Below are positions 1 through 64,000 of a stretch of 64,000 bases of DNA, piece after piece. Under the pieces are notes generated by a model. It searched no databases. It was not told the origin of the DNA and saw only the letters and a list, made by a program, of their open reading frames with translations. Positions within the stretch are counted from its first letter, which is position 1; every line of letters starts with the position of its first letter. The stretch covers positions 512,001 through 576,000 of the forward strand of contig JAHPZA010000006.1 of assembly GCA_019058445.1 (NCBI GenBank). Direction: 5' to 3'. A program made the position numbers and the translations under genes. This DNA is from Promethearchaeota archaeon. GTDB taxonomy: Archaea; Asgardarchaeota; Lokiarchaeia; Sigyniarchaeales; SOKP01.

Positions 1-912
1 AAACGAATCAAATCAAGGATGATTAGAGTTTCTTGCACTAAATTAAATGATTATTATGATTATCTTTTTTCAAACGATGAAGAAATAAAAAAGTTTAGCG
101 ATGGATTTACTATTAACTATACCCATTTTTTTAGAGATTGGGAAGTATTTAAGACGTTTCAAGATTTATTTCTTGCAAGTTTAAATAAATCTCCAGAAAA
201 ATTCACACATTTTATCAAGCCAAGCGCCTCCAAGTTAATGAAATTTCGCAGTACGGAAAATTATAAGAAAAACCAAGCAAAAGAAAAAAATAGAAGTACA
301 AAAGTAGATCCCTTTGAATTGAATGTGTTAGCAATTTTAAGTCCACTTTCACTCTTTCGCAAAATCAAAGGCCCTAAAACGTCCAAAAATACGATTAACA
401 TTTGGAGCGCTCCCTGTGCGTCAGGAGAAGAACCTTATACTCTTGCAATGATCCTAGATAACCTTGCACGAATGATTCCGAATTTTCCAGATTATAAAAT
501 AATCGCTTCAGATATAGATAAAGATGCAATAGTCAAAGCCAAACAAGGAAAGTATGAAGAAATGGCAATGAAAGAAATTTCAGAATATTTTAAGAATAAA
601 TATTTTCGGAAAAAGGAATCGTATTTTGGATTCAACTACGCTATCAATGATGAAATTAAGAATAAAGTAGAATTTATTGATGAAGATCTTACTAAGGGTC
701 ATACTAAACCATTGAAGTATGATCTTGTTTTTTGTCGCTACTTACTGATTTATTTTAATCGGATTAATCGAAATAAATTTCTTAAAAATATTGAGAATCA
801 GCTTAATGTAGGAGGCTTATTAGTTTTGGGGAAAACAGAAACATTATTCAATAAGCATCCTGTTTTAAGATTAGTAGATGAGAAACAACATTTTTATATA
901 AAATCCTATTAG
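1..912 (+). CDS. cheR: CheR-type protein-glutamate O-methyltransferase (5' end lies before the window)
   Basis: Motifs TINYTHFFRD, IWSAPCASGEEPYTLAM, SDID, YDLVFCRYLLIYF and GGLLVLGKTE. The frame is open back to base 1 (KRIKSRM). Confidence 0.9.
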   Translation, partial: KRIKSRMIRVSCTKLNDYYDYLFSNDEEIKKFSDGFTINYTHFFRDWEVFKTFQDLFLASLNKSPEKFTHFIKPSASKLMKFRSTENYKKNQAKEKNRSTKVDPFELNVLAILSPLSLFRKIKGPKTSKNTINIWSAPCASGEEPYTLAMILDNLARMIPNFPDYKIIASDIDKDAIVKAKQGKYEEMAMKEISEYFKNKYFRKKESYFGFNYAINDEIKNKVEFIDEDLTKGHTKPLKYDLVFCRYLLIYFNRINRNKFLKNIENQLNVGGLLVLGKTETLFNKHPVLRLVDEKQHFYIKSY

Positions 913-980
913 GCATTATAAATAGCAAATCTTCGAATTTCTTAAATTAAGTTAAAAACCATCAATTAGAAAACTTGAAT

Positions 981-2087
981 TTACTTGGAAAATAATTCGT
1001 TCGCAATGATTTCAGTAGGATTAAAGACGTCTGTATCGCCTTTCCAGTCTGTTAAGATATTATGATAAAGAGTCTCAAACTTTTCTACAAACTCTTTTAA
1101 AACAATCTTAGGAAAATTTAATTCTTCAGAAGTATACAATACACCTGAGACTAAATTACCAGGGTAAATAATTACATTTTCACCTTTCTTTTTAATAACC
1201 GAAATTTCTTTACGTCTCTCACCCGTTTCAGTTAATCCCTGGAGCATTATATTTATACTCGCAATCGCTGCGGATATTAAGTTTTCGTCTACTAATTCCT
1301 TTTTTTCGCTGAATTCTTTGTAATATAAACAAATTCCTGCGATATCTACTAAATATAGAGCCTTGATTTTTTCCTGCCAATCAAATTCATTAAAAGGAGG
1401 TAGTGTTAGAAAGAAGTAAGAAAGAAGTACAACAGAAATCAACTGAAGAATAGCTCCCATCATTCTTCCCTCAAGTCCATATATCTTGATTAATTCATCT
1501 GTAGTTAACAAAAAGCCAACAGCAATGAAAGCAAGGCCCGCTAATAAAAATATGCCTTTTGTTTTTAATTTCCTTATGAATTTGACTAAGTAAATCATAA
1601 AATAGGCAAAAAAAGCTGGCCAAAAGATATACGTTACAGGCTGCGTCAAAGTGATATCGATTAGAAATAAGATTAAAAATAGTATAGAGTAAATTAAAAA
1701 TATGAATGTAAACAAATATTTTTTGAAGAGAAAGACTTCATACTTTTCCACACATAAGAGTAAAAAAAATGCTGCGATCATTATTGTAAAATAACCAAAA
1801 TTAAGAAATAATGCTCTCATACTACCTTGCTTCCATATTAGAAAAGGTGATACAATTTCATCAGAAGCATAATAATCTCCTATAATATAAAAAAACCACA
1901 TAAGCGAAAAACCAAAAAAAATAAAGAAATAGCCAACATCTAGTAAATTTCGATAGTTTTTTTCTTGCTTAAAATATCGAAATAAGAGATAGAGACTTAT
2001 CTCAAATCCTGTAACTATATAACTCCATTCTAATATTAACAATGGCAATCTTATAGATCCCGTAATAGGAAATTCTAAAAATATCAT
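981..2087 (-). CDS. Multi-pass membrane protein with C-terminal longin/roadblock-like domain (Asgard-type)
   Basis: About 7 hydrophobic helices, then a soluble domain LYLVDIAGICLY...LISAAIASI...LKEFVEKFETLY...WKGDTDVF, typical of Asgard longin-like folds. Confidence 0.65.
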   Translation of the reverse strand: MIFLEFPITGSIRLPLLILEWSYIVTGFEISLYLLFRYFKQEKNYRNLLDVGYFFIFFGFSLMWFFYIIGDYYASDEIVSPFLIWKQGSMRALFLNFGYFTIMIAAFFLLLCVEKYEVFLFKKYLFTFIFLIYSILFLILFLIDITLTQPVTYIFWPAFFAYFMIYLVKFIRKLKTKGIFLLAGLAFIAVGFLLTTDELIKIYGLEGRMMGAILQLISVVLLSYFFLTLPPFNEFDWQEKIKALYLVDIAGICLYYKEFSEKKELVDENLISAAIASINIMLQGLTETGERRKEISVIKKKGENVIIYPGNLVSGVLYTSEELNFPKIVLKEFVEKFETLYHNILTDWKGDTDVFNPTEIIANELFSK

Positions 2088-2098
2088 TTAAATACCCT

Positions 2099-2872
2099 CT
2101 AATATATTACATCTTCAATTATCACATCAAAACTTCCAAAAAGTTGTTCTTCATTTCCCCTTAAGCTGTCAAGCTCTTTTAATATTTCTTTATAAAACGA
2201 TTCAAATTGTTTTTTAATAGATTTTAAAAAATTCATATTGCTTTTTAAATCCTTTTTAACAACTAAAGCATAAATTAACTGAGAGGAGATACCAGAACTA
2301 TACTCTAACAAAATTAAAGAGTCAGCTTGTTTAATTTTATTAATTTTTTCTCCCCGAGTATTAGTTATTGCTGAGAGAACGATATCAATTCCTATTATTC
2401 CAACAGAAAAAACTTGTTCATAATCTTTTTGGGTATATTCTGATTTTATTTTAGAAAAATCATGACTGTATAAACAAACATTATTCTTTTCGTTAATTAT
2501 AAATAGTTTCAAAATATTTCCCTCCCATTTAAATCCATAGAAGGATGGAAAGGTGTATAACCCGACTAAAGCAGTAATAAAACCGATTATTAGCAATATC
2601 ATCCCTATAGAAATAAAATAAATTCCATAACTTGATAAATTTAGAGCTGTAATATAATGCAAAATTGATAATACTGATACTATGCTAAATATATTTCCGA
2701 ATAAAGTTAAAACAATCCCAAGCGATGAAAATTTCTTATTTAATGGTAGTTCCATGTGCTTAGCTTTGAAAAAACGATAAATAACATATATCGTTAATTG
2801 AATCCCTAAAATTAGTGTCGTCAAATATACCAAAAATTGTATTTCTTCACTGTGATTTAGTTGAAAAAGCAT
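2099..2872 (-). CDS. Membrane protein with C-terminal longin-like domain; shorter paralog of the adjacent gene
   Basis: About 3 TM helices, then LFIINEKNNVCLYS...FLKSIKKQFESFY...FGSFD. Shares the FP(S/P)F.(G/E)F.W junction with 981..2087. Confidence 0.6.
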   Translation of the reverse strand: MLFQLNHSEEIQFLVYLTTLILGIQLTIYVIYRFFKAKHMELPLNKKFSSLGIVLTLFGNIFSIVSVLSILHYITALNLSSYGIYFISIGMILLIIGFITALVGLYTFPSFYGFKWEGNILKLFIINEKNNVCLYSHDFSKIKSEYTQKDYEQVFSVGIIGIDIVLSAITNTRGEKINKIKQADSLILLEYSSGISSQLIYALVVKKDLKSNMNFLKSIKKQFESFYKEILKELDSLRGNEEQLFGSFDVIIEDVIY

Positions 2873-3037
2873 ATTTTATCCCTAAACTCATAGAAAATTG
2901 AAATTGTGCATTACTTTGCAAACTTCAATTTTAATATAGTGACTATTAAATTCATATAAAAAATTTGGCTTTATATTTTTTTAGTGATTTAATTAAGATT
3001 ATATTCATTATTCACTAATATCTATTTAATAAATTTA

Positions 3038-3805
3038 TTGAATAACAAGGGATTTACGATTAAAATTCACGATAAATTTCAGAAATGTATTGAAAAGGTT
3101 TTTTTTAAAGGAAACTCTACGAAATGGAGCCGAAAGCTCTCATTCATAGTTGGAAACTTATTTTTGATGGCATTTTTGTATAGTTTTCTTATAATGCTTG
3201 TCCTCTACAACTGGACTGGTTCTTTATATCCGGAAGGGTCTGGATATCGCTTAGACTTTCTCGGTGATAACCTAATCCCATTTATACCCGAAATGGCAAT
3301 TTTTTATGTATACTTATTCTTTCCTATGGTAACATTAACACTCATCTATTTTGCATTTATAGACGAAGAAAAGGGATACGCTTTAGGCTGGGCCATAGTA
3401 ATAATGAATCTAATCGCAACCTTTGTTTATATAATATTTCCCGTATCAACCTATTGGTGGAGACAAGAACTTTTAGCTAATAGAATTAAAGGGAACGTTT
3501 TTGCGGAAACAATGTATTTTTATTACGAAAACGAGACTTCCTTTAATTGCTTTCCAAGCATGCACGCAGGGATGTCAACTATGTGTTTTTTTGTGTGGTA
3601 TCAGTATTATAAAATAAAGCCTAATATGAGAAAAAAGATAATCTCAATAGTATCCTTTATCATCGCGGTTGGTACGATATTATCTACACTTTTCGTAAAA
3701 CAACATTATATTGTTGACGAAATCGCGGGAGTTTTACTAGCGTATATTGTTGGTAAATATATTTTTCGTTTGTTCTCCAACTGGGAAAAATCCTTAAAAG
3801 AATAA
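3038..3805 (+). CDS. PAP2-superfamily membrane phosphatase/phosphotransferase (inositol-phosphorylceramide synthase-like)
   Basis: NCFPSMH and STLFVKQHYIVD catalytic motifs; about 6 TM helices. Confidence 0.85.
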   Translation: MNNKGFTIKIHDKFQKCIEKVFFKGNSTKWSRKLSFIVGNLFLMAFLYSFLIMLVLYNWTGSLYPEGSGYRLDFLGDNLIPFIPEMAIFYVYLFFPMVTLTLIYFAFIDEEKGYALGWAIVIMNLIATFVYIIFPVSTYWWRQELLANRIKGNVFAETMYFYYENETSFNCFPSMHAGMSTMCFFVWYQYYKIKPNMRKKIISIVSFIIAVGTILSTLFVKQHYIVDEIAGVLLAYIVGKYIFRLFSNWEKSLKE

Positions 3806-3919
3806 AATCTTACCTTCTTAACCGCGGAAAATTTTAAATTTAAAACTTTACTTTACATTATATCTTATTTTGAAAAAACTTTAAGACCTCAAAATAAGAA
3901 AAAAAGTTTTATAATCGAT

Positions 3920-4080
3920 GCCAAGGTGGCGTAGCCCGGTGAGTGGGAGATTTTCTCTACTTGGGTAGGAACGCACCAGATTCATCGGAATTGCCGATAA
4001 AGGTGAAACTGAAGATCTGGGTATCGCGAGCTTTTGTTGCGATTCGCAACTGAACGCGAATTCAAATCTCGCTCTTGGCA
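3920..4080 (+). tRNA. trnF: tRNA-Phe(GAA) with three BHB introns (3940-3968, 3980-4007, 4031-4060)
   Basis: Removing 29+28+30 nt gives a 74-nt cloverleaf: GCCAAGG TG GCGT AGCCCGGGA ACGC A CCAGA CTGAAGA TCTGG GTATC GCGAG TTCAAAT CTCGC TCTTGGC A. Each intron has a 4-bp central helix and two 3-nt bulges. Confidence 0.93.
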
Positions 4081-4081
4081 T

Positions 4082-6076
4082 TTATAACATTTTCCATTTT
4101 GCCTTTAAATCATCAATTATTTTTTTAGCCTGTATATTATAATTAATTTTTTCGTCTTTTGAAGGATAACCCTTTGCATTTACTTTATACATCAAAATTT
4201 CTTCTATTTCATTGATTATTGACTCTTTACTCACATCATATCCATGCTTTTTACATAATCTTCTTAAATCATCCCGATATTCTTTAGAATAATAAGTTCT
4301 TCTATTGGGATATGTCTTAGATAATTCACTTTCTATTTTTATTCGTTTTTCAGGATCACCTCTACTCTTTAAAACCAATCCAAGAGTTTTTGCTCGATAA
4401 TCCCATTTTCTTGGTTTTATTTCATTGATAAATTTGACTACATCTTTTTTAGATTCTATATGTAATTCATAAGTATTTTCTCTTGTAACAGGATAGATTT
4501 TTCCTGTTTTTATATCATTATTTTCACACATTTTTTTGAAATCCTCCATAAGTGGGTAGGAGGCGTTTTTAAATCCAATGCGGATACAATTGTTTGCTTT
4601 ATGTATATGAAATGAGCCATCAGTATCCACTAATCCCCTTAAACCACGCTTTTGATATTCTTTGTTTTCCATGATCCATTCAGGTACACTTACTTGATTT
4701 ACTTTCTTATCTCCCGGTTTAAGCCCTAAATTAACTAATTCATTGACTATTTCTTTACCATTAATTGTTTGTTTTATCGCATTTGCCTCTTTCGGTTCAT
4801 ATATACTGGGATATTTATTAAATACCTTTTTCATCAAATTATTAATATCTTTTACGTATTCTATTTCTTCTGACTTATTTGTTGTTACTCTAAAACGTTG
4901 TTTATTATGGGGAATACTTCCATCTCCGAGACCAATGCACACCATTTCCGCTGAATCACCATTTTTAGTGAGATTATTAATTTCTTCTATTGTATCTTTT
5001 TCTGAATCATAGTTTTGTCGGATATCTTTTATAATTTCCTCTTGAGTTGTCATTTTACTGTTATCATTTGATTTTTCAATGTTATTTATTCTTATCTCCG
5101 TGATTTTACGTTCTGTTGGTTTATCTTCCTTAATTTCATGTTTAATTTCTTTTCCATATAACTTTTCTAACTCCTTAAAACTAGTAATATCCAAAGAATA
5201 TTCTTTATATAAAGCATTACCAATATAAGTTCCAATTTTTCTACTTATTTGATTATTTGAAATTCCTCTACTATTTAGATTATCACAGACTTGTTTTAAT
5301 TTAGAAGGTTCGATTTGAATTCTGTATTCGATTTCTGATTTGGGTATATTTTCTACTTTAGCAATTTCTCTCCCTATCAAGTTTTCAAGTTTTGCTAAAG
5401 ATTCGTTCTTAATTCCATAATTACGATATAAAACACCCTTGATATCACATCCAATTTGTTCTGAAATTTGTATTAACGTATATCCCTTAGTTCTTAATTC
5501 ACCCCAGACCTTTTTCAAATCATTCTGGTCTAATTTAATTCTTTCATTTTCGTTTTGCTTGTTTTTTATAATTTCTGAACTTTGATTTTCAAGATTTTCT
5601 GATAAATTCTCATTTGCACCTGAAATGTTTAATTCATTTCCTGTATCTTCGATTAAATTTTGATTAGTATCTTGATCTTCGAGCTTATATTCTACTCCTT
5701 TCACAAAATCAATCTCATTACTATTTCCTTCTAATTTATCTTCAATTCCTTCAAGAAAATCTTTATTCGTATCCTTATTTTCTGATTTATCTTCTATTCT
5801 ATCTGTAAAGATCACATCTGTATCTGATTTTTTTGATCTAACACACTCAGGTATAATCGCGACGATATCATATAATTTATCTGTATCTACTGGTTTATCT
5901 TCTATGTTTTCTAAAAAATCTATATTTATGTTATTATCATCTAGCTTATCATATAATTCCTCAATAAACTCCTTCTCATTATCTTGATCATTATTATTAT
6001 CTTCAATTTTTTCCCCATAATCCTCTTTAGAATCTTTGAGATCATCAAGATTTTCGTCATATTCATTGCCAGACAT
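4082..6076 (-). CDS. Free-standing double-motif LAGLIDADG homing-endonuclease-like protein with acidic N-terminus and two HTH-like repeats
   Basis: Motifs AEMVCIGLGDGSI and LRGLVDTDGSF; intein-type LGLKPGDK...VSVPEWI linker; no Hint termini; duplicated ~55-aa unit (LK.V...L...G......IS..IG......LY..Y......LE.L.G.EI). Confidence 0.85.
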   Translation of the reverse strand: MSGNEYDENLDDLKDSKEDYGEKIEDNNNDQDNEKEFIEELYDKLDDNNINIDFLENIEDKPVDTDKLYDIVAIIPECVRSKKSDTDVIFTDRIEDKSENKDTNKDFLEGIEDKLEGNSNEIDFVKGVEYKLEDQDTNQNLIEDTGNELNISGANENLSENLENQSSEIIKNKQNENERIKLDQNDLKKVWGELRTKGYTLIQISEQIGCDIKGVLYRNYGIKNESLAKLENLIGREIAKVENIPKSEIEYRIQIEPSKLKQVCDNLNSRGISNNQISRKIGTYIGNALYKEYSLDITSFKELEKLYGKEIKHEIKEDKPTERKITEIRINNIEKSNDNSKMTTQEEIIKDIRQNYDSEKDTIEEINNLTKNGDSAEMVCIGLGDGSIPHNKQRFRVTTNKSEEIEYVKDINNLMKKVFNKYPSIYEPKEANAIKQTINGKEIVNELVNLGLKPGDKKVNQVSVPEWIMENKEYQKRGLRGLVDTDGSFHIHKANNCIRIGFKNASYPLMEDFKKMCENNDIKTGKIYPVTRENTYELHIESKKDVVKFINEIKPRKWDYRAKTLGLVLKSRGDPEKRIKIESELSKTYPNRRTYYSKEYRDDLRRLCKKHGYDVSKESIINEIEEILMYKVNAKGYPSKDEKINYNIQAKKIIDDLKAKWKML

Positions 6077-6204
6077 TAAAATATCTTCTAAATTTTCATA
6101 TATATAATCCTTGGATTTTTCTTTTCCGATTATGCCCCTTTTCTGTTGAGTAAATAGGGTTATCTAAATACGTGTAGTTTTTAAAATCATAGGTCAAATT
6201 TAAC

Positions 6205-6546
6205 TTGATGTTTAGCTATATGGATTCAGCAGCATTTTATGTATTTTATTTAATTTTAAATTTAGTATTACTCGCGCTCAGTATAGCGCTTTATATATAT
6301 CAAAACAAAAGACAAAATATTTTTAATTTAGATGGACTACTCAGAATTTTACTTATCATATCATCAACAATTTTCATTTTAGATTCTATTCCATACATTT
6401 ATACTGAAGCTGATCAAATTCCTTTTATCAATATCGTTTTTAGTAATATTTTCTTAGCTATTCTATGCACATCAACCATCTTCTACGAGTTTATTATATT
6501 TAGTAAAAAAAGCTGTTTAAAGAGACCATCTGATATGGTTAAATAA
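6205..6546 (+). CDS. Small membrane protein, unknown function
   Basis: 113-aa ORF with 3 hydrophobic segments. Confidence 0.45.
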   Translation: MMFSYMDSAAFYVFYLILNLVLLALSIALYIYQNKRQNIFNLDGLLRILLIISSTIFILDSIPYIYTEADQIPFINIVFSNIFLAILCTSTIFYEFIIFSKKSCLKRPSDMVK

Positions 6547-6574
6547 AAAAATTTACAAATTTAATCTATAATAG

Positions 6575-7213
6575 GTGGATAGGTTATCAATGGAATTTTC
6601 ATTACAAATTAAAAGTTCAGGTGTATCAGAAGATATTTTTAAAGACGTGGAAAAATGGTGCATGTTTTTTAATGGATTTGCGGTAACATTCTTCTTCTAC
6701 ATGAAAATCATATTTGTATTTATTTTATTTTCTATAGGATTTTTAACTCTATTGAAATTAAGGGGGATTTATAAAACAGAAAGAATCAAAGGTACCAAAA
6801 TTGATACCGAAGATGAAAATTTGCTTAAAAAACCTCGATTAATCTTAGGAACTTTTTATATTATGATGGCGTTTGGAATTTTATTCAATTTTTTTACTTT
6901 ATTCTTAATTATCGTCCTTGATCCATTACCAGATAGGTTTATTTTTGATTTAATTAATTTTTCAGGAAAGATTGATCCGAAAGCTTTGAATAGAATACAA
7001 GATTTAAATGCTGCGAAATACCCTCATGAGAAAACTATATACTACTTGGTGGCATTTATCTCTTTAGGTGCTATTTTAGATGTAGTTTTAAGCATATGGC
7101 ATATAATAAACAGCAATAATACGGATCATAGAAAGAGCTTTACACTACTCATGAGTGGAGTAGTCATAGGAATGTTAACGGGGTGGACAACATGTCTGCC
7201 TCTTTTTTTATAA
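6575..7213 (+). CDS. Membrane protein, unknown function
   Basis: 212-aa ORF with 4 hydrophobic segments. Confidence 0.6.
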   Translation: MDRLSMEFSLQIKSSGVSEDIFKDVEKWCMFFNGFAVTFFFYMKIIFVFILFSIGFLTLLKLRGIYKTERIKGTKIDTEDENLLKKPRLILGTFYIMMAFGILFNFFTLFLIIVLDPLPDRFIFDLINFSGKIDPKALNRIQDLNAAKYPHEKTIYYLVAFISLGAILDVVLSIWHIINSNNTDHRKSFTLLMSGVVIGMLTGWTTCLPLFL

Positions 7214-7388
7214 GATAGACTCTAATTCTTTTCAGACATTAAAATATTTAATTAAAAATCCTTATTATTTTAGTTATTTTGTTGATAAAAAAAAAGAAAC
7301 TAGCTATTTATTTACCAATTTTTAGAAAATCTTTTTTAATACTTCTATCTAATTTAATCTTAAGAGAAAATAAAGAGGCAAAAAGTCT

Positions 7389-10355
7389 ATGATTAGAGAT
7401 ATAGATTCCAAAATTCAAAAAATTAAAGATTTTATAAATCGAAATCATTTCAATAATGCTATACGAGATTGTTTATCTATAATTGAGGAACTTCTTAAAA
7501 ATTTATATAAGGATATAAATCTTGATTTAAACTTAGATGAAAGGCAAAAAGCGTTAGATTATGAAAAGGAGAAAAAAAAACAATATCATAAAATGACGAT
7601 TGGAGAATTAATTGGGCTATTTAGAGTAACTGATCTTTTTAAAGCAATTAGTAAAAAATGCAGTACTGAATTTAAATATTTTACACATCAACTCTTATCC
7701 CAGCTTAATGATGTAAGAATTTCGTGTACTCACGATGATTATGCCAGCTCTTTTCATGAAGCAAACTATATTTATTCAACTTTAAGATTGATTTTAGACG
7801 AATTAAATATTTATAAAGGAGTTAAACCTGAAAAAATCTCAATGGATATTCCTAAAGGTGTAGTATCAGAACGTTTTTATAAAGAATTTAAAGAAGAATT
7901 TGATCTTTTATCTTCAAAGGTTGAGATTATTCCGGATAGAATACTTAAAGAATTATCATTTCAAAAACAATCTTTCAAAAATATATCTGATTCGTTTGAA
8001 ATGAATGAATCTATTATGGATACTGAAACTATAAACATTACTAAAGAATTCAATTTAATAAAATTTAAAAAACTAGAAATTTTAAGATTGACAAATTTCA
8101 AAAATGCATATTTTGAATCAAAAAACTTTGAATTAATTAAAAAATTTGAAGATTCACTAATTCTAAACAAGTTTAATGAAGCTAAAGCTACATTAGAGCA
8201 AAATCTTGACAAATTTAATGAATTAGAACAAATAATCTTAAAAGATATTCTATGCACATATAAAGAAGATTATAAAGTCTCAATTGAGCATACAAACAAT
8301 CTGATTGAAAAACTGCCTGAAGCATATTTAGGTTATTTATTTCAATCAAATACTTATTTTGAAATGAAAAATTATAAGAAAGCTATAGAAATCATAAATA
8401 AGATATTGACTGAAAATCCCGACATTGTTCTAATCTTGTTGTGCAAGAGCTTAATTTTAAAAGCCCAAGAGAAATATATTGAAGCTCTTAATACAATAGA
8501 AAAAGCAATAGAATTGAAAAGAGACAGTTATGAATTATTATGTCATAAAGCAATCATTTTAAATCATATGAAAGAATATGAGGAAGCTTCTAAAATTTTG
8601 AACAAAATTATCGAGAGTAATAGCGGTGATATTAATTATGGGTGGATTTATAAAATTTTAACTCGTTCTTATTTTGAGCTTAAATCATTTAATAAAGCCA
8701 TAGAATCCATTGAAAAAGTAATTGAATTTGAGCCAGAAGATTCATGGTCTTATTCAATAAAATCGTACATTTTAAATGAGATCAATAGAAAAGAGGAAGC
8801 CTTAGAGGAAATTGAAAAAGCAATTAACATTGAACCAAATATTTCCCGCTATTATATAAATAAAGTAATTTTATTATATGAAATGAATAAAAATGAAGAA
8901 GCCTTAGAATCGATAAAAAAAGCAATCAAGATTGAGCAAGATAATACCTTTTTGTATTATTTATTAGCCAGGATTTTATTGAGACTTAAGAAAAATGAAG
9001 AGGCCTTAGAATTAATTGAAAAGGCAATCGAAATGGAGCCAGACAATTCCCTTTACTATATAAAAGCACAAACTTTAATAAAATTGAATAGAAATGATGA
9101 AGCTTTAGAAATAATTGAAAAAACAATAGATCTAAATCCTGAAATATCCATTAATTTTTCAATAAAAGCACAAATTTTATCGAAACTTAATAAAAATGAA
9201 GAAGCCTTAAAAATAATCGAAAAAGCAATTGAGATGGACCCTACAGTGCCCTTTTATTATGATACTAAATCAGAAATTTTAATTAAAATGAATAGAAATG
9301 AAGCAGCGTTAGAAGCTATTGAAAAAGCAATTGACATGGACCCTACAGTGCCCTATTATTATGATATTAAATCAGAAATACTAATTAAAATGAATAGAAA
9401 TGAAGCAGCGTTAAAAACTATTGAAAAGGCAATCGAAATGGAGCCTAAAGATTTCTTTTTTCAATATAGAAAATCAGAAGTGTTAATGGAAATGAATAGA
9501 AATGAAGCAGCATTAGAAACTATTGAAAAAGTAATAGAGCTTCAACCAACAGATTCCTTTATATATCTCAGGAAATCAATTATTTTATCATTACTAAATT
9601 TAAACGAGACAGCATTAAAAACAATTGAAAAGGCCATCGAGATAGACCCAAAAACTTCCCTATATTATCTCAGGAAATCAAATCTTTTATCAAAACTAAA
9701 TAAAGGCGAAGGAGCATTAAAAACAATTGAAAAGGCCATCGAAATAGACCCAAAGGATCCCTTATATTATTCTGCTAAGGTTGTTATATTATTAGAACTG
9801 AATAGGAATGAATTGGCTTTGGAAACGATAAAAAAAGCAATAAAGATAAAACCTGAAGATTCCTTAAATTATTTAATTAAAGCAGAAATTTTGAGTAGGT
9901 TAAAAAGATATGAGGAAGAATTAATAGCAATTAATAAAGCTTCAGAACTGGATGCCGATGATCCAGATATTGTGAACCAAAAAGCTTATGCTTTGACAAG
10001 GCTCAAAAGAAAAGGTGAAGCTATTGAATTAGTAAAGAAACTAATTGAACATCATCCCGAAAATGGAGAATACTATGATTCATACGGAGAGATTTTAATG
10101 AAGTTTAATGAATATAATAAAGCAATTAAAACGTTTGAAAAAGCTATTTTAAAATCAGGAGAAGATTCACTTTATTTGAAAGAAACCTTGATCAAAATGG
10201 GTAGATGTTATGAACGATTAGGCAAATTTGAGGACGCTATAAAAAACATCAAAATTGGAAGAATTCTTGCTAAAATAGAAGATGATATAGAATGGACTGA
10301 AAAAGCAGATAAATATCTTTTAAAGGTTAATCAAATAGGAGATATTAAAAATTAA
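7389..10355 (+). CDS. TPR-repeat protein with N-terminal HEPN-like domain
   Basis: N-terminal helical domain with RxxxxH (LNDVRISCTH), followed by about 19 34-aa TPRs (EEAL..IEKAIE.EP). Confidence 0.75.
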   Translation: MIRDIDSKIQKIKDFINRNHFNNAIRDCLSIIEELLKNLYKDINLDLNLDERQKALDYEKEKKKQYHKMTIGELIGLFRVTDLFKAISKKCSTEFKYFTHQLLSQLNDVRISCTHDDYASSFHEANYIYSTLRLILDELNIYKGVKPEKISMDIPKGVVSERFYKEFKEEFDLLSSKVEIIPDRILKELSFQKQSFKNISDSFEMNESIMDTETINITKEFNLIKFKKLEILRLTNFKNAYFESKNFELIKKFEDSLILNKFNEAKATLEQNLDKFNELEQIILKDILCTYKEDYKVSIEHTNNLIEKLPEAYLGYLFQSNTYFEMKNYKKAIEIINKILTENPDIVLILLCKSLILKAQEKYIEALNTIEKAIELKRDSYELLCHKAIILNHMKEYEEASKILNKIIESNSGDINYGWIYKILTRSYFELKSFNKAIESIEKVIEFEPEDSWSYSIKSYILNEINRKEEALEEIEKAINIEPNISRYYINKVILLYEMNKNEEALESIKKAIKIEQDNTFLYYLLARILLRLKKNEEALELIEKAIEMEPDNSLYYIKAQTLIKLNRNDEALEIIEKTIDLNPEISINFSIKAQILSKLNKNEEALKIIEKAIEMDPTVPFYYDTKSEILIKMNRNEAALEAIEKAIDMDPTVPYYYDIKSEILIKMNRNEAALKTIEKAIEMEPKDFFFQYRKSEVLMEMNRNEAALETIEKVIELQPTDSFIYLRKSIILSLLNLNETALKTIEKAIEIDPKTSLYYLRKSNLLSKLNKGEGALKTIEKAIEIDPKDPLYYSAKVVILLELNRNELALETIKKAIKIKPEDSLNYLIKAEILSRLKRYEEELIAINKASELDADDPDIVNQKAYALTRLKRKGEAIELVKKLIEHHPENGEYYDSYGEILMKFNEYNKAIKTFEKAILKSGEDSLYLKETLIKMGRCYERLGKFEDAIKNIKIGRILAKIEDDIEWTEKADKYLLKVNQIGDIKN
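9219..9790 (+). repeat. 102-bp tandem coding repeats (recently duplicated TPR units)
   Basis: Near-identical units start at 9219 and 9321 (gaaaaagcaattga.atggaccctacagtgccc...); another close pair lies near 9611/9713. Confidence 0.85.
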
Positions 10356-10426
10356 AAAGTTTATGAGAGTTTATATAAAATAGTTAAAAATATTTTCAAC
10401 TCCATATTTCTATTAAAATGTTTAGT

Positions 10427-12367
10427 TTAGCCGAATTGCCTGTAATCTATTGTTTTAATGATATATTTTTCCCCAGTTGCACCATTATTCACTAAAGCAA
10501 ATCGATTTTCTAATTGGGTGATTAATTGTCGTTCCTCGGGGTCTTCAGTAAACAAACTATTATTGGGGTAATCCTCCCGGAAAATAATCTTTACGCTGGG
10601 TTGCGAGGGAACATCTTCAAATAATTGAGAAGGTGATTGGTCTGCAATTATAAACCCAACACCTCTGCTACGATACTCTTTTAACATTTTAGAGAATATC
10701 TTAGCCATTTGCTCTTTCATGATAAAATCGGTATCATCTGGATTTGATGTAATAGGCTTTTCTAAAATCTCATGGGCCTCGTCAATAACAACAACTTGAT
10801 TCAATTTCTCAATTTCGCGGTCTTTTGTCAGCACTCGAATCAATTGAAGAATAGCATTAACGATTAATAATTTAACAAATTTATTACACATACTTAAATC
10901 TAAAAAGATATTCTGTCCATTTATCCAATTCTTAATCCAGGTTGGTAATTCGGAAGTAATACTAAGAGTTTGTTGGATCTTTTTATCATTAAACACATTA
11001 ATTCGATTTTTTAACGCCTGTAAAAAATTGCCCTGCAGATCTTTACCATAGGGATTTTTTCTTATATAGCTCTCAACGCTTTTTAAAATCGTAAGGAAAT
11101 ATGAGGGCATTTTGCCTTGAGTAGTCATAATTGCTTTAGCAGAACTATAGAAAATTTTTTCAAACACATTTTTTAGTCCTAATGAGGCACATAAATAAGT
11201 TGCCAGTTCTTGTAAGTGCTTATCTAATTGCGCACTTTCCCCTTTCACAAAATATGGGATGTTAAAATCTTTATCAGAGAAGCTAATGTGAAGAAAATTA
11301 TTATAATAAATGTTTTGAGATTCTTTTGCAACATTGAGCACTAAAACTCCAATACTATCCGCCTTTTGATTCAATTCTTCAATTAATTGAGCGAGTAGAT
11401 ACGTTTTTCCCGTTCCAGATTTTCCAAAAATTACCATATTTTGAGTTAGTTTGTTAATAGGAACGTAAGTAATATGGTCAGAAACAATCCCATTTTTTAC
11501 ATGAAATCCTATGCTTAAGGAGTTTTTTTTAAAATCTTCATTTATATCAGCATATCGCACAATTTCATCTTTTAATATGGGTAATTTAAGTAAGGGAGTA
11601 TTTTCTGGAAAGTCAAAATCAATTTTAGTTCTATCTAGCCATTTATAATTCTCATGTTCATTTTTAAAAACTGTACCTCTTAAAATATCCGAATAGTCTA
11701 TATCTGAAGGTGTTAATAAATTTGCCCGAATTCTATTCTGATTTTCAATAGCAGTGCATAAGTATTGCAATAATCCTTTTAAGTTCACTACATCATTTTC
11801 ATTTAGGTTCCTTGCTTTATATCTAATGAAAAATCTGAAGGAGAATTTAGGATGCCCAGTGTAAAGATAATCTGATCGTTCAGTTAATTTCTGCCAAATT
11901 GCATAAAGTCGTACTTCATTTCTTCTAGGGAAAAAAAAAGAAGAAATAAACCTCTCAACAATATCAATCTTATATGATAAAATTCCATCTGGAATGATGA
12001 TTTCTTCAATTTCATAATCCTCGTTTTCCTGTAGTGTCTCCATAGTAATTAAATTTGCATGCACCTTGCCGTCTAATCCTATGAATTCATATTTTAGGTT
12101 ATTTAACCAAGTATGACCGAAAACCAGCGCTTCAGTTTTAGAAGATGCCTCTGTAAAAAATTCCCATTTAATATTTTCAGAAGCAATTAATTCAAGTCCA
12201 TAGCTTTTAAATGGAATTGATCCAATTGGATCTAATAAAAATGACCGTACCTTAAGTTCCCCCTCATTATCGAAACCTGGGATATCTTCAGCTTCTTTTG
12301 GTTCAAATGGTTGAGGAACTTGCGTAATTTCAATGCGAGCTTGCCAAAATAAAGTGTCACTTTCCAT
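10427..12367 (-). CDS. HerA/FtsK-superfamily (DUF87-type) ATPase
   Basis: Walker A IFGKSGTGKT, Walker B VVIDEAH, arginine-finger region EYRSRGVGFIIADQSPSQL. Confidence 0.85.
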   Translation of the reverse strand: MESDTLFWQARIEITQVPQPFEPKEAEDIPGFDNEGELKVRSFLLDPIGSIPFKSYGLELIASENIKWEFFTEASSKTEALVFGHTWLNNLKYEFIGLDGKVHANLITMETLQENEDYEIEEIIIPDGILSYKIDIVERFISSFFFPRRNEVRLYAIWQKLTERSDYLYTGHPKFSFRFFIRYKARNLNENDVVNLKGLLQYLCTAIENQNRIRANLLTPSDIDYSDILRGTVFKNEHENYKWLDRTKIDFDFPENTPLLKLPILKDEIVRYADINEDFKKNSLSIGFHVKNGIVSDHITYVPINKLTQNMVIFGKSGTGKTYLLAQLIEELNQKADSIGVLVLNVAKESQNIYYNNFLHISFSDKDFNIPYFVKGESAQLDKHLQELATYLCASLGLKNVFEKIFYSSAKAIMTTQGKMPSYFLTILKSVESYIRKNPYGKDLQGNFLQALKNRINVFNDKKIQQTLSITSELPTWIKNWINGQNIFLDLSMCNKFVKLLIVNAILQLIRVLTKDREIEKLNQVVVIDEAHEILEKPITSNPDDTDFIMKEQMAKIFSKMLKEYRSRGVGFIIADQSPSQLFEDVPSQPSVKIIFREDYPNNSLFTEDPEERQLITQLENRFALVNNGATGEKYIIKTIDYRQFG

Positions 12368-12885
12368 GGAACATCAAATTTAGAATTAAATAACAAACAT
12401 TAATCATTTCAAAAATTCATTTTAAAAGGTGTATATTTTATAGAAATTATAAAACAAGGATTTGGTAATTTTAGTTAGTGTGCATGGTTACACTCTGATT
12501 TTATCAATATAAGTTATATATCAATACGCCCCACTGAGGATCTTCTGATAGATGTATCAAAATGATTCATTTTCTTCGAATACAAACTAACATTCTGTTA
12601 AAAATCAGAAAAAGTCCTGTCTAAACGACAAAAAATGGAATCCCACTTCTACCCCACCTAAAAATGAAAGAAAGTCAAAATAAATTCATATATATTGTAT
12701 TAAATAAAAATTTTAGAAAGAAAAAGTTCTAAACATTGAGAATATAAAAAAGCTTTTCTTTATTTGTATTTGAATTCGAAGAATAATGTTTATCTCTTAT
12801 AGGATGTCATAAAAAATTTATTCTTTGAAGTATTATTTTTCAGTACAATATATAAAAAATGAAGTTTTCTTAGGGTGTTATCATC

Positions 12886-14679
12886 ATGGATGATGAAATT
12901 AAAATAATTGAAGTAAGAATTCGTAATTATCGTTGTCTTAAATCAGTAGCTTTAAAACTTGAAGATTTAACAATATTAACTGGTCAAAATAATTCGGGTA
13001 AAACTAGTTTTATTAAAGCCATTGAATCAGCTATTGGAGTTGGGAGTCAAAGATTTACAGAGGAAGATATTTATTTAGCTCAAAATGAAAAAAGACCACC
13101 AAAAGATCGAGCAATTATTGTCGACTTGCTGATACGCCCTTGGAATAGTACAGAAAATAAAGTAATAGATGTCTTTCCTCAAGGGAGTTTTTGGTTAGCT
13201 CTTTGGGGAGATGGAACAGCTCAAGATAAAAATTTTAATGATTTCATTGGAATGAGAACTGAATATAAATGGAATCCTAGAAAAAATGATTATTCTACTA
13301 CTCGAAGTTTTTTAAATGAGTGGAAAGAGGACCTTGAAGAAATTGAGAAAGCAAAAAAAATTGAAAAAGCAGGTGCAATAAATTTTGAAATGATTGAACC
13401 TCTAGCACTTTATTTAATGGATGAAAAAAGAGATATCATAGATGAGTTTAGTAAAAAAACATCTTTTTGGTATAAATTGATTTCAAATCCTGGTTTAAAT
13501 GAAGATCAGATAAAAGATTTCGAAAAAGCATTAAATAATCTTAATCTAAATATAATCAAGGGAAGTTCAGTTTTAAAACATATTTTAGACCATTTAAATG
13601 AATTATATCCAATTGTATCTCATGAATTTGGTAAACCCGAAATATTTCCAATTCCTAGACAATTAGATGATTTGAGTAAAGGAATTGATATCGGAATTTC
13701 AATGAAAAATTCCCAAACATTCTCCCTAACTCGATATGGAATGGGGACTCGAAGTTTGGCAACTATAGTATTATTTAAGGCATATATTACCTTAAAACAA
13801 AAAGAGATGAAGAATAATAAAATGCATCCAATGCTCGCTATTGAAGAACCTGAAAATCATCTGCATCCTCAAGCTCAGAGATCAATATTTGAATTAATTA
13901 AAAAAATTCAAGGTCAAATAATACTTACAACACATTCACCATATATTATTGAATGTGCTAGAATTCAGCAGATTCGTCATTTCCAAAAGATAGACTCAGA
14001 TGTCCAGATTTCTCAAATGAATGTGGAAGATCTCTCAGAAGATGATCTAAGAAAAATAAATTATATGGTGTTAAAAACCAGAGGCTATATGTTTTACGCT
14101 CGAGTATTGATTCTTGCAGAGGGAGAAACCGATGAGAGAGGATTACCTACATTTGCTGAGGAATATTGGGGTAAACGCCTGAGTAATTTAGGTATGGAGT
14201 TTATTGGAGTAGGTGGTGATGGTAATTATCTCCCATTTTTAAGGCTTGCTCAAAGTTTTGGTATTCGATGGTATATTTTTTCTGATGGAGAACCTGAAGC
14301 AATTAATAATGTTAATAGGGCACTTACTAAATTGAATGAAGATATTATTCCCAATAATCCTAATGTATTTGTTTTGCCTAATAATGAAAACTATGAATCC
14401 TATTTAATAAAGTCTGATTATGAAAAGGAGCTTATAGAGATGTATATCAATTTAAAAGGAGAGCAAGCAGAACATAAGAACGCTTTAAAAGATGATTTTG
14501 ACAATAATAGAAAAACATTAGATGATATTCTTCAATATGCTAAGGATAATAAAATTAAGTGTGCAATACCATTAGCTAAAGCAATTTTACATAATACTGA
14601 TGAGAATCTAAGATTTCCTGAAAAAATTCGGTTGCTTTTCGAAAAAATAAGTATTGATTTTAAATTAAAAAAAAAATAA
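12886..14679 (+). CDS. gajA: OLD-family ATP-dependent nuclease (ABC ATPase + TOPRIM), Gabija GajA-like
   Basis: IRNYRCL, GQNNSGKT, GMGTRSL, IEEPENHLHPQAQR, TTHSPY, and TOPRIM VLILAEGETD...SDGE; 12 bp upstream of a UvrD gene. Confidence 0.85.
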   Translation: MDDEIKIIEVRIRNYRCLKSVALKLEDLTILTGQNNSGKTSFIKAIESAIGVGSQRFTEEDIYLAQNEKRPPKDRAIIVDLLIRPWNSTENKVIDVFPQGSFWLALWGDGTAQDKNFNDFIGMRTEYKWNPRKNDYSTTRSFLNEWKEDLEEIEKAKKIEKAGAINFEMIEPLALYLMDEKRDIIDEFSKKTSFWYKLISNPGLNEDQIKDFEKALNNLNLNIIKGSSVLKHILDHLNELYPIVSHEFGKPEIFPIPRQLDDLSKGIDIGISMKNSQTFSLTRYGMGTRSLATIVLFKAYITLKQKEMKNNKMHPMLAIEEPENHLHPQAQRSIFELIKKIQGQIILTTHSPYIIECARIQQIRHFQKIDSDVQISQMNVEDLSEDDLRKINYMVLKTRGYMFYARVLILAEGETDERGLPTFAEEYWGKRLSNLGMEFIGVGGDGNYLPFLRLAQSFGIRWYIFSDGEPEAINNVNRALTKLNEDIIPNNPNVFVLPNNENYESYLIKSDYEKELIEMYINLKGEQAEHKNALKDDFDNNRKTLDDILQYAKDNKIKCAIPLAKAILHNTDENLRFPEKIRLLFEKISIDFKLKKK

Positions 14680-14691
14680 TATTATAAATTT

Positions 14692-16548
14692 ATGACAATT
14701 AAACCCACATTAATTCAAAAAAAAATAATTCAACATGGGGATGGAGCTTTATTAGTCCTTGCAGGACCAGGTTCAGGTAAAACTTTTGTTGTTACAGAAC
14801 GTATACGCCGTTTATTAATGGAATCTAAGGGAAATTTTCGAATACTAGCTTTAACTTTTACAAATAAAGCGGCTAATGAAATGAAAGAACGATTAGCTGA
14901 ATTTCCAAGAATAAATAAGAAAGCATTTATTGGTACGCTCCATAGTTTTTGCTTAGAAGTTCTTGCAAATAGAGGTAATTCAGAAGGATTCAATGGTCTT
15001 CCCATCATTTTTGAATTAATTGAAGATCGTAGAAAGATTTTATCTCAGGCAATTAGAGAAGTTCCAATTTTAGATAACGAATTCAAGCAATTAGAAACCT
15101 CAAAACAAAAACTCAATTTCCTTGATCACTGGCTCGAAGAGATTAGAATTGCTAAAATTAAACTAAAAACACCAGAATTGATAGATGAGTTAACACTAAG
15201 AAATATTTTTGAATCTTATAATGCTTATCTCCGGATTTCAAATGCTGTAGATTTCGATGATTTACTCCTATATACGTACCAAATATTTGAAAAACAGCCA
15301 AAAATTGCAGACTTCTATCGTCGACAGTATCGTTATATTTGTATAGATGAAGCCCAGGATTTAAATGAAGCTCAATATCGAGTAATTACTGCATTATGTG
15401 GTAATTCGTACAAAAATGTTATGATGGTCGGAGATCCAAATCAAGCCATTTTCGAGTGGTATGGTGCGAGTCCAAAATATTTAGAACAATTTAAAGAAGA
15501 TTTTGATGCTAAAGTGATTAATATTGAAGAAAACTTTCGAAGTTCGAGATCAGTCATAGTTGCTGCAAATAAATTAAATCCGAAATATGAAACAGTTGGG
15601 GTTTACCCTATTGAGGGTGAGATAAAATTAATTATAGGTAAAAGTGAAAATCATGAAGCACAGCTTATCTTAAAAGAAATTTCAGAATTATTGGAAAAAG
15701 GTCATAAAGACATAGAAAATCTAGTAGCTCTAAATGATATTGCCATTTTAGGTCGTACTCGCTATGCTCTTTTAGAAATCCAAAATGTATTGGAAAAAGC
15801 TGGTTTAAAATACTATATTTATTTATCTTCTCAACATCAATCAGAATCAAACATTATGAAAGATTTTGAATTATGTTTGAGATTATTAGTAAATCCAATA
15901 GATCAATTGCATGGAGAGATCCTTCTCAAAAGATGGAATCTTGATTCAGACCTTTTTAACAAGAGTTTGAAGTATAAATTAAATTTCTTTAAAATATTAA
16001 ACCAAGAAGTAACTAATCAAAAACATAAAATAGTTATACATGCAATAAAAGAATTAGAATGGACGGAAGAGAATGTTCTTTTCTTAAATGCAATTAAAAT
16101 TTTTGAGGATTTTGCACCTAAATTAACCATTAATGATCGGGAACTATTAATCAATGATATTAATTTATGGAAACAACATTGGGATACTTTTTTAAGAGCA
16201 GATCATGGAGGAGCGCATAAGTTAAGCACATTTTTAAGCCAGATAGCACTGGGATGCACGCAACCAGCATGTCAAGATGGAATTGCTTTATTAACAATTC
16301 ATTCTGCGAAAGGATTGGAATTTAATGTTGTTTTTATTGTAGGGTTGGCAGAAGGTATATTTCCAGATTATCGAGTTAAAACTCGAGTAGATCATGAAGA
16401 AGAATTACGAAATGCATTTGTAGCTATTACTCGTGCAAAACGTTTACTATTTCTCTCGTTTCCTCAAAGAAAAAAAATGCCTTGGGGTGAAATTAGACCT
16501 CAAACTCCATCTAGATATTTAAAAAAGATCGGTTTTAATAAATTCTAA
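14692..16548 (+). CDS. gajB: UvrD/PcrA-like SF1 helicase, Gabija GajB-like
   Basis: AGPGSGKT, LTFTNKAA, IDEAQD, VGDPNQAIF, ENFRSS, TIHSAKGLEF, FVAITRAK; operonic with the OLD nuclease. Confidence 0.85.
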   Translation: MTIKPTLIQKKIIQHGDGALLVLAGPGSGKTFVVTERIRRLLMESKGNFRILALTFTNKAANEMKERLAEFPRINKKAFIGTLHSFCLEVLANRGNSEGFNGLPIIFELIEDRRKILSQAIREVPILDNEFKQLETSKQKLNFLDHWLEEIRIAKIKLKTPELIDELTLRNIFESYNAYLRISNAVDFDDLLLYTYQIFEKQPKIADFYRRQYRYICIDEAQDLNEAQYRVITALCGNSYKNVMMVGDPNQAIFEWYGASPKYLEQFKEDFDAKVINIEENFRSSRSVIVAANKLNPKYETVGVYPIEGEIKLIIGKSENHEAQLILKEISELLEKGHKDIENLVALNDIAILGRTRYALLEIQNVLEKAGLKYYIYLSSQHQSESNIMKDFELCLRLLVNPIDQLHGEILLKRWNLDSDLFNKSLKYKLNFFKILNQEVTNQKHKIVIHAIKELEWTEENVLFLNAIKIFEDFAPKLTINDRELLINDINLWKQHWDTFLRADHGGAHKLSTFLSQIALGCTQPACQDGIALLTIHSAKGLEFNVVFIVGLAEGIFPDYRVKTRVDHEEELRNAFVAITRAKRLLFLSFPQRKKMPWGEIRPQTPSRYLKKIGFNKF

Positions 16549-17225
16549 TAATTTTCTAAATTTACTATTACTTTTCCATAATATACCTTTCAAACTTCTC
16601 GAATTCGTCTAAGATTTTCTATTCTTACAAGGTTAAATCTAAGAAATTTTCTTCTAAGACAAAATACAGGAATATCATTTTTAAAAGCGATTTTATTTCG
16701 TAAAAAATCCCTTTTGTAATATGATTTTTATATTCTGAAGCTACTATTATATTTAAGCTTAGAATTGTATCAAAATTGGGTTGCATTTTTGTATTTTTAT
16801 CCTACTAAAGCCCGGATTTTGGATTGAATATTTTTGAGAATTTTTTTTTAAATATCTAAGCTCTTTTTTTTCCCCTTCTTGTATTATATATCTTGAGGCT
16901 ATGAGCATAATATATATGAATATTTGTTTCAGTCATTTTAATAATTTCTCCATATAATCATTTGCTTGATATATAATAAAAATTATAAAAAAAGGTTGTG
17001 TTCAAAAACCGAGAATTAATTTTTTAATGCTATTTTTTAAAACGTAAAAAAAAGTAGATTACAACCTTGTTTGTAATTTAGTTCCAATAAGCTTTTTTTC
17101 TTAATCTTTAAAATATACCTTTAACATTTATTTACTCTTTATTCTTCATTTCTTCCCATTAATTTTTAAAGATAAAAGAGGGATCAGGGAAAAAATAATT
17201 TAGATCATCCTTTTCTATGAATATT

Positions 17226-19313
17226 TTAATTTAATGTTTCATAAAGGTTATCATCTAGCTCTTCTAAATACATAGATGCCTCGAGCAAATCATTCCTTCC
17301 ACTGAATCTCGATCTTGATAAAAACAGATTTGTCTTAGCTCTAGTCAATGCTACATAGAATACTCGTCTTTCCTCTTCTAAATCCTCATCTATAGTTAGA
17401 TTTTGGTAGCTTGGAAAAAAACCATTCTCTAACATGGGAAGAAATACATTTTCCCATTCTAATCCTTTAGCTCTATGAATTGTTGAGATAATTAGTTTAT
17501 CTCTATCATTTCCTTTTTTTTCACTATGATATTCACTTTCATTCAAACTTAAATCATTGAGAAACTTACCAATTATTTTGAAATCATTTCCGATTTCAAT
17601 TAATAAATCTATATCATTCAATCTCTCCTGAAAGCTCTCATCATTCTCATTTCTCTTATATTTTTCCTCAAATATATTATAAAATAAAGGAGATTTGATA
17701 AATGAGTTAATTATCATTCCTACACTTCCTGTGAAAGAATAAAATGTTTTCATAATCACGATAATTTTATCGATAGTTTTATCACCTAAACGAGATATTT
17801 TACCTTTCTGCTTAAGTTTAATGATTCTTGCTTTTAGTTCCCTTTTATTGATTAAAAGAGACACTGGATTTTTCGATTTATATATAAGTTCTTCATAGAT
17901 CTTTATTGCATTTGTTTCTCCTAATCCGTAAATATATTTTGTTGCGATTCGTTTCCAGTATCCTTCCGCAAAGACGTCTTTTGGATTATATCTAAACGCT
18001 AGAAAAGCCAATAAATCACGTATATGAGCTTTCTCAAATAAAGAACGCCCTCCTCTTACTTCGAAAGGAATCTTATTTTCTGTTAATTTTATCATTAATT
18101 TATTAATATAATATATTTCCTCTCTGTTACCTCGTAGCGATCTAAATAATAAAGCGATTTCCCCATAAGGTTTTCCCTCTTGATGTAATTTTATAATATT
18201 TTCAAGAAGCCAATTTATTTGTTCTTGAAAGGTTTCTGCTTCAAATAACAAGGGCTTCATTCCAGATTCTCTATTAGAACGCATGTCCTTTTCATATCGA
18301 AAATAATTATTTTTAATAGAGTCATTTGCTAAATAGAGGATTTCAGGTATACTTCGATAATTCGTAGTTATATTATATTGTGTACACCCATAAAAGTTCG
18401 TTTGGAAGTTTAGAAAGTTCTTGATATTAGCTCCTCTAAAAGCATATATGGATTGAGCATCATCTCCAACAACCATTAAGCAAGATTTTTCATTCAGTTT
18501 AGCTAGTTTTGTAATTATCTCATTCTGAATAAAGTTAGTATCTTGATATTCATCAACTAAAATATATTTATATCTTTTGGCAAACTTCTTAACACTCTCA
18601 AAATCTAATAATCTACTCCAAAGTATAAGCAAATCATCAAAATCTATTTTTGAAAATTTTTTTTTTATATCTTTATATCTTTTATTAATTTCCCTAATTT
18701 GAGAAAGAAATCCTTTAAACTCTTGAAAACGCCAATCTATTGTTTCAGCAAGATCTCTATTACAATTAGCAGAACTACTAAGGACCTCTTTTATGTTTTT
18801 AGCTTTAGGAAATTTCTTCTTAATCTCTTGTAATAGATCATCTTCTTTATCTGGATGAATCACTAAATATTGTGGATTAGATATTAATTCATCTCTACAT
18901 GCATCATCAATACATTTATTAATTAAATCCCTTGCTTTACTCTCATCTAAAATATCATATCTTCCATATTTTAACATACCCTTGAAACGTTTCAGAAAAA
19001 CTGTATGAGCAATACTATGGAATGTTCCTGCTGTAATGGAAGGCATAAATCCCAATAATTTTTTCACACGTCCTAACATCTCCTCTGAGGCTTTATTTGT
19101 AAAGGTAACAAGCATTATCTGTTTAGGTGATACATCCATTTCAATTAACTTAGCTACACTATAAGTAATTGTCCTTGTTTTACCAGAACCTGCACCTGCT
19201 AAAATAAGCATTTTACCCCTTAGATTATTTACAATCTTTAATTGTTCCTTATTTAGTTTATTTTCATAATGTATCTGTTTTGGCTTCATTTTTAGCGATC
19301 TTGTCAATTCCAC
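17226..19313 (-). CDS. UvrD/PcrA/Rep SF1A DNA helicase
   Basis: AGAGSGKT, VTFTNKAS, VDEYQDTN, VGDDAQSIYAFRGA, NYRS, STIHRAKGLEW, EEERRVFYVALTRAK. Confidence 0.92.
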   Translation of the reverse strand: MELTRSLKMKPKQIHYENKLNKEQLKIVNNLRGKMLILAGAGSGKTRTITYSVAKLIEMDVSPKQIMLVTFTNKASEEMLGRVKKLLGFMPSITAGTFHSIAHTVFLKRFKGMLKYGRYDILDESKARDLINKCIDDACRDELISNPQYLVIHPDKEDDLLQEIKKKFPKAKNIKEVLSSSANCNRDLAETIDWRFQEFKGFLSQIREINKRYKDIKKKFSKIDFDDLLILWSRLLDFESVKKFAKRYKYILVDEYQDTNFIQNEIITKLAKLNEKSCLMVVGDDAQSIYAFRGANIKNFLNFQTNFYGCTQYNITTNYRSIPEILYLANDSIKNNYFRYEKDMRSNRESGMKPLLFEAETFQEQINWLLENIIKLHQEGKPYGEIALLFRSLRGNREEIYYINKLMIKLTENKIPFEVRGGRSLFEKAHIRDLLAFLAFRYNPKDVFAEGYWKRIATKYIYGLGETNAIKIYEELIYKSKNPVSLLINKRELKARIIKLKQKGKISRLGDKTIDKIIVIMKTFYSFTGSVGMIINSFIKSPLFYNIFEEKYKRNENDESFQERLNDIDLLIEIGNDFKIIGKFLNDLSLNESEYHSEKKGNDRDKLIISTIHRAKGLEWENVFLPMLENGFFPSYQNLTIDEDLEEERRVFYVALTRAKTNLFLSRSRFSGRNDLLEASMYLEELDDNLYETLN

Positions 19314-19863
19314 TTAAATTTTTTCTAGCTTTTTCTGAACTAGAATTCCTTTTTCAAGTATTTATCTTTTATTTTTCTGTTTTAAGTAAGTTTCAAAAAA
19401 AATCCAATCAGCAATGATCTTCTCAATAATAAAAATCTCTTTTTTAATAAAATAGATGTCTTTATCATAACAATATAATGTTGATTTGCTACACTTCAAA
19501 ATATCATGTTCAAATCTTAATTTGTATTTTGAAAGAAATTTATTGAATTATTTAATTATAACATTATTTTTATGACTCAATTCTTTTCTATCATTCTGAA
19601 TTCTTTAAAAACTGAGAAAAGAAGTCTTCATGAATTAAAAATTTATATTTTTTATTATAAAATATCTCATCCAATATTACTTTCCATCTAATTTTGTTTA
19701 AAATTCGACTTCATCTAATTGTATTCAGTTATCACTTTTTATATTTTTATGAAAAAAGTTAAAGAGGGAAAAGAGATCCCTAAAATCTCATTATTCCCCG
19801 ATAAATTTAAATACATATGAAATCTATGAGATTATAGCAAGATTAGAATAAAAATGTTTTAGC

Positions 19864-21174
19864 ATGACTAATTGTGAAGAATTGAAAAACATAGTAAATA
19901 ATCCAGATGAAGAAAATTTAAAAATAGAATTTAAAAATTCACACATATTGAAAACAAACAAGGGTAAGAAGAAAATTGCAAAAGAGATTGTCTCATTTGC
20001 AAATAAATACGGGGGGAAATTAATTTTAGGTATTAATAAAGATAGATCGTTTGAAGGAAAGAATATATTTAATGTTGATATTGATAAAGGGAAAATTGTT
20101 GGGATTATTAGAGATAGAATTAGTCCTAATTTAAATTGTGAGATTGAATTTTTACCTTGTATTGAAGGTGATGTAATAGTCATAAATACACCAAAAAGAA
20201 AAGATATGCCTAATGCTGTTGTTAAAAAAAGTGATGGAAAAATAATAAATAGAGGATATTATACTAGAACTTCTCATGGGATAAGAGATGTTTCAGATAA
20301 AGAATTACAATATTTATTTAAAGAAGAAAAAATCAATTTTTCATACCCCTTTAAAATTGTTATTAATTACATAAAAGATTCTTTAAGAATTCCTCCATTA
20401 GGTCTTGAAAGCCCTTCATGTATTAAACAATATTATTTACCTCTAATAGAAAAAATACCAAATGAGATTCTCGAAAGTATTAAGAGTGAATTCGATGATA
20501 AATTTCGATTTTTTATGGAAATCACCCCTTATATTTTACTTATGTCATTCACTTTTTATTTTAAATATTCCTGGTTAATAGAGGTTAAAAGACATAATGG
20601 TCAAAGAAGTAGTAGAGCAATTTCTACAAATGTGCCAAAGAAAAGAATTCAAATTAATGAATTACCAACTCTCCCTAATGATTCAATATTATCTAAATTC
20701 TCAATTGATATTAGGGAAATTTTAGATGAGGTGAGTTTCCGGGAATTTTTTATCCCTATTAATATGGATTTAAATATTTTTAAAAAAAAGACAGTTGGTT
20801 ATGAAATAATAATGGAACATGAAGATTTTAAATTTATTATCTCTTTTAATTTTGATATGTGGGGATTAGGTCTTGATCAATTACATCCACGAAGAGCTAC
20901 TTATTTAAATCAATATTTATATGAAGGAAAAGAAAATATTAATGATCAATTTGAACATATTCAATTTGATTGTAAATTTAATACGGAATTTAAATTTCCA
21001 GAAAATAATCCCGAATTATTTGATAATTTTTATCACTATGCGAAAACAATTAAAGATATTCTTCTAAATGAATGGGATTATCAAAAATATATAAAAAAAT
21101 TACCTCATCATTTACTCTATTCGATTGATTTAAAATTAAAGGATATCTCAAATTATTTACAAAATAAAAAGTAA
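19864..21174 (+). CDS. AlbA_2/Schlafen-core domain protein with unknown C-terminal domain
   Basis: EENLKIEFKNS...IAKEIVSFANKYGGKLILGI...YYTRTSHG. Confidence 0.85.
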   Translation: MTNCEELKNIVNNPDEENLKIEFKNSHILKTNKGKKKIAKEIVSFANKYGGKLILGINKDRSFEGKNIFNVDIDKGKIVGIIRDRISPNLNCEIEFLPCIEGDVIVINTPKRKDMPNAVVKKSDGKIINRGYYTRTSHGIRDVSDKELQYLFKEEKINFSYPFKIVINYIKDSLRIPPLGLESPSCIKQYYLPLIEKIPNEILESIKSEFDDKFRFFMEITPYILLMSFTFYFKYSWLIEVKRHNGQRSSRAISTNVPKKRIQINELPTLPNDSILSKFSIDIREILDEVSFREFFIPINMDLNIFKKKTVGYEIIMEHEDFKFIISFNFDMWGLGLDQLHPRRATYLNQYLYEGKENINDQFEHIQFDCKFNTEFKFPENNPELFDNFYHYAKTIKDILLNEWDYQKYIKKLPHHLLYSIDLKLKDISNYLQNKK

Positions 21175-21502
21175 TAATTATTACAGATTCAATATGTTGA
21201 GTATATGGTAATTTTAAGTAGTACCTTAATAAAAATAATTAAAAACCTAAATTATTCACGTTTGGGTTTATCTTTCTTTTTTAATTAAGATTAAGAAGTT
21301 CCTTCAGCTCTTTCAATCTCAATGGTAAGTTTGTAATCTGCTCTCAAATCAAAATGATCAACAATTTTTTTTATACATATAATTTTGCCTGTCTTGCTTA
21401 GATTTCCATTTAAATACCATGATTTTACGATACTTATTATAGGGCGGATAGAATTTTTCTTCAAATGATCGTTTAAGCAAATATTGAAAAAACTCGAAAT
21501 TT

Positions 21503-23137
21503 GGGTAGTTACAAAATTTCGTGATGGGTTTTAAATCTTTGGTGACATTTTATCCTTCTTGGATTGCGAAGTATTCGTGCCAAAGTTGTTGGTAATTTCC
21601 ATACCATTTCTCAAGCTTATTAAATTCCGCTTGAAAATAGCGATGCTGAGCACTCATGGTACGTTTATCTGGAAGTTCGGACAGAATAATTTTAAACTCA
21701 TCATATTTCGTCTTTAAATAGCTAATATGTTCGGGAAATCGACCAAAATTATGTTTAAATACACGATAATCAAGAATTCGCTGTGCGCCTTGAGGAGTCA
21801 TCATGCCTCGCTTAAACGATGGGTAGTAGGTATACTTCTTATGATATGCCTCTAAAAGGTTATTAGTTGTAGGGATAAGCGGATTCCGCTGATAGGCTAT
21901 AATTTTTGGAAACCATGATTCTAAGTTTTTTAACGCTGTTTGTAAGTGCTTAATCTTTTTACCCTTTAATTTTTCTACTGTATGGCGCACGATTTCTAAT
22001 TGTATGTAAGCATCTGCCTCATGCCTCGAATCAATCAAGTTATAGAAGCGTTTTAAAAGCCATCTCCACTTCTTTGGAATTGGTTTTACTGACTGAGTAG
22101 ATAAACCTGCATAAGCCTTCACATGTTTGGATATCATCCATTTCACATGGGTTAAACAATTTTGTTGGATGATATGTTTGAAACTATGTGATTTAAATAG
22201 CCTTCCTAAATTAGTCGTACAATCTTTTACAATTCCATTTATCCAAAGTACGTTATGGCAGCGCGCCTCTTTAAACAAATGATATCCGGCGCTCCTGCCC
22301 ATGGAATCAGATATTTTTGCGGCTGGTACAAACCTCGTTACCACATCCACGGTGTCTAAGGTGTACATCTTCTCACCTCCAATTCGCATGTGAATCTCAT
22401 CATACCCCCAATATCCGCTTGATGGGACTGGAGTTTCTTTTAATATTTTTCTAAGCGGTTTAGTGACCTCCTCTATCCAATAGACAATGGTAGATCTAGG
22501 AATTTCTAAATTAAAATCTACCTTGAATATTTGTTGGATTTGTGAAGGCATCAGGCCATTCATATAATGTTGCCGAGCCCGACGTTTATGATTTTCATGG
22601 TATTTGCCATATTTTGGGGCAATTTCAGAATAATCAGGGTGTACTTCGCCACACCGCTTACATCGCTTTCTATGAATGCGAAATTCATGCTTCCCGAGAT
22701 CTTTATCTAAGATTGCTATTCGCGGATATTGCCCGTTTTTTCTCAATCTCCTCCCACATTCAAGACAGTGCGTTTCTTTTATATAAACGTCTCCTTCTGC
22801 CATCATTTTTATTTTGTAATCGCTTCTAATGGAATTGGTAGCTCTTTTCTTTTCGTCGGATATTAACCCGTTGATTTTTTGATCAAAAATTTCTGGAAAA
22901 AATTTATTAAGTGTGGTTTGTTCTATCTTTATGGGAGTATTTCTTTTACTTGATTTTGGTATGGGCATATTAAAATTAAGTAAAGGACTCCTAATAAATC
23001 TCTCCTTTTAATATTATGATTTAACGATGGAAATCACACCCCATAACCTCTGTTTCTATTGGAAAGGATAGATCATAAAAATTTGGATATAAATTATCAT
23101 CAAGTATTCTTAAAATCACAGAGTTTTGTAACCAACC
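21503..23137 (-). mobile_element. Complete insertion sequence (IS6/ISH6-like), 1635 bp, 23-bp imperfect TIRs, 8-bp TSD
   Basis: Left end GGGTAGTTACAAAATTTCGTGAT vs right end (reverse complement) GGTTGGTTACAAAACTCTGTGAT, 18/23 identical. CGAAATTT is duplicated at 21495-21502 and 23138-23145. Confidence 0.9.
21550..22968 (-). CDS. DDE transposase with N-terminal Zn-ribbon
   Basis: CLECG...CKRCG, HTH region, GYDEIHMRIGGEKMYTLDTVD, IVKD, CLTH, TTNNLLEAYH; lies between the TIRs. Confidence 0.9.
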   Translation of the reverse strand: MPIPKSSKRNTPIKIEQTTLNKFFPEIFDQKINGLISDEKKRATNSIRSDYKIKMMAEGDVYIKETHCLECGRRLRKNGQYPRIAILDKDLGKHEFRIHRKRCKRCGEVHPDYSEIAPKYGKYHENHKRRARQHYMNGLMPSQIQQIFKVDFNLEIPRSTIVYWIEEVTKPLRKILKETPVPSSGYWGYDEIHMRIGGEKMYTLDTVDVVTRFVPAAKISDSMGRSAGYHLFKEARCHNVLWINGIVKDCTTNLGRLFKSHSFKHIIQQNCLTHVKWMISKHVKAYAGLSTQSVKPIPKKWRWLLKRFYNLIDSRHEADAYIQLEIVRHTVEKLKGKKIKHLQTALKNLESWFPKIIAYQRNPLIPTTNNLLEAYHKKYTYYPSFKRGMMTPQGAQRILDYRVFKHNFGRFPEHISYLKTKYDEFKIILSELPDKRTMSAQHRYFQAEFNKLEKWYGNYQQLWHEYFAIQEG

Positions 23138-23287
23138 CGAAATTTTTCTTTAAATGGATTTGGTTTAAATAATATAGAAAATTTTTGGAGTATGATTGTT
23201 ATTAATAGGCGATAATTTTATATTATTTAAAATTCAATTTAACAATGAAGCAAAATTCAAAATTATGAGTTAAAGGAGGAATAAAAA

Positions 23288-23998
23288 TTGGCTCTTTCGC
23301 GAGATGAGATTTTAGAATATATCAATACAAATCAGATTATTACGCGAAATTTCGAAGAAAAATGTTTAGAACCTGCAAGTTATGACATTCGATTGGGTAC
23401 TGAGGGGATTACATCCAGCAATAAAAAGATAGTCAATATAGAAGAGTTAGGATATTTGGCAATTGAACCTGGAGAATTCGCAGTTTTCACGAGCTTGGAA
23501 TTTTTTGAAATGCCGAATGATATCGTTGGAAATATAGGGATGAAATCCAAGTATGCCCGGAAAGGATTAATATTACTAGTAGGATTACAGATTGATCCAG
23601 GATTTAAAGGATATCTCACGCTTCGAATGTTCAATACAAGTACCCAAAAAATCGTATTATCATACAGGGATAAAATTGGGATGGTTCAATTTATTAAACT
23701 AAATGTACCTGCAAAAAAACCTTATAGTGGTCCTTATCAAGAACAATTGACAATACCACCCGAAGATATTTCCCATATAATAGAAGCAGAGGGAATGACA
23801 ATGGGGAATGTTATAAAATCCTTACAAGGTCTTATTACGTCTATAAATGATTTAAAAAACTCCCAGGAAAATCTAAGAAAAGATTGGGAGAAACATGAAG
23901 CTCGAATGGAACGGCATGAAAAGAGAATAGAGTGGATATTTGGGATCATTCTCGGCGTTCTCACGGTAATATTCACTATATTTACATTTATTCAATAG
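23288..23998 (+). CDS. Dcd/dUTPase-fold protein with C-terminal coiled coil and TM anchor
   Basis: EPASYDIRLG, KSKYARKG, IDPGFKG, PYSGPYQ; C-terminal WIFGIILGVLTVIFTIFTFI; AGGAGG RBS upstream. Confidence 0.8.
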   Translation: MALSRDEILEYINTNQIITRNFEEKCLEPASYDIRLGTEGITSSNKKIVNIEELGYLAIEPGEFAVFTSLEFFEMPNDIVGNIGMKSKYARKGLILLVGLQIDPGFKGYLTLRMFNTSTQKIVLSYRDKIGMVQFIKLNVPAKKPYSGPYQEQLTIPPEDISHIIEAEGMTMGNVIKSLQGLITSINDLKNSQENLRKDWEKHEARMERHEKRIEWIFGIILGVLTVIFTIFTFIQ

Positions 23999-24217
23999 GA
24001 TAAAGTTTGCAAAGGTGTAATTTTGTGCTTATAGACTTGAAATTAGATCGATTTAGTAAATTTGGATTAAAATTCTCCAAAAATTTATATAAAAAACTTT
24101 TTTTTACATTATCATCAAAAGATGCCTCATTATTTATTGAATGAAATTCTTGAAAAATTTTAAATTGAAAGCCTAGTGTCAAGTTCATTTCTACCCCGAT
24201 GGTGATTTATCTTAGTT

Positions 24218-25069
24218 ATGACTTACGTAGAAAAATTACAAGAACGATCAAAAATATTAATACAAATAACTGGAGTAATGGTTGCATTTTTTATTGCAGC
24301 ATATCTAAACTTTTTAGATTATAGATTTAAGCACGAATACTCATTTAATATCTTACTCATAGGATTATCAGCAATAGTTTTAAGCTTCCTTTTCTCAATT
24401 ATGGGGGCAATTTTCAGCACAAGCGGTCTACTCTGTAAAAATAAGAGCGAAGGGGGCAATAAGGATGATATGAAGATGGCATTAAATGTTACATTTATCT
24501 ACATTCCTCTTTTAAATCTTGTGATTGCTATGGCATGTATTGCACACGCTTTTTTATTAGAAGTGGACTTTCCATTGTGGACTTTTTTATATATAATAAT
24601 TCTAATTGGAGCTAGCTGTAGTGTGAGTCTCTCCTTTATATATAAATTTTACTTATCGAACTTATCCATAACGAGTAAGAATTATGGAAACACTATTTTT
24701 TTAATTTTTTTTATTATATTCTTAGTGTTATTTTATATAACAGAGGTGTTCATCTCCAAATATACCGTAATTAATGCTATATTCCTTCCAACGATGTGGT
24801 TATTTAGTATAATTTGGGGAGCTAGCTTAGTAGCTATTATACTAATCTCCATAATTTACCGAAACAAAATGAGAAAAAAAATAAAAGATATGCCATCCAA
24901 GGACAAAAAAGAGGAATTTGATACTGAAATTGATAATTTAAACAAAATAAAAACCCATTGGATTATTTTGGAGGTTATTTGCATAAGTGTTTATGTCGTA
25001 TGTTTATTGATATTTAGTTATTGTATTTTAAGCTCTTACTGCATTTTAGCTTTATTTAATGCTGTATGA
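24218..25069 (+). CDS. Orphan multi-pass membrane protein
   Basis: 283 aa with about 7 hydrophobic segments; GGTGAT RBS upstream. Confidence 0.65.
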   Translation: MTYVEKLQERSKILIQITGVMVAFFIAAYLNFLDYRFKHEYSFNILLIGLSAIVLSFLFSIMGAIFSTSGLLCKNKSEGGNKDDMKMALNVTFIYIPLLNLVIAMACIAHAFLLEVDFPLWTFLYIIILIGASCSVSLSFIYKFYLSNLSITSKNYGNTIFLIFFIIFLVLFYITEVFISKYTVINAIFLPTMWLFSIIWGASLVAIILISIIYRNKMRKKIKDMPSKDKKEEFDTEIDNLNKIKTHWIILEVICISVYVVCLLIFSYCILSSYCILALFNAV

Positions 25070-25103
25070 TTATTTTGATATTATAATTTCTAAATTTTCA
25101 ATG

Positions 25104-25347
25104 TTAGATCATTCCATCTTCAATTAAAAAGTCGATCCAGATCATCAAGTCAGTTTGAATTTGATTTTTTCGTTCCAGGAAGAACATAATTTTTTGCTCA
25201 TGCAGTTCAATTTCGTCTTTGCTCGCGTTAAACAAGGTGAGTTGAACTTTTTCTTCTATCAATAATTCTAATGAAATATTAATCCGTTTGATCTGCTTTA
25301 GGATATTTTTAAATTTTAAATAGATTTCTCATTTTTTTTTAACTCAT
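25104..25347 (-). pseudogene. Relic of a small helical protein gene
   Basis: About 75 open codons (EIYLKFKNILKQIKRINISLELLIEEKVQLTLFNASKDEIELHEQKIMFFLERKNQIQTDLMIWIDFLIEDGMI*), but the start region is broken by stops. Confidence 0.4.
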
Positions 25348-25371
25348 TTTCATTTGAATTGAGCTTATTTT

Positions 25372-25710
25372 TTAATTTATTAATTGTTTTTCGATTAACT
25401 TTTTAGCTTTTTCGGTTAAATGAAGTTTGGGAAACCATGGGTTATTGTAATCAAGGCTTGGAGCTAAAATTCCCGATGTTATATATTCCCATATCTTATC
25501 CGAAACTTTAAGATAATCTTCATTAGATAAAACGAGCTCCCGTGATTTTACATTCATATAATCCATATTAGTAGCTATACTCTGAATTTTTTTATATAAT
25601 TCATTTGTAATTCCTACGTAAAAGATCATATTCCTTTTAATTAGCTCTTTAACAATATTTTCAACTTTTTGATCATCAAAACTTTCATATTCAGTTGATA
25701 TTTTAATCAC
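25372..25710 (-). CDS. Hypothetical protein, possible winged-helix domain
   Basis: IWEYITSGILAP...PWFPKLHLTEKAKK resembles a wHTH wing. Confidence 0.55.
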   Translation of the reverse strand: MIKISTEYESFDDQKVENIVKELIKRNMIFYVGITNELYKKIQSIATNMDYMNVKSRELVLSNEDYLKVSDKIWEYITSGILAPSLDYNNPWFPKLHLTEKAKKLIEKQLIN

Positions 25711-25944
25711 CTTGGATTTATTTTAGTTTGATTTCGATTCAAGATTAGAATTTTAAATTTTTGTCAATTTTTTATTAATTGTAAAAACTTTTAAAATTTT
25801 GTATAAAATAACAATAGGATTAGAATCTAAATAATTGTGTTATCAAAATTTTATGAAATCTAGATTTAAAAAAAATTTATATCCAAATGAATATTGAATA
25901 AAATAGAATTTTTGACAATTTTATAAAAAAGCAAGGGCTTAAAG

Positions 25945-26412
25945 ATGTCAAATAATTTAATTTTATCAATTGTAAATACTAGTATTTTTATCTCCTGTAT
26001 AGTTATACAGCTTCTAGTTGCTTGGTTAAGTATAAACGACGCAAATTGGATAATTATTGGCTTAATAGGTTTAACACTCGGATTTGCTTCATTATTTATC
26101 AATAATCCAACTAGTGCTGGAATTGGATTTGGTTTCATAATGGGTTTTTGTTACGGCTACCTTCTATTGTTGTACTTAATATATTATGATCTTTTTGTAA
26201 AATATGGAATAAACATGCCTATAGCAATATTAGGTATCTTTGGATTTTTAATCAGTATATTAATTATATTCTTTTTTCTTAAAGATCCAGAATATCGAGG
26301 ATATGAAAGAGTTTTGAGATCTAGACCTTCAGGGGATAGAATAATTGAACTTATAACTGCAATTATTATGCTTATTGTTGCTATTATTTCTTTAATTGAA
26401 ATTTATGAATAA
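25945..26412 (+). CDS. Orphan membrane protein
   Basis: 155 aa, about 5 TM segments. Confidence 0.6.
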   Translation: MSNNLILSIVNTSIFISCIVIQLLVAWLSINDANWIIIGLIGLTLGFASLFINNPTSAGIGFGFIMGFCYGYLLLLYLIYYDLFVKYGINMPIAILGIFGFLISILIIFFFLKDPEYRGYERVLRSRPSGDRIIELITAIIMLIVAIISLIEIYE

Positions 26413-26481
26413 TAAATTGATAAGATTTTTTTCTAATTTTATTTCTTTAATTTTCTTTTCATAAAAAGACAAATAAGAAAA

Positions 26482-26691
26482 TTTAGACTTTTTAAGGTCT
26501 CCGAGGGTCACATGCTTTATTTCCTCTCAATTAATCATTTCTCTCATAGGGGAGGATGAATAACAAATTTATGTTCTTCCCTTAGCAATTTCAGGAGAAT
26601 TTTGCACAATTCCATCTTTCAGAAGTTTTTTCATATAATAATTCACTTTTCCTGCAGACCACTTCACTTTTTTTGACAGGATGTAGAAATT
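26482..26691 (-). pseudogene. Winged-HTH regulator pseudogene
   Basis: Reverse translation FYILSKKVKWSAGKVNYYMKKLLKDGIVQNSPEIAKGRT*ICYSSSPMREMIN*EEIKHV: HTH pattern with two in-frame stops. Confidence 0.6.
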
Positions 26692-26802
26692 AAAAGAATT
26701 AAATATTATAGTTAAGTAAAAATAATTAGAGATCAAAAAATTTAGTACTTACTAATAGACTAAATAATTCAAAATCAAACCAAAATTCAAAATGGAGGTT
26801 AA

Positions 26803-27339
26803 TTGTTGATGGATAAAAATCTCAATTCTGAAAATTCCCTGAGCACTCCTCCAACCTATTCAGATCCTCAAGGACTCGAAGAAAGCGTATTTAACAAAAA
26901 TAAAAGTCGGGGAAATACGCTTTTTCAAACTATTGGAATTATGTTAGCTCTGTTTTTTCCCGTGTTTTTGAGTATTAAGCGAGAGCTCTCGTCGTCTCAA
27001 TATAACTTATTTATGCTCGCTCAGTGGTTTTTGTTTGCTAGTTTTTTCGCTTCAATGATTGGATTTCTATTTCTATACAATCCTCAATGGACAGTAAAAC
27101 ACATGAAAGCGTGGAAAAAACTATTCTTATTTACTCCCACTATTTTGTTAGCTATAGCTTTACTCTTAATCGCATATGTCTTTAGCGAATTAGAAGAGTC
27201 ATTGATATTGGTTCGATACATTTTTATTGGAACATTAGTTTTAATCGCTTTAATTTTTTCGAGATCAATTGTTTCTCTGATTCAGATTAAGATCGAAACT
27301 CTTAGATACAAGAAAAAATCTAAGAACAAATTAAACTAA
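26803..27339 (+). CDS. Orphan 4-TM membrane protein
   Basis: 178 aa; GGAGGT RBS; first helix resembles that of 24218..25069. Confidence 0.6.
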   Translation: MLMDKNLNSENSLSTPPTYSDPQGLEESVFNKNKSRGNTLFQTIGIMLALFFPVFLSIKRELSSSQYNLFMLAQWFLFASFFASMIGFLFLYNPQWTVKHMKAWKKLFLFTPTILLAIALLLIAYVFSELEESLILVRYIFIGTLVLIALIFSRSIVSLIQIKIETLRYKKKSKNKLN

Positions 27340-27371
27340 AATCATATTTTTTTTCTTTATACTTTTTTACA

Positions 27372-27449
27372 TCAAACATGTCTTACATAATGTAATCGAA
27401 CGAGACCAGAATCATAAGTCACTATGTTAACTAAAATTAAATTAATTTG
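27372..27449 (-). pseudogene. Isolated 3' end of a RibD_C/DHFR-like gene
   Basis: QINLILVNIVTYDSGLVRLHYVRHV* matches the usual RibD_C C-terminal strand pattern; no upstream gene body. Confidence 0.5.
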
Positions 27450-27705
27450 AAATGATGTAGAGATTTTTATTTCTCTACTTTTTAACAATAGCAAAGAACG
27501 TAGTTATATTAAATTATCGCGTATAATTCTGCGAAGGAGAACACAAATCCAATTTAAAATATGAATAAATTTAAATATAAATTTAATTATCTTTTATCTA
27601 CTGAAATAAAACTCCATACCAGATAGGCTATGCGAAATTTAAGTATTATTTCATAACTTTATTTTTTTTAAATCCAATTAACGACTCAGGAAATAACAGG
27701 GTATA

Positions 27706-29460
27706 ATGAACGAGCTGGAACTTTTAGAAGAGAATATCATAAAGTTAAAAATATTGAGACAAATATTAGAAGATTCCTCGCCTAGAGACACTTCTAAGGA
27801 ATATAATAATGAGATTATTAAAATTATAAATGAATCTATTGACTGCATAACTTTATCTTTAAAGAAAATAAAGAAAAACTATGAAGAAGAATATGAGATA
27901 AAATTTAACCTTATTAAAGATGATTTAGAGAAATATAAACAAGAATTAAAGGAAAAAATCAAAGTGAAATCAAAAAAGCTAAAGAAAACCGAACAAAACT
28001 ACCAATTCATAACTGAAAACGTTAATGATGTGATTTCTATCTTTGATAAGCATTTCAATCTCATATATATTAATAAGGCACAGCATAAGATATCAGGTTT
28101 TTCTAAAGATGAAATAATTGGAAAGAAATTAACGGAGTATATTCATCCTGCTGATATTACTCGGAGCTTCAAATTCTTTCAAAAAATTATAGAGAAGGGA
28201 GAAGGATTTGGGGAATTTAGATTAAGATGTAAGGATGGTTCTTATGTGTGGTTGGAAGTTAACGCTAAAATTGTTAACGATAACAATGGAGAAGTTAACG
28301 CGGTTTTGGTCTCTAGGGACATTACTGAACGAAAATTAATAGAAGAAAAATTAAAAGAATCTGAAAAAAAATTTAAAGCTCTTTATGAAAAAATATATTT
28401 AGGTATTCTTCTCGTCACTACAGACGGTACTATTATTGATTGTAATCAATCTTTTGAGAAAATATTAGGATTCACAAAAGAAGAGATCATCGGAAAGAAG
28501 TATAAAGATTTAGATATTCTCCCAAAAAAAATAATTCCAAAACTATTATTACGACTTGAAAAGGTCTCTAAAGGTGAGAAACTTCCCGTAATAGAGTTTA
28601 AAGTGAGAAAAAAAAATGGTGAGATGATTTGGGCACGGATTAAATCTACTTTTATTGATGTTGGTACTAATTCATATATACAAATTGTTGGAGAAGATAT
28701 TACTGAATTAAAGCAAGCAGAAATTCTCGTTAAAAGGGAGCTAGAAAAATTAAAAGAACTTGATCAAGTTAAAACTGAATTTATTACGAGAATTTCCCAT
28801 GAATTGAAGACTCCATTAGCTTCGATATGGGGGGCAACTGAATTTTTATTGGAATATTATAAAGAAAAGATGGAACAGTCAGTTGTCGAACTAATCGAAA
28901 TTATAAACAAAGGTGCAAATAGATTAAAACACCTCGTTGATGATCTAATTGATGTTTCAATGATAAATTCTAAACAATTAGAATTTCAAGTTCAGGAAGT
29001 GAATCTCACAAAAATTCTTGAATATTGTATTAATCATTTAAAATTTCTCGCTCAAAAGCGAAATATTCTTATTAGTTTTAATTTTCAAGAAGAGGTTTAT
29101 ATCCAAGTAGATAAAATAAGGATTGAGCAAGTATTCATAAACATTTTATCAAATGCTATAAAAAATACACCTCCAAAAGGTAAAATAACCATTATTTTAG
29201 AAAAAAATGATAATTATGCTGATATTTTCTTTAAAGATACAGGAGTTGGTTTACTTAAATCAGAGGAGGACAAATTATTTAAAAAGTTTGGAAAGATTGA
29301 AAGATATGGAAAAGAAATGGATGTGAATACTCAAGGTTCTGGACTCGGTCTATATCTTTCAAAAGGAATTGTTGAGTTACATGGAGGAACGATTTGGGTA
29401 GAGTCCGAGGGAAGGAATAAAGGTTCAACATTCATTATTAGATTACCATATTCTCCTTGA
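27706..29460 (+). CDS. Cytoplasmic two-PAS sensor histidine kinase
   Basis: Two PAS/PAC units, H-box ISHELKTPL, N-box NILSNAIK, G boxes DTGVG and GSGLGL. Confidence 0.95.
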   Translation: MNELELLEENIIKLKILRQILEDSSPRDTSKEYNNEIIKIINESIDCITLSLKKIKKNYEEEYEIKFNLIKDDLEKYKQELKEKIKVKSKKLKKTEQNYQFITENVNDVISIFDKHFNLIYINKAQHKISGFSKDEIIGKKLTEYIHPADITRSFKFFQKIIEKGEGFGEFRLRCKDGSYVWLEVNAKIVNDNNGEVNAVLVSRDITERKLIEEKLKESEKKFKALYEKIYLGILLVTTDGTIIDCNQSFEKILGFTKEEIIGKKYKDLDILPKKIIPKLLLRLEKVSKGEKLPVIEFKVRKKNGEMIWARIKSTFIDVGTNSYIQIVGEDITELKQAEILVKRELEKLKELDQVKTEFITRISHELKTPLASIWGATEFLLEYYKEKMEQSVVELIEIINKGANRLKHLVDDLIDVSMINSKQLEFQVQEVNLTKILEYCINHLKFLAQKRNILISFNFQEEVYIQVDKIRIEQVFINILSNAIKNTPPKGKITIILEKNDNYADIFFKDTGVGLLKSEEDKLFKKFGKIERYGKEMDVNTQGSGLGLYLSKGIVELHGGTIWVESEGRNKGSTFIIRLPYSP

Positions 29461-29639
29461 GAACTTTCGATTATACCAAAGAAAGAACAAAAACTTGTCA
29501 TGACGGCTTGTTTAAAGGAGTTACTCAGAGTAAGTATATTTGTGATACTCTTGGAGATTATTCTTTAATTCTTGCCATAATATTTATGACCAAGACCTTC
29601 ACGATTATTAGAATTAAACAACAATAATCTTTATTTATC

Positions 29640-30314
29640 TTATCTATTTTCAAGTGAATATTCTTTTAAGTTCAAATAATGAATGGATTTATCGGAAATC
29701 ACAGAATAGTCCAAAATTTTAATTCTTTTTTTAAAATTCGGGGAATTAAGGACTAAAGTGTGATATTCACCTTGTTCTCCACATATATCTAAGTTGTTTT
29801 CTTGATTTAATGAGATTAACTTCTTAATGGTTGTTCTATTCATTTTTTTTCCAATCCAGTTTTTTGTTAACCAAGGTTCTTTAACACATGAAAAAATAAT
29901 CTCAAATTTGTTTTTTAGCAGGGTTTTAAGTATTTCAAGACGGTTGGAATGCCATAAAGGTAAGAAAACTTCACAATTTATGGATTTACACTGTTCAGTA
30001 ATCCAGTTAGGATAATTGTTAACTTCAGAGATATCTCCGGTTATTACTATAGAAATCCCTGTTTTTTCTCTTAAATAAGTTAATTGGTTTCTATAACTGA
30101 TATCATAAGGTTCTTCAACATTCAAGATGTAATGTGGAAGTCCTAGAGCTTCCGCTTGCAAAGTTAAATATTTTAGGGGATGCGAGCGAAAATTAGCACT
30201 TTTAGGGGCAAAAGTACATAAATTTATTATTTCAATTCCCGATTGATTAGCTTTATATAGCGCTAACCCAGAATCCTTCCCACCTGTCCATAAAACAGTC
30301 CCTTTTTTTTGCAT
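29640..30314 (-). CDS. Diphthine-ammonia ligase-like PP-loop ATP pyrophosphatase
   Basis: WTGGKDS, TGDI, PLW, DICGEQGEYHTLV. Confidence 0.88.
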   Translation of the reverse strand: MQKKGTVLWTGGKDSGLALYKANQSGIEIINLCTFAPKSANFRSHPLKYLTLQAEALGLPHYILNVEEPYDISYRNQLTYLREKTGISIVITGDISEVNNYPNWITEQCKSINCEVFLPLWHSNRLEILKTLLKNKFEIIFSCVKEPWLTKNWIGKKMNRTTIKKLISLNQENNLDICGEQGEYHTLVLNSPNFKKRIKILDYSVISDKSIHYLNLKEYSLENR

Positions 30315-30672
30315 AATTCGATACTATTTTTAGTCTCTAATAATGTTTTAAATAAAGATATTAATGTATATTGTTTTATATCATCATCAATTTATACTAT
30401 ATTTATACCATCAGTAAATTTTCTAATTTTTATATTTATAATCTATCTTTTTTGACTTTTTTTCTTGGTTATTTATACTCAGAGTAGTGACTTTTTTAAA
30501 TACCATTAGAAGTTCCGTTAGTGTCGAATTGAGATTCACAAAATTTTGCTATTAAACACCATATTTAATTTATTAGAAAATAAAAAAGATTTAGGTTAAT
30601 TAACTTTTACAGAAATAGGTGAAATCTTTAGTAATTATTGAAAATAACTATTTTTTTAAAGAACATGATCAG

Positions 30673-31464
30673 TCAAATAAATGCAATTAGAAATGTCATT
30701 GAACTTACAACTAAAACAAGAATAAGAAGAATTCTAATTGATGATCCCTTAGTTTCTTTTTCTCGAACAGCTAAATAAAAACAATATATCCCAATAATCA
30801 ATATTATTGTCGTTCTTATCGCCATTTTTTCAGGCGTCCAGAGACCGAGTGGTGGAATATAATTATCGAAATCGGGTATTTCTGGTCTTACTAAGAAATT
30901 AATCCAATCACAGATAAAACTTAACACAATAGCCAATCCTGTTAAATAAAATAATATGATTCTTTTTCTCTCTTTATCAAAAAATATTTTGAATTGCTCT
31001 TTTGTATCATTGAAATCTGCATCATAATAATTCATAACAAAATAGGTTCCAATTATAATTGTTCTTAAAGGAATGGCAAATACCCACAAAGTTACGAGAT
31101 AGGTAACAGTAAGTGGATGTGTTAATGGATATAATCCATAGTTATACCATAAAATCCAAGGATATCCAATCCAATTCCAAAATCCAGTAGATAAGCTGTC
31201 AATTATGCCATCGAGAAATATAAAAAAAACAAGAATGATAAATGCTCTAGAAGGTGTAGTAGCATGTCTTGGAATAAAAATTGAACAAAGTAACCACACA
31301 ATCATCATGATTGAAAATAAGTCCCAACCATAAAGGTCAGTTTTAGCGATTACATTAACTATTATCATAATAATTGTAAAAAAACTCATTAAAACGATAT
31401 AGAGCGATTCCCAATTTGCATCGATAAATTCAATGATCACACTTTTTATGGAGAAATCTGACAT
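30673..31464 (-). CDS. Multi-pass membrane protein, unknown function
   Basis: 263 aa, about 7 TM segments. Confidence 0.65.
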   Translation of the reverse strand: MSDFSIKSVIIEFIDANWESLYIVLMSFFTIIMIIVNVIAKTDLYGWDLFSIMMIVWLLCSIFIPRHATTPSRAFIILVFFIFLDGIIDSLSTGFWNWIGYPWILWYNYGLYPLTHPLTVTYLVTLWVFAIPLRTIIIGTYFVMNYYDADFNDTKEQFKIFFDKERKRIILFYLTGLAIVLSFICDWINFLVRPEIPDFDNYIPPLGLWTPEKMAIRTTIILIIGIYCFYLAVREKETKGSSIRILLILVLVVSSMTFLIAFI

Positions 31465-31830
31465 AAATCTTGATGTTTTTTTATTAATTACAAATAATCA
31501 CTTATTTGATAAGAATGTTAATTTTATAGTTTCAAATAGTTAAATTTAGAGTAAGACGAGATCTAATTCATTTAATCATATATCGCTGGAACTATTACTT
31601 AATGCAGAATAAATGAATAGATTATTCAAGAAAAAATCAAGAAAGGTTGATATTATTTATATTTAAAAATTGTGAATGGTGAGATTTGACAATATTCAGT
31701 TTACCTCTAAGTTGATGACTCTTAAAGTTTAAAAAAGTTTGGTATAAATCCTTAATTAGGGCGTTAAAGCTCCAGATTTTTCACGCAATAATTTAGAAAA
31801 GTTAATAAAATATATCAAATAGAAATTGAT

Positions 31831-34800
31831 ATGACTAATCCTAAAAAAGCCCTTAAATGGAAAAATCAAGGTATTGCATTTTATGATGATAAAAAATACG
31901 ATAAAGCCATTGAAGCATTTAAAAAGTCATTGAGTTTTGATGAAAATGATGCCAGTACGTGGAATAATATAAGTACAGTTTATACAGAATTAAAGGAATA
32001 TGATAATGCTCTTGAGGCTTTAAAGAATGCAATAAATATTAATCCAAATTATTCAATTGCTTGGAGAAATATCTGTAATATATATATTATTTTAGAAGAT
32101 TATGAGAATTTGATTTATTCTTGTAATAAATATTTAGAAATCAACCCCAATGATGTTGAGATTTGGAATACGCTTGGGAGGGCATTTTATTTTAACTATT
32201 ATTACGAAAAAGCAATAGATGCATATAAAAAAGCATTAGAACTCGCACCTATGGATGCTACATTATGGCAAAATCTTGCTTTAGCCTGTGGACACAAAGG
32301 TTCGATTGAGGATGCCATAATTGCTTATAAAAAATCACTTGAAATTAACCCAAACGAAGCTGAAAATTGGTATAATCTTGGAGTAGCATACGGAATGATA
32401 AACAACCTTGAGGATCAAGTACAGGCATATGCGAAAGCGCTGGAAATCTATCCGGATAATGCCAGTGCATGGTATAATTTAGGTAATACATATGGACGGA
32501 TGGGTAAACATGATGAGGCAATAAATGCCTTAGAAAAAGCTATAAAGTTGAACCCTAATCATAATTATGCTTGGGTCAGCTTAGCTATAGCCTATGAAGG
32601 AAAAAAAGAATATGATAAAGCAATTGAAGCTTATATAAAATCATTAGAACTTAGTCCAGACGAATATCGTGCGTGGAATGCTCTTGGTAAGCTCTACGAT
32701 GAAATTGAAGAATATGATAAAGCAATTGAAGCGTATCAGAAGGCAAAAGATTTAAATGTGAATGATATTGATATTCTGAATAGCTTAGGTGTAAGTTATT
32801 ATCAGAAAGATGATAATGATAATGCGATAAAGACATTTTTAAATATTTTAACCTTAGATGGTGAATATGATAGTGCATGGTATAATTTGGGATTGATCTA
32901 TGAAGATTTAGAGGAATATGATAAAGCCCTTCAAGCTTATAAGAAAGCTTCTGAAATAGCACCAGATGATATTGATCATTGGAATAAGATTATTGAGATT
33001 ATAATCAAAAAAAATCTTCCAAGTGAAGTAATAGAAAAACTAAAACAAGAGATTGACGCTCAGAACGTTTCAGCAGCAATTGAATCATTAAGTTTATTGT
33101 TCGAACAGGGATATTTGAAAGAAGCACCAATTATCTTAAAAGATTCAGATTATTTTAAAACGAATCCTCAAGAGTATCTCAGATCTTTATTTCTAGATAA
33201 AGAAAAATATACCTTTTTAGTTGGTGCGGGGATCTCAATGAATCCCCCTACTAATCTGTCTTCAGCAATGGGATTTGTGGAAGGATTAATTAAAGTCTGT
33301 ACTCCTGAAAATGAAGCTAAAAACCTCCTTTCTTCAGAACTATTTAAATATGAGATGCTTATTGGCTTTGTAAAAGATATCATGGATAGAGAACTTACTT
33401 TAATGGATTATTTTGATTTAGCTACTGAACCCAATCTTATACATATGTTTTTAGCTCATGCTATTTTACAAGGTCATAACGTTCTTACTACTAATTTTGA
33501 TTATTGTATTGAAATAGCTCTTAAACGAATATTACCTAAGGAAAAACATTCAAATATTATTCCTATAATCTCTAAGAAACAATATTTAGATCATAGTAAT
33601 CCAAGAGAATTAATTGAAGCAGGAAAATATCCTATCTTGAAATTACATGGGTCTAAGAAAAATTTAATTTCTGGAGAGAATACATTTGATTCTCTTGTTA
33701 CTACAATTGCAGATCTGGGGATGGCTAGGGACAAAGGAGAGACTTTTGCAATTGAACCGTTCAAGAGCCCCGCAATAAATGCCACCATTAGAGAACAAAC
33801 ACTCGTGGTTCTTGGTTATTCCGGCAGTGATGATTTTGATATCATTCCTTTATTACAAGAAGTAACTAACCTAAAGAAATTGATATGGATTGATCACACT
33901 AATGAAGATGATATTAAAATTGAAATAATCACTAAAGATAGTCAGATGGGAAAAAAATTGTCGAAAGTAGAGACATTCCTTTCAGATATGAGTACCTATG
34001 TACCCTATGAAATAGTTAAAATTACTAGCCCAACTATATCCTTAACAGAAAATTATCTTTTTCCTCAGATTGTTCCAAATGTTTCATTGGAGGATAATAG
34101 AAAATTGTTGACTAAAAAAGCGCTCTCTTATCCAAGATTTGAAAAGTGGGTTGCTGATTTACCCGTTTTCAAAAAAATAAGTGAACTTGATAAACTATAC
34201 TTCGCATGTTATTTGTATTCGATGAAGAAAGATTTAAAATCAATGTTAAGATCCTCTGAAAAGGGCCTTCAAATAATAGAAAAAAAAGGAAAGAAAAAGA
34301 ATGACAAATTAAAATCAGTTTTTCTCACTTTTCTTGGACACGCCTATAAAGATCAAGGAAATCTTGATTTAGCATTTGAGAAATTTAAGGAAAGCCTCGA
34401 GATTGCTAAAAAGATTGGTGATATATACACAATACAAATACTTCTGAATCATATTGGTCAGGTTTTATTTGAAAAAGAGAAATATGATGAGGCTCTCACT
34501 TATTATGAGGATGCGAAAGATATATCCGATCAATTCAATGATCTTGAAGGAAAATTATGGGTTTTAACAAATTTCGGAATGATATATAATGCAAAGGGAG
34601 AATATGATAAATCACTGGAATCTTTCGAAGAAGCACTTGAGATTAGCGAACAAATTGGAGACCTTGACAAAAAAGGGACTATCTTAAACAATATTGCCTT
34701 TTTATATGAAATTAAAGGTCAATATGAAATTGCTATAGAAAAATTTGAATTAGCACTAAAGATTGATGAGAAACTTAACAATTTTCTAGGAATTTCAAAC

Positions 34801-35088
34801 ACTTTACATAACCTTGGAGGGGCTTATTATAAGGTTGGTAATCCTGAAAAAGCAATGGAAAAAATTAAAGCATCTCTTGAGATTCGAGAACAAATAGGAT
34901 ATCAAGAAGGTATAGCAACTTCATGCCAGTGGATTGGAGAATTGTTAGCTCAAAAAGATATTGAAGAAGCTATAAAATATGGGGAGAGAGCGGTAAAGAT
35001 ATATCAACAATTGGGCCTCAAGGAAGAGGAATCATCCTTGCGAAATTATATGAAGGACTGGGGAACTCAATCTAAATTATCACAGTGA
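31831..35088 (+). CDS. TPR - SIR2-like (SIR2_2) - TPR protein
   Basis: About 11 N-terminal TPRs; FLVGAGIS, PNLIH, LTTNFD, LKLHGS, VVLGYSGSDDFDI; C-terminal ~40-aa TPR repeats. Confidence 0.88.
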   Translation: MTNPKKALKWKNQGIAFYDDKKYDKAIEAFKKSLSFDENDASTWNNISTVYTELKEYDNALEALKNAININPNYSIAWRNICNIYIILEDYENLIYSCNKYLEINPNDVEIWNTLGRAFYFNYYYEKAIDAYKKALELAPMDATLWQNLALACGHKGSIEDAIIAYKKSLEINPNEAENWYNLGVAYGMINNLEDQVQAYAKALEIYPDNASAWYNLGNTYGRMGKHDEAINALEKAIKLNPNHNYAWVSLAIAYEGKKEYDKAIEAYIKSLELSPDEYRAWNALGKLYDEIEEYDKAIEAYQKAKDLNVNDIDILNSLGVSYYQKDDNDNAIKTFLNILTLDGEYDSAWYNLGLIYEDLEEYDKALQAYKKASEIAPDDIDHWNKIIEIIIKKNLPSEVIEKLKQEIDAQNVSAAIESLSLLFEQGYLKEAPIILKDSDYFKTNPQEYLRSLFLDKEKYTFLVGAGISMNPPTNLSSAMGFVEGLIKVCTPENEAKNLLSSELFKYEMLIGFVKDIMDRELTLMDYFDLATEPNLIHMFLAHAILQGHNVLTTNFDYCIEIALKRILPKEKHSNIIPIISKKQYLDHSNPRELIEAGKYPILKLHGSKKNLISGENTFDSLVTTIADLGMARDKGETFAIEPFKSPAINATIREQTLVVLGYSGSDDFDIIPLLQEVTNLKKLIWIDHTNEDDIKIEIITKDSQMGKKLSKVETFLSDMSTYVPYEIVKITSPTISLTENYLFPQIVPNVSLEDNRKLLTKKALSYPRFEKWVADLPVFKKISELDKLYFACYLYSMKKDLKSMLRSSEKGLQIIEKKGKKKNDKLKSVFLTFLGHAYKDQGNLDLAFEKFKESLEIAKKIGDIYTIQILLNHIGQVLFEKEKYDEALTYYEDAKDISDQFNDLEGKLWVLTNFGMIYNAKGEYDKSLESFEEALEISEQIGDLDKKGTILNNIAFLYEIKGQYEIAIEKFELALKIDEKLNNFLGISNTLHNLGGAYYKVGNPEKAMEKIKASLEIREQIGYQEGIATSCQWIGELLAQKDIEEAIKYGERAVKIYQQLGLKEEESSLRNYMKDWGTQSKLSQ

Positions 35089-35261
35089 ATTTTTGGTAAC
35101 TTATTTTCTTGGCACCAAATAACTCCTTTTTTAGTGAAGTTTATGAAAGTATCTTGAATTAAAATTGCTCCAATCTTTGTTTCAAATCTGATTTTTCATT
35201 TTTTGCATAATTACTTAATTTTTCTTGAATCTTGGAAATTTTATTAATTTATTCTAATTCT

Positions 35262-36253
35262 AATTTAATTTCTTTCAATCTCCCGTTGGATTCAGACTTG
35301 ATTTTTCCACCACTAAAAATCTCATATTTTTGAAAAAATATTGTATTTTAAGAATTGCAATGGTAATAGAATTTATACAATATTTCTATTTATTAGTCAC
35401 ACCTAAATACTTAAAAATGATCTTAAATTATGAATATTAAAACTATAATTTAATGAATATATATGACAATTAAAGAGAAAAATATCCATTATTTAAAGAA
35501 AAAACCAGAACTGATGGAAATTTTCAACAATTATTTGAAAATCTTTAAAGAAATCATAATTAAGGAATATGACCTTTCCATAGTAGAAGAACTTTTCATA
35601 AAAATGCGAAGTGAACATGAAATGTTTATTCATCAATTGCCATTTATCGGAAGAAGTAATGGTAACTTAAGTTTACTCTTTTTCGGGGTTTCCATGTTGG
35701 CAATTATGAATGTACTCAAAAAAGAAGGAATGGAAATTTATAAGATTGGCAAATCAATTTATGATTTCTACGAGTTACTGACCAATCCCGAAAATTCTTC
35801 CATGCTATCAAAAATACCAATTCTTAAAATGCAATTGTCAAAAGAATTAACTTTTAATAAAAAGGCTCAAGATGCTATAAAGATTTATGAAACGAAATCA
35901 CAATTACGACGATATAAAGGTGATTGGGTGGTTAAATATGTTGAAGGCACTAATAAAACGTTTGCTTGGGGTTATGATGTTTTTGAATGTGGGATTTGCA
36001 AATTTTTTAAACAGCAGAATGCAGAAGATTTGACTCCCTTTGTATGCTTGATCGACTATGCTTCAATCCGGTCTGCAGGATTCGGTTTCAATCGTACTCA
36101 AACATTATCGAACGGAGCTTCTTTATGTGATTTCCGTTATATTAAAGATGGGATTACTCCTCGAGGATGGCCCCCAGAAAATTTGCCGGAATTTTCAATT
36201 TAATTTCTTTCAATCTCCCGTTGGAATCAGACTTGTTTTTTCCACCACTAAAA
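35262..36253. repeat. 57-bp direct repeat (35262-35318 and 36197-36253) flanking the ATC-hydrolase gene; corresponds to the cupin gene 3' end
   Basis: aatttaatttctttcaatctcccgttgga(t/a)tcagacttg(a/t)tttttccaccactaaaa, 55/57 identical. Confidence 0.9.
35463..36203 (+). CDS. L-2-amino-thiazoline-4-carboxylic acid hydrolase family protein
   Basis: ECGICKFF...PFVCLIDY...RTQTLSNGASLCDFRY. Confidence 0.85.
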   Translation: MTIKEKNIHYLKKKPELMEIFNNYLKIFKEIIIKEYDLSIVEELFIKMRSEHEMFIHQLPFIGRSNGNLSLLFFGVSMLAIMNVLKKEGMEIYKIGKSIYDFYELLTNPENSSMLSKIPILKMQLSKELTFNKKAQDAIKIYETKSQLRRYKGDWVVKYVEGTNKTFAWGYDVFECGICKFFKQQNAEDLTPFVCLIDYASIRSAGFGFNRTQTLSNGASLCDFRYIKDGITPRGWPPENLPEFSI

Positions 36254-36581
36254 CTGATGTCCGAGAAGGTGCTCTTGTCCTATGCATTACCCCTCTTGGT
36301 ATCGTAAAACCTTGTTTTGGCATTAGTTCAATCAATTTATCTTCCAAATCAATTAATAATAATCCATCGATAACAAAAAAAAATTCATCTTCTTTCTCAT
36401 GTTTATGCCAATGAAATTCTCCTTCAATAACTGCCAATCTGATAACCGATTCATTAACATTACAAAGGGATATGTTTTGCCATTTTTTAGTAGTATCTTC
36501 TATCAATTTCGAGATATCAATAATTTCTAGAGGTTGATATTTTATTTCAAGATCAATTGAATATTTTTTATTGTTATTCAT
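36210..36581 (-). CDS. Cupin domain protein
   Basis: GEFHWHKHEKEDEFFFV...IPRGVMHRT. Confidence 0.9.
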   Translation of the reverse strand: MNNNKKYSIDLEIKYQPLEIIDISKLIEDTTKKWQNISLCNVNESVIRLAVIEGEFHWHKHEKEDEFFFVIDGLLLIDLEDKLIELMPKQGFTIPRGVMHRTRAPSRTSVLVVEKTSLIPTGD

Positions 36582-36737
36582 TATTCATTCTCTTAAGTCA
36601 TTAGGATATTAAAATGCAAAATAACCTATATATAAATTAACCTCGAATTATTTAATATCTAATGAATTCTAATATTTCCAATTGAAGTTAATATATCTAA
36701 TAATTCATATATAGTATAAAAAGAAGGAAAAAATTCA

Positions 36738-38045
36738 ATGTCAAATAACCAAAAAATTGTTTTAATAGGTGCTGGGTCGCTTCAATTTGGATTGGGTACG
36801 TTAGGCAATATTTTAGAATCCAAAGTGCTGGAAGGATCTACTATTTGCTTACATGATATTAATGCTGAAAATTTAGCGTTAACGTATAAAGTATGCCAAT
36901 TGGCTATTAATAATAGGAAGTTAGATTTTACATTAGAGCATACAACAAATAGACCAGAAGCTCTAAAAAATGCTAACTTTATTATAAATGCTATAGAAAT
37001 CCCTCCGAGATTTAAATTATTAGATATGGATTATAGAGTTCCTCAAGAATTTGGTTGCAAACAAATTGCAGGAGAATGTGGCGGACCTGGAGCTTTATTT
37101 CATTCACTAAGAGTAATCCCTCCCATTTTAGATATTTGTGAAGATGTTCAAAAAATATGCCCTAACGCTTATTTTATTAACTTTTCAAATCCATTAAGCC
37201 ATATTTGTCTTGCAATTAAAAGAAAATATCCGTCTCTCAAACTTGTTGGACTTTGTCATGAATTTCAACATTTTATTGTATTGATAAGTAAGATGTTAGG
37301 AACTCCTTTATCAAATCTAGAAATTACCGGATATGGATTAAACCATTTTGGTAATCTTATAGATATTAAATATATTGATTCGGGTATAGATGCTTATCCA
37401 GAAGTTCGTAACACTGGTCCTGAATTCCTACGTAAATTGGTAGCTTATGATGGGTTTCAACTAATTGCTTTTCTTTTAGAAACCTATGGATATTGTCCTT
37501 ATACAACAGATACTCATTATGGAGAATTTCTTCCATGGGCATGGGAGTATGCGGATATTCCTGCTGCGCGTCATTTTCAGCGAACATATGAAGAATATCT
37601 GAACTTTGGTTTAAAAAAGATTAAAAGATTGATTGAAAGAGGAAAAGGAGATATGTTTGTGAAGCCCGATGAGGAGAGAGCAATTTCAATTATAGATGGG
37701 ATAATAACGAATTCAAATTATATTGAATCCTCTGTAAATATTCCGAATGATAGTATTATCACAAATTTATCCAAAGATGCGGTTGTAGAATGTCCGGCAA
37801 TTATTAATAAAGATGGTATAAAAGGGATTAAATTAGGAGAATATCCTAGAGGTATAGCGGCTTTATTGCGCACCCAATATTCAGTTCAAGATCTTGTAGT
37901 AGAAGCAATACTTAAGAAATCGAAGGAAATAGCACTTCAAGCATTGCTTGCTGATCCAGTTGTAGAAACTTATTGGCAAGCGGAACATATTTTGAATGAG
38001 ATGTTGCGTATTGAGGCGGAGTACTTCCAGATCGAGTTAGAATAA
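36738..38045 (+). CDS. Family 4 glycosyl hydrolase (NAD-dependent alpha-galactosidase/glucosidase)
   Basis: IGAGSLQFG, GPGALFHSLR, INFSNP, GLCHE, GLNHF, ALQALLADP. Confidence 0.9.
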   Translation: MSNNQKIVLIGAGSLQFGLGTLGNILESKVLEGSTICLHDINAENLALTYKVCQLAINNRKLDFTLEHTTNRPEALKNANFIINAIEIPPRFKLLDMDYRVPQEFGCKQIAGECGGPGALFHSLRVIPPILDICEDVQKICPNAYFINFSNPLSHICLAIKRKYPSLKLVGLCHEFQHFIVLISKMLGTPLSNLEITGYGLNHFGNLIDIKYIDSGIDAYPEVRNTGPEFLRKLVAYDGFQLIAFLLETYGYCPYTTDTHYGEFLPWAWEYADIPAARHFQRTYEEYLNFGLKKIKRLIERGKGDMFVKPDEERAISIIDGIITNSNYIESSVNIPNDSIITNLSKDAVVECPAIINKDGIKGIKLGEYPRGIAALLRTQYSVQDLVVEAILKKSKEIALQALLADPVVETYWQAEHILNEMLRIEAEYFQIELE

Positions 38046-38061
38046 AATATATGAGTTATAA

Positions 38062-38180
38062 GATAAAATGATAGAACCTTCGAAACAAATTGAAAGTCTA
38101 TTTTAAATAAAATCGATGAGAATCCAACTTTAATGAAAGAAAAATATAACATCAAAATCGATAAAATTACACTCATTTAA
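38062..38180 (+). pseudogene. Isolated 3' end of a paralog of the Fe-S oxidoreductase at 39021
   Basis: DKMIEPSKQIES/ILNKIDENPTLMKEKYNIKIDKITLI* (one frameshift) aligns with HKIIDATKKIENYILKRVMDNPRILREKYTIKNGKFNQV*. Confidence 0.65.
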
Positions 38181-38372
38181 TTCCCCTCTTTTCATCTTTA
38201 GAATGAGTTTTTAATCTATTAATTACTTATTTCAATTTCTATAATCTTATACTTTTTTATGGAAATTCGCAAATGGATAATAAGTACTAATTAAAGATTA
38301 TTATTAGGGTAACAAATATAAGTATAAATTATTTATGATTATCCTATCTTAATAAAAAATTTATCTAATAAA

Positions 38373-38882
38373 GTGATATGTATGAGTACACAATCAAAAT
38401 CTCAACAAAAAAAAAGTTCTAGCGACGATGGTGCTATGAACTTTGCTGAGTTTTTAGGAAAAATCGCATGGATCGTTGTGCTTATTGAAGGATTTATTTT
38501 CATTTTCTGGGGAATTTATTACTTGTACTGGGCTTCTGTAGCGACGCAGGTTGCTGAACAATATGGGGCATACAGCTATGTTGCAGCCGACATAGCATCT
38601 TTAACATTATACGGTGTGATGTACATTATAGGAGGAATATTAGGAATAATTTTCGCAGTTGCATTTGTAAAACCTCGATTTTCCAATAAATGGGCTGATA
38701 AAGATTATGATTATCTTTTGAATGATGTTGTCAAAATCGGGAGTGCGAGAATTCCGTTGTTTCTTATTATAGGAATAATCTTAGAAATATTTATGTCATG
38801 GTGGGGAGGTTTAATAATTATTGTACCTCTATTAATACTAATCTTTGCGGGACCAAAAGAGTATAAATGGACAGAAAAATAA
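38373..38882 (+). CDS. Membrane protein, unknown function
   Basis: 169 aa, 3-4 TM segments. Confidence 0.7.
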   Translation: MICMSTQSKSQQKKSSSDDGAMNFAEFLGKIAWIVVLIEGFIFIFWGIYYLYWASVATQVAEQYGAYSYVAADIASLTLYGVMYIIGGILGIIFAVAFVKPRFSNKWADKDYDYLLNDVVKIGSARIPLFLIIGIILEIFMSWWGGLIIIVPLLILIFAGPKEYKWTEK

Positions 38883-39020
38883 AATATTCAAATTAAAAAT
38901 TTTCCCATACCTTTTTTTTTATTCTAATTTTTATTAATTAATTAAAAATTGTGGTCATTTTTCACTATTTTTTAAATTAGATTAAATTTTCAGAAAAATT
39001 AATAGGAATTTGTAGATATC

Positions 39021-40196
39021 ATGAAATTTAATGAAGCTACTTGTGAGGAATGTGGAGTATGTCTTGTTCAATGTCCTTTTTTAGAATTGTCAATTGACCA
39101 AGCCAAGGAAGAAATTTCACAGCTAATCAAATCAAGATCTTATAGAAAAATCATTAAAAATTGTGCAGGGTGTGCCTACTGCAATGTAATTTGCCCTACA
39201 CAATCAAATCCCTCAGAACTTATAAGAGAAATAAGATTAAAAGGCTTTCATGAAAGAGGGATCTCTAAATTAGCCCTTATTAATGAGGAAATACCAGATA
39301 ATCTTATGTATCTTTGTTTTGAGGCTCAAAATGAAGAAAAAAGGCGGGAAATAGAAAATTATAAAATACCATCAAAAAGTAATGAGATGTTTTACTTAGG
39401 TTGTGGTGTTCCGTATTTGTACCCAGACTTGGCTCAAACAAAATTGTTGGAAGATTTACCGAAATTAGGAGGATTAGAAAACTGCTGTAATGGATACGTT
39501 TACAATTTTTTTGGTGAGGAAGAGGCAAAAGTAAAAGGAACTGAATTTTTTGAGAGATTTAAAGCCCTCGATGTAAAAAAACTTATAACATTTTGTCCAG
39601 ACTGTGAAAAAATGATTAAAGGGGTTTATCCTGCAATTATCAATGGATTTAACATCGAAGGACAAAACATTGTTGAATATTTTATTGAAAAGTATCATAG
39701 AGGAGAATTAAATTTCAAAAATAAAATCAATCAGAGAGTAACATTTCAAGACCCTTGTCCCTGGAGAAGTTTAGACAAGAAGGTATATAATGGGCCTAGG
39801 GAATTTCTCGAAATCATCGGAGCAGAGGTCGTGGAAATGAAACACACAAAGGAAAAATCGTTATGTTGTGGAGCACCTATAGCTACGGTAAATAGAGATC
39901 TAGGGAAGAAAATATCAAAAATGAATATAGCCGAGGCAAAAAGCATTGACGCAGACGCAATTTCTTTTCTTTGCTCCGGTTGTCTTTTTAGACTCTCTCC
40001 ATTTGCTAAAAGAGCCGATATTGAACCATATTATATCACAGAATTAGCTCAAATGGCTATAGGAGAGAAACCTATTCACAAAATCATTGATGCTACAAAG
40101 AAAATTGAAAATTATATTCTTAAAAGAGTTATGGACAATCCTCGTATATTAAGAGAGAAATATACTATTAAAAATGGCAAATTCAATCAAGTGTAA
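39021..40196 (+). CDS. Fe-S oxidoreductase with CCG domains (HdrD/GlpC-like)
   Basis: CEECGVCLVQCP, CAGCAYCNVICP, CCNG, CPDC, QDPC, CCGA, CSGC. Confidence 0.9.
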   Translation: MKFNEATCEECGVCLVQCPFLELSIDQAKEEISQLIKSRSYRKIIKNCAGCAYCNVICPTQSNPSELIREIRLKGFHERGISKLALINEEIPDNLMYLCFEAQNEEKRREIENYKIPSKSNEMFYLGCGVPYLYPDLAQTKLLEDLPKLGGLENCCNGYVYNFFGEEEAKVKGTEFFERFKALDVKKLITFCPDCEKMIKGVYPAIINGFNIEGQNIVEYFIEKYHRGELNFKNKINQRVTFQDPCPWRSLDKKVYNGPREFLEIIGAEVVEMKHTKEKSLCCGAPIATVNRDLGKKISKMNIAEAKSIDADAISFLCSGCLFRLSPFAKRADIEPYYITELAQMAIGEKPIHKIIDATKKIENYILKRVMDNPRILREKYTIKNGKFNQV

Positions 40197-40282
40197 ATTA
40201 AATATTTTCTTCTAATTTAGTTTTAATTATTTGAATTATTTTCTTCATTACAAAATTAAATTTTCTTTAAATAACAATATGA

Positions 40283-41581
40283 GTGAAGAAAATGGCAAAA
40301 TTTGAAACACAAGCAATAAATGATGAAATTTTAGAGAAGCTAAACCTCGAGAATCGATATAACTTCTTAAATACCTGTGTAAGACCCATGGTCTCTTCTG
40401 ATGAGATGAGTTTTCTTAAGCAAGTTGAAAAATTCTGTTTAAATTATGAAAATTCAAAAAATATCACTCATGGACCTGATGAGGATATTTATGAGTGGAT
40501 TTCCGATTTTGGCAAAGAAGGCTATATCTCTCGAGCACATAAATTTGAAGTGCTAGATTTGAACTATGATCCCTACGAATTAACAGCCGAGTTAATGAGA
40601 GCATTAGGGCTTTGCTTTTTTGATCCTCAAGTATTAATGATGTTTGGGGCAACAATATTAGCTATTAATCCACTTGAGGCACATCATGAAAATATACCCG
40701 TGCGGATAGGTGCTTTAAGAGATGTTGTAACCGGGAATTCTCCTGGATGTATCTTAATCACGGAACCTGAACGTGGTTCTGATGCGACTCATCAACTGAC
40801 TACCTGTGAAGAGCAATCAGATGGAAATTTTTTATTAAACGGAGATAAAATCTTTAACACTAATGCGCCTAAGTCAAAATGGGCTGTGGCATATGCAACC
40901 GCAGAAAAGAATGTTGGGAGCAAAATGGCCCAATTCTTAATTGATACTTCTTGGGATGGATGGAATTGTAAGCGGGTCTATATTCCCTGGGCACCTAAGT
41001 TATATATCGGGAGTGAAAAACTAGAAAACTTGCGAGTACCTAAAGAATATGTGTTAGGGGGCATTGGTAAAGGTAGAGATCATCTTTTTGAAGGATTAGT
41101 GGTTGAGAGAATTATGATAGCTACGCAAAACATCTGCGAAGCTTGGAATAGCATAGTTCATGCTGGGATCTACTCGAACATGAGAAAACAATTTGACCAA
41201 CCAATTATGCGATTTCAGGGTGTAGGAATGCTTCTTGCCGAATTATTTGCGAGAACACAAACGATAACTTATGGATTATTGAAATTTTGCGTTGATTATG
41301 ATAAACTAGCAGAAAAATACGGAGGGGAACATTCTATTCCTCCAAATATCAGTAGGACATTAGTAGCTATTGCAAGTCAATTTAAGTATGCTTGCGCAGA
41401 TTTAAGTAAAAATGTTTGTTATGAAGCTGGCAATCTTATGGGGGGCGCAGGTCTTTGTGATAACACATTGATGCATGATCTTATTAATATTTCAAGGATA
41501 CAAGAGATCGTAGGCGGATCTCGTCAGATTCAACTCTACATCATTGCGAATGCATTAAGCTCAGTTTTTAAAACATTATAG
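40283..41581 (+). CDS. Acyl-CoA dehydrogenase family protein
   Basis: ITEPERGSDA, LNGDKIFNTN, RKQFDQPIMRFQG, MGGAG, IVGGSRQIQ. Confidence 0.92.
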   Translation: MKKMAKFETQAINDEILEKLNLENRYNFLNTCVRPMVSSDEMSFLKQVEKFCLNYENSKNITHGPDEDIYEWISDFGKEGYISRAHKFEVLDLNYDPYELTAELMRALGLCFFDPQVLMMFGATILAINPLEAHHENIPVRIGALRDVVTGNSPGCILITEPERGSDATHQLTTCEEQSDGNFLLNGDKIFNTNAPKSKWAVAYATAEKNVGSKMAQFLIDTSWDGWNCKRVYIPWAPKLYIGSEKLENLRVPKEYVLGGIGKGRDHLFEGLVVERIMIATQNICEAWNSIVHAGIYSNMRKQFDQPIMRFQGVGMLLAELFARTQTITYGLLKFCVDYDKLAEKYGGEHSIPPNISRTLVAIASQFKYACADLSKNVCYEAGNLMGGAGLCDNTLMHDLINISRIQEIVGGSRQIQLYIIANALSSVFKTL

Positions 41582-41785
41582 CTCAAAGTATTTTTTTTCT
41601 ATTTTTTTATTATAAATAAAATTATACAATTTTTACACACAAAAATTTAACCTAAAACGTAAATTTAGATTAAAAGCAAATTTTAAGGTTGTTCTATCTT
41701 AGTAGAATTTTGAAATTGACATAAAAATAAATATAAATTCTTTTATATTAATTTCAGAATTATTTTTTGGGGTATAAGTATAGGT

Positions 41786-43816
41786 ATGAGAAAAATAAGA
41801 GTTTTAATATTGTTAAATCTACTTATCATTCCAAGTATGTTCTTACTATTTAATGTGATAAATACCACAAACCTCAGTACTATTGATAAAAGCGAAGACT
41901 TAAATCAAGGTTATAATGATTTAAATGATATACTCTTGACTAGCGATGATAAATATGAAGATAATGATGTATTTAGTCAGGCAAAAGTCATTTCTAAGGG
42001 ATGGTACTCTTTAATGAGTGAGGATGATGATTGGTTTAAAATATGGCTTGAAGAAGGAGAGGAATTTGGGGTGCAAATACAATTTACTCATGCATTTGGC
42101 GATATCGACTTGGAAATATTTAATTCTACAGGATTTTCAATTGCATGGTCCATGACTTCAAATGATTATGAAAGAATAGACTGGATTACTGGATATACGG
42201 GTGATTATTATATTCGGGTTATTAATTATGCTGTGCCCAATAATTATGATCTTGATATTTATAACACTGGTGATAAATATGAGATGAATAATGATTTTTG
42301 GAGTGCTCCCGAGATTTATAAAGGACATTATCGTCATTTAAACAAAAGAACGGATGACTGGTATAAGTTCTATTGTGATTGGGGGGAATCTTTGACTGTC
42401 GATATCTATTTCAATCAAACCTATGGGGATCTGGATTTAGAGATTTATGAGGAGTCAAATCCATTCTCTGCTTATTTAAGAAGTGATTCTCTCACTAACG
42501 ATGAATCGCTTACATTCAGTGCTAACTACTTTGGTTTTTACTATATTAGAGTGTACGGAAAAACATCTTCAGTTGAAAATGACTATGAGATGAGAATAAG
42601 CGGTCCGGAATTTACTATTTTTTATGAAGATTTTGAGGGCCCCATATCTTCGTTATGGTCTGGAATTGGAGGGAATAATTATATGCATGTATCATCTCGA
42701 GATTATTCGCCTTCCAGTCCTACTCATAGTTTATGGTGTGGAAATGAAAGTTCTGGCACTTATGATAAAAAAGAAGGTAGTTTTAGTACCCCGTATAAAG
42801 AGTCTGCGATAATTAATGATCTCGATTTAACCGATTTTTGTTATGCTGAGCTAATTTTTGATGCCAATATTTCAATTGGATTTGGAGAACAACTAAATCT
42901 TTCCGTGAATGTTTTAGGGGATCAATTTTATCTTAATCCAAAATACACAAATAATATCTTTGAGATGGGAGGAACGTCGCATGATACTAACAATTGGGAA
43001 ACTATCGTGATAGATTTATCCTTTTTCTGTGGGTTTGAGGATGTAGATCTTATCTTTTCTTTTGAAGTGAATGATTTTGATAATAATTATGAGGGAGTAA
43101 AACTTGACAATATTCAAATTAAGGGCTTTAAGGACGACACGAACTTAGGAAATTCACTTGGTATTAGTGTTGGAGATGAATTTTATTACTATATTCCATA
43201 TATTGATCATTATTTATGGAGTAATGAGATTTTCGGAAAAGATATATATTTAGATTCTGGGGCGAATATAAAATTAGAAATCTACTCTATCGTTGATAAT
43301 GGCCCATATTGGGACATTGTCGCTAGATTCTGGGAACCTTGGGATGATTTTGATGAGCTTAAAGGAACAGATGAGGTTCAATATAGAATTTATAAAAATC
43401 CTCTGAATATGAAAGGAGGCGGAGACTTCTTTATTCCTAGTGGAGAGATACTGCAATATCTAGGCCGGGCAGACAACTATGATGGAGAACAGTGGTATAG
43501 CACATATAATATTGAACACTGGTATGAACCCACATGGAATGAATATAGCATTGAATTCTGCTATGATGATTTTAGAATACATTTAAAATATGATTCGAGA
43601 GGGATATTAGAAGGCATGATGATTCATAAAAACTATGACGGCATGGAAACGGTGTTTGAAATGTGGCGAGGAGAACCTTATGAGGACAGTAACGATGATG
43701 AGGAGGATAATGAAGATAGAAGGGCAGTACCTGGCTATGATCCGCTAATTATTATTTCTCTGGTATCAATTGTTTCAATCATCATGATTAAGAAGATTAA
43801 AAAATCAAAAAGATAG
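41786..43816 (+). CDS. Secreted surface protein with two PPC-like domains and a Loki-CTERM-type sorting tail
   Basis: Signal peptide; two DD.YE.N...DDW(F/Y)K...GD.DLEI...YYIRV units; C-terminus VPGYDPLIIISLVSIVSIIMIKKIKK. Confidence 0.8.
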   Translation: MRKIRVLILLNLLIIPSMFLLFNVINTTNLSTIDKSEDLNQGYNDLNDILLTSDDKYEDNDVFSQAKVISKGWYSLMSEDDDWFKIWLEEGEEFGVQIQFTHAFGDIDLEIFNSTGFSIAWSMTSNDYERIDWITGYTGDYYIRVINYAVPNNYDLDIYNTGDKYEMNNDFWSAPEIYKGHYRHLNKRTDDWYKFYCDWGESLTVDIYFNQTYGDLDLEIYEESNPFSAYLRSDSLTNDESLTFSANYFGFYYIRVYGKTSSVENDYEMRISGPEFTIFYEDFEGPISSLWSGIGGNNYMHVSSRDYSPSSPTHSLWCGNESSGTYDKKEGSFSTPYKESAIINDLDLTDFCYAELIFDANISIGFGEQLNLSVNVLGDQFYLNPKYTNNIFEMGGTSHDTNNWETIVIDLSFFCGFEDVDLIFSFEVNDFDNNYEGVKLDNIQIKGFKDDTNLGNSLGISVGDEFYYYIPYIDHYLWSNEIFGKDIYLDSGANIKLEIYSIVDNGPYWDIVARFWEPWDDFDELKGTDEVQYRIYKNPLNMKGGGDFFIPSGEILQYLGRADNYDGEQWYSTYNIEHWYEPTWNEYSIEFCYDDFRIHLKYDSRGILEGMMIHKNYDGMETVFEMWRGEPYEDSNDDEEDNEDRRAVPGYDPLIIISLVSIVSIIMIKKIKKSKR

Positions 43817-43932
43817 TTTTTTTCATATTTTTTTTTATTTTTTGAATTATGGTCTTATAACTCACTCAGTTTCTAATTCATGAAAAATGAGAAAATTAAA
43901 AATAAAAAAATAAAGATCTGGACCTTTTAGTT

Positions 43933-44463
43933 TTAAGGGGAAAATGTTTGGTTCATACTATTCTTCGTGAGTTCAAATCCTATTTCCATATTTGGGATTT
44001 TATCAGATTCAAGGGAAATTGTATGTTTACCCTCTGTTAATTTTGCTAAAAACGATTCACCTAACTTAAACACAACGATAATTTCATCTCCCATCGCAAT
44101 TGTTCGCCCTCCCATTTTACCTCCGAGGGCATCTTCGAATGAAAAAGTATCTCCTTTGTGATAAATGCGAAGACTTTCCTTGATGAGATTAATATTTGAA
44201 GCACCCTTAGAGATGTCAATTTGTTCGCCATCCAGTAAAAGTTTACCATGTTCCGATGGGTCAATCTCATCAACATCTATTTCACCTAGATCTTCTTTTG
44301 CGGGAACCCCAAATGGCATTATCACATTGAGCGCTACAAGTTTTACGCTGTCGACTTTCCCATCTCCGCTAGTATCTACTGTGTATACACTTTTTTTCGG
44401 AGGGAATACCTTTTTAATCATTGCTGTCGGAACTTTCAGATTCTTTAGATCTTCCAAATTCAT
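43933..44463 (-). CDS. Hypothetical protein
   Basis: 176-aa ORF with normal composition; no family recognised. Confidence 0.65.
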   Translation of the reverse strand: MNLEDLKNLKVPTAMIKKVFPPKKSVYTVDTSGDGKVDSVKLVALNVIMPFGVPAKEDLGEIDVDEIDPSEHGKLLLDGEQIDISKGASNINLIKESLRIYHKGDTFSFEDALGGKMGGRTIAMGDEIIVVFKLGESFLAKLTEGKHTISLESDKIPNMEIGFELTKNSMNQTFSP

Positions 44464-44535
44464 AATATATCCACTTTTATACTTTTTTTCCGCTTTTAAA
44501 GTTTAATAATTAATTGTGATTAGTTCATTAAAAAA

Positions 44536-45558
44536 TTATTTATCTACTTCAGATAAATTTATTGGACGATTTTCTTTTAATGATTTTTTTGCCGCTAGTG
44601 CTACTAATACATCTTGTAGTCCGTCCTCCCCGTTAGGAGAAGGATTTTGATTATTTTGTAAACAATTAAAGAAGTATTGCAATTCTGCCGCATAAGACTC
44701 CATATATCTTTCTAAGAAAAAGAATGGAATTTTATCTATGCTTGTATTTTGAGTAGTATATATGCGAACGGTATTAGGAGTATCATTTTCTGCCAGTACG
44801 CACCCCTCAGAACCAAACACCTCAACCCGTTGGTCATAGCCATATACAGCTTGACGTGAATTGTCAATGATACCTATAGCTCCATTTCTAAATTTCAAAA
44901 TTGCAGCAGCTGTATCTATATCCCCTGCTTTACCGATTTCTGGATCTATAAGAACTCCTCCAGTTGCATAGATCTCTTCGACTTCACTTCCTGCTTGGTA
45001 TCTAGCCATATCCCAATCGTGAATGGTCATATCAATAAAAATGCCTCCTGAAACCTTGACATATTCTATCGGTGGAGGGGAAGGGTCCCTTGATGTTATT
45101 TTTATTATTTGAGGTGTGCCAATTCGCCCAGAAACAATGGCATCGTGAATTCGTTTGAAATTATGATCAAATCGCCTATTAAATCCCACCATTAATCTCA
45201 CATCTTCTTCTTTTACAATGGATAAGGTTTCTTTTATCCGTTTTAAATCGGTATCAATAGGTTTTTCACAAAATATCTGTTTTTTTGCTTTAGCAGCTTT
45301 TTGAATAAAATCAGCATGTGTATCAGTCGATGATGCAATTACAACCGCATCTATTTCAGGATCAGTAAAGATTTCGCTTGCATTAGCGGTGAGATATGGA
45401 ATACCTATCTCAGAACCCCATTGCTTTAGTTGATTATCCAGCTTGATATCAGCTACAATTTTTAATTTCACCTCTGGTATATTACGTAAGAGATTTTCAA
45501 TATGAATTTTTCCTATTCTTCCAGCACCAATTACTCCAACAATGAATTTATTACTCAT
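44536..45558 (-). CDS. iolG: myo-Inositol 2-dehydrogenase
   Basis: GAGRIG, CEKP, GFNRRFD, TSRDPSPPP.EY.K.SGGIF.DMTIHD.D, YGYDQRVEVFG. Confidence 0.92.
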   Translation of the reverse strand: MSNKFIVGVIGAGRIGKIHIENLLRNIPEVKLKIVADIKLDNQLKQWGSEIGIPYLTANASEIFTDPEIDAVVIASSTDTHADFIQKAAKAKKQIFCEKPIDTDLKRIKETLSIVKEEDVRLMVGFNRRFDHNFKRIHDAIVSGRIGTPQIIKITSRDPSPPPIEYVKVSGGIFIDMTIHDWDMARYQAGSEVEEIYATGGVLIDPEIGKAGDIDTAAAILKFRNGAIGIIDNSRQAVYGYDQRVEVFGSEGCVLAENDTPNTVRIYTTQNTSIDKIPFFFLERYMESYAAELQYFFNCLQNNQNPSPNGEDGLQDVLVALAAKKSLKENRPINLSEVDK

Positions 45559-45761
45559 AATTTTTCCTTATTTTTTTTAATTTCAACCATAACATTAGTT
45601 ATTATATATTTTATAAGTAATTTTTTTATTTTTATGTCAGCAGTATTTTAATATTTGATTCTTTAAGTGAATCTTTTAATAAATTAATTGAAGATTTATA
45701 TTTACATAAAAATAATTTGAATTAACTACAAAAAAATTTAATAATAAAAAGTGTTGATTTT

Positions 45762-47168
45762 ATGAGTGAAAGTGAAAGTGGTCCTCAAACAATTTCTGAT
45801 AAAATGAGAGTTTCCTTCGCCTTCGGGGAAGTAGGAGACAATGTTGCCTTAAATATCTTTCAGTTTTTAGTATTTACGTTCTATTTTTGTGTGGTAAAAC
45901 TTCCAGTATTATGGATTAGCTTAGCTTTTATCCTTTGGAGCGTATGGAATGCAATTAACGATCCTGTAGTAGGATATCTTTCCGATAAAACACAGAGTAA
46001 GAGAGGTCGTAGAGTTCCATGGATGATGGCTGCTATTATTCCATTAGGTATTGTTGTGATACTGTTATTTACACCTCCAATTGTTTTAAACTCCGATTTG
46101 GTAAATTTCATATACTTATTAGTTATTCTTATGGTCTTCGACACAGTCTATACCGCAGTTAATCTAAATTATAACGCACTTTTTTCAGAAATGTTCATTA
46201 ATATGGAAGATAGAAGTAGAACAGGAAAAATCCGTATAAGTTGTGTCATGCTGGCAACTATCTTTGCTTTTGTTTTCCCCACCCTGATTATTGATGATCT
46301 CACAAATAGAAAAGGTAATACAGCTGTTACACTATCCCAGTACCAAATTACTGGAGTTTTAGCGGCAATAGTTATTTTTGTGACGTATTTTTTCTTATTG
46401 AAATGGGGAGTTCGTGAACCTAAGGAGTTTTCAAAAGATGCCGAAACTGCGCTATCTTTTACAAGTACCATAAAAGCCTCTTTCAAAAATAAGTCTTTTT
46501 TATGGTTTTTATTACCAACACTGGGTACGTGGATGGTTATCGGCATAACCCCGGCGTTGGCACCCCTCTTTATGACGTATGCTGTTGGAATAGAGGATTC
46601 AGAGTTAATTGGGTTAGTTCTCCTTATTTTATTTCTCTCTGCTGCTGCTTCAACTCCATTATGGGAAAAAATTAGGGTAAAAAAAGGTGCTCGAATGTCT
46701 GGAATGGTCGGTGTAGTGGTTTGGGCTATTGGAGGTTTATTATTAGCATTTTCAACTAGCTTTGAAATGGCAGCAATAGTCGCAATTATAGATGGGATTG
46801 GATTAGGAGGAGGGCTCTATTTTTATGATCAATGTATAGCAGAGATCATTGACGAAGATGAAATTAACCTCGGTACTCGAAGATCTGGTATATACTATGC
46901 AGTTTTGAATTTCCTTATTAAATTTTCAGCGATAGCTAATTTTATAATCATTGGTATAGTATTTTCGAGCGCCGATTGGCAAACATATACACCAAATCCT
47001 GGAGTGGATACCATATTTGCACTTAGATTTCTGATGGGTATTTTTCCTCTCATTCTTCTTGTAATATCCTTTATAGGATTATATTTCTATCCTATACATG
47101 GAGAACGCTTAATGGAAAATAGAAGGAAACTTACGGAATTACATGAGCAAAAGGGAATTAGTTCATAA
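45762..47168 (+). CDS. MFS_2/GPH-family sugar transporter
   Basis: WNAINDP.VGYLSD.T.S..GRR.PW and RRSGIYYA; about 12 TM. Confidence 0.9.
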   Translation: MSESESGPQTISDKMRVSFAFGEVGDNVALNIFQFLVFTFYFCVVKLPVLWISLAFILWSVWNAINDPVVGYLSDKTQSKRGRRVPWMMAAIIPLGIVVILLFTPPIVLNSDLVNFIYLLVILMVFDTVYTAVNLNYNALFSEMFINMEDRSRTGKIRISCVMLATIFAFVFPTLIIDDLTNRKGNTAVTLSQYQITGVLAAIVIFVTYFFLLKWGVREPKEFSKDAETALSFTSTIKASFKNKSFLWFLLPTLGTWMVIGITPALAPLFMTYAVGIEDSELIGLVLLILFLSAAASTPLWEKIRVKKGARMSGMVGVVVWAIGGLLLAFSTSFEMAAIVAIIDGIGLGGGLYFYDQCIAEIIDEDEINLGTRRSGIYYAVLNFLIKFSAIANFIIIGIVFSSADWQTYTPNPGVDTIFALRFLMGIFPLILLVISFIGLYFYPIHGERLMENRRKLTELHEQKGISS

Positions 47169-47277
47169 ATAAATTTATTTCTATTTTTTTTTATCTATTT
47201 TTGTTAAAGATTTATATATATCTTAGGATTATAGAAATGATAACAAGTAATAATATAATTTAAAATAAGTTGATTCT

Positions 47278-48678
47278 ATGGGTGAAATCAATACTCAAAA
47301 AGTTTCTAAGGGAATGAGAGTTGCTTTTGCAAATGGAGATATAGGAGATACTGTTGCTCAATTTACTTTCCAATTTTTAATTTTTACTTTTTATTTTACA
47401 GTTGTAAGGCTACCTGTTTTGCTGGTTACTTTAGCATTTGTGTTTTGGAGTATTTGGAATGCAATTAACGATCCTATGATAGGATATCTCTCCGATCGAA
47501 CAAAAAGCAGATGGGGACGTAGAGTTCCATGGATGATGGGAGCGACTATTCCATTAGCGATTGTAATGATAATGTTATTTACTCCACCAATCGGTTTAAA
47601 CTCAGATTTAGTGAATTTTTTTTATTTATTGATAATCCTTATTATTTACGACACCGTATTTACTTCATTTAATTTAAATTATAACGCACTTTTTTCAGAG
47701 ATGTTTGTTGAAATGGAAGATCGGAGTAAAACAGGAGAAATACGCATAACTCTTACCATGATAGCAACAATACTGGCTTTTGTCCTGCCCACAATCATTA
47801 TAGAAGACTTGACAAATAGATACAATCGTCCTGAAACGTTAACTCAATACCAAATTACTGGAATCGTTGCTGCATGTATAATTCTCATTTCATATTTCAT
47901 TATACTGAAATGGGGCGTTCGCGAACCTAAAGAATTCTCAAAAGATGCTGAGACCGCATTATCTTTTACAAACACTGTGAAAGCTTCTTTTAAAAATAAG
48001 TCATTTCTATGGTTTATGTTTCCAGCACTGGGTACATGGATGGTTATATACATCTTACCAGCATTGGCACCTTTACACATGACATATGCGATTGGAATAG
48101 ACGATTCTTTGTTAATTGGGGTTCTTCTTCTTGTTATGTTCGTTTCTGCTGCGGCTTCTACACCTATTTGGGAAAAGATTAGAGTAAAAAAAGGTGCTCG
48201 CATGAGTGGAATGATAGGTATCGTGGTTTGGGCAATCCCTGTTTTATTTTTTGCTTTTGCCACTAGCTTTGAAATGGCTCTAATTATAGTGATTTTTGAG
48301 GGCATAGGGTTGGGAGGAGGGATCTATTTTTATGATCAGTGTTTAGCAGAGATCATTGATGAAGATGAAATTACGCATGGAACGAGACGCTCCGGTATAT
48401 ATTATGCTGTAATAAATTTCCTTATAAGAATATCGACTATAATTAATTTTATAGTAATAGGGTTAGTATTTTCCAGCACCGATTGGCAAACATATGAGCC
48501 GAATCCCGGAGTTGATACTATTTTTGCCCTTCGACTTTTAATTGGTGTTTATCCTTTCATAGTTCTGATTTTTGCGTTTATAGGAATGTATTTCTACCCG
48601 ATCCATGGAGAACGATTAATGGAAAACAGAAAAAAATTAACTGAATTACATGAACAAAAAAGAAGTAGTCTAAAATAA
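47278..48678 (+). CDS. MFS_2/GPH-family sugar transporter (tandem paralog)
   Basis: Colinear with and highly similar to 45762..47168. Confidence 0.9.
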   Translation: MGEINTQKVSKGMRVAFANGDIGDTVAQFTFQFLIFTFYFTVVRLPVLLVTLAFVFWSIWNAINDPMIGYLSDRTKSRWGRRVPWMMGATIPLAIVMIMLFTPPIGLNSDLVNFFYLLIILIIYDTVFTSFNLNYNALFSEMFVEMEDRSKTGEIRITLTMIATILAFVLPTIIIEDLTNRYNRPETLTQYQITGIVAACIILISYFIILKWGVREPKEFSKDAETALSFTNTVKASFKNKSFLWFMFPALGTWMVIYILPALAPLHMTYAIGIDDSLLIGVLLLVMFVSAAASTPIWEKIRVKKGARMSGMIGIVVWAIPVLFFAFATSFEMALIIVIFEGIGLGGGIYFYDQCLAEIIDEDEITHGTRRSGIYYAVINFLIRISTIINFIVIGLVFSSTDWQTYEPNPGVDTIFALRLLIGVYPFIVLIFAFIGMYFYPIHGERLMENRKKLTELHEQKRSSLK

Positions 48679-48762
48679 AATTAGTTTTTAAACCATTTTT
48701 CTTTCTTTTTTTTATAGTTAATTGTTAAACAGACATAATACTAAATAATAGAAAAATCTCCT

Positions 48763-49974
48763 ATGAATGCTCAAGATATACAAACCTACAGATATCGTTG
48801 GATTGTTTTATTTTTGTTCTTTTTCGCAAATGTAGTTTCCAATATGCTTTGGACTACTTATAATCCTATTATTTCCCTTGCAATGGAATTCTATGGCGTA
48901 GATGAATTTTACATAATTTTAATAACACTTATGTTTTTGATCGTATATATTCCTATAACTTTTCTAGCATCATGGCTAGTAGATAGGTATGATTTCAAAA
49001 TAGGAGCAGGGATTGGAGCATTATTCATGGGTGTGTTTGGCTTTCTACGATATATAGCAGATAACAATTATATACTTGCCTTAATATTTAGTATTGGAAT
49101 AGCAATTGCCCAACCCTTCTTATTGAATACTATAACTAAATTATCGGCAAACTGGTTTCCTGATAAAGAACGTACAACTGCAACGGGGATTTCTTTAATA
49201 GCAACTGCAATAGGTGTTGCGTTAGGTATGGTTGTAACCCCAATATTAGTTGTAATGATTAATTTTAGAAGCATGCTGCTTATTTATGGAGTCTTGGCAC
49301 TGGTTTCAGGCATGCTCTTCATTCTCTTCGCTAAAAATAAACCACCTACACCACCTTCGAAAAATTTAACTAATGATAGAGTTTTTGTATTTGAGGGTTT
49401 AAAAATGCTAATTTCAAACCGAAATTTTATGATTTTAGTACTAATCTTTTTTCTAGCAATGGGGATTTTTAATATGATTACCACCTATATAGAGTTGATT
49501 GTCATCCCTCGGGGTTATGACTCGATATTTGCTGGAATTCTAGGAATGTTATTAATACTGGGCGGGATAGTAGGAACAATTATAATGGCGGTTGTATCTG
49601 ATACGTTAAATAAAAGAAAGGTAATTATGATAATCTCTTTATTTATCGCAACAATTTCACTTTTAGTTTTTTCATTTACCTCTGATGGAATCTTACTCTT
49701 ATTATCAGGGTTTTTTTTTGGATTTGGTTTAATGGGCGCGGCTCCATTAGCATTGGAATATGCCGTAGATGCGACTAAACCAGTTCCGGAAGCAAGCTCA
49801 AATGGGATATTAATGATGGTTGGGTCACTAGGCGGAATTTTTTTAATTATTAGCTTAGAAAATGTCAAGATGTCTGGTGATTATTTCCCTGCATTAATTA
49901 TTCAAACAGTTTTACTCGCAGTTTGCTTAATATTCGCTTTTTTTATAGAGGAATTTAAAATCAGAGAAGATTAG
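48763..49974 (+). CDS. MFS transporter
   Basis: 12 TM; YRYRWIVL; KLSANWFPDKERTTATG. Confidence 0.88.
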   Translation: MNAQDIQTYRYRWIVLFLFFFANVVSNMLWTTYNPIISLAMEFYGVDEFYIILITLMFLIVYIPITFLASWLVDRYDFKIGAGIGALFMGVFGFLRYIADNNYILALIFSIGIAIAQPFLLNTITKLSANWFPDKERTTATGISLIATAIGVALGMVVTPILVVMINFRSMLLIYGVLALVSGMLFILFAKNKPPTPPSKNLTNDRVFVFEGLKMLISNRNFMILVLIFFLAMGIFNMITTYIELIVIPRGYDSIFAGILGMLLILGGIVGTIIMAVVSDTLNKRKVIMIISLFIATISLLVFSFTSDGILLLLSGFFFGFGLMGAAPLALEYAVDATKPVPEASSNGILMMVGSLGGIFLIISLENVKMSGDYFPALIIQTVLLAVCLIFAFFIEEFKIRED

Positions 49975-50099
49975 AGCAATGTGTCCATAACTTTTCTTTA
50001 AAAGATTTTGAACCTCTCAAATCTATTATCGGTCATAAAAGTTTAATTTAATTATATTCCTATCTTAATTAATTAAATAAATGGAGAAAATCAAAAGAA

Positions 50100-51311
50100 A
50101 TGAAAGCTGTAGAAATATCTGCTGAATGGTCTCCAAAACCGAGTTTTAAACTCGGTTCTAAAGATATTGATGGCAAACTGACTTATTTAGGTTCCCAAGT
50201 ATGGAAAAATCCAGTAGTAACGGTTATTGACGATAAACCGATTCCAAAAATCAAGCCAAATGAAGTTCTATTACAAGTGAAAAGATGCGGAATATGTGGT
50301 TCTGATGTTCATATGGCTCAATCATATGATGATGGATATATCTATTATCCGGGATTAACTGCGTTTCCTGCAACCCTCGGTCATGAGTTTGCTGGTGAAG
50401 TAGTAGAAGTTGGCAGCCAAGCAATAAATAAGAGGACTGGCAAATTATATGAGAAAGGTGAACCTGTAACTGTGGAAGAAATGGTGTGGTGCGGTGAATG
50501 TAAGCCATGTTGTGACGGATTCCCAAACCATTGTGAAAGATTGCAAGAAATAGGATTCTCAATTGATGGAGCTTTTGCTGAATATATTGCTGTCCCTTCT
50601 AAATTATGTTGGAGTTTAAAAAAATTGGAAGGAAAGTATGAAGATATATATAAAATAGGCAGTTTAGTCGAACCAACTTCGGTAGCTTATAATGCTGTTA
50701 TAGAAAGAGGGGGAGGGATTAGACCGGGTGAGAATGTTGTTATTTTAGGAGCTGGTCCAGTCGGTTTGGCTTCTGCTCGTATTTTGAAAACTGCAGGAGC
50801 TGCACTTTGTATTGTTTCTGAGCCTAACGAGCATCGAGCAAAATTTGCTAAAACAATGGGTGCTGATTATACAATTAATCCTCAAAAAGAAAACTTTGTA
50901 GAGAAAGTAAAGGAGTATACCGATAACGATGGAGCTGCTTTATATCTTGAGGCAACAGGACTTCCTCAAGTAGTTACAGAGGATATTCAAAACTGTATTT
51001 GGGAATGTAAATCCGTCAATAGTACTGTTGTTATTGTGGCAAGGGCAGAGCAGAGAATGCCTGTTTGCGGTGAATATTTTCAAGTAAGAAGAGCCCGAAT
51101 TGTTGGTGCACAAGCTTAAATAGATCTCCTATTTAAAATGTATGGCCACAGCGGGCACGGAACCTTTCCAAATGTAATTAGTTGTATGGCTGCTGGAATG
51201 GACATGACACCATTGGTTACAAAAGAGATCTCATTAGATGATGTACCAGAAAATTTAAAATTACTTCAAACGGATAGGGAAAATTGCAAAATTTCTGCCA
51301 AAATTAACTAG
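50100..51311 (+). CDS. iolM: scyllo-Inosose 3-dehydrogenase (Zn-dependent MDR) interrupted by a 30-nt insert; 393 aa if the insert is removed
   Basis: CGICGSD, GHE, CGECKPC...C, GAGPVG. After IVGAQ the frame resumes 30 nt later with GHSGHGTFPNVISCMAAGMDMTPLVTKEISLDDVPENLKLLQTDRENCKISAKIN*. Inositol gene context. Confidence 0.85.
51115..51144 (+). other. Putative BHB-type mRNA micro-intron (30 nt; equivalent register 51114-51143)
   Basis: In-frame insert carrying TAA, with an 8-bp hairpin TTAAATAG/CTATTTAA and relaxed bulge-helix-bulge junctions. Same size as the three tRNA introns. Confidence 0.65.
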
Positions 51312-51316
51312 ATTTT

Positions 51317-53485
51317 TTAAAAATCATCTATTTTTTTTTGATTTTCTTTTTCATATTTATGGATTTTATTAAATTCTACTTTTAGTTGAGCATGGTTTTC
51401 TAAAAATTTCTTTAACTCTTTTTTATGATTTACTTTACAATAGTTAGAAAGCTTAATTTTCAAATCTTTTAATTCCCTTAAATTGGATGTAATATTGTTT
51501 TTCGTGACAACAATATTATTTATTACTATGTTATGGAAGATTTTTCTTTCTTCTTCGTTAAAATCCATTATTTCAGCAAATAAGTCATGTCGGATTATTA
51601 TAACCCTTTTAGAATACAAATTTCTTTCTTTTTCCGAAATTTTAGCATTCTTAGGAAAATCTATAACTTTTAAAGGCATATCTGAAATACCAATAATAAA
51701 AAGTAAAGTATAAGGTGTATAATATTTTCTAGCTTTATCTAAGATATTTTCTTCATTCAAATTACTAGTAAAATCGAATAAGATAATTTTATATTTAAAC
51801 AAATCTAATTTCAATTTAACAAGATTATCTCTAATTTTTTGAGTGAAATCTTTATTGACTATTAATAATCCATCAATTCGGTAGTTATAATTAAGAAATA
51901 TTACAATTTCAGAATAATATAGACTTCCCAGTTTCCTGGTCATTAAAAAATTGATACATTTATGAGAAAGAATACCTATATTTCTATATTTAGCAAAATA
52001 TGTATCGTTAAAACGGATGTCATATAAGGTAGGATTGAGGATTTTTTTCGCAATATCAGTTATAGGTCGTCTACTTACCCCATATGCCTTAGCAATTTTA
52101 GTTAGAGATCTTCCATTTTCAAAATCTCTAATCTCATTAACTATTTCGGAAATATCATTTATTAAATCTATTTTTATACCAATATTATCACTTATCACTT
52201 CTATAGAGATTCCAAGCTCCAAATCATTAATGATTTTATCCCTAAGGTCTATATTAGATAATGTGTTATAAAAACCCAAGAAATTAGCAATTTTTTGAAT
52301 TTTTTTTCGTGGTATATTATATTTTCTGGCAATATCCACGGGTACCCATTTATCTATTAACATCCTATATAATATACAATTTATAATTTCATTGTTCCTG
52401 TTGATTGAAACTACTTTTTTTATGGTTTCATCATAGTCAATGTCTTGATTTTTTGTCCAAGTCTTAAAATCACTTATAATCTTAAAACTATGAATAGGGC
52501 GAATTAAATACTTATCAGATTTAATGCTTAAACTGTACTCTTTTAATAAAAATTGTAATTTAGGATTATTAAAATTCTGAAAGCTAATTTCTGTTATTTT
52601 ATCATCTAATATATCCTTAGCAATCTTCATTATCTTTTCTTTAGTAATTATATCTCGTCCTCTCTTAAGGAGCTTTATATATTTCGAGACGGTTGATTTT
52701 GAAATGCCTGCTCTTTTTGCTATTTGTCTGGCACTTTCTTCTGTTTGAATGATTCTATGTACAACAAATTTTACAATCTCAGAATTTCTATTAATTATTT
52801 CACATTTTTTTAGAATCTCATCTTTATTCAATTTAGACGAATAACCATCTAAAATATTTATTAATTTAGATTCATCAATATTTTTTATCCATAGTGCAAA
52901 CTCTCTTGTAATTCTAACCACATTATATGGAGAGTTAGTTCCTGATATATTTCGATAATATTTTAGTAATCTCTGAAATTGGGGATGAGTAAAATTTTTA
53001 AATTCTATTCTTTCAATGTTTTCTGCTACTTTAATTATATAATTGTCGGAGAAAGTATGTTTAAATCGATTATCAAATTTATTCTTAATTACAATTTTAG
53101 CTATTTGATTTAAAGTTGAATCAGTCATATGAAATTTTTCCTTCAATTCTGTTAATGAAACTCCAAAAACGAAATCAATAATATCTAAAACTAGAAGGAA
53201 ATGATCTTCAATTGTTTTAAAATTAACGTTGCGCCTATCAGTTTGTATTCTCGAACATTTATATTTATTGACAAAATCATGAAATTTATTATCAATTTCC
53301 AAGAAAATTTTTTCATATGTTGGATTTTTGAATAATTTCTTATTTCTTCTTATCTTAATGATATCATTTAAAATATGAACGAATTTATAGGTTTCTCTAA
53401 TATTCAACTCTTTTTTTAAATTTATAATAAAATGATTTAATTCCAATATTAGTTTTTTCCGTTCAAATGATATTCTTTTTACCAT
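51317..53485 (-). CDS. Multi-HTH protein with putative C-terminal PD-(D/E)xK-like nuclease domain
   Basis: Two ~120-aa internal repeats ending in HTHs (SARQIAKRAGISKSTVSKY; PVDIARKYNIPRKKIQKI), further HTHs (SLTKIAKAYGVSRRPI), then GILSHKCI...SE...RIDG...FDFTS...K..KY. Very AT-rich. Confidence 0.6.
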   Translation of the reverse strand: MVKRISFERKKLILELNHFIINLKKELNIRETYKFVHILNDIIKIRRNKKLFKNPTYEKIFLEIDNKFHDFVNKYKCSRIQTDRRNVNFKTIEDHFLLVLDIIDFVFGVSLTELKEKFHMTDSTLNQIAKIVIKNKFDNRFKHTFSDNYIIKVAENIERIEFKNFTHPQFQRLLKYYRNISGTNSPYNVVRITREFALWIKNIDESKLINILDGYSSKLNKDEILKKCEIINRNSEIVKFVVHRIIQTEESARQIAKRAGISKSTVSKYIKLLKRGRDIITKEKIMKIAKDILDDKITEISFQNFNNPKLQFLLKEYSLSIKSDKYLIRPIHSFKIISDFKTWTKNQDIDYDETIKKVVSINRNNEIINCILYRMLIDKWVPVDIARKYNIPRKKIQKIANFLGFYNTLSNIDLRDKIINDLELGISIEVISDNIGIKIDLINDISEIVNEIRDFENGRSLTKIAKAYGVSRRPITDIAKKILNPTLYDIRFNDTYFAKYRNIGILSHKCINFLMTRKLGSLYYSEIVIFLNYNYRIDGLLIVNKDFTQKIRDNLVKLKLDLFKYKIILFDFTSNLNEENILDKARKYYTPYTLLFIIGISDMPLKVIDFPKNAKISEKERNLYSKRVIIIRHDLFAEIMDFNEEERKIFHNIVINNIVVTKNNITSNLRELKDLKIKLSNYCKVNHKKELKKFLENHAQLKVEFNKIHKYEKENQKKIDDF

Positions 53486-53641
53486 ATTTTTTTATTTTTA
53501 AATAATCAAGAGTATAATTTAATGGTCTAAAAATCATCTAACGTTTTTAATACTAACAGTAACATAATTTATTTATTTTTAAAAGAAAACCAGATATGAA
53601 TTGAATATTAAATTTTGTTTTAATTAGACTAATCAATGAAG

Positions 53642-53684
53642 GGACATATTGGTCATGGAACGCTTCTTATGTGATTTCTTGTAT
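53642..53684 (+). pseudogene. Degenerate copy of the iolM segment GHSGHGTFPNVISCM
   Basis: GGA CAT ATT GGT CAT GGA ACG CTT CTT AT- GTG ATT TCT TGT AT; begins at the codon where the 30-nt insert sits. Confidence 0.75.
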
Positions 53685-53694
53685 ATTTACTTCA

Positions 53695-54477
53695 TTAATG
53701 ATAATAGTCTATAAATTCTCCTTCGATTTTCTTAAAAGGAATTAGCTTAAATAATTCTTCGAAAAGATAATTATAGGTTTCTAAATCAAAAATTTTAAAC
53801 TCAAATGAGTATTTCTGAAAATCTCCTTCATCTAAATTGTTAAAATAATCAAAATATAATCCAATTTTATAATAATCTGTATAAGTGTGATCGACAGTTA
53901 TTGTTTTAATGTTAAATATATTGACAAAAATATATTTTTCAGTTAAATTAAAATTTTTTTTTGAATACTTAGATTTCAATTCTAAATAATTCTTAAGTTT
54001 CTTTTTCGGATAATTTTGAATCCATCTTTTATTAGTTAATATTTTATCTCTTCTAGTATCTGTTAATTTTTTATTTAAACCATATGTTCTGAATAAAATC
54101 CTTTCATCTCTTTCTAAATGATCGAATATTTCTGTTCTTGCTAAGATCATATTAATGCACTTAAGAACTGCAGGTATTATTTTTTTTTTAAAGGATTTTT
54201 TTGGCACAGCATAACCTTGCTCCCTTCTTCCTTTATAAAATATGTTTAATACACCATTTTCGACTTTAAATATAATCTTAAATAAAAAGTTCTTTGTAAT
54301 TAATTTTAATGTTGTCGATAAATGTTCACGAGGGCCATATTCTTTTATATTATAGCGAGATCTTTTAGTACCATAAATATTTGCTGTAATATTTCTCACA
54401 AATTCATCAAAAACTTCATTGATATCCTTCAGATATTTGTCTAGTCTAACAATTAGTTCTGGCTCTTCTTCCATCAT
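53695..54477 (-). CDS. Hypothetical protein (cargo between two iolM fragments)
   Basis: 260-aa K/F/I-rich ORF; no family recognised. Confidence 0.6.
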   Translation of the reverse strand: MMEEEPELIVRLDKYLKDINEVFDEFVRNITANIYGTKRSRYNIKEYGPREHLSTTLKLITKNFLFKIIFKVENGVLNIFYKGRREQGYAVPKKSFKKKIIPAVLKCINMILARTEIFDHLERDERILFRTYGLNKKLTDTRRDKILTNKRWIQNYPKKKLKNYLELKSKYSKKNFNLTEKYIFVNIFNIKTITVDHTYTDYYKIGLYFDYFNNLDEGDFQKYSFEFKIFDLETYNYLFEELFKLIPFKKIEGEFIDYYH

Positions 54478-54560
54478 CTTTCGTACAAATTTTTATAAAA
54501 AATGAATTGAATTCAAACTATTTGTTTAAAGTTAAAAAGAAATTAGAATTTATAAATGCG

Positions 54561-54686
54561 ATGGCAGCGGGTATGGATATGACACCCATGGTTACCAAAG
54601 AAATTAGTTTAGATCAAGTTCCTGAAAATCTCAAGCTTTTACAAACAGATCGAGAAAATTGTAAAATTTCTGCGAAAATAGCATAA
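54561..54686 (+). pseudogene. Displaced second copy of the last 41 codons of iolM
   Basis: MAAGMDMTPMVTKEISLDQVPENLKLLQTDRENCKISAKIA*: 38/41 aa but only 93/126 nt identical to 51186-51311. Confidence 0.92.
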
Positions 54687-54727
54687 AATTTTGTTTAATT
54701 TCTAAATCTCTCTTTTTTTAATTACTC

Positions 54728-55795
54728 TTAAAACCTATAATCTGGTAAAGGTTCTTCAAAAACCCAGTGAAGTTCTTTAGGTAAATCATGATAATCCACT
54801 TGTTTTATGATATCCGTAAAATCTCGGCTGTTAAAGGTATTCCAAAATATTATCGTCTTATTTTTAATGTTTGGTTTGTTTTTATGGACGAAACCTAATA
54901 GCGCTGCAAATGTTTTCCCCGAATAAGTGGGCTCAAGAATAATATCTTCACCATTTTTTAAGATTTTAATAGCTTCAATACATTCTGGTGTTGGAATCCC
55001 ATAATCAATTCCATAATATTCCTCATTATAATGTAAATGCTCAAAAGTAATATCGGATATGGTATTACCAAAACTGTTTATATATTTTATAGTTCTATTG
55101 GATAACCGCCGTATTGCCCTGAAATTACAATCTCTCGAATAGGACACTTGTATAGCATGAATATTGGTCTTTAGTCCAGCAAGTTTTATTCCTAGCGTTA
55201 AACCTGCTGCCGTTCCAGCCGAAGCAGTCGGAACAAAAATATAATCTGGCTCAGGTATTTCTCCATTATCAACTTGATTTTTTAATTCAAACGCGGCATC
55301 TATATATCCTAAAGTCCCTAATGGATTACTGCACCCTACTACCATGTAGTAAAAATCATCAGTTTTAGGAATAGCATTGATTGGATAATAAAACTCGGTT
55401 TTATAATACAAATCTAATAATAAATTATCCCTCACGAAAGTAGAAACTGGTTGATCCATCATAACTGCTACAGGTTTCAATTTTAATTGATCGCAAAATA
55501 TTGCGTTTGCAACACATTGATTTGATCCAATGGTTCCTGCTGTGAGTATTTTTTTATAGTTCTGATTTAGAGCATCTGCATAAATAAATTCCATCTTTCG
55601 AGATTTATTACCTCCATACAGTGGAGAAGTAATATCGTCACATTTTACCCAAAGTGAGTTAATACCCAACTTGTCTTCTAATTTAGTTAATTTTTTGACT
55701 GGTGTCTGTGTAGGTACTAACTTCATCCATGGGATCTTTCCTTCAAGGTCGGGATATTTTTCAAATAATAGCGGTTTGCTTCGAGTTTCAGACAT
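54728..55795 (-). CDS. PLP-dependent D-cysteine desulfhydrase/ACC deaminase family protein
   Basis: YGGNKSRKMEF, GSNQC, SAGTAAGL, LEPTYSGK. Confidence 0.9.
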   Translation of the reverse strand: MSETRSKPLLFEKYPDLEGKIPWMKLVPTQTPVKKLTKLEDKLGINSLWVKCDDITSPLYGGNKSRKMEFIYADALNQNYKKILTAGTIGSNQCVANAIFCDQLKLKPVAVMMDQPVSTFVRDNLLLDLYYKTEFYYPINAIPKTDDFYYMVVGCSNPLGTLGYIDAAFELKNQVDNGEIPEPDYIFVPTASAGTAAGLTLGIKLAGLKTNIHAIQVSYSRDCNFRAIRRLSNRTIKYINSFGNTISDITFEHLHYNEEYYGIDYGIPTPECIEAIKILKNGEDIILEPTYSGKTFAALLGFVHKNKPNIKNKTIIFWNTFNSRDFTDIIKQVDYHDLPKELHWVFEEPLPDYRF

Positions 55796-55905
55796 TTTTC
55801 TAATCCAAATTTGTTATCGATCATATTAAAATTATGATTTTACATAAAATTTGGGATTACAAAAAAATTTCTAAAAAAATATCCAGCTTTTCCCGTTAAT
55901 CAAAC

Positions 55906-57663
55906 TTAATAAGAATTTGGTGGAAGTAATTCCATAGGATCAACTACTACATCAACCAAATTAAACCCATCTGATTTTATCGCATCTTTTATTGCGGAAT
56001 CAAGTTCTGAGAGTCTTTCTACTCGTATACCAGTTCCTCCAAATACTTCTGATATCTTTGCAAAATTAGTATTTGGCCTGTCTGTATCATAATATCTATG
56101 CTTGTAAAGCATTGCTTGTCCGAACTTAACAAATCCTAATGCAGAATTATTTATAATCACAATGGCACAATCTAAATCCAATTTTTGTATGGTCTCGAAT
56201 TCATTTAAACCTCCATTCATTAAACCTCCATCTCCAGTTAATAAAATCTTCTTAGGATTACTCTTATCAAAATCATACTTATCAGCTGCTATGCATGTTC
56301 CGATAAGTGCTCCCACACCAAATCCAGTGGGACCTACACCTCGAGGAGTGATAATTTTTCGACCGATGCTTTTGACTGGAAAATAAGCCCCTATCCATCT
56401 GGAGCTGGCACTTGCATCAGTAACTAAATAATCATTTTCTGTCATATTATCAGAAATAGCTTTTAAAATTCTTTGAGGCTTTATAGGATCGCTATTCATC
56501 CATTTTGCATTATCTATTTCACGATATTTTTTATGGTCAGATCTCAACTTCTCAATATTTATTAATCGCTCTTTAATTAAATCATGATCATTTTGTAAAT
56601 TGGTTATGCCTCGCTCAGTAAGAAATTTCAATATATCTGAAAGGGCTGCTTTAGGGTCTCCCACAACCCCCCAAGGATGATAATTAAGCCCAATTTCGGC
56701 AGGGTCGATGTCAATTTGAATCATTTCTGTTTTCTGAGTTGGAATTTTAAAATTTGCGGTATCATCCTCTGTCAATCTATTTCCAACAACAATAAGCAAA
56801 TCAGCTTTAGTTCTAATAAACTTATGGTTAGGTTTCTCACCAAAAAGACCAACAGTCCCAAGATACAAGTTTTCTTGACCTTTAATTTCTTGGACCATTA
56901 TCCCCTTGCCAGATATGGTAGAAAACACAGGAGCTTTTAATAATTCACTTAATTTTTTAATTTCAAAAAATGCTCCAGAATTAACAGCCCCCCCTCCAGT
57001 GTAAAATGCAGGTTGTTTGGCATCTCGTATCATTTCCACAGCTTGTTCTATTTCAGCACTAGGAGGTGCAATACGGCAGCTATTTATTGAACAAGATCCT
57101 TTTATACGAGGAATGAATTCTTTTAATTTCAATTCTGAAGAGGATATAACATCTTCTGAAATTATTAAGGCAACTGGCCCAGGTTTCCCATTTACAGCTT
57201 GCTTGATAGCGTATGTCATAAATCTTGGCAAATATTCTGCTGATAATACTTTTCCAGTCCATTTTGTAACTGGAGTCAATGTTTCTGCTACTTTAATATC
57301 GTGTGGAATATTCCTCAACTCATCATGTGATTTTATTACTCCAACAATAGCTAACACCGAAGAAGCTGAACCTCTAGCTTCAGCAAGTGCTACTGGAAAA
57401 TTCATAGATCCTGCTGCTCCAGCATCACAAACACCAAGTGTTCCTGTTACCCGTGAATATGCATCAGCAGCAAAACAGGCACTACGCTCATCATTAAATA
57501 ACACATGTTCAATCCCCCCCGTAGCAAGAATACCATCGTAAAATCCCAAAGTATGACCATCTGGAATCCCAAAGACATGCTCAACACCATGTTCTTTTAA
57601 AAACCTTGCCATCCCGTGCCCTGTATGAATAATTTGCCTCAAGTTTTCTGATTCCATTTTCAC
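55906..57663 (-). CDS. Thiamine-pyrophosphate-dependent enzyme (acetolactate synthase-like)
   Basis: VFGIPD, DERSACFAADAYSR, GKPGPV, and the TPP motif GDGG...NNS. Confidence 0.9.
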   Translation of the reverse strand: MKMESENLRQIIHTGHGMARFLKEHGVEHVFGIPDGHTLGFYDGILATGGIEHVLFNDERSACFAADAYSRVTGTLGVCDAGAAGSMNFPVALAEARGSASSVLAIVGVIKSHDELRNIPHDIKVAETLTPVTKWTGKVLSAEYLPRFMTYAIKQAVNGKPGPVALIISEDVISSSELKLKEFIPRIKGSCSINSCRIAPPSAEIEQAVEMIRDAKQPAFYTGGGAVNSGAFFEIKKLSELLKAPVFSTISGKGIMVQEIKGQENLYLGTVGLFGEKPNHKFIRTKADLLIVVGNRLTEDDTANFKIPTQKTEMIQIDIDPAEIGLNYHPWGVVGDPKAALSDILKFLTERGITNLQNDHDLIKERLINIEKLRSDHKKYREIDNAKWMNSDPIKPQRILKAISDNMTENDYLVTDASASSRWIGAYFPVKSIGRKIITPRGVGPTGFGVGALIGTCIAADKYDFDKSNPKKILLTGDGGLMNGGLNEFETIQKLDLDCAIVIINNSALGFVKFGQAMLYKHRYYDTDRPNTNFAKISEVFGGTGIRVERLSELDSAIKDAIKSDGFNLVDVVVDPMELLPPNSY

Positions 57664-57827
57664 TCAAACACTATAAATTTATCATAGGATTTTAGGAATC
57701 GAAATTATAAAAAAGTCATTTCTAGAAATTATTAATTTATTCAATCTCAACCAAATCTGGATGAATTTCTCTAATAGAACTAAACAGAATTAATCAATTA
57801 GAATTTATAATTCATTATAATTTTTAA

Positions 57828-57949
57828 TGAAAAATTATAATTTATCGCAAAACTTTATAAATAATTATAATCCGTTACAAAGATCAGTGATGGATTATAA
57901 TTTATTATAGGGAATTAATGATAGATTATAATTTATTACGGGAAATTAA
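57828..57949. repeat. Four degenerate 30-31-bp tandem units, each with palindromic ATTATAAT, in a divergent intergenic region
   Basis: ATTATAAT at 57834, 57864, 57894 and 57925 (also 57814). The last two units are tgat(g/a)gattataatttatta(tagg/cggg)(g/a)aattaa. Confidence 0.6.
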
Positions 57950-58075
57950 TCAATATTTATACAAAAACTTAAATATAAAATCTATTTTTACATTTTCAAC
58001 TTCAATTCGGACAAAAAAATACTATATCCCCTTTTCACTGATAAAAATCCGGGGTTATTTTTATAAAGATTATAA

Positions 58076-58984
58076 TTGCAAATCTTAGAAATTAAGGAGG
58101 TAGGACAGAATTTGGCAAATTTTCCAAATGAACTAAATTATGTTATAATTCCAGTAATAATCCTAGTCATTTTTCTTATTTATAGAAGTAGATTTAATCT
58201 AAAAAAGGGCACCTCAAAGTTTAAGGTTGCTTTTTTAATGGTGCTCTCGAATTTATTTCTGTTGTTAATCGCTGTATTCGCGATAGGAACTATGAATCTT
58301 GAAATTATTAGTACAATTGTGTCTTATGCTTTAGGAACTGCTTTCTTTCTTTACACTCTATACTTTACCATAAAAGTATTAGATTTACATGAAAAAACAA
58401 TTAAAAATATGCTCATTGAAAGTTCAGAGACTTCCATTGATGTTGCAAATATCGCAACAGAACTTGCAGCAAGTTCGAATGAAGTTAATGCTGCAGCGGA
58501 AGAAATAGCATCAACAACTCAAAATATTTTTATAAATAGTAAGAAAGTAATGTCTTCTACTGATGATATTCAAAAACTTATGAGCCTAATTATCAACATT
58601 TCAGAGCAAACGAATTTACTAGCTTTAAATGCGAGTATAGAAGCCGGGAGAGCAGGTGAATATGGCAGGGGTTTTGCGGTAGTTGCTGATGAGGTAAGAA
58701 AATTGGCCGAAGAATCAAAGACTTCAATTAAAAATTCTTCTGAAAAAATAGATGAGATAATACAACAAATTCGAGATACATATATGGAAATGGAAGGTAT
58801 TAGTGCATCTACTGAAGAACAAACATCGTCAATGGAAGAGATCAATTCAACTGCAGAGAGACTTAGTGCACTAGCTGAAGAACTGAAAACTAGTTTAAAT
58901 CAGTATGCTAATGATATTGAGTCAACGAAAACTAAAGCTAAAGTGCAACCTAAATCAAATGATTATTTAAATATTATCATATAA
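58076..58984 (+). CDS. Short methyl-accepting chemotaxis protein (3 TM + signalling domain)
   Basis: [38 protein letters not shown]. Confidence 0.93.
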
Positions 58985-59045
58985 ATCTAACATTTTTTTT
59001 CCTAAATTTCTTTATTAATTTCTTCTGTAAATGAAATACATACTT

Positions 59046-59858
59046 TTACATAATCATTTTTAAAAACTCTGAACTTTCTTTAGCGACTTCCTCGAACGAA
59101 GGTTTCATTATTGCTTCAATTGAAGCAAAACCGTTATATCCTGAGTTTTTAAAGATATTCAAGAAACTCTTAAAATCAAAATGTCCCGTACCTGGTGCCC
59201 GACGATTGTCATCAGCAAGGTGCAAGTGTGCGACATAATGAGCCTTGTTTTGCATGTATTCCCAAATATAAAGTGGATCTTCCTCTAAATACGTATGAAA
59301 GGAATCAACAAGTAATTTCAAATGATCAGAACCGATTTCTTCCAGTAGGCTAATAGATTCTGAAATGGTATTGTATGAATCTATTTCAAATTGATTAATA
59401 GGCTCAAATAATAATATAACATCATTATTTTCAGCTAGGCGGCAACATTCTTTTAACGATGAGATGATATTTAATTTCTCTTTTTTCGCACTACTTTCAA
59501 AATTATACCGCCCTCTAATTAACCCGATTATCACTTTGGATTTTGTCTCACGAGCAAATTCTATATATTTTTCAATCCGCTCAATTGCTTTTTTCCTCAT
59601 AAACTCTTCATGATGCCCTAAAGAATACCCAAATCTGATATAAGTTCCACCCGTTCCTAAAGCAGGAATTTCTAACTGATAGGATTCCTTGATTTCATTA
59701 AGTCTTAGCACTTCTATCTTTTCTGGTTCTAAAAGGCTTAACTCAATCCCATCATAATTCAGTGGCTTTAAAAAATCACATAACGAGGAAAATTTGTTAA
59801 GTATCTTTTCTTGATTGTTTTTGGATTCTTTCAACCCTGAAACTATACTTAGTTTCAT
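59046..59858 (-). CDS. iolO: Sugar isomerase/epimerase TIM barrel, IolO (5-keto-L-gluconate epimerase)-like
   Basis: YDGIEL, IPALGTG, VIIGLIRG, EPINQFE, DSFH, HLADDNRRAPGTGHFDF; inositol context. Confidence 0.75.
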   Translation of the reverse strand: MKLSIVSGLKESKNNQEKILNKFSSLCDFLKPLNYDGIELSLLEPEKIEVLRLNEIKESYQLEIPALGTGGTYIRFGYSLGHHEEFMRKKAIERIEKYIEFARETKSKVIIGLIRGRYNFESSAKKEKLNIISSLKECCRLAENNDVILLFEPINQFEIDSYNTISESISLLEEIGSDHLKLLVDSFHTYLEEDPLYIWEYMQNKAHYVAHLHLADDNRRAPGTGHFDFKSFLNIFKNSGYNGFASIEAIMKPSFEEVAKESSEFLKMIM

Positions 59859-60049
59859 AATAATCTAATTATTTGTCCTTATTTTAAAAAATTTAAGATA
59901 ATTTTTGAGAATTATATGTCAAAACTTTTTTCTCAAGGTCGAGAAGTTTATATAAATAGTACGTTATATAATTAAATAAAATATGATTTAATTATGAAGA
60001 AATAAACCAATTTCCTCGTAATTATTTTAAAGATAAAGGTAGGATTGAT

Positions 60050-62980
60050 TTGAATAAAAAAAAAAAATTACTAACAGTATTAATACTGACTCTAGTATTT
60101 ACATCCTCTCTTTTTTATATAACAAAAATCGGCAATAATGATGATTTAACAACGGATAATAATACAAAAATTCATCAACTAAATGATGATCTAACAAAGG
60201 AAGACCCTACTGATTTTGAGGAGTTAGATCAGTTAAAAACAGCCAACGGTCAATCTGAATCAAGCTTAAATTTTTCATTTGATTCAAAATTAGATGATGT
60301 TTGGAATAGCACCTGGTATTTCGAAAATTATGAGAGTTTTCAAGATTTAGAACTACCATATACAGAGGGTCATAATGTATCTTATCTGATATCTATTAAT
60401 GATCTGAGAAATAAAACGACGATGCAACCAATACTTCCAAGTGATCTCTCAGCAAATGGGTATTATTTTATTTTGGCTTACAGAAATGGGACTTATACCC
60501 TTGAATTCTTGGCTGGCATTACTGATTTTACTTATCAATCGCTTGAGGGTAATGTTGCATTTCCAAATAATGTTCCTGGAACTTTTTTAATAGCCTCTAA
60601 TGCAAGTATCATATATAATGTCACTATAACTTTAAACAGTACAAGAAGTGAGATCATTAGAACAGAATTCATTCCAGATCCGGATAATACTATAACTGAT
60701 ATGATTAATTGGGAATTAAGATTTTCCGGTTATGCCCCGGGTAATTATAGCGGAGTTTTAGAAGTCGATGAAATCTCAAAATTTACATTGCATCGTGTTT
60801 TAGGTAATGAAGAGGGATATTGGAGACCTATTAATTATACTAAAATTGGAACGCAGTTTTTTTTTAATAAGTCATACCTAGAATATTTGCTTGAACTTCG
60901 AACACCCAATTATCTTTCTGTGACATTTAACGACAATCTAACTGTTTCAAATAACGAACTACGTCTTTATGCAACATGTAATATGCCTGGTAACCTGACT
61001 ATTGAATTTACTGATGCTAATGGCACTCTATTTAGAAATGTTACAGAAAATGTTGAAAATGGGCAAATTGTCTTTTATAACTACATCATGCCACTAAATT
61101 CATCTGGTGGTATAGGTTTTCTTAACATTACTCTCACAAATTCCTCAAATATATATTTTGGTGCAAAATTCGCTGATATCACATTCTTTAAGCAAGGGTT
61201 TATTTATGCCTTTACAAGTAATACTACAGCTTTTTCAGAATTTTACGCTATCGCCCCATATATAGATTATGATATTTTTAATGACTTAGTACAGCGTAAT
61301 AACACTTATAATCTTGGTTTAACGATATTTGAAATTCTTAATCGAAGTATAATTCATGGTGCTACAGTAACTTATGAACTTGGAGAAATTTCTGGTGAAT
61401 TAGAAGACACTATCCTAGTAATTAATGAAAGTGGAGTATTATATAATGCTAATTTTTATTTTAAAGTAATAGATTTACGGGAATACTTAATACCTCCAGG
61501 AGAGTATAATCTGACCTTTAGAGCAAGTAAACCTGGATACACAAGTGTGGAATATATTACATCTTTACATATTTTTAAAAAAGATGTATATATACTCGTC
61601 CAAGTAACCCCTCCAGATAATATCTTCACGATTGAGGAACCTTTTGCTCTTGCTATAAGCATGCATGTATATTATCCCCATTATGAGAATTTCTTAAGAG
61701 TACCTGTAAATTTATCAATAGACATATGGAGGGGAACTGTATTAGAGGATCATCTCAATGTCCCAAACGTGGTTCAATCACTTACCCTTCAAGATGTCAT
61801 AGGCAATACAACTATTCCAGGAGATTATACGTTGAATATAACTATTTTATCAGAGTATTATGAAGGAAATGTATCGGTTGAGGTTGAGATTCAAAAGAAA
61901 GAGCTCGATCTTTCCTTGGTTTATGATAATGAGGTAGATGAGGATGAGGATTTTGATATCCTTTGGTCATTAGAACATGGAAATTTTACGGGTAATCGAG
62001 AAAACATGACATTAGAAATTTATTTAGATGGACGACTAATTAGCACGGTAAATTTAACAGCAACTAATGCCTCTTCGGGAGTATTACCTCTTAAGCTTGA
62101 TGAGGGAGATTATACTATCACGTATCGTCTTACTAGTCCTTTCTATGAGGCTGAAAGAATAATTTCAATTGAGGCCACAGGTGGAAAATCCAAAAAAGAA
62201 GAACCATCATGGTTAGAAGAAAATTGGTTCCTATTGTTATTACTTATCCTTGCTATAATCGCCATGAGCATTTTTGGAGTATATATGACTATCTCGAGAA
62301 GACGAGTGAAGGCTCAAAGAGAATTGGACTCAGAACTCGTAGCCCTTAAGACGAGAATAGCTGCTACAGAAGATAATATTTCCCTCATTCAAACACAAAT
62401 ATCAGAAATTGCTGGAATTTATTGGATATTGGTTATACATTCTGAACAAGGAACTACGATGGTTGAAATCACTGAATTTAGATTTAGCGAAGTATTGGGT
62501 GAAGAATTTAAAGTCTTCGTAGAAGAGGGCATGATTCGAGATTCTGCGCTCATCGGAGGTTTTTTAACAGCAATACGCAATTTCAGTAGAGAGACTTCAG
62601 GGGAGTCTCATGAATACCAGCCTATTTTTAATAGTCAAACAGATTATAGTACGATTGTAAATGAAAAAGAAGTTCATAGGAGAATTTTAGAGGGGACCGG
62701 TTATTTCATGGCATTTATTTCTGCGAGAGGAACAATGGAAATTTCAGAAGTTTTATCTGCAGTAAATTCCAAGTTCCATGAAGGGTATGGAGACGCTGCA
62801 AAAGAATTCTTAGGCAAAATTACGGTATTTAATCCATTTAAAGAAGAGGTGGTAAGATATCTCCATAATGAAATTAGGGAATTGCAGAAAAAACTGGAAG
62901 ATGAGATTCTTTTACGTCAACACTATGAAAGCCATTTAAAAAAGGTTCAAGATAAAATTGGCATCAAGAAAAATAAATAA
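60050..62980 (+). CDS. Single-pass receptor-like protein: glycosylated beta-rich ectodomain, TM, coiled coil, cytoplasmic longin-like domain
   Basis: Signal peptide, many N-x-S/T sequons, TM (WFLLLLLILAIIAMSIFGVY), and the domain ILVIHSEQG...DSALIGGFLTAIRNFSRE...KFHEGYG...FNPF. Confidence 0.7.
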   Translation: MNKKKKLLTVLILTLVFTSSLFYITKIGNNDDLTTDNNTKIHQLNDDLTKEDPTDFEELDQLKTANGQSESSLNFSFDSKLDDVWNSTWYFENYESFQDLELPYTEGHNVSYLISINDLRNKTTMQPILPSDLSANGYYFILAYRNGTYTLEFLAGITDFTYQSLEGNVAFPNNVPGTFLIASNASIIYNVTITLNSTRSEIIRTEFIPDPDNTITDMINWELRFSGYAPGNYSGVLEVDEISKFTLHRVLGNEEGYWRPINYTKIGTQFFFNKSYLEYLLELRTPNYLSVTFNDNLTVSNNELRLYATCNMPGNLTIEFTDANGTLFRNVTENVENGQIVFYNYIMPLNSSGGIGFLNITLTNSSNIYFGAKFADITFFKQGFIYAFTSNTTAFSEFYAIAPYIDYDIFNDLVQRNNTYNLGLTIFEILNRSIIHGATVTYELGEISGELEDTILVINESGVLYNANFYFKVIDLREYLIPPGEYNLTFRASKPGYTSVEYITSLHIFKKDVYILVQVTPPDNIFTIEEPFALAISMHVYYPHYENFLRVPVNLSIDIWRGTVLEDHLNVPNVVQSLTLQDVIGNTTIPGDYTLNITILSEYYEGNVSVEVEIQKKELDLSLVYDNEVDEDEDFDILWSLEHGNFTGNRENMTLEIYLDGRLISTVNLTATNASSGVLPLKLDEGDYTITYRLTSPFYEAERIISIEATGGKSKKEEPSWLEENWFLLLLLILAIIAMSIFGVYMTISRRRVKAQRELDSELVALKTRIAATEDNISLIQTQISEIAGIYWILVIHSEQGTTMVEITEFRFSEVLGEEFKVFVEEGMIRDSALIGGFLTAIRNFSRETSGESHEYQPIFNSQTDYSTIVNEKEVHRRILEGTGYFMAFISARGTMEISEVLSAVNSKFHEGYGDAAKEFLGKITVFNPFKEEVVRYLHNEIRELQKKLEDEILLRQHYESHLKKVQDKIGIKKNK

Positions 62981-63104
62981 GATTTTTTTAACTATCTAAT
63001 TCTTTTGAATTTTTAATTTCTTTTTTTGGAATATTAAAAGATTTAACATTGATTTGAGATTTAATTAATTAACACCATTAAATTTGAGAAGTGATAAGTA
63101 AAAA

Positions 63105-64000
63105 ATGACCGATTGGAATTTACCTCCTAAGGGCGGACACATGGATTTACCCGATGGGATTTATTTACAAAATATGAGTATTGCTGAAATTAAAGAGAGA
63201 GTCAGCAAAAACGATGTTATCATCATTCCTACTGGATCAACGGAAAATCATGGTCCCGCAGCATGTATTGGTGAAGATACTTTTCTTGTAACGAGAATGG
63301 CCGAATTAGTAGCACAAAAAACTGGATGTACAGTAGCTCAACCTACTTGGTATGGTTCTCATCCTTATCATCATGTGGGAATGCCAGGTACCATCATTGT
63401 CCCCGAAGAAACGTTTAAAGGTCTCTTACGTTCAGTAATGGCTGGCTGCTGGAATATGGGCTTTAGAAAGATGATTTTATTGAACGGGCACGGTCAAGAA
63501 TATGTGATCCCTTCTGCTATCCATGAATTCGCAAAAAATTATCAATTACCAATGGTGATATGCAATGTAAATTGGTATCATGCAATTCCTGATCATTGTA
63601 TGGATAAAGAGCATGGAGGTCCCTTTGAGACTCCTTTTATCCATGCAGACGAAGCAGAAACTTCATTTTCTATGACTTTATTCCCAGAAATGGTAAAAAA
63701 GATCGATGCCTGCGAGGATAATGAAGTTGTGGGATGGATGCCAGATGGACATGTTGATAAAGCGGGAAATGTATATCAAAAACCAATTCGATGGTATGGA
63801 CAAGTTGGTTTTGGTCCTATAGAGGTTGCAGCATATCCTGAAGGGCACGTCGGTTGCCCTAGTAAAGCAACTTTCGAGAAAGGTAAACCAGGCATGGAAG
63901 CATTTTTAGATTACCTTGAAAAATTGGTGAACGATATTTTGAAAACTTTTCCCCCTGGAAAATTGCCCCCAATTGAAGGTATAACGCAGAGAGATCCGAA
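63105..64000 (+). CDS. iolN: Creatininase-family 3-dehydro-scyllo-inosose hydrolase (3' truncated by window end; absent from the supplied ORF track)
   Basis: Open frame MTDWNLPPKGGHMDLPDGIYLQN...GSTENHG...GED...WYGSHPYHHVGMPGT...NGHGQE...PFIHADEAETS. Confidence 0.85.
   Translation, partial: MTDWNLPPKGGHMDLPDGIYLQNMSIAEIKERVSKNDVIIIPTGSTENHGPAACIGEDTFLVTRMAELVAQKTGCTVAQPTWYGSHPYHHVGMPGTIIVPEETFKGLLRSVMAGCWNMGFRKMILLNGHGQEYVIPSAIHEFAKNYQLPMVICNVNWYHAIPDHCMDKEHGGPFETPFIHADEAETSFSMTLFPEMVKKIDACEDNEVVGWMPDGHVDKAGNVYQKPIRWYGQVGFGPIEVAAYPEGHVGCPSKATFEKGKPGMEAFLDYLEKLVNDILKTFPPGKLPPIEGITQRDP

Follow-up and report, generated by a model that had tools for sequence, protein, structure and literature searches.

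The window analysed here is the whole stretch of 64,000 nucleotides that corresponds to positions 512001–576000 of contig 6 in a Lokiarchaeial assembly of 4.61 Mb (10 contigs, 92.6% complete). Close to its start, at positions 3920–4080 on the plus strand, lies a tRNA-Phe(GAA) gene in which four exons (20, 11, 23 and 20 nt) are separated by three introns of 29, 28 and 30 nt. In standard numbering, the introns interrupt the tRNA at 19/20, 30/31 and 53/54, and nothing is inserted at 37/38. The parts of the gene, the sequence following it and the open reading frame on the opposite strand are:

3920–3939, plus strand: exon 1, with the acceptor 5′ strand, U8-G9, the D-stem 5′ strand and the D-loop up to G19
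3940–3968, plus strand: intron 1, 29 nt, in the D-loop at 19/20; helix GCCC/GGGT, bulges GG|T and AG|G, inner hairpin
3969–3979, plus strand: exon 2, with G20-A21, the D-stem 3′ strand, A26 and C27-G30
3980–4007, plus strand: intron 2, 28 nt, in the anticodon stem at 30/31; helix CACC/GGTG, bulges AG|A and AA|A, inner hairpin
4008–4030, plus strand: exon 3, with A31, the anticodon loop containing GAA, the anticodon-stem 3′ strand, the variable loop and the T-stem 5′ strand up to G53
4031–4060, plus strand: intron 3, 30 nt, in the T-arm at 53/54; helix CGCG/CGCG, bulges AG|C and AA|T, inner hairpin of 6 bp
4061–4080, plus strand: exon 4, with the T-loop, the T-stem 3′ strand, the acceptor 3′ strand and the discriminator A73; CCA is not encoded
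4081–4100, plus strand: T-rich 3′ trailer, a likely transcription stop; T-runs of this kind are seen after most of the genome's other tRNA genes
3881–4081, minus strand: 66-aa ORF over the tRNA gene, a mechanical reading frame judged spurious

Upstream of the tRNA gene, an ORF of 255 aa for a PAP2-superfamily phosphatase (3038–3805, plus strand) looks ordinary. On the other side, an ORF of 664 aa with a LAGLIDADG_3 domain (4082–6076, minus strand) ends one base past the tRNA, with the two genes arranged tail to tail. With regard to a promoter, TATA-like words were found at varying distances upstream of the tRNA genes in this AT-rich genome.

Parsing of the three introns by script revealed a completely paired central helix (4/4) and two bulges of 3 nt in every case, as well as inner helices of 7, 2 and 3 bp leading to the hairpins in introns 1, 2 and 3, respectively. 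The 5′ side of the central helix consists of exon bases and the 3′ side of intron bases, and a 3-nt bulge is located 3′ of the helix on each strand. When all six cuts are set after the second bulge base, the spliced tRNA-Phe comprises 74 nt with 21 of 21 stem pairs, is called by ARAGORN as tRNA-Phe(GAA) with a perfect cloverleaf and folds into a cloverleaf in ViennaRNA (−26.0 kcal/mol). The conserved bases U8, A14, G18-G19, U33, G53 and C61 and the T-loop TTCAAAT are in place. From the yeast and E. coli systems, G20, G34, A35, A36 and A73 are known as the Phe identity set, and all five are contained in the spliced product. A first-pass annotation, made from the sequence alone, had proposed this gene with the same three sites, intron lengths, helices and cut rule, a perfect 74-nt tRNA after six cuts and no intron at 37/38, all of which was borne out by the script parse, by ARAGORN and, for the introns, by the blind search described in the following.

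This search was performed on the locus with flanks of 80 nt and without the earlier coordinates, by enumerating BHB-like candidates and then any path through them that yields a cloverleaf. It returned the same three introns, with an intron 1 of 27 nt as the sole alternative. When 128 lengths are taken together, about 0.18 equally stringent candidates are found per base, which corresponds to about 1.4e-3 (~1/700) per defined pair of ends. Since three motifs, each with a chance of about 1/700, are found exactly at the junctions which the cloverleaf requires, a chance occurrence is excluded. In the alternative solution, both cuts of intron 1 are shifted inwards by one base (3941–3967), resulting in a CCCG/TGGG helix, a 76-nt tRNA and an 11-nt D-loop. 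This variant obtained the same stem score (21/21) in the blind search, and GCCCG and TGGGT can form five pairs; however, orthologues devoid of the 19/20 intron, including L010 and L020 of the same genus, feature the 9-nt D-loop predicted by the 29-nt cut. The uninterrupted orthologues consequently argue for an intron 1 of 29 nt, and the shorter version appears very improbable.

Further evidence for the three introns was obtained from related genomes. The 20-nt exon 1 is present in identical form in 52 contigs, nearly all of which belong to MAGs of Promethearchaeota/Promethearchaeia, with a few labelled Hermod-, Hod- or Odinarchaeota and with one member of the same genus (G002, isolate ABR15). 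Orthologues were parsed in two ways, by a motif-aware search and by motif-free spliced alignment. Two related Lokiarchaeia MAGs (L064 and L071) harbour intron-less orthologues which are identical to the spliced product at 71 of 74 positions, and the differences comprise one compensatory T-stem pair and a C-to-T exchange giving G7-U66. It is these intron-less orthologues, not the spliced sequence itself, that reach 65 bits on the Rfam tRNA model, where the cut-off is 29. For each of the three junctions, some orthologue is uninterrupted there and has the same sequence across the junction. The orthologue L011, which lacks intron 3, shares the T-arm 5′ strand and the T-loop across 53/54, with the T-stem 3′ strand being one base off (G-U for G-C). 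In the closest relative, G006 of the same genus, a compensatory change in the acceptor stem converted G6:C67 to C6:G67.

An alignment of eight precursor genes (A1) showed invariant exons, including exon 2, and variable introns. At the sequence level, intron 1 has little in common with its counterparts. No other site is as widely occupied as its position at 19/20 (in the motif-free alignment, 40 of the 58 distinct orthologues), and the introns found there feature the same GCCC/GGGT helix, which is paired 4/4 in all nine BHB-parsed examples. Intron 2 has sequence homologues at 30/31 in other genomes (score of 18 vs. a null maximum of 11). When seven genes were aligned without gaps, 92% of its cells were paired and six pairs had changed on both sides, whereas controls slid by 1–3 columns were just 28–47% paired. 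Genes with T in place of the exon base C28 of the intron 2 helix have G or A as its partner in the intron. A homologue of intron 3, 31 nt long, was found at the same site (53/54) of L042 and L054. Its hairpin arms read ATCGCA/TGCGAT, those of the present genome GTTGCG/CGCAAC; both sides have changed and the pairing is kept. Regarding a possible copying of introns, a comparison with 84 tRNA introns from this genome and the tRNA-Phe orthologues gave no match exceeding the shuffled null for either intron 1 or intron 3. In this comparison clear homologues were obtained for intron 2 alone, all of them at 30/31.

This mode of conservation is also relevant to the question of whether the minus strand encodes a 66-aa protein, with the tRNA-like pieces being coincidental. 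An ATG-to-stop frame of 66 codons does span the gene, but it has no match to a Pfam family and its exact product is absent from a collection of 15 billion predicted proteins. The conservation is RNA-like, with exons that are invariant, introns that vary and yet keep their pairing, and length differences of 1 nt. Owing to such 1-nt differences in intron length relative to the closest relative, the frame of the ORF would shift. In addition, the locus has a G+C content of 50% in a genome of 31%, as is the case for other structured RNA genes, and is flanked by very AT-rich sequence. That the protein is real has, in our view, practically no chance of being correct. According to the first-pass annotation, the tRNA gene was masked by this spurious ORF. 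The ORF exists mechanically and we likewise judge it to be spurious, but the masking found no support, given that the product does not occur in the protein collection. The expectation that standard annotation would likely miss the gene, on the other hand, held for both tools used: ARAGORN called no tRNA across the whole window, and Rfam at the gathering score reported nothing at the unspliced locus. At relaxed Rfam thresholds, only the 3′ part of the unspliced locus was seen, with 14.7 bits.

When the spliced sequence was searched against the 4.61-Mb assembly by short-word BLAST, all 74 nt were recovered only at this locus, with tRNA-Trp as the next best cluster. Another intact tRNA-Phe, considered in the first-pass annotation as an argument against the gene, was consequently not found in the assembly by this search. 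A second tRNA-Phe candidate at G000 C4:114052 was dismissed as a chance match, as it consists of a 23-nt match to the anticodon arm inside a 388-aa ORF, without other tRNA parts. One could still suppose that the interrupted gene is a decaying or unexpressed copy and that a working tRNA-Phe is hidden in the ~7% of the genome left unassembled. The assembly is in fact incomplete, and the essential gene for EndA alpha is missing from it together with its neighbours. However, a decaying copy would hardly be expected to have all 21 stem pairs, the conserved bases and all three splice motifs intact. Moreover, its differences from the compact orthologues are compensatory, and relatives have retained this gene along with these introns. 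Exon 1 occurs once per contig in 50 of the 52 contigs of relatives; the exceptions are the bin60 MAG, which has it on two contigs, and one match in a bacterial MAG. Decay of the gene is accordingly a proposal to which we attach very little weight. With high confidence, the locus represents a bona fide tRNA-Phe(GAA) gene with three non-canonical BHB introns and the sole functional copy in this Lokiarchaeial genome.

The three motifs share with the canonical hBHBh′ intron at 37/38 the 4-bp helix, the two 3-nt bulges and the cut after the second bulge base. Unlike the canonical case, none of them is located at 37/38, the exon strand of the helix is provided by the D-loop, the D/anticodon stems or the T stem, and the outer helix is absent or limited to 1 bp (0, 1 and 0 bp next to the motif in introns 1, 2 and 3), which deviates from the strict hBHBh′ form. 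They are relaxed motifs of the HBh′ type, i.e., the substrate class of broad-specificity EndA. In folding predictions, the unconstrained MFE structure already contains the BHB of intron 1, while the BHBs of introns 3 and 2 can be forced at a cost of 1.2 and 5.8 kcal/mol, respectively. All three at once amount to −49.2 kcal/mol vs. −59.8 kcal/mol for the MFE (a cost of 10.6), which is still lower than the shuffled mean of −46.3 kcal/mol. As the helices of introns 2 and 3 make use of bases belonging to the mature D/anticodon and T stems, alternative precursor folds would be needed, and the introns are probably removed in a stepwise manner.

For the maturation pathway, the following route can be proposed: a precursor of ~161 nt would be transcribed from the tRNA-Phe gene, EndA would excise each intron by cutting both of its 3-nt bulges behind their second base, RtcB would ligate the four exons and the CCA enzyme would add the 3′ end. 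The cleavage itself and the order of the steps are inferred. RtcB is encoded as an open frame of 492 aa (G000 C1:114713–116020; PF01139, 574 bits), and an archaeal CCA-adding enzyme is encoded in the genome as well. The assembly contains one EndA homologue of 202 aa (contig 9, 770310–770918), in which, compared with EndA of M. jannaschii, the catalytic Tyr is replaced by Phe and the catalytic His by Asp, while the Lys is kept. The loss of two of three catalytic residues points to a structural, non-catalytic subunit of the beta type. Two EndA paralogues are present in 36 of 40 relatives. The second paralogue, as found in G006 of the same genus, has the catalytic subunit of A. pernix as its best match, keeps Tyr, His and Lys and aligns without gaps through the A. 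pernix crenarchaeal loop. A synteny search, for which the neighbours were taken from three relatives, found EndA alpha and these neighbours to be absent from this assembly. This is probably due to an assembly gap, and we infer that EndA alpha is present in the organism. Asgard archaea were previously assigned an (alpha-beta)2 EndA with an L1 loop conferring broad specificity (Kaneta et al., 2018, PMC5829648), and the two-subunit enzyme with loop found in the relatives agrees with that study. The first-pass annotation had stated that such triple-intron genes need a broad-specificity endonuclease, which fits motifs without a proper outer helix in a lineage with a two-subunit EndA whose alpha subunit bears a crenarchaeal-type loop. 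As for the EndA subunit architecture it had proposed to determine, the two-subunit type can be stated for the relatives, whereas this assembly contains only the beta subunit.

To place the gene in its clade, introns were counted by motif-free alignment in 58 distinct orthologous precursor sequences; three genes scored as having five introns were solved as four by the motif search. The numbers are:

0 introns: 2 of 58 tRNA-Phe genes
1 intron: 13 of 58 tRNA-Phe genes
2 introns: 20 of 58 tRNA-Phe genes
3 introns: 13 of 58 tRNA-Phe genes
4 introns: about 10 of 58 tRNA-Phe genes

The sites used by tRNA-Phe introns in the clade include 15/16, 19/20, 22/23, 30/31, 37/38, 51/52, 52/53, 53/54, ~56/57, 58/59 and 59/60. 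Four-intron genes with interruptions at 19/20, 30/31, 51/52 and 59/60 occur in several related genera (e.g., L003, L005, L006, L038, L052 and L079), and their precursors reach ~195 nt. The comparison of tRNA-Phe introns across Asgard genomes that the first-pass annotation had suggested is thereby available, for these 58 orthologues, as presence or absence per site. It also qualifies the statement that triple-intron tRNAs are rare and best known from Thermoproteales: examples from that order are known, but rarity does not apply to this clade, in which such genes are common (see the counts above), and multi-intron Asgard tRNAs have been published.

In three complete Asgard genomes, 92–95% of the tRNA genes were reported to contain introns, often several and non-canonical (Valentin-Alvarado et al., 2024, Nat Commun, PMC11291895). 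For three focal Asgard families, a recent preprint arrived at 2.2 intervening sequences per tRNA gene, with a maximum of five in a single gene (Goswami et al., bioRxiv Oct 2026, 10.64898/2026.10.13.758758), compared with ~0.9 per gene in other Asgard families (Goswami et al., 10.64898/2026.10.13.758758; Valentin-Alvarado et al., 2024, PMC11291895). According to the same preprint, tRNAscan-SE misses mainly inserts in the D-arm and many independent gains are inferred; the example chosen there is the Atabeyarchaeia-1 tRNA-Phe(GAA), a gene with three intervening sequences, and Lokiarchaeia are not named in its main text (Goswami et al., 10.64898/2026.10.13.758758). The gene described here resembles these published cases in having several short introns (~20–30 nt) per gene, most of which interrupt non-canonical sites such as the D-arm and the T-arm, in its BHB motifs, in being missed by standard tools and in intron sets that differ between related genomes. 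It differs in that the published cases centre on Atabeyarchaeia and Jordiarchaeia/Freyrarchaeaceae, whereas the present genome is Lokiarchaeial and most of its resolved tRNA genes contain one intron.

In Thermoproteales, three-intron tRNA genes have been known since 2008 (Sugahara et al., 2008). The two systems have in common up to three non-canonical BHB introns per gene and, presumably in the present case, the need for an (alpha-beta)2 EndA that carries the crenarchaeal loop. The Thermoproteales belong to another phylum, and their introns form sequence families read as transposition, unlike introns 1 and 3 of the tRNA-Phe gene, which showed no significant similarity to other tRNA introns of the genome. 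The gene is a well-supported Lokiarchaeial instance of the known Asgard multi-intron tRNAs and not a new phenomenon; as such, it extends the recent reports of heavily interrupted Asgard tRNA genes by a case from a Lokiarchaeial genome. The presence and absence of introns at exact sites in 58 orthologues provides material for the question of how introns arrive and leaves the current picture unchanged.

In this context, the adjoining free-standing LAGLIDADG gene could be imagined to make tRNA-Phe a hot spot of intron turnover in Lokiarchaeia, where inserts that break the target of the nuclease would be kept as immunity. Turnover itself is considerable, with 0–4 introns at about ten sites among the 58 orthologues. 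LAGLIDADG homologues (40–57% identity over the C-terminal 280–300 aa) adjoin tRNA-Phe in L008/L031, L016, L042 and L069. None was found next to tRNA-Phe at the other ~50 orthologous loci examined, and across the orthologous loci there is no consistent pattern between this neighbour and the number of introns. In L054, the 53/54 intron is present and the nuclease gene is absent. Altogether, we consider a role of the nuclease in intron turnover improbable.

With tRNA-Phe included, about 33 tRNA genes as a lower bound could be resolved in this genome: three have no intron, about 21 have one and about seven have two (likewise lower bounds), and only tRNA-Phe has three. The introns are mostly ~30 nt long and non-canonical. 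The tRNA-Gly(TCC) gene contains a 30-nt intron in the T-arm, parsed after nt 52 (Sprinzl ~52/53). Genome-wide, Rfam detected 16 tRNAs and ARAGORN made 23 calls, several of them with wrong anticodons and only four intron-less genes among the finds. With an essential tRNA gene being invisible to both programs and only these 23 ARAGORN calls, a tRNA complement derived from standard tools would look defective. Three ARAGORN calls of “tRNA-Phe(aaa)” are in fact tRNA-Val(CAC), tRNA-Thr(TGT) and tRNA-Ala(CGC) with non-canonical introns (e.g., C2:114737–114874, C6:266381–266478 and C6:1204320–1204423), and the calls of “SeC”, “Pyl” and “Stop” are intron-derived artefacts of the same kind. There are at least four further tRNA-like loci; those at C4:101268–101284, C4:102953–102969, C9:655982–656074 and C6:1113257–1113389 have a good T-arm and acceptor 3′ end. 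Their 5′ parts gave no parse even with very relaxed intron motifs, and these loci may contain irregular or more numerous introns. Two of the four show initiator-like A1:U72 ends.

Follow-up and report, generated by a model that had tools for sequence, protein, structure and literature searches.

What does a homing-endonuclease-type gene do at the 3' end of an archaeal tRNA gene that carries three introns, and is it responsible for those introns? The question is raised by the window analysed here, a 64,000-nt stretch of a Promethearchaeota archaeon contig, in which the tRNA-Phe(GAA) gene and a LAGLIDADG gene meet tail to tail. The initial annotation of this locus had proposed that short BHB introns are immunity marks which destroy the cut site, that the adjacent endonuclease spreads them by co-conversion, and that successive invasions piled up the three introns now present. 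Throughout, G000 denotes the genome of the window and the other G, L and P codes denote the genomes and loci with which it was compared.

The tRNA-Phe(GAA) gene occupies positions 3920–4080 of the plus strand (161 nt, no encoded CCA), and its exons (3920–3939, 3969–3979, 4008–4030 and 4061–4080, 74 nt in total) are separated by three introns on the same strand. Intron 1 (3940–3968, 29 nt) lies in the D-loop at 19/20 and forms a BHB motif whose central and inner helices measure 4 bp and 7 bp, intron 2 (3980–4007, 28 nt) lies in the anticodon stem at 30/31, where D-stem and anticodon-stem nucleotides form the central helix, and intron 3 (4031–4060, 30 nt) lies in the T-arm at 53/54 with CGCG/CGCG as central helix. 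The unspliced gene was called by neither ARAGORN nor Rfam, and most other tRNAs of this genome were missed too. For interrupted tRNAs a splicing script aware of BHB motifs was used in their place, and ARAGORN was dropped as the sole splice filter because it passed too many wrong splice combinations. With this script, each of the three introns showed 4/4 central pairs between two 3-nt bulges (the outer helices are weak, 0–1 bp, and the inner helices measure 2–7 bp) and the spliced tRNA formed 21/21 cloverleaf pairs; with the three inserts taken out, the 74-nt product was called tRNA-Phe(GAA) by ARAGORN. The inserts therefore show what characterizes archaeal BHB introns, namely the motif and a canonical mature tRNA, and the three introns of the initial annotation are genuine in this sense. 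In vivo they would be removed by the splicing endonuclease; a look for RNA runs containing this DNA found none listed. Because a 74-nt product was forced, the script returned artefacts for the alleles of L074, L076, L075 and G020 and no solution for that of G019, and in these alleles introns were assigned by eye.

On the minus strand, convergent with tRNA-Phe, an intact ORF (4082–6076) encodes a protein of 664 aa, and its stop codon (4082–4084) is separated from the end of the tRNA gene at 4080 by one base (4081), as expected from the tail-to-tail arrangement first described. Residues 375–664 (4085–4954) constitute a conserved module made of a double-motif LAGLIDADG core and a helical C-terminal extension of ~100 aa. 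The two catalytic Asp codons could be read directly from the sequence at 4922–4924 (D385, in GLGDGS) and 4619–4621 (D486, in LVDTDGS), and neither Asp-Gly pair varies in alignments of 16 and 18 members. Pfam LAGLIDADG_3 (PF14528) matched residues 478–553 (E=9.5e-11; 42.3 bits, cut-off 22.5). Consistent with the initial view of the gene as free-standing, Pfam detected no Hint or intein domain in the 664-aa protein, and no intein or intron surrounds the gene. A phmmer search of the full-length protein against PDB sequences gave no useful match. At the level of predicted structure, the AlphaFold2 model of the conserved module (pLDDT 92.4, pTM 0.91) has its elements in the order expected for LAGLIDADG proteins, and the best matches of Foldseek against the PDB were I-Tsp061I (E=3.6e-9), I-DmoI, the TliVMA endonuclease and PI-PfuI (E=3.6e-9 to 5e-7; TM-score by target ~0.7). 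In this model, two pseudo-symmetric alpha-beta-beta-alpha-beta-beta-alpha domains form the predicted DNA-binding saddle.

Towards the N-terminus the protein is more variable. Residues 1–185 (5522–6076) form an acidic, low-complexity and poorly conserved region, and a leader of similar kind, acidic or lysine-rich, is present in other members of the group. Two HTH-like repeats of ~50 aa each (residues ~190–330; 5087–5509) are confined to the G000 copy in the alignment of orthologues, and the HTH-like part at query residues 238–331 is matched by paralogues. A single-sequence fold of residues 180–372 reached a pLDDT of 43.5, and DNA binding by this region is therefore only putative. Identity among members of the orthologue group is 53–64%, and 53–61% was obtained for the conserved module; the ~100-aa C-terminal extension is strongly conserved. 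The closest homologues outside the orthologue group (36–41% identity) lie within host ORFs of 600–1400 aa in relatives, which we read as inteins; one such homologue, in G006, precedes TFIIB-like sequence.

Having described the two genes, we turn to their association in other genomes. In all 17 distinct loci examined, the endonuclease gene faces the 3' end of tRNA-Phe in convergent orientation, with 1 to ~80 nt between the two genes, and these loci span genera g1, g2, g3, g4 and g11 as well as metagenome contigs. Because the adjacency was seen in every one of the distinct loci examined, it is not due to chance. In the protein tree the orthologue group is monophyletic (support 96/98), with long branches and a basal polytomy. 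At E<1e-70 the endonuclease was found in 7 of 135 genomes of the family, with remnants in 3 more, and 25 genomes from other families gave no match at this threshold. It is also absent from 64 tRNA-Phe loci whose 3' flank is assembled.

The comparison of filled and empty loci reveals how the gene comes and goes. In L074 and L076 it lies between tRNA-Phe and neighbours that directly adjoin the tRNA in G015, G023 and G009. A trio of congeneric g2 genomes is collinear at this locus, with flanks 88–92% identical, and comprises a filled (G148), a decayed (G125) and an empty (G035) site; the decayed copy has suffered a 1.28-kb internal deletion that leaves the last 44 codons of the endonuclease. The insertion or deletion of this single gene between conserved flanks is the pattern by which free-standing homing endonucleases are recognized. 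Decay was evident elsewhere too: the copy in G095 contains an in-frame TAG, that in G150 a frameshift, that in G019 is 5'-truncated with the loss of motif 1, the final 109 codons are all that remains in G135a, and a replacement of the gene has taken place in G128. Overall, the sporadic presence and the decayed copies constitute the invasion, decay and loss cycle of a free-standing homing endonuclease. In four sediment runs of a single study, no contig compared with positions 2900–7400 had a junction that skips the endonuclease. No empty-site variant of this strain was thus seen in the three metagenomes other than the likely source, which were covered in fragments, and this counts against homing.

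Within G000 such an endonuclease neighbour occurs at one tRNA gene only. In G003, a paralogue (40% identical) abuts tRNA-Thr(GGU) with zero gap, and this case suggests that more tRNA genes with convergent nuclease genes exist in Asgard genomes. The initial annotation had also likened the tRNA-Phe locus to that of iolM in the same window, and this layout was recovered: the insert-bearing iolM homologue extends over 50100–51308 plus its stop codon, an in-frame stop lies within the insert, and a convergent ORF of 722 aa ends at 51317. Direct comparison confirmed that the latter is unrelated to the LAGLIDADG protein. Pfam found only HTH domains in it, and its label as a nuclease is therefore putative.

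The g2 trio also bears on whether the endonuclease can move introns. Between G125 and G035, identity is 88% in the upstream flank, 85–86% in the 5' part of the tRNA and 92–95% in the downstream flank. In marked contrast, their T-arms are 58% identical, the T-stem differs, and the intron is located at 53/54 in G125 and at 59/60 in G035. The T-arm and its intron thus differ along with the cassette between flanks that remain similar; judged from these alignments, the arm with its intron and the cassette appear to travel as one block in this trio, in either direction, which fits co-conversion of the intron-bearing arm. The proposal that the endonuclease spreads introns in this manner gains support in so far as an arm and its intron appear to be transferred together, but such a transfer would replace one intron by another and add none. 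The tRNA-Phe gene of G000 is itself a mosaic, of which the 5' part is nearest to endonuclease-less alleles (82–86%) and the T-arm with intron 3 is nearest (83%) to the endonuclease-linked alleles of G148, G125, L074 and L076. A joint origin of the G000 endonuclease and T-arm from the G148 clade was considered and failed, as G000 is not resolved in the protein tree. The filled locus L077 and the empty locus G135b have a T-arm haplotype in common, and co-conversion of the T-arm is therefore not obligatory.

The total number of introns did not follow the endonuclease. The tRNA-Phe alleles compared contain between zero and four introns, at 15/16, 19/20, 22/23, 30/31, 37/38, 51–54 and 58–60; the D-arm sites 15/16 and 19/20 are five bases apart and bracket a stretch as long as a LAGLIDADG cleavage centre. 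If BHB introns destroyed the recognition site of the endonuclease, and were spread and accumulated by repeated invasions, this would be a route by which ORF-less archaeal introns are gained. Across the tRNA-Phe alleles compared, however, intron number showed no correlation with a convergent endonuclease (a mean of 2.53 introns in 17 linked alleles against 2.30 in 64 unlinked ones; Mann-Whitney p=0.43), and neither T-arm introns (12/17 linked alleles; Fisher p=0.77) nor anticodon-arm introns (11/17; Fisher p=0.78) were commoner beside the endonuclease. None of the intron positions is confined to alleles that bear the endonuclease, and three- and four-intron alleles are found in genomes without an endonuclease match to this query (four introns in G015 and G013). 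An intact endonuclease stood next to a T-arm intron in each of the first six loci, a rule broken by P0006 and P0018, in which an intact endonuclease adjoins an allele without one. The introns of G000 point the same way: intron 1 has orthologues in other genomes (74–85% identity over pre-tRNA positions 1–110), intron 2 is also found in many alleles without the endonuclease, and the D-arm and 30/31 introns have 85% identical orthologues in the endonuclease-less congener G006. Moreover, heavy interruption is genome-wide in G000, where most tRNA genes are interrupted and a single one has the endonuclease as neighbour, and such interruption has been described in these lineages (bioRxiv 10.64898/2026.10.13.758758). 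What does agree with immunity is that all 17 linked alleles carry a D-arm intron (15/16 or 19/20) and all 17 carry at least two introns, compared with 50/64 and 49/64 unlinked alleles (Fisher p=0.034 and p=0.032, both uncorrected for ancestry and for about five tests), and the excess of D-arm introns is a weak signal and the only residue of this idea. The apparent block movement in the g2 trio also speaks for it, as does the case of ORF-less group I introns and free-standing endonucleases, for which the same logic is established (PMC3984707, PMC2790892), and the arrival of Asgard tRNA introns has been stated to be an open matter (bioRxiv 10.64898/2026.10.13.758758). On balance we consider it unlikely that the introns spread and accumulated as immunity marks, and similarly doubtful that endonucleases homing 3' of tRNA genes move BHB-intron-bearing segments among Asgard genomes with D-arm introns protecting the carriers. 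The three introns of tRNA-Phe are ordinary for the lineage and the endonuclease is not their cause; one endonuclease at one tRNA gene cannot be a general route of intron gain.

Two further explanations concern the gene itself. It might be the end gene, on the tRNA side, of an island (an integrative element or one of defence genes) for which tRNA-Phe is the attachment site, and its position would then reflect site-specific integration of the whole island. In G000, ~40 kb (4081–43930) part tRNA-Phe from the genes that directly follow it in the congener G009, this stretch contains defence-type genes (an OLD-family ATPase and UvrD at 12886–16548, Schlafen, SIR2-TPR and a HerA-like ATPase), and an insert of ~8 kb occurs at the same place in G019. 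Against this, Pfam identified no integrase or recombinase in the ORFs of 6205–43816, the tRNA repeats in the window are at most 15 nt long, which is the level of chance, and include no direct repeat of the 3' end, no gene of the island recurs at other endonuclease-bearing loci, and in L074, L076 and G148 the endonuclease is the sole inserted gene. We rejected this explanation, which is very improbable, because no integrase was found in these ORFs and no cargo is shared. The protein could alternatively have been domesticated and be immobile, serving as a DNA-binding regulator or as a maturase-like helper for pre-tRNA-Phe, and LAGLIDADG proteins can evolve maturase or regulatory roles (see PMC3984707). 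The strong conservation of the core and the C-terminal extension over deep divergence and the HTH-like repeats gained by the G000 copy would suit such a role. A domesticated gene would hardly be limited to ~10 of 135 family genomes, decay repeatedly and be cleanly absent from close relatives whose tRNA-Phe is equally interrupted, and both catalytic Asp residues are kept in all members. For BHB introns, moreover, the tRNA splicing endonuclease suffices and maturases are not involved. Domestication is thus, in our judgement, a highly unlikely explanation.

We conclude that the ORF at 4082–6076 probably encodes a free-standing LAGLIDADG homing endonuclease whose homing slot is fixed, a few bases 3' of tRNA-Phe, a gene present in single copy. 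The gene appears to be a selfish one, homing to this place and able to carry the neighbouring intron-bearing tRNA arm along. Monomeric double-motif LAGLIDADG endonucleases cleave long targets of ~20 bp site-specifically and leave 4-nt 3' overhangs. We infer that the enzyme is active in cleavage and would cut endonuclease-less alleles of tRNA-Phe within or close to the conserved 3' portion of the locus, and that double-strand-break repair would then copy a cassette of ~1.3–2 kb from the filled to the empty allele. The repair tract may reach into the tRNA gene, and the adjacent T-arm, with any intron it has, would therefore be co-converted. After fixation the gene would decay and be lost, leaving the patchy distribution. 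The members are deeply diverged and no recent transfer was caught, so vertical descent with many losses may also account for their distribution, and the conserved 100-aa C-terminal extension together with the overall purifying pattern could mean a host function.

Free-standing homing endonucleases have been much studied in phages and organelles, and our literature search found no account of an archaeal LAGLIDADG lineage on the chromosome whose homing slot at one tRNA gene is fixed. Across Asgard (Lokiarchaeia-type) genomes the tRNA-Phe locus can be seen filled, decayed or empty, a series provided by nature; it includes a case of an intron-bearing tRNA arm changing along with a cassette, and it makes one route of intron arrival, transfer by co-conversion, directly testable. 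It also calls for caution, as the adjacency of an endonuclease leaves the intron load of these tRNAs unexplained. Should the endonuclease prove to be a vehicle, and D-arm introns a protection, a selfish element at the DNA level would for the first time be linked mechanistically to the spread of protein-spliced archaeal introns.

Among known systems, the closest analogue is SegB of the T-even phages, which, as summarised in PMC13096335 (citing PMC2330249), is a free-standing GIY-YIG endonuclease that cuts within tRNA genes and causes the adjacent tRNA region to recombine and to be inherited preferentially. Phage T4 SegB and the gene described here are alike in being free-standing beside tRNA genes and in the co-conversion of adjacent tRNA sequence that is proposed for both. 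Unlike SegB, the present protein is of the LAGLIDADG family, resides in a cellular archaeal chromosome and is known from sequence alone, and its gene is bound to one isotype, tRNA-Phe, in a tight convergent abutment with a tRNA gene that contains BHB introns. Its monomeric double-motif fold with a catalytic Asp per motif is predicted to be that of I-DmoI, I-Tsp061I, PI-PfuI and the Tli VMA intein endonuclease, whereas the gene, unlike those of archaeal intron and intein endonucleases, has an independent start codon, encodes an acidic leader and lies outside any rRNA intron or intein; the G000 copy has HTH-like repeats in addition, and the ~100-aa helical C-terminal extension has no counterpart in the matched structures. 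In collaborative homing, a free-standing endonuclease targets the insertion site of an intron, which shields its carrier and is co-converted (PMC3984707, PMC2790892). The apparent transfer of an intron-bearing segment en bloc with the cassette is similar, but the introns here are of the protein-spliced BHB type with several per gene, and the match between target and intron site that would mark collaborative homing is not favoured by the distribution for two of the three arms. A motif-free census of Asgard tRNAs reported a mean of 2.2 intervening sequences per gene, many of them in the D-arm and missed by annotators, which lie at BHB motifs and were gained repeatedly; it found no general route of arrival, and homing endonucleases were outside its scope (bioRxiv 10.64898/2026.10.13.758758). 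Beyond that census, the tRNA-Phe locus offers a concrete way in which an existing intron may be moved between genomes.

The tRNA-Phe(GAA) gene on the plus strand (3920-4080) was called by neither ARAGORN nor Rfam when uncut, and removal of three inserts yielded a 74-nt tRNA that ARAGORN accepted. A script placed the introns by the bulge-helix-bulge rule, which requires a central helix of 4 bp and two bulges of 3 nt each and sets the cut behind the second base of the bulge. Their lengths are 29 nt (at 19/20), 28 nt (at 30/31) and 30 nt (at 53/54); central helices pair at 4/4 positions in all three and the cloverleaf at 21/21 in the spliced product. One base separates the end of the tRNA from the stop codon of a LAGLIDADG endonuclease ORF on the minus strand (4082-6076, 664 codons), in which Pfam detected a LAGLIDADG_3 domain and no Hint/intein domain. 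The initial annotation was therefore correct in describing a free-standing endonuclease gene abutting a three-intron tRNA. Catalytic Asp is kept in both motifs (GLGDGS, codon 4922-4924; LVDTDGS, codon 4619-4621), and both catalytic Asp-Gly pairs are invariant across aligned family members. The conserved unit is the last 290 residues, over which ~20 database proteins from Lokiarchaeota/Promethearchaeota assemblies (372-515 aa) are related at 53-61% identity, one of them annotated as a LAGLIDADG family homing endonuclease. An AlphaFold2 model from the family alignment (pLDDT 92.4) matched the archaeal intron-encoded I-Tsp061I and I-DmoI, plus intein endonucleases, over ~190 residues, with its helical tail unmatched; a ~100-aa C-terminal extension is highly conserved in the family alignment. 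N-terminal regions are acidic, of low complexity and weakly conserved; among aligned orthologues, two HTH-like repeats occur there only in the copy of G000 (the genome of the window), and their fold prediction gave no usable structure. More distant homologues (36-41% identity) sit within long host ORFs, which we read as inteins. At locus L005 (G006:C12), a 37%-identical LAGLIDADG domain lies within an open frame of 827 aa that continues downstream into sequence resembling a TFIIB cyclin repeat; this is probably an intein in a transcription factor B gene.

The gene is convergent with tRNA-Phe at 17/17 distinct orthologue-group loci examined, with gaps of 1 to ~80 nt. These comprise G000, G011, G019, G024, G148, G095, G150 and G128, remnants in G125 and G135, and the metagenome contigs of database proteins P0002-P0007, P0014, P0017 and P0018; the P0011 contig has the same arrangement and was left out because it cuts off the tRNA 5' end. 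The orthologue group is monophyletic with respect to its paralogues (support 96/98), and the tRNA-Phe association belongs to the endonuclease lineage as a whole. G000 carries one such copy, and none of its remaining LAGLIDADG genes adjoins a tRNA; a second LAGLIDADG_3 protein beyond the window (G000:C6:705360-705590; 691-aa open frame) also has a long acidic leader, with no tRNA downstream. A free-standing paralogue at locus L009 (G003:C183; 40% identity) ends flush against a two-intron tRNA-Thr(GGU), and 149 nt separate its start codon from an interrupted 137-nt tRNA (anticodon CAU); the targets of this lineage may include further tRNA flanks.

Clear matches were found in 7/135 family genomes, across five genera, and in 0/25 genomes of sister families. 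The species-representative genomes carry four intact copies (G000, G148, G011, G024) and six damaged ones, the damage being an in-frame TAG (G095), a frameshift (G150), loss of the first motif (G019), or truncation to the last 109 (G135) or 44 (G125) codons. In the sixth (L085 2841-5144, G128:C78), the slot contains two PD-(D/E)XK (PDDEXK_5) genes, along with the tail of a LAGLIDADG gene and, in tandem with that fragment, another, divergent LAGLIDADG gene (44-48% identity). One PDDEXK_5 gene opens with the LAGLIDADG family's N-terminal leader and the other closes with a region like the P0002 N-terminal part; different nuclease modules seem to have been swapped on a single scaffold at this one site. 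The filled loci L074 and L076 contain the gene as a lone insertion between tRNA-Phe and its usual downstream neighbours, which adjoin tRNA-Phe directly in G015, G023, G013, G021 and G009. Collinear DNA of a genus-g2 trio (flanks 88-92% identical) is filled in G148, carries a 1.28-kb internal deletion in G125 and is empty in G035. By these comparisons the gene behaves like a homing endonuclease gene. Beside the truncated G019 copy, the tRNA-Phe (L004 1327-1488, G019:C20) starts GTAAAGG, which in its acceptor stem makes A3xG70 a mismatch and U2-G71 a wobble pair; an exact 5'-exon pattern search of that genome found no second copy.

The initial annotation had further proposed that the introns are immunity marks, spread and accumulated through the adjoining endonuclease. 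We compared 81 tRNA-Phe alleles for which the 3' flank was assembled (17 endonuclease-linked, 64 others), which carry 0 to 4 introns at positions 15/16, 19/20, 22/23, 30/31, 37/38, 51-54 and 58-60. Intron number did not track the endonuclease (mean 2.53 linked, n=17, vs 2.30 unlinked, n=64; Mann-Whitney p=0.43), nor did frequencies differ markedly in the T-arm (12/17 vs 47/64) or anticodon arm (11/17 vs 37/64), and the immunity-mark and intron-gain reading as proposed is not borne out. Accumulation driven by the endonuclease fared no better: four-intron alleles occur in G015 and G013 (96-97% complete), where the endonuclease query found no homologue. In P0006 and P0018 an intact endonuclease adjoins an allele without a T-arm intron, and the first two G000 introns are common to endonuclease-less G006 (85% identity). 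Moreover, tRNA gene interruption in G000 (4.6 Mb) is genome-wide, the Rfam tRNA model scoring above threshold at 16 places only, ~5 of uninterrupted length, in agreement with what a recent census reported for tRNA genes of Asgard archaea (bioRxiv 10.64898/2026.10.13.758758). These results exclude the endonuclease as a general source of introns. Weak signals came from two comparisons: all linked alleles have a D-arm intron (17/17 vs 50/64, p=0.034) and all have at least two introns (17/17 vs 49/64, p=0.032), both p values being raw and ignoring kinship and multiple tests. Uninterrupted 74-nt tRNA-Phe genes occur in three genus-g11 genomes (L100, L116 and L117 in G068, G084 and G085), whose congeners have up to four introns; these would be useful as natural intron-less substrates and comparators. 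In sediment runs X2 and X4 of the same study, short contigs match the anticodon-arm exon (window 3998-4030) and run straight on into a T-loop and acceptor end whose T-stem differs, which suggests that a relative without the 53/54 intron in its tRNA-Phe co-occurs there.

Spread by co-conversion fared better in part. Between G125 and G035, identity is 88% in the upstream flank, 85-86% across the 5' part of the tRNA and 92-95% in the downstream flank, vs only 58% in the T-arm, where the T-stem is GCGAG vs GAGGG and the intron lies at 53/54 vs 59/60; thus T-arm and cassette appear to form one recombination block in the g2 trio. Judging by its identities, the G000 allele is a similar mosaic, with a 5' part nearest endonuclease-less alleles (82-86%) and a T-arm nearest the endonuclease-linked G148 group (83%; next best 73%). 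Such a pattern would be the trace expected of co-conversion during homing, by which an existing intron would be moved or swapped and none added. A T-arm haplotype common to L077 (filled) and G135b (empty) indicates that T-arm co-conversion is not obligatory.

In G000 the ancestral downstream neighbours (a 176-aa gene, 43933-44463; a 340-aa gene, 44536-45558; then genes from 48763, 50100 (iolM) and 59046) stand ~40 kb off, and the intervening 4081-43930 parts tRNA-Phe/LAGLIDADG from genes that adjoin tRNA-Phe directly in congener G009. This island holds a HerA-like ATPase (10427-12367), a Gabija-like pair (OLD-family ATPase, 12886-14679; UvrD, 14692-16548), a second UvrD (17226-19313), a Schlafen AlbA_2 protein (19864-21174), an IS66-like fragment (21550-22968), a SIR2-TPR protein (31831-35088) and assorted metabolic genes; no integrase or repeat of the tRNA end was found in it. 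We considered the island as the vehicle of the endonuclease and rejected this, as its cargo recurs at no other endonuclease locus; it therefore represents an insertion of its own, distal to the endonuclease. A PAP2-family gene upstream of the tRNA (3038-3805) is missing at that position in congeners G002, G006, G004 and G009, where the distance from a 257-aa gene to the tRNA is ~260-340 nt; an insertion has therefore occurred on the 5' side as well. The likeness to iolM drawn by the initial annotation holds for the layout, which is real. In the 722-aa convergent protein, a putative nuclease in that annotation, Pfam shows HTH domains only, and its sequence does not resemble that of the LAGLIDADG protein; the analogy is therefore one of geometry. 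In the region 50100-59046, the iolM-like gene has an in-frame stop within a ~30-nt insert, its last ~40 codons are duplicated at 54552-54671, and ~7.7 kb following it is missing in G015, where a 272-aa gene comes directly next.

Overall, these comparisons describe, in Asgard archaea of Lokiarchaeia type, a predicted lineage of free-standing chromosomal LAGLIDADG homing endonucleases whose slot is the tRNA-Phe 3' flank; we found no earlier description of such a lineage in the literature searched. A narrower version of the proposal, in which D-arm introns would protect their alleles and introns would be transferred by co-conversion, has low probability and is testable. For the endonuclease lineage, the closest working analogy is phage SegB.

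Follow-up and report, generated by a model that had tools for sequence, protein, structure and literature searches.

Why is iolM (scyllo-inosose 3-dehydrogenase), a gene of the inositol pathway, interrupted in this Asgard (Loki-type) archaeon, and how did a second copy of its 3' end come to lie further downstream? In the window, the whole 64-kb stretch of DNA that was analysed, iolM exon 1 occupies 50100-51113 on the plus strand (338 codons, ending RARIVGAQ), and its ORF closes at 51119 with IVGAQ, one further residue (A) and TAA. A 30-nt insert (51114-51143) separates CAA (Q338) from GGC CAC AGC GGG CAC GGA (GHSGHG), beyond which the reading frame continues through an exon 2 of 55 codons (51144-51311, plus strand) to the TAG at 51309-51311. 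Exon 1 matches positions 1-335 of the 389-position NCBIfam IolM model NF041097 with 427.7 bits and exon 2 matches positions 336-386, so that no part of the protein is lacking at the joint. Only 5 bp beyond the iolM stop, on the opposite strand, follows a gene for a 722-aa protein (51317-53485, minus strand). Further downstream lie a degenerate, frameshifted 5' piece of a second exon 2 (53642-53686, plus strand, GHIGHGTLL..VISC), an orphan ORF of 260 aa (p260; 53695-54477, minus strand) and the 3' piece of the same exon 2 (54561-54686, plus strand, 41 codons and TAA), so placed that p260 sits inside the second exon copy. This layout had been described in a sequence-only reading, and all of its coordinates hold. 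That reading had also allowed for an assembly chimera. The duplicated structure is no such artefact, because an independently built Logan contig of 34.6 kb, probably from the same sample, shows 0 differences over 49800-55200; the same architecture is repeated at nine further loci in other assemblies.

Ten loci, taken from different assemblies, carry the insert at the identical iolM codon boundary, and since one copy measures 29 nt its length is not bound to a multiple of three. What had been called a micro-intron is better specified as a bulge-helix-bulge (BHB) intron, a type that the tRNA-splicing endonuclease of archaea cleaves: judging from the pairing, the insert and its flanks (51093-51156, plus strand) fold into a near-canonical hBHBh' motif of the tRNA-intron type. 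Exon-exon pairs form the outer helices (GCCCG/CGGGC, UUGU/ACAG and GGU/GCC), and the 4-bp central helix joins GCAC (51108-51111) to GUGU, which reads AUGU in the present genome, between the bulges AAG (51112-51114) and AUG (51142-51144). The intron itself, which carries the in-frame TAA, comprises the last nucleotide of the 5' bulge, an 8-bp hairpin (51116-51123 with 51129-51136) with a 5-nt loop, one strand of the central helix (51138-51141) and the first two nucleotides of the 3' bulge. Cuts after the second nucleotide of both bulges, positions which we take from the usual BHB geometry, take out exactly 51114-51143 and join CAA to GGC. PMC4090602 describes this BHB arrangement, in which a 4-bp helix is flanked by two bulges of 3 nt. 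Across the intron copies standard pairs fill 94.6% of the cells of this structure, against 33-47% when the partners are slid.

We considered whether the 30 nt are no intron at all and iolM is truly split, a 339-aa protein ending at the TAA assembling with a 57-aa piece started from the conserved AUG/GUG, while the hairpin serves another role such as DNA-level recognition or a junction element of the cassette. The start codon in question lies six nt 5' of exon 2 in all 10 copies, so that separate translation of the 57-aa piece is possible, gene callers annotate such 57-aa ORFs at the intron-split loci, and the local fold does not exceed shuffled sequence in stability (z = -0.97). The GUG, however, forms one side of the central helix and pairs there with GCAC of exon 1, and every copy retains the full geometry of 3-nt bulge, 4-bp helix and 3-nt bulge with its flanking helices; compensatory changes affect three pairs, all of them in the hairpin. 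The predicted cuts would yield a seamless IolM with 0 residues lost, and the genome encodes both splicing enzymes, EndA and RtcB. In G021/L029 iolM has another insert of this build at a different place, within the zinc-site motif (CGICGSD|VHM), where assembly from two pieces is implausible. We therefore hold a truly split gene to be improbable. Two features do count against an intron of the canonical kind and thereby against our preferred explanation, namely the C-A mismatch that AUGU introduces into the central helix of the present genome and a C-A/C-U mismatch after the 5' bulge in all copies.

The 722-aa gene is tied to this one site. A search of 5.8 billion proteins gave seven orthologues, all seven convergent to an intron-split iolM and none elsewhere. 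It had been predicted that homologues would lie beside duplicated 3' ends; all orthologues indeed adjoin the intron, and a second exon 2 copy in various stages of decay follows the 722-aa gene or its tail in 7/9 loci. Empty alleles had been expected to read GAQGHSGHG...MAAG continuously, which is the case in 12 genomes, and in these 12 the 722-aa gene was not found. Lineages whose downstream neighbours differ (PALP/ALS-like versus AP_endonuc_2/creatininase) carry the insertion at exactly the same nucleotide. Linkage of this kind is hard on the idea of passive movement, according to which the 722-aa protein is a transcription factor with several HTH modules, or some other DNA-binding protein, that serves the inositol locus, exon 2 was duplicated long ago by a single illegitimate recombination, ordinary gene transfer with homologous recombination did the spreading, and the intron is merely one of many BHB mini-introns of the lineage, unlinked to the protein. 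Nor would two copies of the gene end around the gene be expected for a regulator. In its favour, mini-introns of the same build do exist without such a gene, as in G005, which has nothing of the cassette but the intron, and in the second intron of G021. All in all we consider passive movement unlikely, if still a serious contender.

Comparison of the two exon 2 copies indicates which one is native. The downstream copy (54561-54686) and its counterpart 51186-51311 (repeat D1) share 74% of nucleotides and differ in only 3/41 residues. The uninterrupted allele of G002, the closest empty one, was expected to be nearer the displaced copy, and it matches this copy at 40/40 aa and 86% nt, compared with 77% nt for the exon joined to the intron. 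The latter exon is thus the replacement, and with that of G003 it shares 100% of residues and 95% of nucleotides. The displaced copy shows a dN/dS of 0.02-0.11 against other native copies, and differences of displaced copies from each other and from native genes are mostly synonymous (P = 6e-4 to 1e-8 versus neutrality); each lineage therefore kept its displaced copy functional until recently. The piece at 53642-53686 starts exactly at the exon 2 boundary and is missing from G003, where 51346-53683 is deleted. That the displaced end might be preserved for its use as the downstream homology arm would be compatible with these data; the cassettes of L029, L034 and L035 have lost most or all of it. 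The orphan p260 is present only in G000, the genome studied here, and G003, intact in both with a dN/dS of 0.45, and found no family match in Pfam, PADLOC or PHROGs.

Elements that target tRNA genes or gene 3' ends bring a replacement end with them, and direct repeats of a gene 3' end around foreign genes are their classic signature. An integrative element whose site-specific recombination used an attachment site within the 3' part of iolM therefore has to be weighed, the more so as the uncharacterised 722-aa protein might conceivably be a new recombinase. Yet Pfam, PADLOC and PHROGs detected no integrase, transposase or recombinase family, in agreement with the sequence-only reading, and with 2.2-3.4 kb the element holds no other element genes. 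The repeat copies lack an identical core, their longest exact stretches being short, and in both G000 and L033 the displaced copy begins exactly at the first exon 2 codon, the intron site, without exon 1 sequence upstream. As the identity gradient in exon 1 (below) moreover resembles a conversion tract and not a fixed crossover point, we give this explanation very little credence.

Its C-terminal domain makes the 722-aa protein a probable DNA-cutting enzyme. Behind three HTH modules, residues ~495-660 model confidently as a restriction-endonuclease-like fold (pLDDT 90), as anticipated by the earlier suggestion of a nuclease fold, and the structural neighbours of the model are nearly all PD-(D/E)xK nucleases. 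Conserved positions are D538 on strand 2, D571-x-T573 on strand 3 and K584/K587 in the next helix. Proponents of a regulator may point out that these fold matches are weak, that a threonine takes the place of the canonical (D/E)xK lysine, which also counts against our explanation, and that sequence-family matches are to HTH domains only. Our explanation also has against it that searches for a sequence family or solved relative found none and that distant homologues of the nuclease-like domain showed no flanking duplications. The family does, on the other hand, conserve a PCNA-box-like C-terminus, Qxx[IL]D[DE][FY] (QKKIDDF in the present protein), which fits a DNA-processing enzyme.

Host and cassette differ in their histories. 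In the exon 1 tree the occupied G000 is sister to the empty G002 (support 100/99) and the occupied L033 to the empty G022 (100/100), forcing at least three changes between occupied and empty states. That occupied and empty alleles pair twice also counts against passive movement. The L033 displaced copy clusters with exon 2 of G022 (95/86) and their downstream flanks align, so that displaced copy and flank are orthologous to the gene end of the empty sister. Between the two species G000 and G003, the replacement exon has a dS of 0.28 and p260 one of 0.27, but exon 1 reaches 1.7-1.9 and the neighbouring genes 1.1-1.7, so that the cassette (about 0.28) lies 4-6 times below the host genes (1.1-1.9). 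The sliding identity of the same pair rises from 64-87% to 90-97% at about 51057, ~60 nt upstream of the intron, and identity to G002 drops at the same place; 51057-51113 (plus strand) thus has the look of a co-conversion tract. Sister pairs, orthology of the displaced copies and low cassette dS together argue that the cassette moves horizontally. Host and cassette diverge to a similar degree between G000 and L030, which counts against our explanation and for passive movement, and part of the distribution may therefore be vertical.

The cassettes also form a series of decay. G003 retains 34 nt of the nuclease tail. In the present genome 53515-53548 (plus strand; KTLDDF* on the reverse strand; repeat D4) may be the remnant of an earlier 722-like tail, the exact 13-mer TAAAAATCATCTA occurring within the window only at 51318 and 53528, and 55868-55900 (plus strand), homologous to G002 L026:2395-2463, is a faint trace of a spacer found in relatives behind native exon 2, where it carries a 722-like tail. 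The reverse strand of this spacer reads KQKKIDDF* in L030 and QKKMDDF in G002. Such tail relics suggest repeated loss and regain, which passive movement would not lead one to expect.

The explanation that we regard as somewhat better than evenly probable is a horizontally mobile cassette, located exactly at the exon 1/exon 2 boundary and composed of a 29-30-nt BHB intron, its own exon 2 and a free-standing gene in convergent orientation whose multi-HTH product has a restriction-endonuclease-like domain, with the host exon 2 left to decay downstream. It draws direct support from the architecture and its recurrence, the conservation of the BHB motif, the conflict between host and cassette phylogenies and the predicted nuclease-like fold. 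For its working we infer the following course. The iolM pre-mRNA would fold into the hBHBh' motif, the tRNA-splicing endonuclease would cut both bulges and RtcB would join CAA to GGC, giving full-length IolM with the exon 2 of the cassette. The 722-aa protein would bind and cut the highly conserved, uninterrupted GAQ|GHSGHG junction in the DNA of naive alleles, whereas the occupied allele would be immune because the intron splits this proposed recognition site. Repair of the break from an occupied allele would copy intron, replacement exon and nuclease gene, using homology in exon 1 on the left and in displaced exon 2 on the right. Later, nuclease gene and displaced copy would degenerate (G003, L029, L034, L035; a tail relic in G002), and alleles might be invaded anew. 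Three points weigh against this: horizontal transfer and ordinary homologous recombination might suffice to move the cassette, no dedicated nuclease being needed; the nuclease gene is on the strand opposite to iolM; and an illegitimate join is required for the initial duplication. As a whole, the interpretation given in the sequence-only reading is supported: the computational checks set beforehand all came out as predicted, and none of the results refutes it.

The closest analogues appear to be the fungal mitochondrial endonuclease 'gene hybrids' and the collaborative homing of phages. Mobile ORFs have formed gene hybrids in Allomyces macrogynus atp6, in atp6, atp9, cox2 and nad3 of Glomus sp., in Rhizopus atp9 and in Mortierella cox2 (PMC3630166). 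As at iolM, an endonuclease gene and a foreign C-terminal copy enter a conserved gene and displace the native part downstream; the native copy is nearest to the closest relative with mostly synonymous changes, while the inserted copy is divergent in DNA and similar in protein (PMC3630166). Those hybrids involve LAGLIDADG or GIY-YIG enzymes in organelle genomes, usually on the same strand, often in frame and with no intron at the joint, in contrast to the archaeal chromosome, the opposite-strand multi-HTH/restriction-endonuclease-like family and the BHB intron at the joint of iolM. Collaborative homing by F-CphI was reportedly described by Zeng, Bonocora and Shub in 2009. According to PMC6083498, the free-standing F-CphI adjoins an ORF-less group I intron in psbA of cyanophage S-PM2; the intron interrupts the target site, so that the nuclease provides mobility and the intron immunity. 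This case shares with iolM the ORF-less intron and the nuclease gene directly downstream, but its group I intron splices itself and belongs to a phage, its enzyme is of the Endo VII type with demonstrated cleavage, and it is not known to involve a duplicated exon; the iolM cassette would have a protein-spliced BHB intron, a cellular genome, another nuclease fold with presumed cleavage, and replacement and displaced exons. A short BHB intron also occurs in cbf5 pre-mRNA of Crenarchaeota (PMC2738675). It too lies in a protein-coding gene, is removed by the tRNA-splicing machinery and varies in presence among relatives, but unlike the Asgard intron has no known link to a nuclease gene or exon duplication. 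Some BHB introns of archaeal rRNA and tRNA genes contain the gene for a LAGLIDADG homing endonuclease, such as I-DmoI, I-PorI and their relatives. They resemble the iolM cassette in the spread at DNA level by cutting of intron-less alleles that we propose, and differ in that they are long, house the enzyme gene themselves and interrupt a gene for a stable RNA, whereas the iolM intron has 30 nt, its host gene is protein-coding and the enzyme gene stands outside, beyond the replacement exon. PD-(D/E)xK enzymes such as I-Ssp6803I are among the six homing endonuclease families (PMC6083498). The predicted catalytic domain shares their restriction-endonuclease-like core, yet a sequence relationship is not detectable, and the 722-aa protein is far larger, has three HTH modules and a threonine for the motif lysine, and comes from a free-standing instead of an intron-encoded gene. 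The cassette would thus offer a concrete, testable route by which BHB-type mini-introns may spread between genomes.

The iolM ORF encodes a zinc-dependent dehydrogenase with the NCBIfam name IolM (scyllo-inosose 3-dehydrogenase). Exon 1, which starts at 50100 on the plus strand, matches positions 1–335 of the 389-position IolM model with 427.7 bits. Read from the sequence, its last codon is CAA (Q338, 51111–51113), followed by a 30-nt insert with an in-frame TAA (51114–51143, plus strand) and by exon 2, 55 plus-strand codons that open with GGC CAC AGC GGG CAC GGA (GHSGHG) and close with TAG at 51309–51311. As exon 2 covers positions 336–386 of the model, the two exons meet with no residue lost or added. 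In the nearest relative, whose orthologue is uninterrupted, the match spans positions 1–386 with 493.7 bits, above the curated NCBIfam cut-off of 450 bits. Five bases past the iolM stop lies the 3' end of a minus-strand ORF of 722 aa (51317–53485). Beyond it we found, on the strand of iolM, a frameshifted GHIGHGTLL..VISC fragment of a displaced exon 2 (53642–53686), then a minus-strand orphan ORF of 260 aa (53695–54477), and finally, again on the strand of iolM, an undamaged repeat of the final 41 iolM codons (54561–54686) with 74% DNA identity and three differing residues. The sequence-only reading had described this same order of insert, convergent ORF, degenerate piece, orphan and 41-codon copy, and had raised the possibility of an assembly chimera. 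The latter was rejected, as an independently built Logan contig of 34.6 kb, probably from the same sample, spans 49800–55200 with zero differences and the identical architecture recurs in nine other assemblies. Among the contigs over 49800–55200 no empty or intron-less variant was found, a result that is uninformative either way given the patchy coverage outside one long contig.

Among the 17 related genomes holding the gene, iolM is uninterrupted in 12 and reads ...RIVGAQGHSGHG..., so that GAQ runs continuously into GHSGHG, as had been predicted for empty alleles. The insert sits at exactly the same codon boundary in four related genomes (G003, G005, G021 and the window's own genome, G000) and at the same boundary in six more metagenomic loci. 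In one of the loci from other assemblies (L032) it is 29 nt long and the frame would shift if it were not removed; the length of the insert is thus not tied to a multiple of three. Its removal gives GAQ|GHSGHG, identical to the 12 uninterrupted alleles, with IolM positions 335 and 336 abutting.

The textbook bulge-helix-bulge (BHB) motif consists of a 4-bp helix between two 3-nt bulges (PMC4090602). At the iolM insert, GCAC of exon 1 pairs with GUGU at the 3' end of the insert to form a central helix of 4 bp, of which three pairs are invariant in 10/10 sequences; the fourth pair, C-G in nine of the ten, is a C-A mismatch in G000 that incidentally makes an AUG. The bulges AAG (51112–51114) and AUG (51142–51144) lie on opposite strands. 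In BHB motifs each bulge is usually cut behind its second nucleotide, and by the predicted geometry cuts at these positions would excise exactly the insert. Right after the 5' bulge all copies carry a C-A or C-U mismatch, and this side is slightly relaxed. The outer exon-exon helices (GGY/GNC, UUGU/ACAG and GCCCG/CGGGC) comprise 12 pairs and are 95% paired, and inside lies a hairpin of 8 bp that closes a 5-nt loop and is 92% paired, with three compensatory pairs changed on both sides, e.g. from U-A to C-G. In the alignment of ten distinct sequences on which these statistics were computed, standard pairs occupy 94.6% of cells, compared to 33–47% when the partners are slid by 1–3 columns. The splicing enzymes are encoded in G000 as well (EndA domain PF01974, 68 bits; RtcB PF01139, 574 bits). 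We infer that the insert is a BHB intron that would be spliced from the iolM transcript; that iolM is truly a split gene, with no splicing at all, seems improbable to us and is a question partly independent of mobility. Another 30-nt insert of the same mini-intron build (central helix UCGG/CCGA, 8-bp hairpin) was noted in iolM of G021, a genome of another genus (L027:1421–1450, minus strand), and at the same place in L029, where it splits the zinc-site motif CGICGSD|VHM. It is unlinked to the 722-aa gene and its replacement exon, and absent from the window.

A search of 5.8 billion proteins yielded six relatives of the 722-aa protein, with 52–61% identity, and nothing else. All six are encoded convergent to an iolM with the same intron and a 57-aa exon 2 ORF. 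Beyond most genes of the family lies a second exon 2 copy, whose state of decay varies by locus: it comprises 54 intact codons in L030/L031, 54 codons in L033, 48 in L032, 15 degenerate plus 41 intact codons with the 260-aa ORF between them in G000, 15 codons in L029 and 8 in L034, and none was seen in L035. In G000 and L033 the displaced copy starts at precisely the first codon of exon 2, and no sequence resembling the end of exon 1 was found upstream of it, which places the DNA insertion point at the intron position. The downstream neighbours differ by lineage, with a PALP enzyme and an acetolactate-synthase-like gene in G000 versus AP_endonuc_2 and creatininase genes in L029/L033; the cassette of intron, replacement exon 2 and convergent gene therefore tracks iolM and not a wider syntenic block. 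The region 3' of iolM is also a hot spot of rearrangement (window 54728–55905 compared to L026, L030 and L024). The PALP (D-cysteine desulfhydrase-like) gene lies on opposite sides of a short spacer after the native exon 2 in G000 versus G002 and L030 and is missing from G003, and of the acetolactate-synthase-like gene just the last ~10 codons (..ELLPPN.Y and stop) are kept in G002 and L030. We also considered a second BHB motif before the displaced copy, by which the whole cassette would be a single large intron or alternative 3' exons would arise, and rejected it because the displaced copies share no GUGUAU-like element upstream and the copy is lost in some lineages.

Two genomes carry reduced forms of the arrangement. 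G003 has retained the intron and the replacement exon together with 34 nt from the end of the 722-aa ORF, after which the sequence jumps to the equivalent of 53684. We prefer to see G003 as a deletion derivative over an insertion of the 722-aa gene in G000, since the tail of the ORF is kept and the corresponding 5' piece of displaced exon 2 is absent; re-insertion of the gene through a tail relic is the less preferred alternative. In G005 there is the intron with just one exon 2, and of the other cassette parts no trace was seen. The 260-aa orphan is present in G000 and G003 alone, where it separates codon 15 of the displaced copy from codon 16, and has no family match in Pfam, PADLOC or PHROGs. 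As it is intact in both genomes with a dN/dS of 0.45, it is probably a real, fast-evolving gene riding with the cassette.

To compare the history of the host gene with that of the cassette we built a tree of exon 1 after removing its last 90 nt. Occupied and empty alleles form sister pairs in this tree, G000 with G002 (branch supports 100/99) and L033 with G022 (100/100), and its starred branches force at least three changes between the two states. Presence and absence are sporadic among close relatives, and the insertion point is identical in all loci. The displaced copy of G000 agrees with exon 2 of the empty G002 allele in 40/40 amino acids and 86% of nucleotides, versus 77% of nucleotides for the replacement copy, and the empty allele is thus closer to the displaced than to the replacement copy, as anticipated. 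The displaced copy of L033 groups with G022 (95/86) at 81% nucleotide identity, versus 67% for the replacement copy, and the DNA 3' of it aligns with the DNA 3' of exon 2 in G022. By these sequence comparisons the displaced copy is the host lineage's own in both sister pairs. The replacement copies of G000, G003 and L030 form a supported clade of their own. The tree of the last 41 codons is too short to place the G000 displaced copy with support, its only supported groups being the clade of new copies and the old copy of L033 with G022.

Divergence between G000 and G003 depends strongly on the segment compared: dS is 0.28 for the replacement exon 2 and 0.27 for the 260-aa ORF, 0.61 for the displaced copy together with the end of the next gene, 1.7–1.9 for exon 1 and 1.1–1.7 for the neighbouring genes. 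The sliding identity switches ~60 nt upstream of the intron, and between L033 and G022 identity drops comparably toward the 3' end of exon 1; both gradients match what conversion tracts would leave. With a cassette dS of 0.27–0.28 versus 1.1–1.9 in the host genes, they indicate that the cassette has moved horizontally between lineages, together with some of the adjoining host sequence. The displaced copies differ from each other and from native genes mainly by synonymous changes (dN/dS 0.02–0.14; P = 6e-4 to 1e-8 against the neutral expectation), so that every displaced copy belonged to a working gene of its own lineage until recently. Separate recent invasions, or a right-hand homology arm refreshed at each transfer, fit better than one ancient insertion. 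The alternative of precise excision in G002 and G022 would require two exact deletions without repeats at their ends.

Pfam detects HTH motifs alone in the 722-aa protein, and PADLOC and PHROGs likewise match just its HTH part. Self-comparison reveals three related modules, each ending in an HTH. The last seven residues read Qxx[IL]D[DE][FY] in all full-length orthologues (QKKIDDF in G000, window 51320–51343) and resemble a PCNA-interacting box, which suggests that the protein acts with the sliding clamp at DNA ends or forks. The model of the whole protein is poor (pLDDT 61), and its fold search returned just noise. For the C-terminal 240 residues we found 88 distant relatives, many of them preceded by HTH arrays, and an AlphaFold model of this domain from an alignment of 53 relatives reached a pLDDT of 90 and a pTM of 0.87. 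Its core is alpha-beta-beta-beta-alpha-beta, with the conserved residues D538 in strand two, D571-x-T573 in strand three, K584/K587 in the next helix and H508 and E526 earlier; the motif lysine is replaced by threonine. Foldseek gave no significant match, the best rows being restriction enzymes, and matches in the predicted-structure atlas fall into Mrr, Rpn and Eco47II clusters (TM 0.40–0.49). Sequence profiles of the domain found no match in PDB or Pfam, and a wide VIA-align search was dominated by helical bundles that match its long helices and is uninformative. Judged from the model, the domain likely has a restriction-endonuclease-like fold, which keeps the nuclease proposed from the sequence in play, and an active nuclease is plausible. 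That the protein is a regulator and the rearranged locus was passively transferred is, in our estimate, unlikely.

The association of homologues with 3'-end duplications or inserts, whose absence would have counted against the sequence-only reading, stood for the close family, all six relatives being at an intron-split iolM. Beyond it, no duplicated gene ends surround the distant homologues at five loci (L049–L051, L053 and L054). The sole paralogue of the C-terminal domain in G000 (C9:348011–348676; L048:7000–8829, minus strand), a protein of 609 aa that differs in its N-terminal region, is not flanked by duplicated gene ends either. The evidence for a homing-like lifestyle is thus limited to the orthologous group of the 722-aa protein.

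On balance we lean toward a cassette of BHB intron, replacement exon 2 and a gene for a free-standing site-specific nuclease that spreads by break repair under protection of the intron. It would enter intron-less iolM alleles through break repair, and the site of the carrier itself would be protected because the intron splits it, as suggested by the intron sitting at the insertion point. An integrative element driven by a recombinase is very improbable: the searches in Pfam, PADLOC and PHROGs found no tyrosine or serine recombinase family, in line with the earlier impression that no integrase or transposase is recognisable, and the repeats are 74% identical without a common identical core.

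Possible traces of further copies of the gene were noted around several alleles. On the reverse strand right after the native exon 2 we read KQKKIDDF and a stop in L030 (displaced copy) and QKKMDDF in G002 (empty allele), both corresponding to the conserved C-terminal end of the 722-aa family; weaker relics occur in G003 and at window 55868–55900. The 722-aa ORF is bracketed by an exact 13-mer direct repeat, TAAAAATCATCTA (51318–51330 and 53528–53540), with no other copy in the 64 kb. The second copy, 43 nt upstream of the ORF start, gives KTLDDF and a stop when read on the reverse strand, possibly the end of an earlier copy of this gene. An uninterrupted allele of a different genus (L017, genome G011) carries TTTAAAATCATCTTTAG ~50 nt past the iolM stop, reading ..KDDFK and a stop on the reverse strand, which may be another such relic. 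These tails would be leftovers of earlier gene copies, pointing to invasion, decay and re-invasion. More tentatively, and as a possibility that we rate below the cassette itself, Asgard protein genes may acquire BHB mini-introns, and these may spread as DNA, through 'collaborative homing' in such cycles, with a hitherto unrecognised free-standing multi-HTH, PCNA-linked, restriction-endonuclease-like family carrying the replacement exon; intron-only alleles such as G005 would be their residue.

The proposed cassette would join two known designs. In the endonuclease 'gene hybrids' of fungal mitochondria a foreign C-terminal part is inserted and the native one displaced (PMC3630166); iolM is likewise completed by a foreign C-terminal part, and its displaced native part is closer to relatives. 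Collaborative homing pairs an ORF-less intron with an adjacent free-standing endonuclease (PMC6083498), and iolM has a comparable pair in the BHB intron and the adjacent gene for a putative nuclease. The iolM case adds a different, unnamed nuclease-like family, the two occupied/empty sister pairs, the quantified contrast between host and cassette divergence, and the decay series. In the literature found, cbf5 of Crenarchaeota is the only archaeal protein gene with a documented BHB intron (PMC2738675), and a 2026 preprint on Asgard tRNA introns leaves their arrival route open.

The iolM locus bears on the open question of the route by which archaeal BHB introns reach new positions, with a protein-gene BHB intron tied physically and phylogenetically both to a replacement exon and to the gene of a putative nuclease. 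The locus is a naturally replicated case, with occupied, empty, intron-only and decayed alleles across related genomes, and direct tests of Asgard intron mobility thereby need only two proteins and short substrates. With its long modular HTH arrays, the uncharacterised nuclease-like domain family (88 distant members) might prove useful as a source of DNA binders that are programmable or recognise long sites. The design of an endonuclease plus replacement gene end would be extended to archaeal chromosomes, beyond the fungal mitochondria and phages where it is known. Spread by collaborative homing, if true, would show concretely how introns can be gained in those prokaryotes that are most closely related to eukaryotes.

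What the first reader, a model, noticed from the sequence alone, without database searches (positions are those of the whole stretch)
51105..51149. Putative tRNA-type (BHB) micro-intron inside a protein-coding gene
Seen: CAA G|CTTAAATAGATCTCCTATTTAAAATGTATG|GC CAC. Exactly 30 nt separate Gln and Gly of the conserved GAQGHSGHG motif. The insert has an in-frame TAA and an 8-bp hairpin. It folds into a relaxed BHB in either register: CACA/TGTA with bulges AGC and TGG, or GCAC/ATGT with bulges AAG and ATG plus flanking helix TGGT/GCCA. Each central helix has one C-A mismatch, and both registers give the same spliced product. Its size matches the tRNA introns, and its AG^CTT 5' junction matches tRNA intron 3. 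Known: the archaeal splicing endonuclease EndA cuts BHBs, and the classic archaeal mRNA intron is in crenarchaeal cbf5. Inference: mRNA splicing of a metabolic gene in an Asgard archaeon. Alternative: an in-frame ATG at 51138 could give a separate 57-aa C-terminal peptide (split enzyme).
Basis: partly seen in the sequence, partly recalled or inferred. Interest (0 to 1): 0.9.

Follow-up and report, generated by a model that had tools for sequence, protein, structure and literature searches.

The report
tRNA-type mini-intron in an Asgard enzyme gene
A 30-base insert that breaks a sugar-alcohol dehydrogenase gene of a Lokiarchaeon folds like the introns archaea cut out of tRNAs, recurs in relatives with compensating changes, and appears to travel between genomes together with a neighbouring nuclease-like gene, so it is very probably a spliced, mobile intron in an archaeal protein gene.

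Summary
A 30-nt insert (window 51114-51143) with an in-frame TAA splits a scyllo-inosose-3-dehydrogenase-like Zn-ADH gene exactly at GAQ|GHSGHG. The closest relatives (94% and 91% aa) are uninterrupted.

- **Recurrence:** fifteen or more independent assemblies carry a homologous insert of 28, 29 or 30 nt at the same site. Other orthologues carry 29-30-nt inserts at two further sites, one a perfect hBHBh' motif.
- **Structure:** on 13 variants, 92.6% of cells pair in the BHB structure, against 36-47% in slid controls. Five pairs show compensatory changes.
- **Selection:** the 3' exon is under strong purifying selection (dN/dS 0.02-0.08).
- **Machinery:** EndA and RtcB genes are present.
- **Missing evidence:** no RNA data cover the junction, so splicing is inferred (about 0.8).

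A 722-aa multi-HTH protein with a weakly PD-(D/E)xK-like C-terminus lies convergent, 5 bp after the stop. Every member of this family fetched here lies beside this intron. The intron flanks have a separate, single phylogenetic origin. The native 3' end lies displaced downstream. Together these suggest homing-like mobility.

The scan has already reported similar mRNA introns elsewhere in this genome. In the searched literature only crenarchaeal cbf5 is known.

The parts
50100..51113 (+). Exon 1 of the scyllo-inosose-3-dehydrogenase-like Zn-dependent dehydrogenase gene (338 codons, ends ...RIVGAQ).
   Evidence: ORF list and translation. Pfam ADH_N and ADH_zinc_N. Homologues of 392-393 aa are named scyllo-inosose 3-dehydrogenase by NCBI.
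51114..51143 (+). The 30-nt BHB intron, in the register with cuts at CAA|G and UAU|G. The register 51115-51144 gives the same product. It contains the in-frame TAA at 51117-51119.
   Evidence: Homologous inserts of 28-30 nt lie at the same site in L001, L003, L007, L012, L044, L078-L080, L082, L084, L085, L088, L089 and L092.
51144..51311 (+). Exon 2 (GHSGHGTFPNV... to the stop; 55 codons plus TAG/TAA stop).
   Evidence: dN/dS is 0.02-0.08 among intron-bearing alleles. It is 96% identical in nt to intron-bearing L012 but only 79% to the otherwise closest allele L008.
51108..51111 (+). 5' strand of the central 4-bp helix (GCAC, in exon 1). It pairs with 51138-51141 (AUGU, in the intron). In this genome the helix is 3 bp plus a C.A mismatch.
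   Evidence: This helix is 98% paired across 13 variants. The window is the only variant with the mismatch.
51112..51114 (+). 5' bulge AA|G, with the predicted cut after 51113.
   Evidence: Geometry. The cut position follows from the junction in intronless alleles.
51115..51137 (+). Intron hairpin: a C.A mismatch, then the 8-bp stem UUAAAUAG/CUAUUUAA and a 5-nt loop (51124-51128).
   Evidence: Five of nine pairs show compensatory changes across variants.
51142..51144 (+). 3' bulge AU|G, with the predicted cut after 51143.
51093..51107 (+). 5' strands of the exon-exon helices (GCCCG, UUGU, GGU). They pair with 51145-51156 (GCC, ACAG, CGGGC).
   Evidence: MFE fold. These pairs are 95% paired across variants. 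The exon flanks are co-inherited with the intron, so this conservation is weak evidence.
51317..53485 (-). p722: a 722-aa protein with several HTH motifs and a C-terminal domain that weakly resembles PD-(D/E)xK nucleases. It is convergent with the dehydrogenase gene and ends 5 bp after its stop.
53642..53690 (+). Degenerate, frameshifted copy of the first 15 codons of exon 2. It starts exactly at the intron insertion site.
   Evidence: read.
53695..54492 (-). A 265-aa ORF of unknown function, lying between the two displaced exon-2 fragments. It has a 77% aa homologue at the same place in G174.
54552..54686 (+). Displaced native 3' end of the gene (codons 12-55 of exon 2, open frame).
   Evidence: 91% aa, 76% nt to the resident exon 2. 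One search shows it is nearest to the intronless sister allele L008 (82.6%), not to the resident exon 2 (73.6%).

Best explanation
The 30 nt at 51114-51143 are an archaeal bulge-helix-bulge (tRNA-type) intron in the pre-mRNA of a scyllo-inosose-3-dehydrogenase-like enzyme.

**RNA level.** The last bases of exon 1 (GCAC) pair with the intron's RUGY to form the 4-bp central helix. It is flanked by two 3-nt bulges (AA|G and AU|G), an intron hairpin and exon-exon helices. The splicing endonuclease EndA would cut after the second base of each bulge. RtcB would then join CAA to GGC, which restores GAQGHSGHG and the full 393-aa enzyme. The fold and its conservation are shown here. Cleavage and ligation are inferred from the known mechanism and from the presence of both enzyme genes.

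**DNA level.** The intron seems to belong to a mobile cassette made of about 100 nt of upstream exon, the intron, exon 2 and the convergent gene p722. This cassette has spread between diverged alleles by recombination and displaced the native 3' end.

**Most likely driver (inferred).** p722 is probably a site-specific DNA endonuclease that cuts intronless alleles at the intron insertion site. This would resemble the 'collaborative homing' of a free-standing endonuclease and an intron in phages.
For: **Site and product**
- The 30-nt insert lies exactly at a conserved motif. The closest homologues are uninterrupted.
- After removal of the predicted introns, 78 of the 80 orthologues checked translate without internal stops; in L085 a further 29-nt site-B intron accounts for the stop, and L089 is damaged.

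**Conservation of the structure**
- Homologous inserts lie at the same site in 15 or more assemblies. On 13 distinct variants, 92.6% of cells pair, against 36-47% when partners are slid. Five pairs have changes on both sides, and the central helix is 98% paired.
- In several relatives the MFE fold has two 3-nt bulges and a central helix of 4 bp (L003, L079, L082, L089) or 5 bp (L007, L044); H2 is a full 4 bp in the frame-restoring register.
- Variants of 28 and 29 nt at site A (L078, L080, G146) and 29 nt at site B (L085) keep the downstream frame intact only if they are removed.
- Two more 30-nt inserts occur in the same gene family: site B at RCGI|CGSD and site C at CGSD|VHM. Neither has a start codon before the conserved downstream codons. 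Site C is a perfect hBHBh' (H1 8 bp, H2 4 bp, H3 10 bp). At all three sites the frame-restoring register is the best BHB register.

**Function retained**
- dN/dS of exon 2 is 0.02-0.08 among intron-bearing alleles.
- The EndA alpha subunit and RtcB are encoded in the genome. PMC5829648 reports that Asgard EndA is the broad-specificity (alpha-beta)2 type.
- The same window holds a tRNA-Phe with introns of 29, about 28 and 30 nt. An EF-2 paralogue in this genome holds a canonical 30-nt BHB intron.

**Mobility**
- p722 or its remnant lies downstream in 11 of 19 intron-A loci and in 0 of 31 intronless loci.
- Every p722 locus fetched (six of the seven clusters found among 5.8 billion proteins) lies beside an interrupted copy of this gene.
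- Among 135 genomes of the family, orthologues occur only in G000 and G146. Both carry the intron.
- The window's allele is nearest to intronless G170 over nt 1-900, but nearest to intron-bearing alleles from nt 900 to the end.
- Monophyly of intron-bearing alleles is rejected for the 5' 880 nt (p-AU 0.0002) but not for the 3' 285 nt (p-AU 0.93).
- Displaced native 3' ends start at the intron site (window 53642) or 3 nt after it (L084).
Against: - No transcript evidence exists. The only RNA run found holds distant relatives and does not cover the junction.
- In this genome the central helix has a C.A mismatch and the intron hairpin starts with another. The motif is therefore relaxed, and its folding z-score is only -2.16.
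- An in-frame AUG or GUG lies two codons before exon 2 in every variant. Separate translation of a 57-aa piece is not excluded at this site.
- Exon sequences that form the outer helices are co-inherited with the intron, so their conservation is not independent evidence.
- A naive genome-wide scan (BHB plus ORF fusion) gave no excess over an antisense control. An equally good BHB-like fold lies inside an intact transporter gene. The fold alone therefore proves little.
- The nuclease assignment of p722 is weak: Foldseek E 0.02, VIA Z 4.3-4.6, and no Pfam nuclease domain.
- Eight intron-bearing loci lack p722. Site-B introns have no such neighbour.
Confidence: 0.8

Rival explanations
1. Split enzyme. 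The insert is never removed. The cell makes a 339-aa N-terminal fragment ending at the TAA and a 57-aa C-terminal peptide started at AUG 51138 (GUG in relatives). The two assemble non-covalently.
For: - An in-frame AUG or GUG lies two codons before Gly in all 13 variants.
- Exon 2 is under purifying selection, which this model also predicts.
- No RNA data are available.
Against: - The start codon is explained by pairing with GCAC in the central helix.
- The model does not explain the conserved bulge/helix geometry or the compensatory changes in the hairpin.
- At sites B and C of the same gene there is no start codon before the conserved codons CGSDVH and VH. A split there would lose them.
- The cut would fall inside the most conserved motif of the C-terminal region.
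Confidence: 0.08
2. Dead gene or recombination scar. The 30 nt are debris left at the junction of the p722 cassette. The gene is a pseudogene in this genome.
For: - The insert lies at the left edge of an imported segment.
- One relative (L089) has further damage: a 1-nt and a 42-nt deletion.
Against: - Both exons are intact. dN/dS of exon 2 is 0.02-0.08 while synonymous sites are near saturation.
- The insert persists with a conserved structure in lineages that have lost p722.
- Unrelated inserts of the same size and architecture lie at two other sites with no cassette nearby.
Confidence: 0.04
3. Translational recoding. Ribosomes either read through the TAA, adding 10 residues, or hop over the 30 nt as in phage T4 gene 60.
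For: A stop codon directly follows the take-off region and lies in a hairpin. This superficially resembles gene 60.
Against: - The 28- and 29-nt variants rule out read-through.
- There are no matching take-off and landing codons: CAA or GCU against UAU or AUG.
- The inserted peptide is not conserved, and the stop sits at different codons.
- The conserved geometry is that of a BHB, not of a bypass element.
Confidence: 0.02
4. The intron is real and spliced, but p722 has nothing to do with it. p722 would be an unrelated selfish or regulatory gene that happens to be linked to an intron-bearing allele lineage.
For: - Eight intron-bearing loci lack p722. Site-B and site-C introns have no such neighbour.
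- No nuclease domain is recognised by Pfam.
- Kin are not independent.
Against: - p722 or its remnants occur with the intron in alleles that fall in different clades by their 5' region.
- Among the loci fetched here, p722 and its remnants are found only at this locus.
- Displaced native 3' ends begin at the intron insertion site or within 3 nt of it in two loci.
- The only hits carrying a Pfam family in the feature search, and a recurring minority of the weak fold matches, are PD-(D/E)xK nucleases.
Confidence: 0.3

Closest known systems
cbf5 pre-mRNA intron of Crenarchaeota (Watanabe et al. 2002; Yoshinari et al. 2006; Yokobori et al. 2009, PMC2738675)
   Same: - A short BHB intron inside a protein-coding ORF that interrupts a conserved, functionally needed motif.
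- The host has the hetero-oligomeric, broad-specificity EndA.
- Distribution is patchy, with precise gain or loss among relatives.
   Different: - The host is an Asgard (Lokiarchaeia-type) archaeon, not a crenarchaeon.
- The gene is a metabolic dehydrogenase, not an RNA-modification enzyme.
- The same gene family has three intron sites, and up to two occur in one gene.
- Splicing of cbf5 was shown by RT-PCR and in vitro cleavage. Here it is inferred.
- A linked nuclease-like gene and a co-converted exon tract are seen here and were not reported for cbf5.
[quoted passage not shown]
   Same: - The same size class (28-30 nt) and architecture as the three introns of the tRNA-Phe in this window.
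- The same predicted enzymes.
- Repeated gains at sites that can fold into a BHB.
   Different: - The host RNA is an mRNA, so the exon helices are built from codons.
- The preprint does not mention introns in mRNAs. It states that the route of intron arrival is open.
Homing of archaeal rRNA BHB introns that encode LAGLIDADG endonucleases, and 'collaborative homing' of a free-standing endonuclease with an ORF-less group I intron in phages (from my own knowledge; not checked in the library)
   Same: - An intron-linked endonuclease-type gene.
- Co-conversion of flanking exons.
- Patchy distribution with decayed endonuclease genes. This fits an invasion, decay and loss cycle.
   Different: - The intron is only 30 nt and cannot encode anything.
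- The candidate nuclease lies outside the host gene, convergent with it.
- It is not a LAGLIDADG, GIY-YIG or HNH protein. It is an HTH-rich protein with a weakly PD-(D/E)xK-like domain.
- Its activity and target are untested.
HAC1/XBP1 unconventional mRNA splicing in eukaryotes (from my own knowledge)
   Same: Protein-only excision of a short intron from an mRNA at stem-loop structures. In metazoa, RtcB then joins the exons.
   Different: The nuclease there is Ire1, not the tRNA splicing endonuclease. That system is regulatory and stress-induced. No regulation is shown here.

Membership tests
Archaeal BHB intron (EndA substrate) | Two 3-nt bulges on opposite strands, separated by a 4-bp helix. 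| tested here: met
   - In the window the bulges are AAG and AUG. The central helix GCAC/AUGU has 3 bp plus a C.A mismatch, so the motif is relaxed.
- In 12 of 13 variants the helix is a full 4 bp.
- Site C in G165 is fully canonical.
Archaeal BHB intron (EndA substrate) | Flanking helices on both sides: an exon-exon helix and an intron helix. | tested here: met
   The exon helices are 95% paired. The intron hairpin is 87% paired, with five compensatory pairs.
Archaeal BHB intron (EndA substrate) | Cutting after the second bulge base on each side yields the functional mature RNA. | tested here: met
   The predicted junction CAA-GGC equals the sequence of intronless orthologues. Of 80 orthologues, 78 translate cleanly after intron removal; L085 does so once its second, 29-nt intron is also removed, and L089 is damaged.
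Archaeal BHB intron (EndA substrate) | The host encodes the splicing endonuclease and the RtcB ligase. | tested here: met
   PF01974 hits at C9:770595-770843 within a 202-aa ORF. PF01139 hits at C1:114713-116020. The beta subunit was not searched for.
Archaeal BHB intron (EndA substrate) | Excision and exon ligation are observed in RNA (spliced reads, circular intron). | not testable with these tools
   Only one metatranscriptome run holds related sequence, and it does not cover the junction.
Zn-dependent medium-chain dehydrogenase, scyllo-inosose-3-dehydrogenase-like (IolM) | ADH_N (GroES-like) and ADH_zinc_N domains, with the GICGSDVH and GHE motifs. | tested here: met
   Pfam E-values are 1.5e-25 and 2.2e-15. 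The motifs are visible in the translation. The name comes from NCBI annotations of homologues. The substrate was not tested.
Split gene (two independently translated pieces) | The downstream piece has its own start codon. | tested here: inconclusive
   At site A an AUG or GUG lies at -2 codons in all variants. At sites B and C there is none before the conserved codons.
Homing-type mobile intron with a free-standing endonuclease | An endonuclease gene is linked to the intron-bearing allele and absent from intronless alleles. | tested here: met
   p722 or a remnant is present in 11 of 19 intron-bearing loci and 0 of 31 intronless loci. Six of the seven database clusters were traced to contigs, and all lie at this locus. 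Four loci were found through p722 itself, and kin are not independent.
Homing-type mobile intron with a free-standing endonuclease | Flanking exon sequence is co-converted with the intron. | tested here: met
   The identity profile is mosaic. The AU tests give p 0.0002 for the 5' part and 0.93 for the 3' part. The displaced native 3' end is nearest to the intronless sister allele.
Homing-type mobile intron with a free-standing endonuclease | The protein is a DNA endonuclease whose target spans the intron insertion site. | not testable with these tools
   The only indirect hint is that displaced native 3' ends begin at the insertion site or 3 nt after it.
PD-(D/E)xK nuclease superfamily (C-terminal domain of p722) | A restriction-endonuclease-like alpha/beta core with conserved acidic and lysine residues. 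| tested here: inconclusive
   - The model has pLDDT 75.
- Foldseek gives E 0.02 to bunyavirus cap-snatching endonucleases.
- VIA gives Z 4.3-4.6 to AF1548, N.BspD6I, BsaWI and the R2 RLE domain, among unrelated helical proteins.
- Atlas feature hits of 0.82-0.87 carry Flu_PA, PDDEXK_3, Mrr_cat and AHJR-like.
- E526, D538, D571, K584 and K587 are invariant.
- There is no Pfam hit and no PDB sequence hit.

The most novel reading that the evidence does not exclude
The tiny BHB introns that pepper Asgard protein and tRNA genes may be mobile at the DNA level. They would ride with free-standing site-specific nucleases encoded just outside the host gene. Examples are p722 next to this dehydrogenase gene and a LAGLIDADG gene abutting the three-intron tRNA-Phe in the same window.

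The nuclease would cut intronless alleles at the insertion site. Repair would then copy the intron, the flanking exon and the nuclease gene. The intron would protect its carrier from further cutting.

This would give a concrete route for the 'arrival' of archaeal introns, which a 2026 preprint on Asgard tRNA introns leaves open. It would also show intron spread into ordinary mRNAs in the closest prokaryotic relatives of eukaryotes.
Probability: 0.4. Interest if true: 0.92.

Novelty: new variant of a known kind. Interest (0 to 1): 0.8.

Why it matters
In the literature I could search, introns of the tRNA type inside archaeal protein-coding regions are known from one gene only, cbf5 of Crenarchaeota. 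This case differs in several ways.

- **Host and gene:** an ordinary metabolic gene of an Asgard archaeon carries one. Orthologues carry them at three sites, with up to two in one gene.
- **Scale:** other genes of the same genome carry similar ones. mRNA splicing by the tRNA machinery may therefore be a routine part of gene expression in this lineage.
- **Annotation:** gene callers report these genes as truncated (338-344 aa plus a 57-aa orphan). Annotation of Asgard genomes is affected.
- **Mobility:** the linked nuclease-like gene, the co-converted exon tract and the displaced native 3' end make the question of how such introns move directly testable with two proteins and two DNA substrates.

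Tried and rejected
- **RNA evidence.** One search found a single metatranscriptome run with 6% of the words. Laid at 80% likeness, it covers only 50145-50832 with diverged contigs and nothing at the junction. It gives no verdict either way.
- **Other copies of the intron.** blastn-short of the intron and its flanks against the whole genome finds nothing convincing. The intron is not a repeat family by sequence.
- **Genome-wide census.** I scanned for BHB geometry plus fusion of two open frames, with the antisense strand as control. One setting gave 1065 sense against 741 control hits, another 3873 against 2991. There was no peak at 30 nt, and stricter filters gave no clear excess. Adjacent genes swamp the signal, so this design cannot count mRNA introns. 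It did recover the window's intron.
- **False positive.** A BHB-like fold of equal quality lies at window 46599-46628. It sits inside an intact MFS transporter ORF whose paralogue has the same length there.
- **tRNA detection.** ARAGORN (default) and Rfam (gathering threshold and E up to 0.1) find no tRNA in the window. The tRNA-Phe appears only after its introns are removed.
- **p722 fold.** The PDB sequence profile search gives nothing meaningful. The fold searches give only weak matches.
- **Site B.** In L042 and L043 the central helix has only 2 of 4 pairs in the frame-restoring register. Those two are poor BHBs.
- **Rejected readings.** An intein is ruled out because the insert is only 10 codons with a stop. 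An assembly artefact is ruled out because 15 or more independent assemblies carry it. A translational hop is ruled out because there are no matching codons.
- **Paralogues of the p722 C-terminal domain.** I looked at three loci and saw no interrupted neighbour at a glance. This was not pursued.
Full report
**1.

Window 50100-51119 encodes 339 aa ending ...RIVGAQA*. A 57-aa ORF starts at 51138 in the same frame. The N-terminal part carries ADH_N and ADH_zinc_N. Its closest database relatives are uninterrupted proteins of 393 aa (P0002, 94%; P0003, 91%) that read ...RIVGAQGHSGHGTFPNV.... Many homologues are named scyllo-inosose 3-dehydrogenase and come from Promethearchaeota, Lokiarchaeia or Hodarchaeota MAGs. 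The window's gene therefore differs by exactly 30 nt, 51114-51143 or equally 51115-51144.

The TAA, the 8-bp hairpin, the C.A mismatch and the ATG at 51138 are all as described. The gene sits in a sugar/inositol-type cluster: a Gfo/Idh/MocA oxidoreductase, two MFS_2 transporters and one MFS_1 transporter lie upstream. Relatives share this synteny.

**2. The insert recurs at the same site in diverged lineages**

Five truncated protein clusters (338 or 344 aa) stop at the same place. Their contigs carry a 30-nt insert there. A scan of 400 genomes of the phylum found the gene in 75. Together with a pattern scan of metagenomes, this gave site-A inserts in G000, G174, G173, G165, G146 and ten metagenome contigs. 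Lengths are 28, 29 or 30 nt.

The 28- and 29-nt forms would shift the frame, yet the downstream exon is intact in the shifted frame. After removal of the predicted introns, 78 of the 80 orthologues checked translate without stops. L085 does so once a second, 29-nt site-B intron is also removed, and L089 is damaged.

**3. The structure is that of a BHB motif and it is conserved**

I tested one structure on an alignment of 13 distinct variants (A1). It consists of exon helices, the 4-bp central helix GCAC/RUGY, the 3-nt bulges AAG and AUG, and a 9-bp intron hairpin.
- 92.6% of cells are paired, against 36-47% when partners are slid by 1-3 columns.
- Five pairs change on both sides, all in the freely evolving hairpin.
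- The central helix is 98% paired.

The window's allele is the only one with a mismatch (C.A) in the central helix. The comparative data choose the register with cuts at CAA|G and UAU|G. The other register keeps an invariant C.A mismatch and loses a pair in three variants. In several relatives the MFE fold shows two 3-nt bulges with a central helix of 4 or 5 bp; in the frame-restoring register H2 is 4 bp.

In the window the fold alone is only modestly better than shuffles (z -2.16). A motif of this quality with a 30-nt intron occurs at 3.4e-6 of genome positions, and here it lies at the one place that homology dictates.

**4. Two more intron sites in the same gene argue against a split enzyme**

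- **Site B.** Five genomes of another genus carry a 30-nt, stop-bearing insert at RCGI|CGSD. One contig carries a 29-nt version.
- **Site C.** G165 and L101 carry an insert at CGSD|VHM, in addition to site A.

Neither site offers a start codon before the conserved downstream codons. The piece holding the GICGSDVH motif could therefore not be translated separately. Site C is a textbook hBHBh' (H1 8 bp, H2 4 bp, H3 10 bp). At all three sites the register that restores the frame is also the best BHB register. Site B is relaxed, and it is poor in two sequences.

**5. The gene is alive**

Among nine intron-bearing alleles, exon 2 has dN/dS of 0.02-0.08 with synonymous sites near saturation. This rules out a pseudogene. 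It leaves splicing or separate translation, and section 4 speaks against separate translation.

**6. The machinery and the genomic habit are there**

The genome encodes an EndA catalytic subunit and RtcB. PMC5829648 reports that Asgard archaea have the (alpha-beta)2 EndA with the loop that confers broad specificity for relaxed motifs.

In this window a tRNA-Phe(GAA) carries introns of 29, about 28 and 30 nt. Standard tools see the gene only after the introns are cut out.

Earlier notes of this scan list similar mRNA introns in other genes of this genome. I checked two.
- An EF-2 paralogue has a canonical 30-nt BHB intron at C10:684116-684145. Its removal restores ...QLQMTDSDDEEQERGITI....
- The acs gene and several AMP-binding paralogues contain internal stops.

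My own structure-plus-ORF census could not quantify the phenomenon.

**7. What is missing**

No RNA data cover the junction. Cleavage, ligation and the circular intron are inferred from the known mechanism.

**8. The intron is part of a larger mobile unit**

Five bp after the stop codon, on the other strand, lies a 722-aa ORF, p722.
- **Family size.** It has several HTH motifs and belongs to a family of only seven clusters among 5.8 billion proteins.
- **Location.** Every member I could place lies convergent to a site-A-interrupted copy of this dehydrogenase gene.
- **Association.** Among loci with at least 300 nt downstream, p722 or a decayed remnant is present in 11 of 19 intron-bearing loci and 0 of 31 intronless loci. 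Among 135 genomes of the family, orthologues occur only in G000 and G146. Both carry the intron.
- **Mosaic allele.** The window's allele is nearest to the intronless G170 allele over nt 1-900 (80-90%). From nt 900 to the end it is nearest to intron-bearing alleles (87-96%, against 79-82% to G170).
- **Separate history of the flank.** A single clade of intron-bearing alleles is rejected for the 5' 880 nt (p-AU 0.0002). It is fully acceptable for the 3' 285 nt with the intron itself excluded (p-AU 0.93).
- **Displaced native 3' end.** Downstream of p722 lie a degenerate copy of the first 15 codons of exon 2, starting exactly at the intron insertion site (53642-53690), and an open copy of codons 12-55 (54552-54686). 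The open copy is nearest to the intronless sister allele (82.6%), not to the resident exon 2 (73.6%). It is therefore the native 3' end, displaced when the intron, exon 2 and p722 came in.
- **Other loci.** L084 shows the same layout. Its displaced copy starts 3 nt after the insertion site and uses intronless-type codons. L104 and L012 have shorter displaced copies.

**9. What p722 may be**

The C-terminal 245 aa fold with pLDDT 75. Matches are weak. The best Foldseek rows are nearly all PD-(D/E)xK nucleases, and PD-(D/E)xK proteins recur among many unrelated helical matches in the VIA list.
- Foldseek: bunyavirus and influenza cap-snatching endonucleases, BstEII, R.BspD6I, McrC (E 0.02-0.4).
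- VIA: AF1548, N.BspD6I, BsaWI, the R2 restriction-like endonuclease, Cap4, Can2, BamHI (Z 3.5-4.6).
- Feature search: clusters carrying Flu_PA, PDDEXK_3, AHJR-like or Mrr_cat (0.82-0.87).

Invariant residues include E526, D538, D571, K584 and K587. I read p722 as a probable site-specific DNase, but this is a lead and not a result.

The same window has a LAGLIDADG ORF (PF14528, E 9.5e-11) abutting the 3' end of the three-intron tRNA-Phe. This is a second case of the same layout.

**10. Mechanism proposed**

- **Shown:** the BHB geometry, its conservation, precise presence/absence, selection on exon 2, linkage with p722, the separate history of the intron flanks and the displaced native 3' end.
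- **Inferred:** EndA cuts at CAA|G and UAU|G, and RtcB joins the exons. p722 cuts intronless alleles at the insertion site, and repair copies the cassette. The intron then protects its carrier. p722 later decays (L001, L003), and the intron is sometimes lost precisely (G170, G172). These losses would explain the six state changes on the gene tree.

**11. Comparison with what is known**

The closest known case is the cbf5 intron of Crenarchaeota (PMC2738675). The architecture and size match the tRNA introns of Asgard archaea. A 2026 preprint describes these as gained repeatedly by an unknown route, and it does not mention mRNAs. Four full-text searches found no paper on BHB introns in Asgard protein genes.

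Homing of endonuclease-encoding archaeal rRNA introns, and collaborative homing in phages, are the nearest models for the DNA-level behaviour. This comparison rests on my own knowledge.

**12. Verdict**

This is a real feature, and very probably a spliced BHB intron (0.8). It is a new variant of a known kind. The link to a free-standing nuclease-like gene is the most novel part. It is moderately supported (about 0.4-0.5) and is directly testable.

Noticed in passing
window 3919-4080 (+): A tRNA-Phe(GAA) gene is interrupted by three non-canonical introns: 3940-3968 (29 nt), one of about 28 nt near 3974-4010, and 4031-4060 (30 nt, CGCG/CGCG central helix). ARAGORN and Rfam do not see the gene until the introns are removed.
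   Followed up: partly
window 4085-6076 (-): A 664-aa ORF with a LAGLIDADG_3 domain (E 9.5e-11) ends about 2 bp from the 3' end of the three-intron tRNA-Phe. This is the same tail-to-tail layout as p722 and the dehydrogenase gene.
   Followed up: partly
window 53695-54492 (-): A 265-aa ORF with no family match lies between the two displaced exon-2 fragments. A 77% aa homologue lies at the same relative place in G174 (L012:2420-3214). There p722 and the first fragment are missing.
   Followed up: partly
window 46599-46628 (+): A BHB-like fold with a 30-nt 'intron' (H1 6 bp, H3 9 bp) lies inside an intact MFS_2 transporter ORF (45762-47168). The paralogue of that ORF (47278-48678) has the same length there. 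This is a chance look-alike, and a caution for motif-only scans.
   Followed up: yes
G000:C10:684116-684145 (-), in L096: An EF-2 paralogue carries a canonical 30-nt BHB intron (ACAG/CUGU central helix, 9-bp hairpin) in the switch I region. The genome also has an uninterrupted aEF-2 at C9:663619-665790.
   Followed up: partly
G000:C10:621084-623089 (-); C6:861976-863748; C6:220650-222302; C10:295477-296580; C6:876338-877992: Acetyl-CoA synthetase and four other AMP-binding family genes of this genome contain one to three internal stops or a frame break. These are candidates for further mini-introns. A strict BHB scan resolved none of them cleanly. An earlier, looser scan flagged a 29-nt BHB candidate at C6:877181-877209 between the two fragments of the last gene.
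   Followed up: partly
L089 (metagenome contig SDBV01063058.1): This intron-bearing orthologue also has a 1-nt deletion and a 42-nt deletion that removes the GxGxxG region. It is probably a decaying copy or an assembly error.
   Followed up: no
L116 (G230:C90), L115 (G232:C41), and others listed: Distant paralogues (29-38% aa) of the p722 C-terminal domain occur in other large ORFs (558-1565 aa) of related genomes. The one in G230 is convergent with, and about 60 bp from, the end of a ribosomal protein S4e gene.
   Followed up: no
L085 (SDBS01000202.1) and L044/L108 (G165), L101: Single genes carry two introns: site A plus site B (29 nt) in L085, and site A plus site C in G165 and L101.
   Followed up: yes
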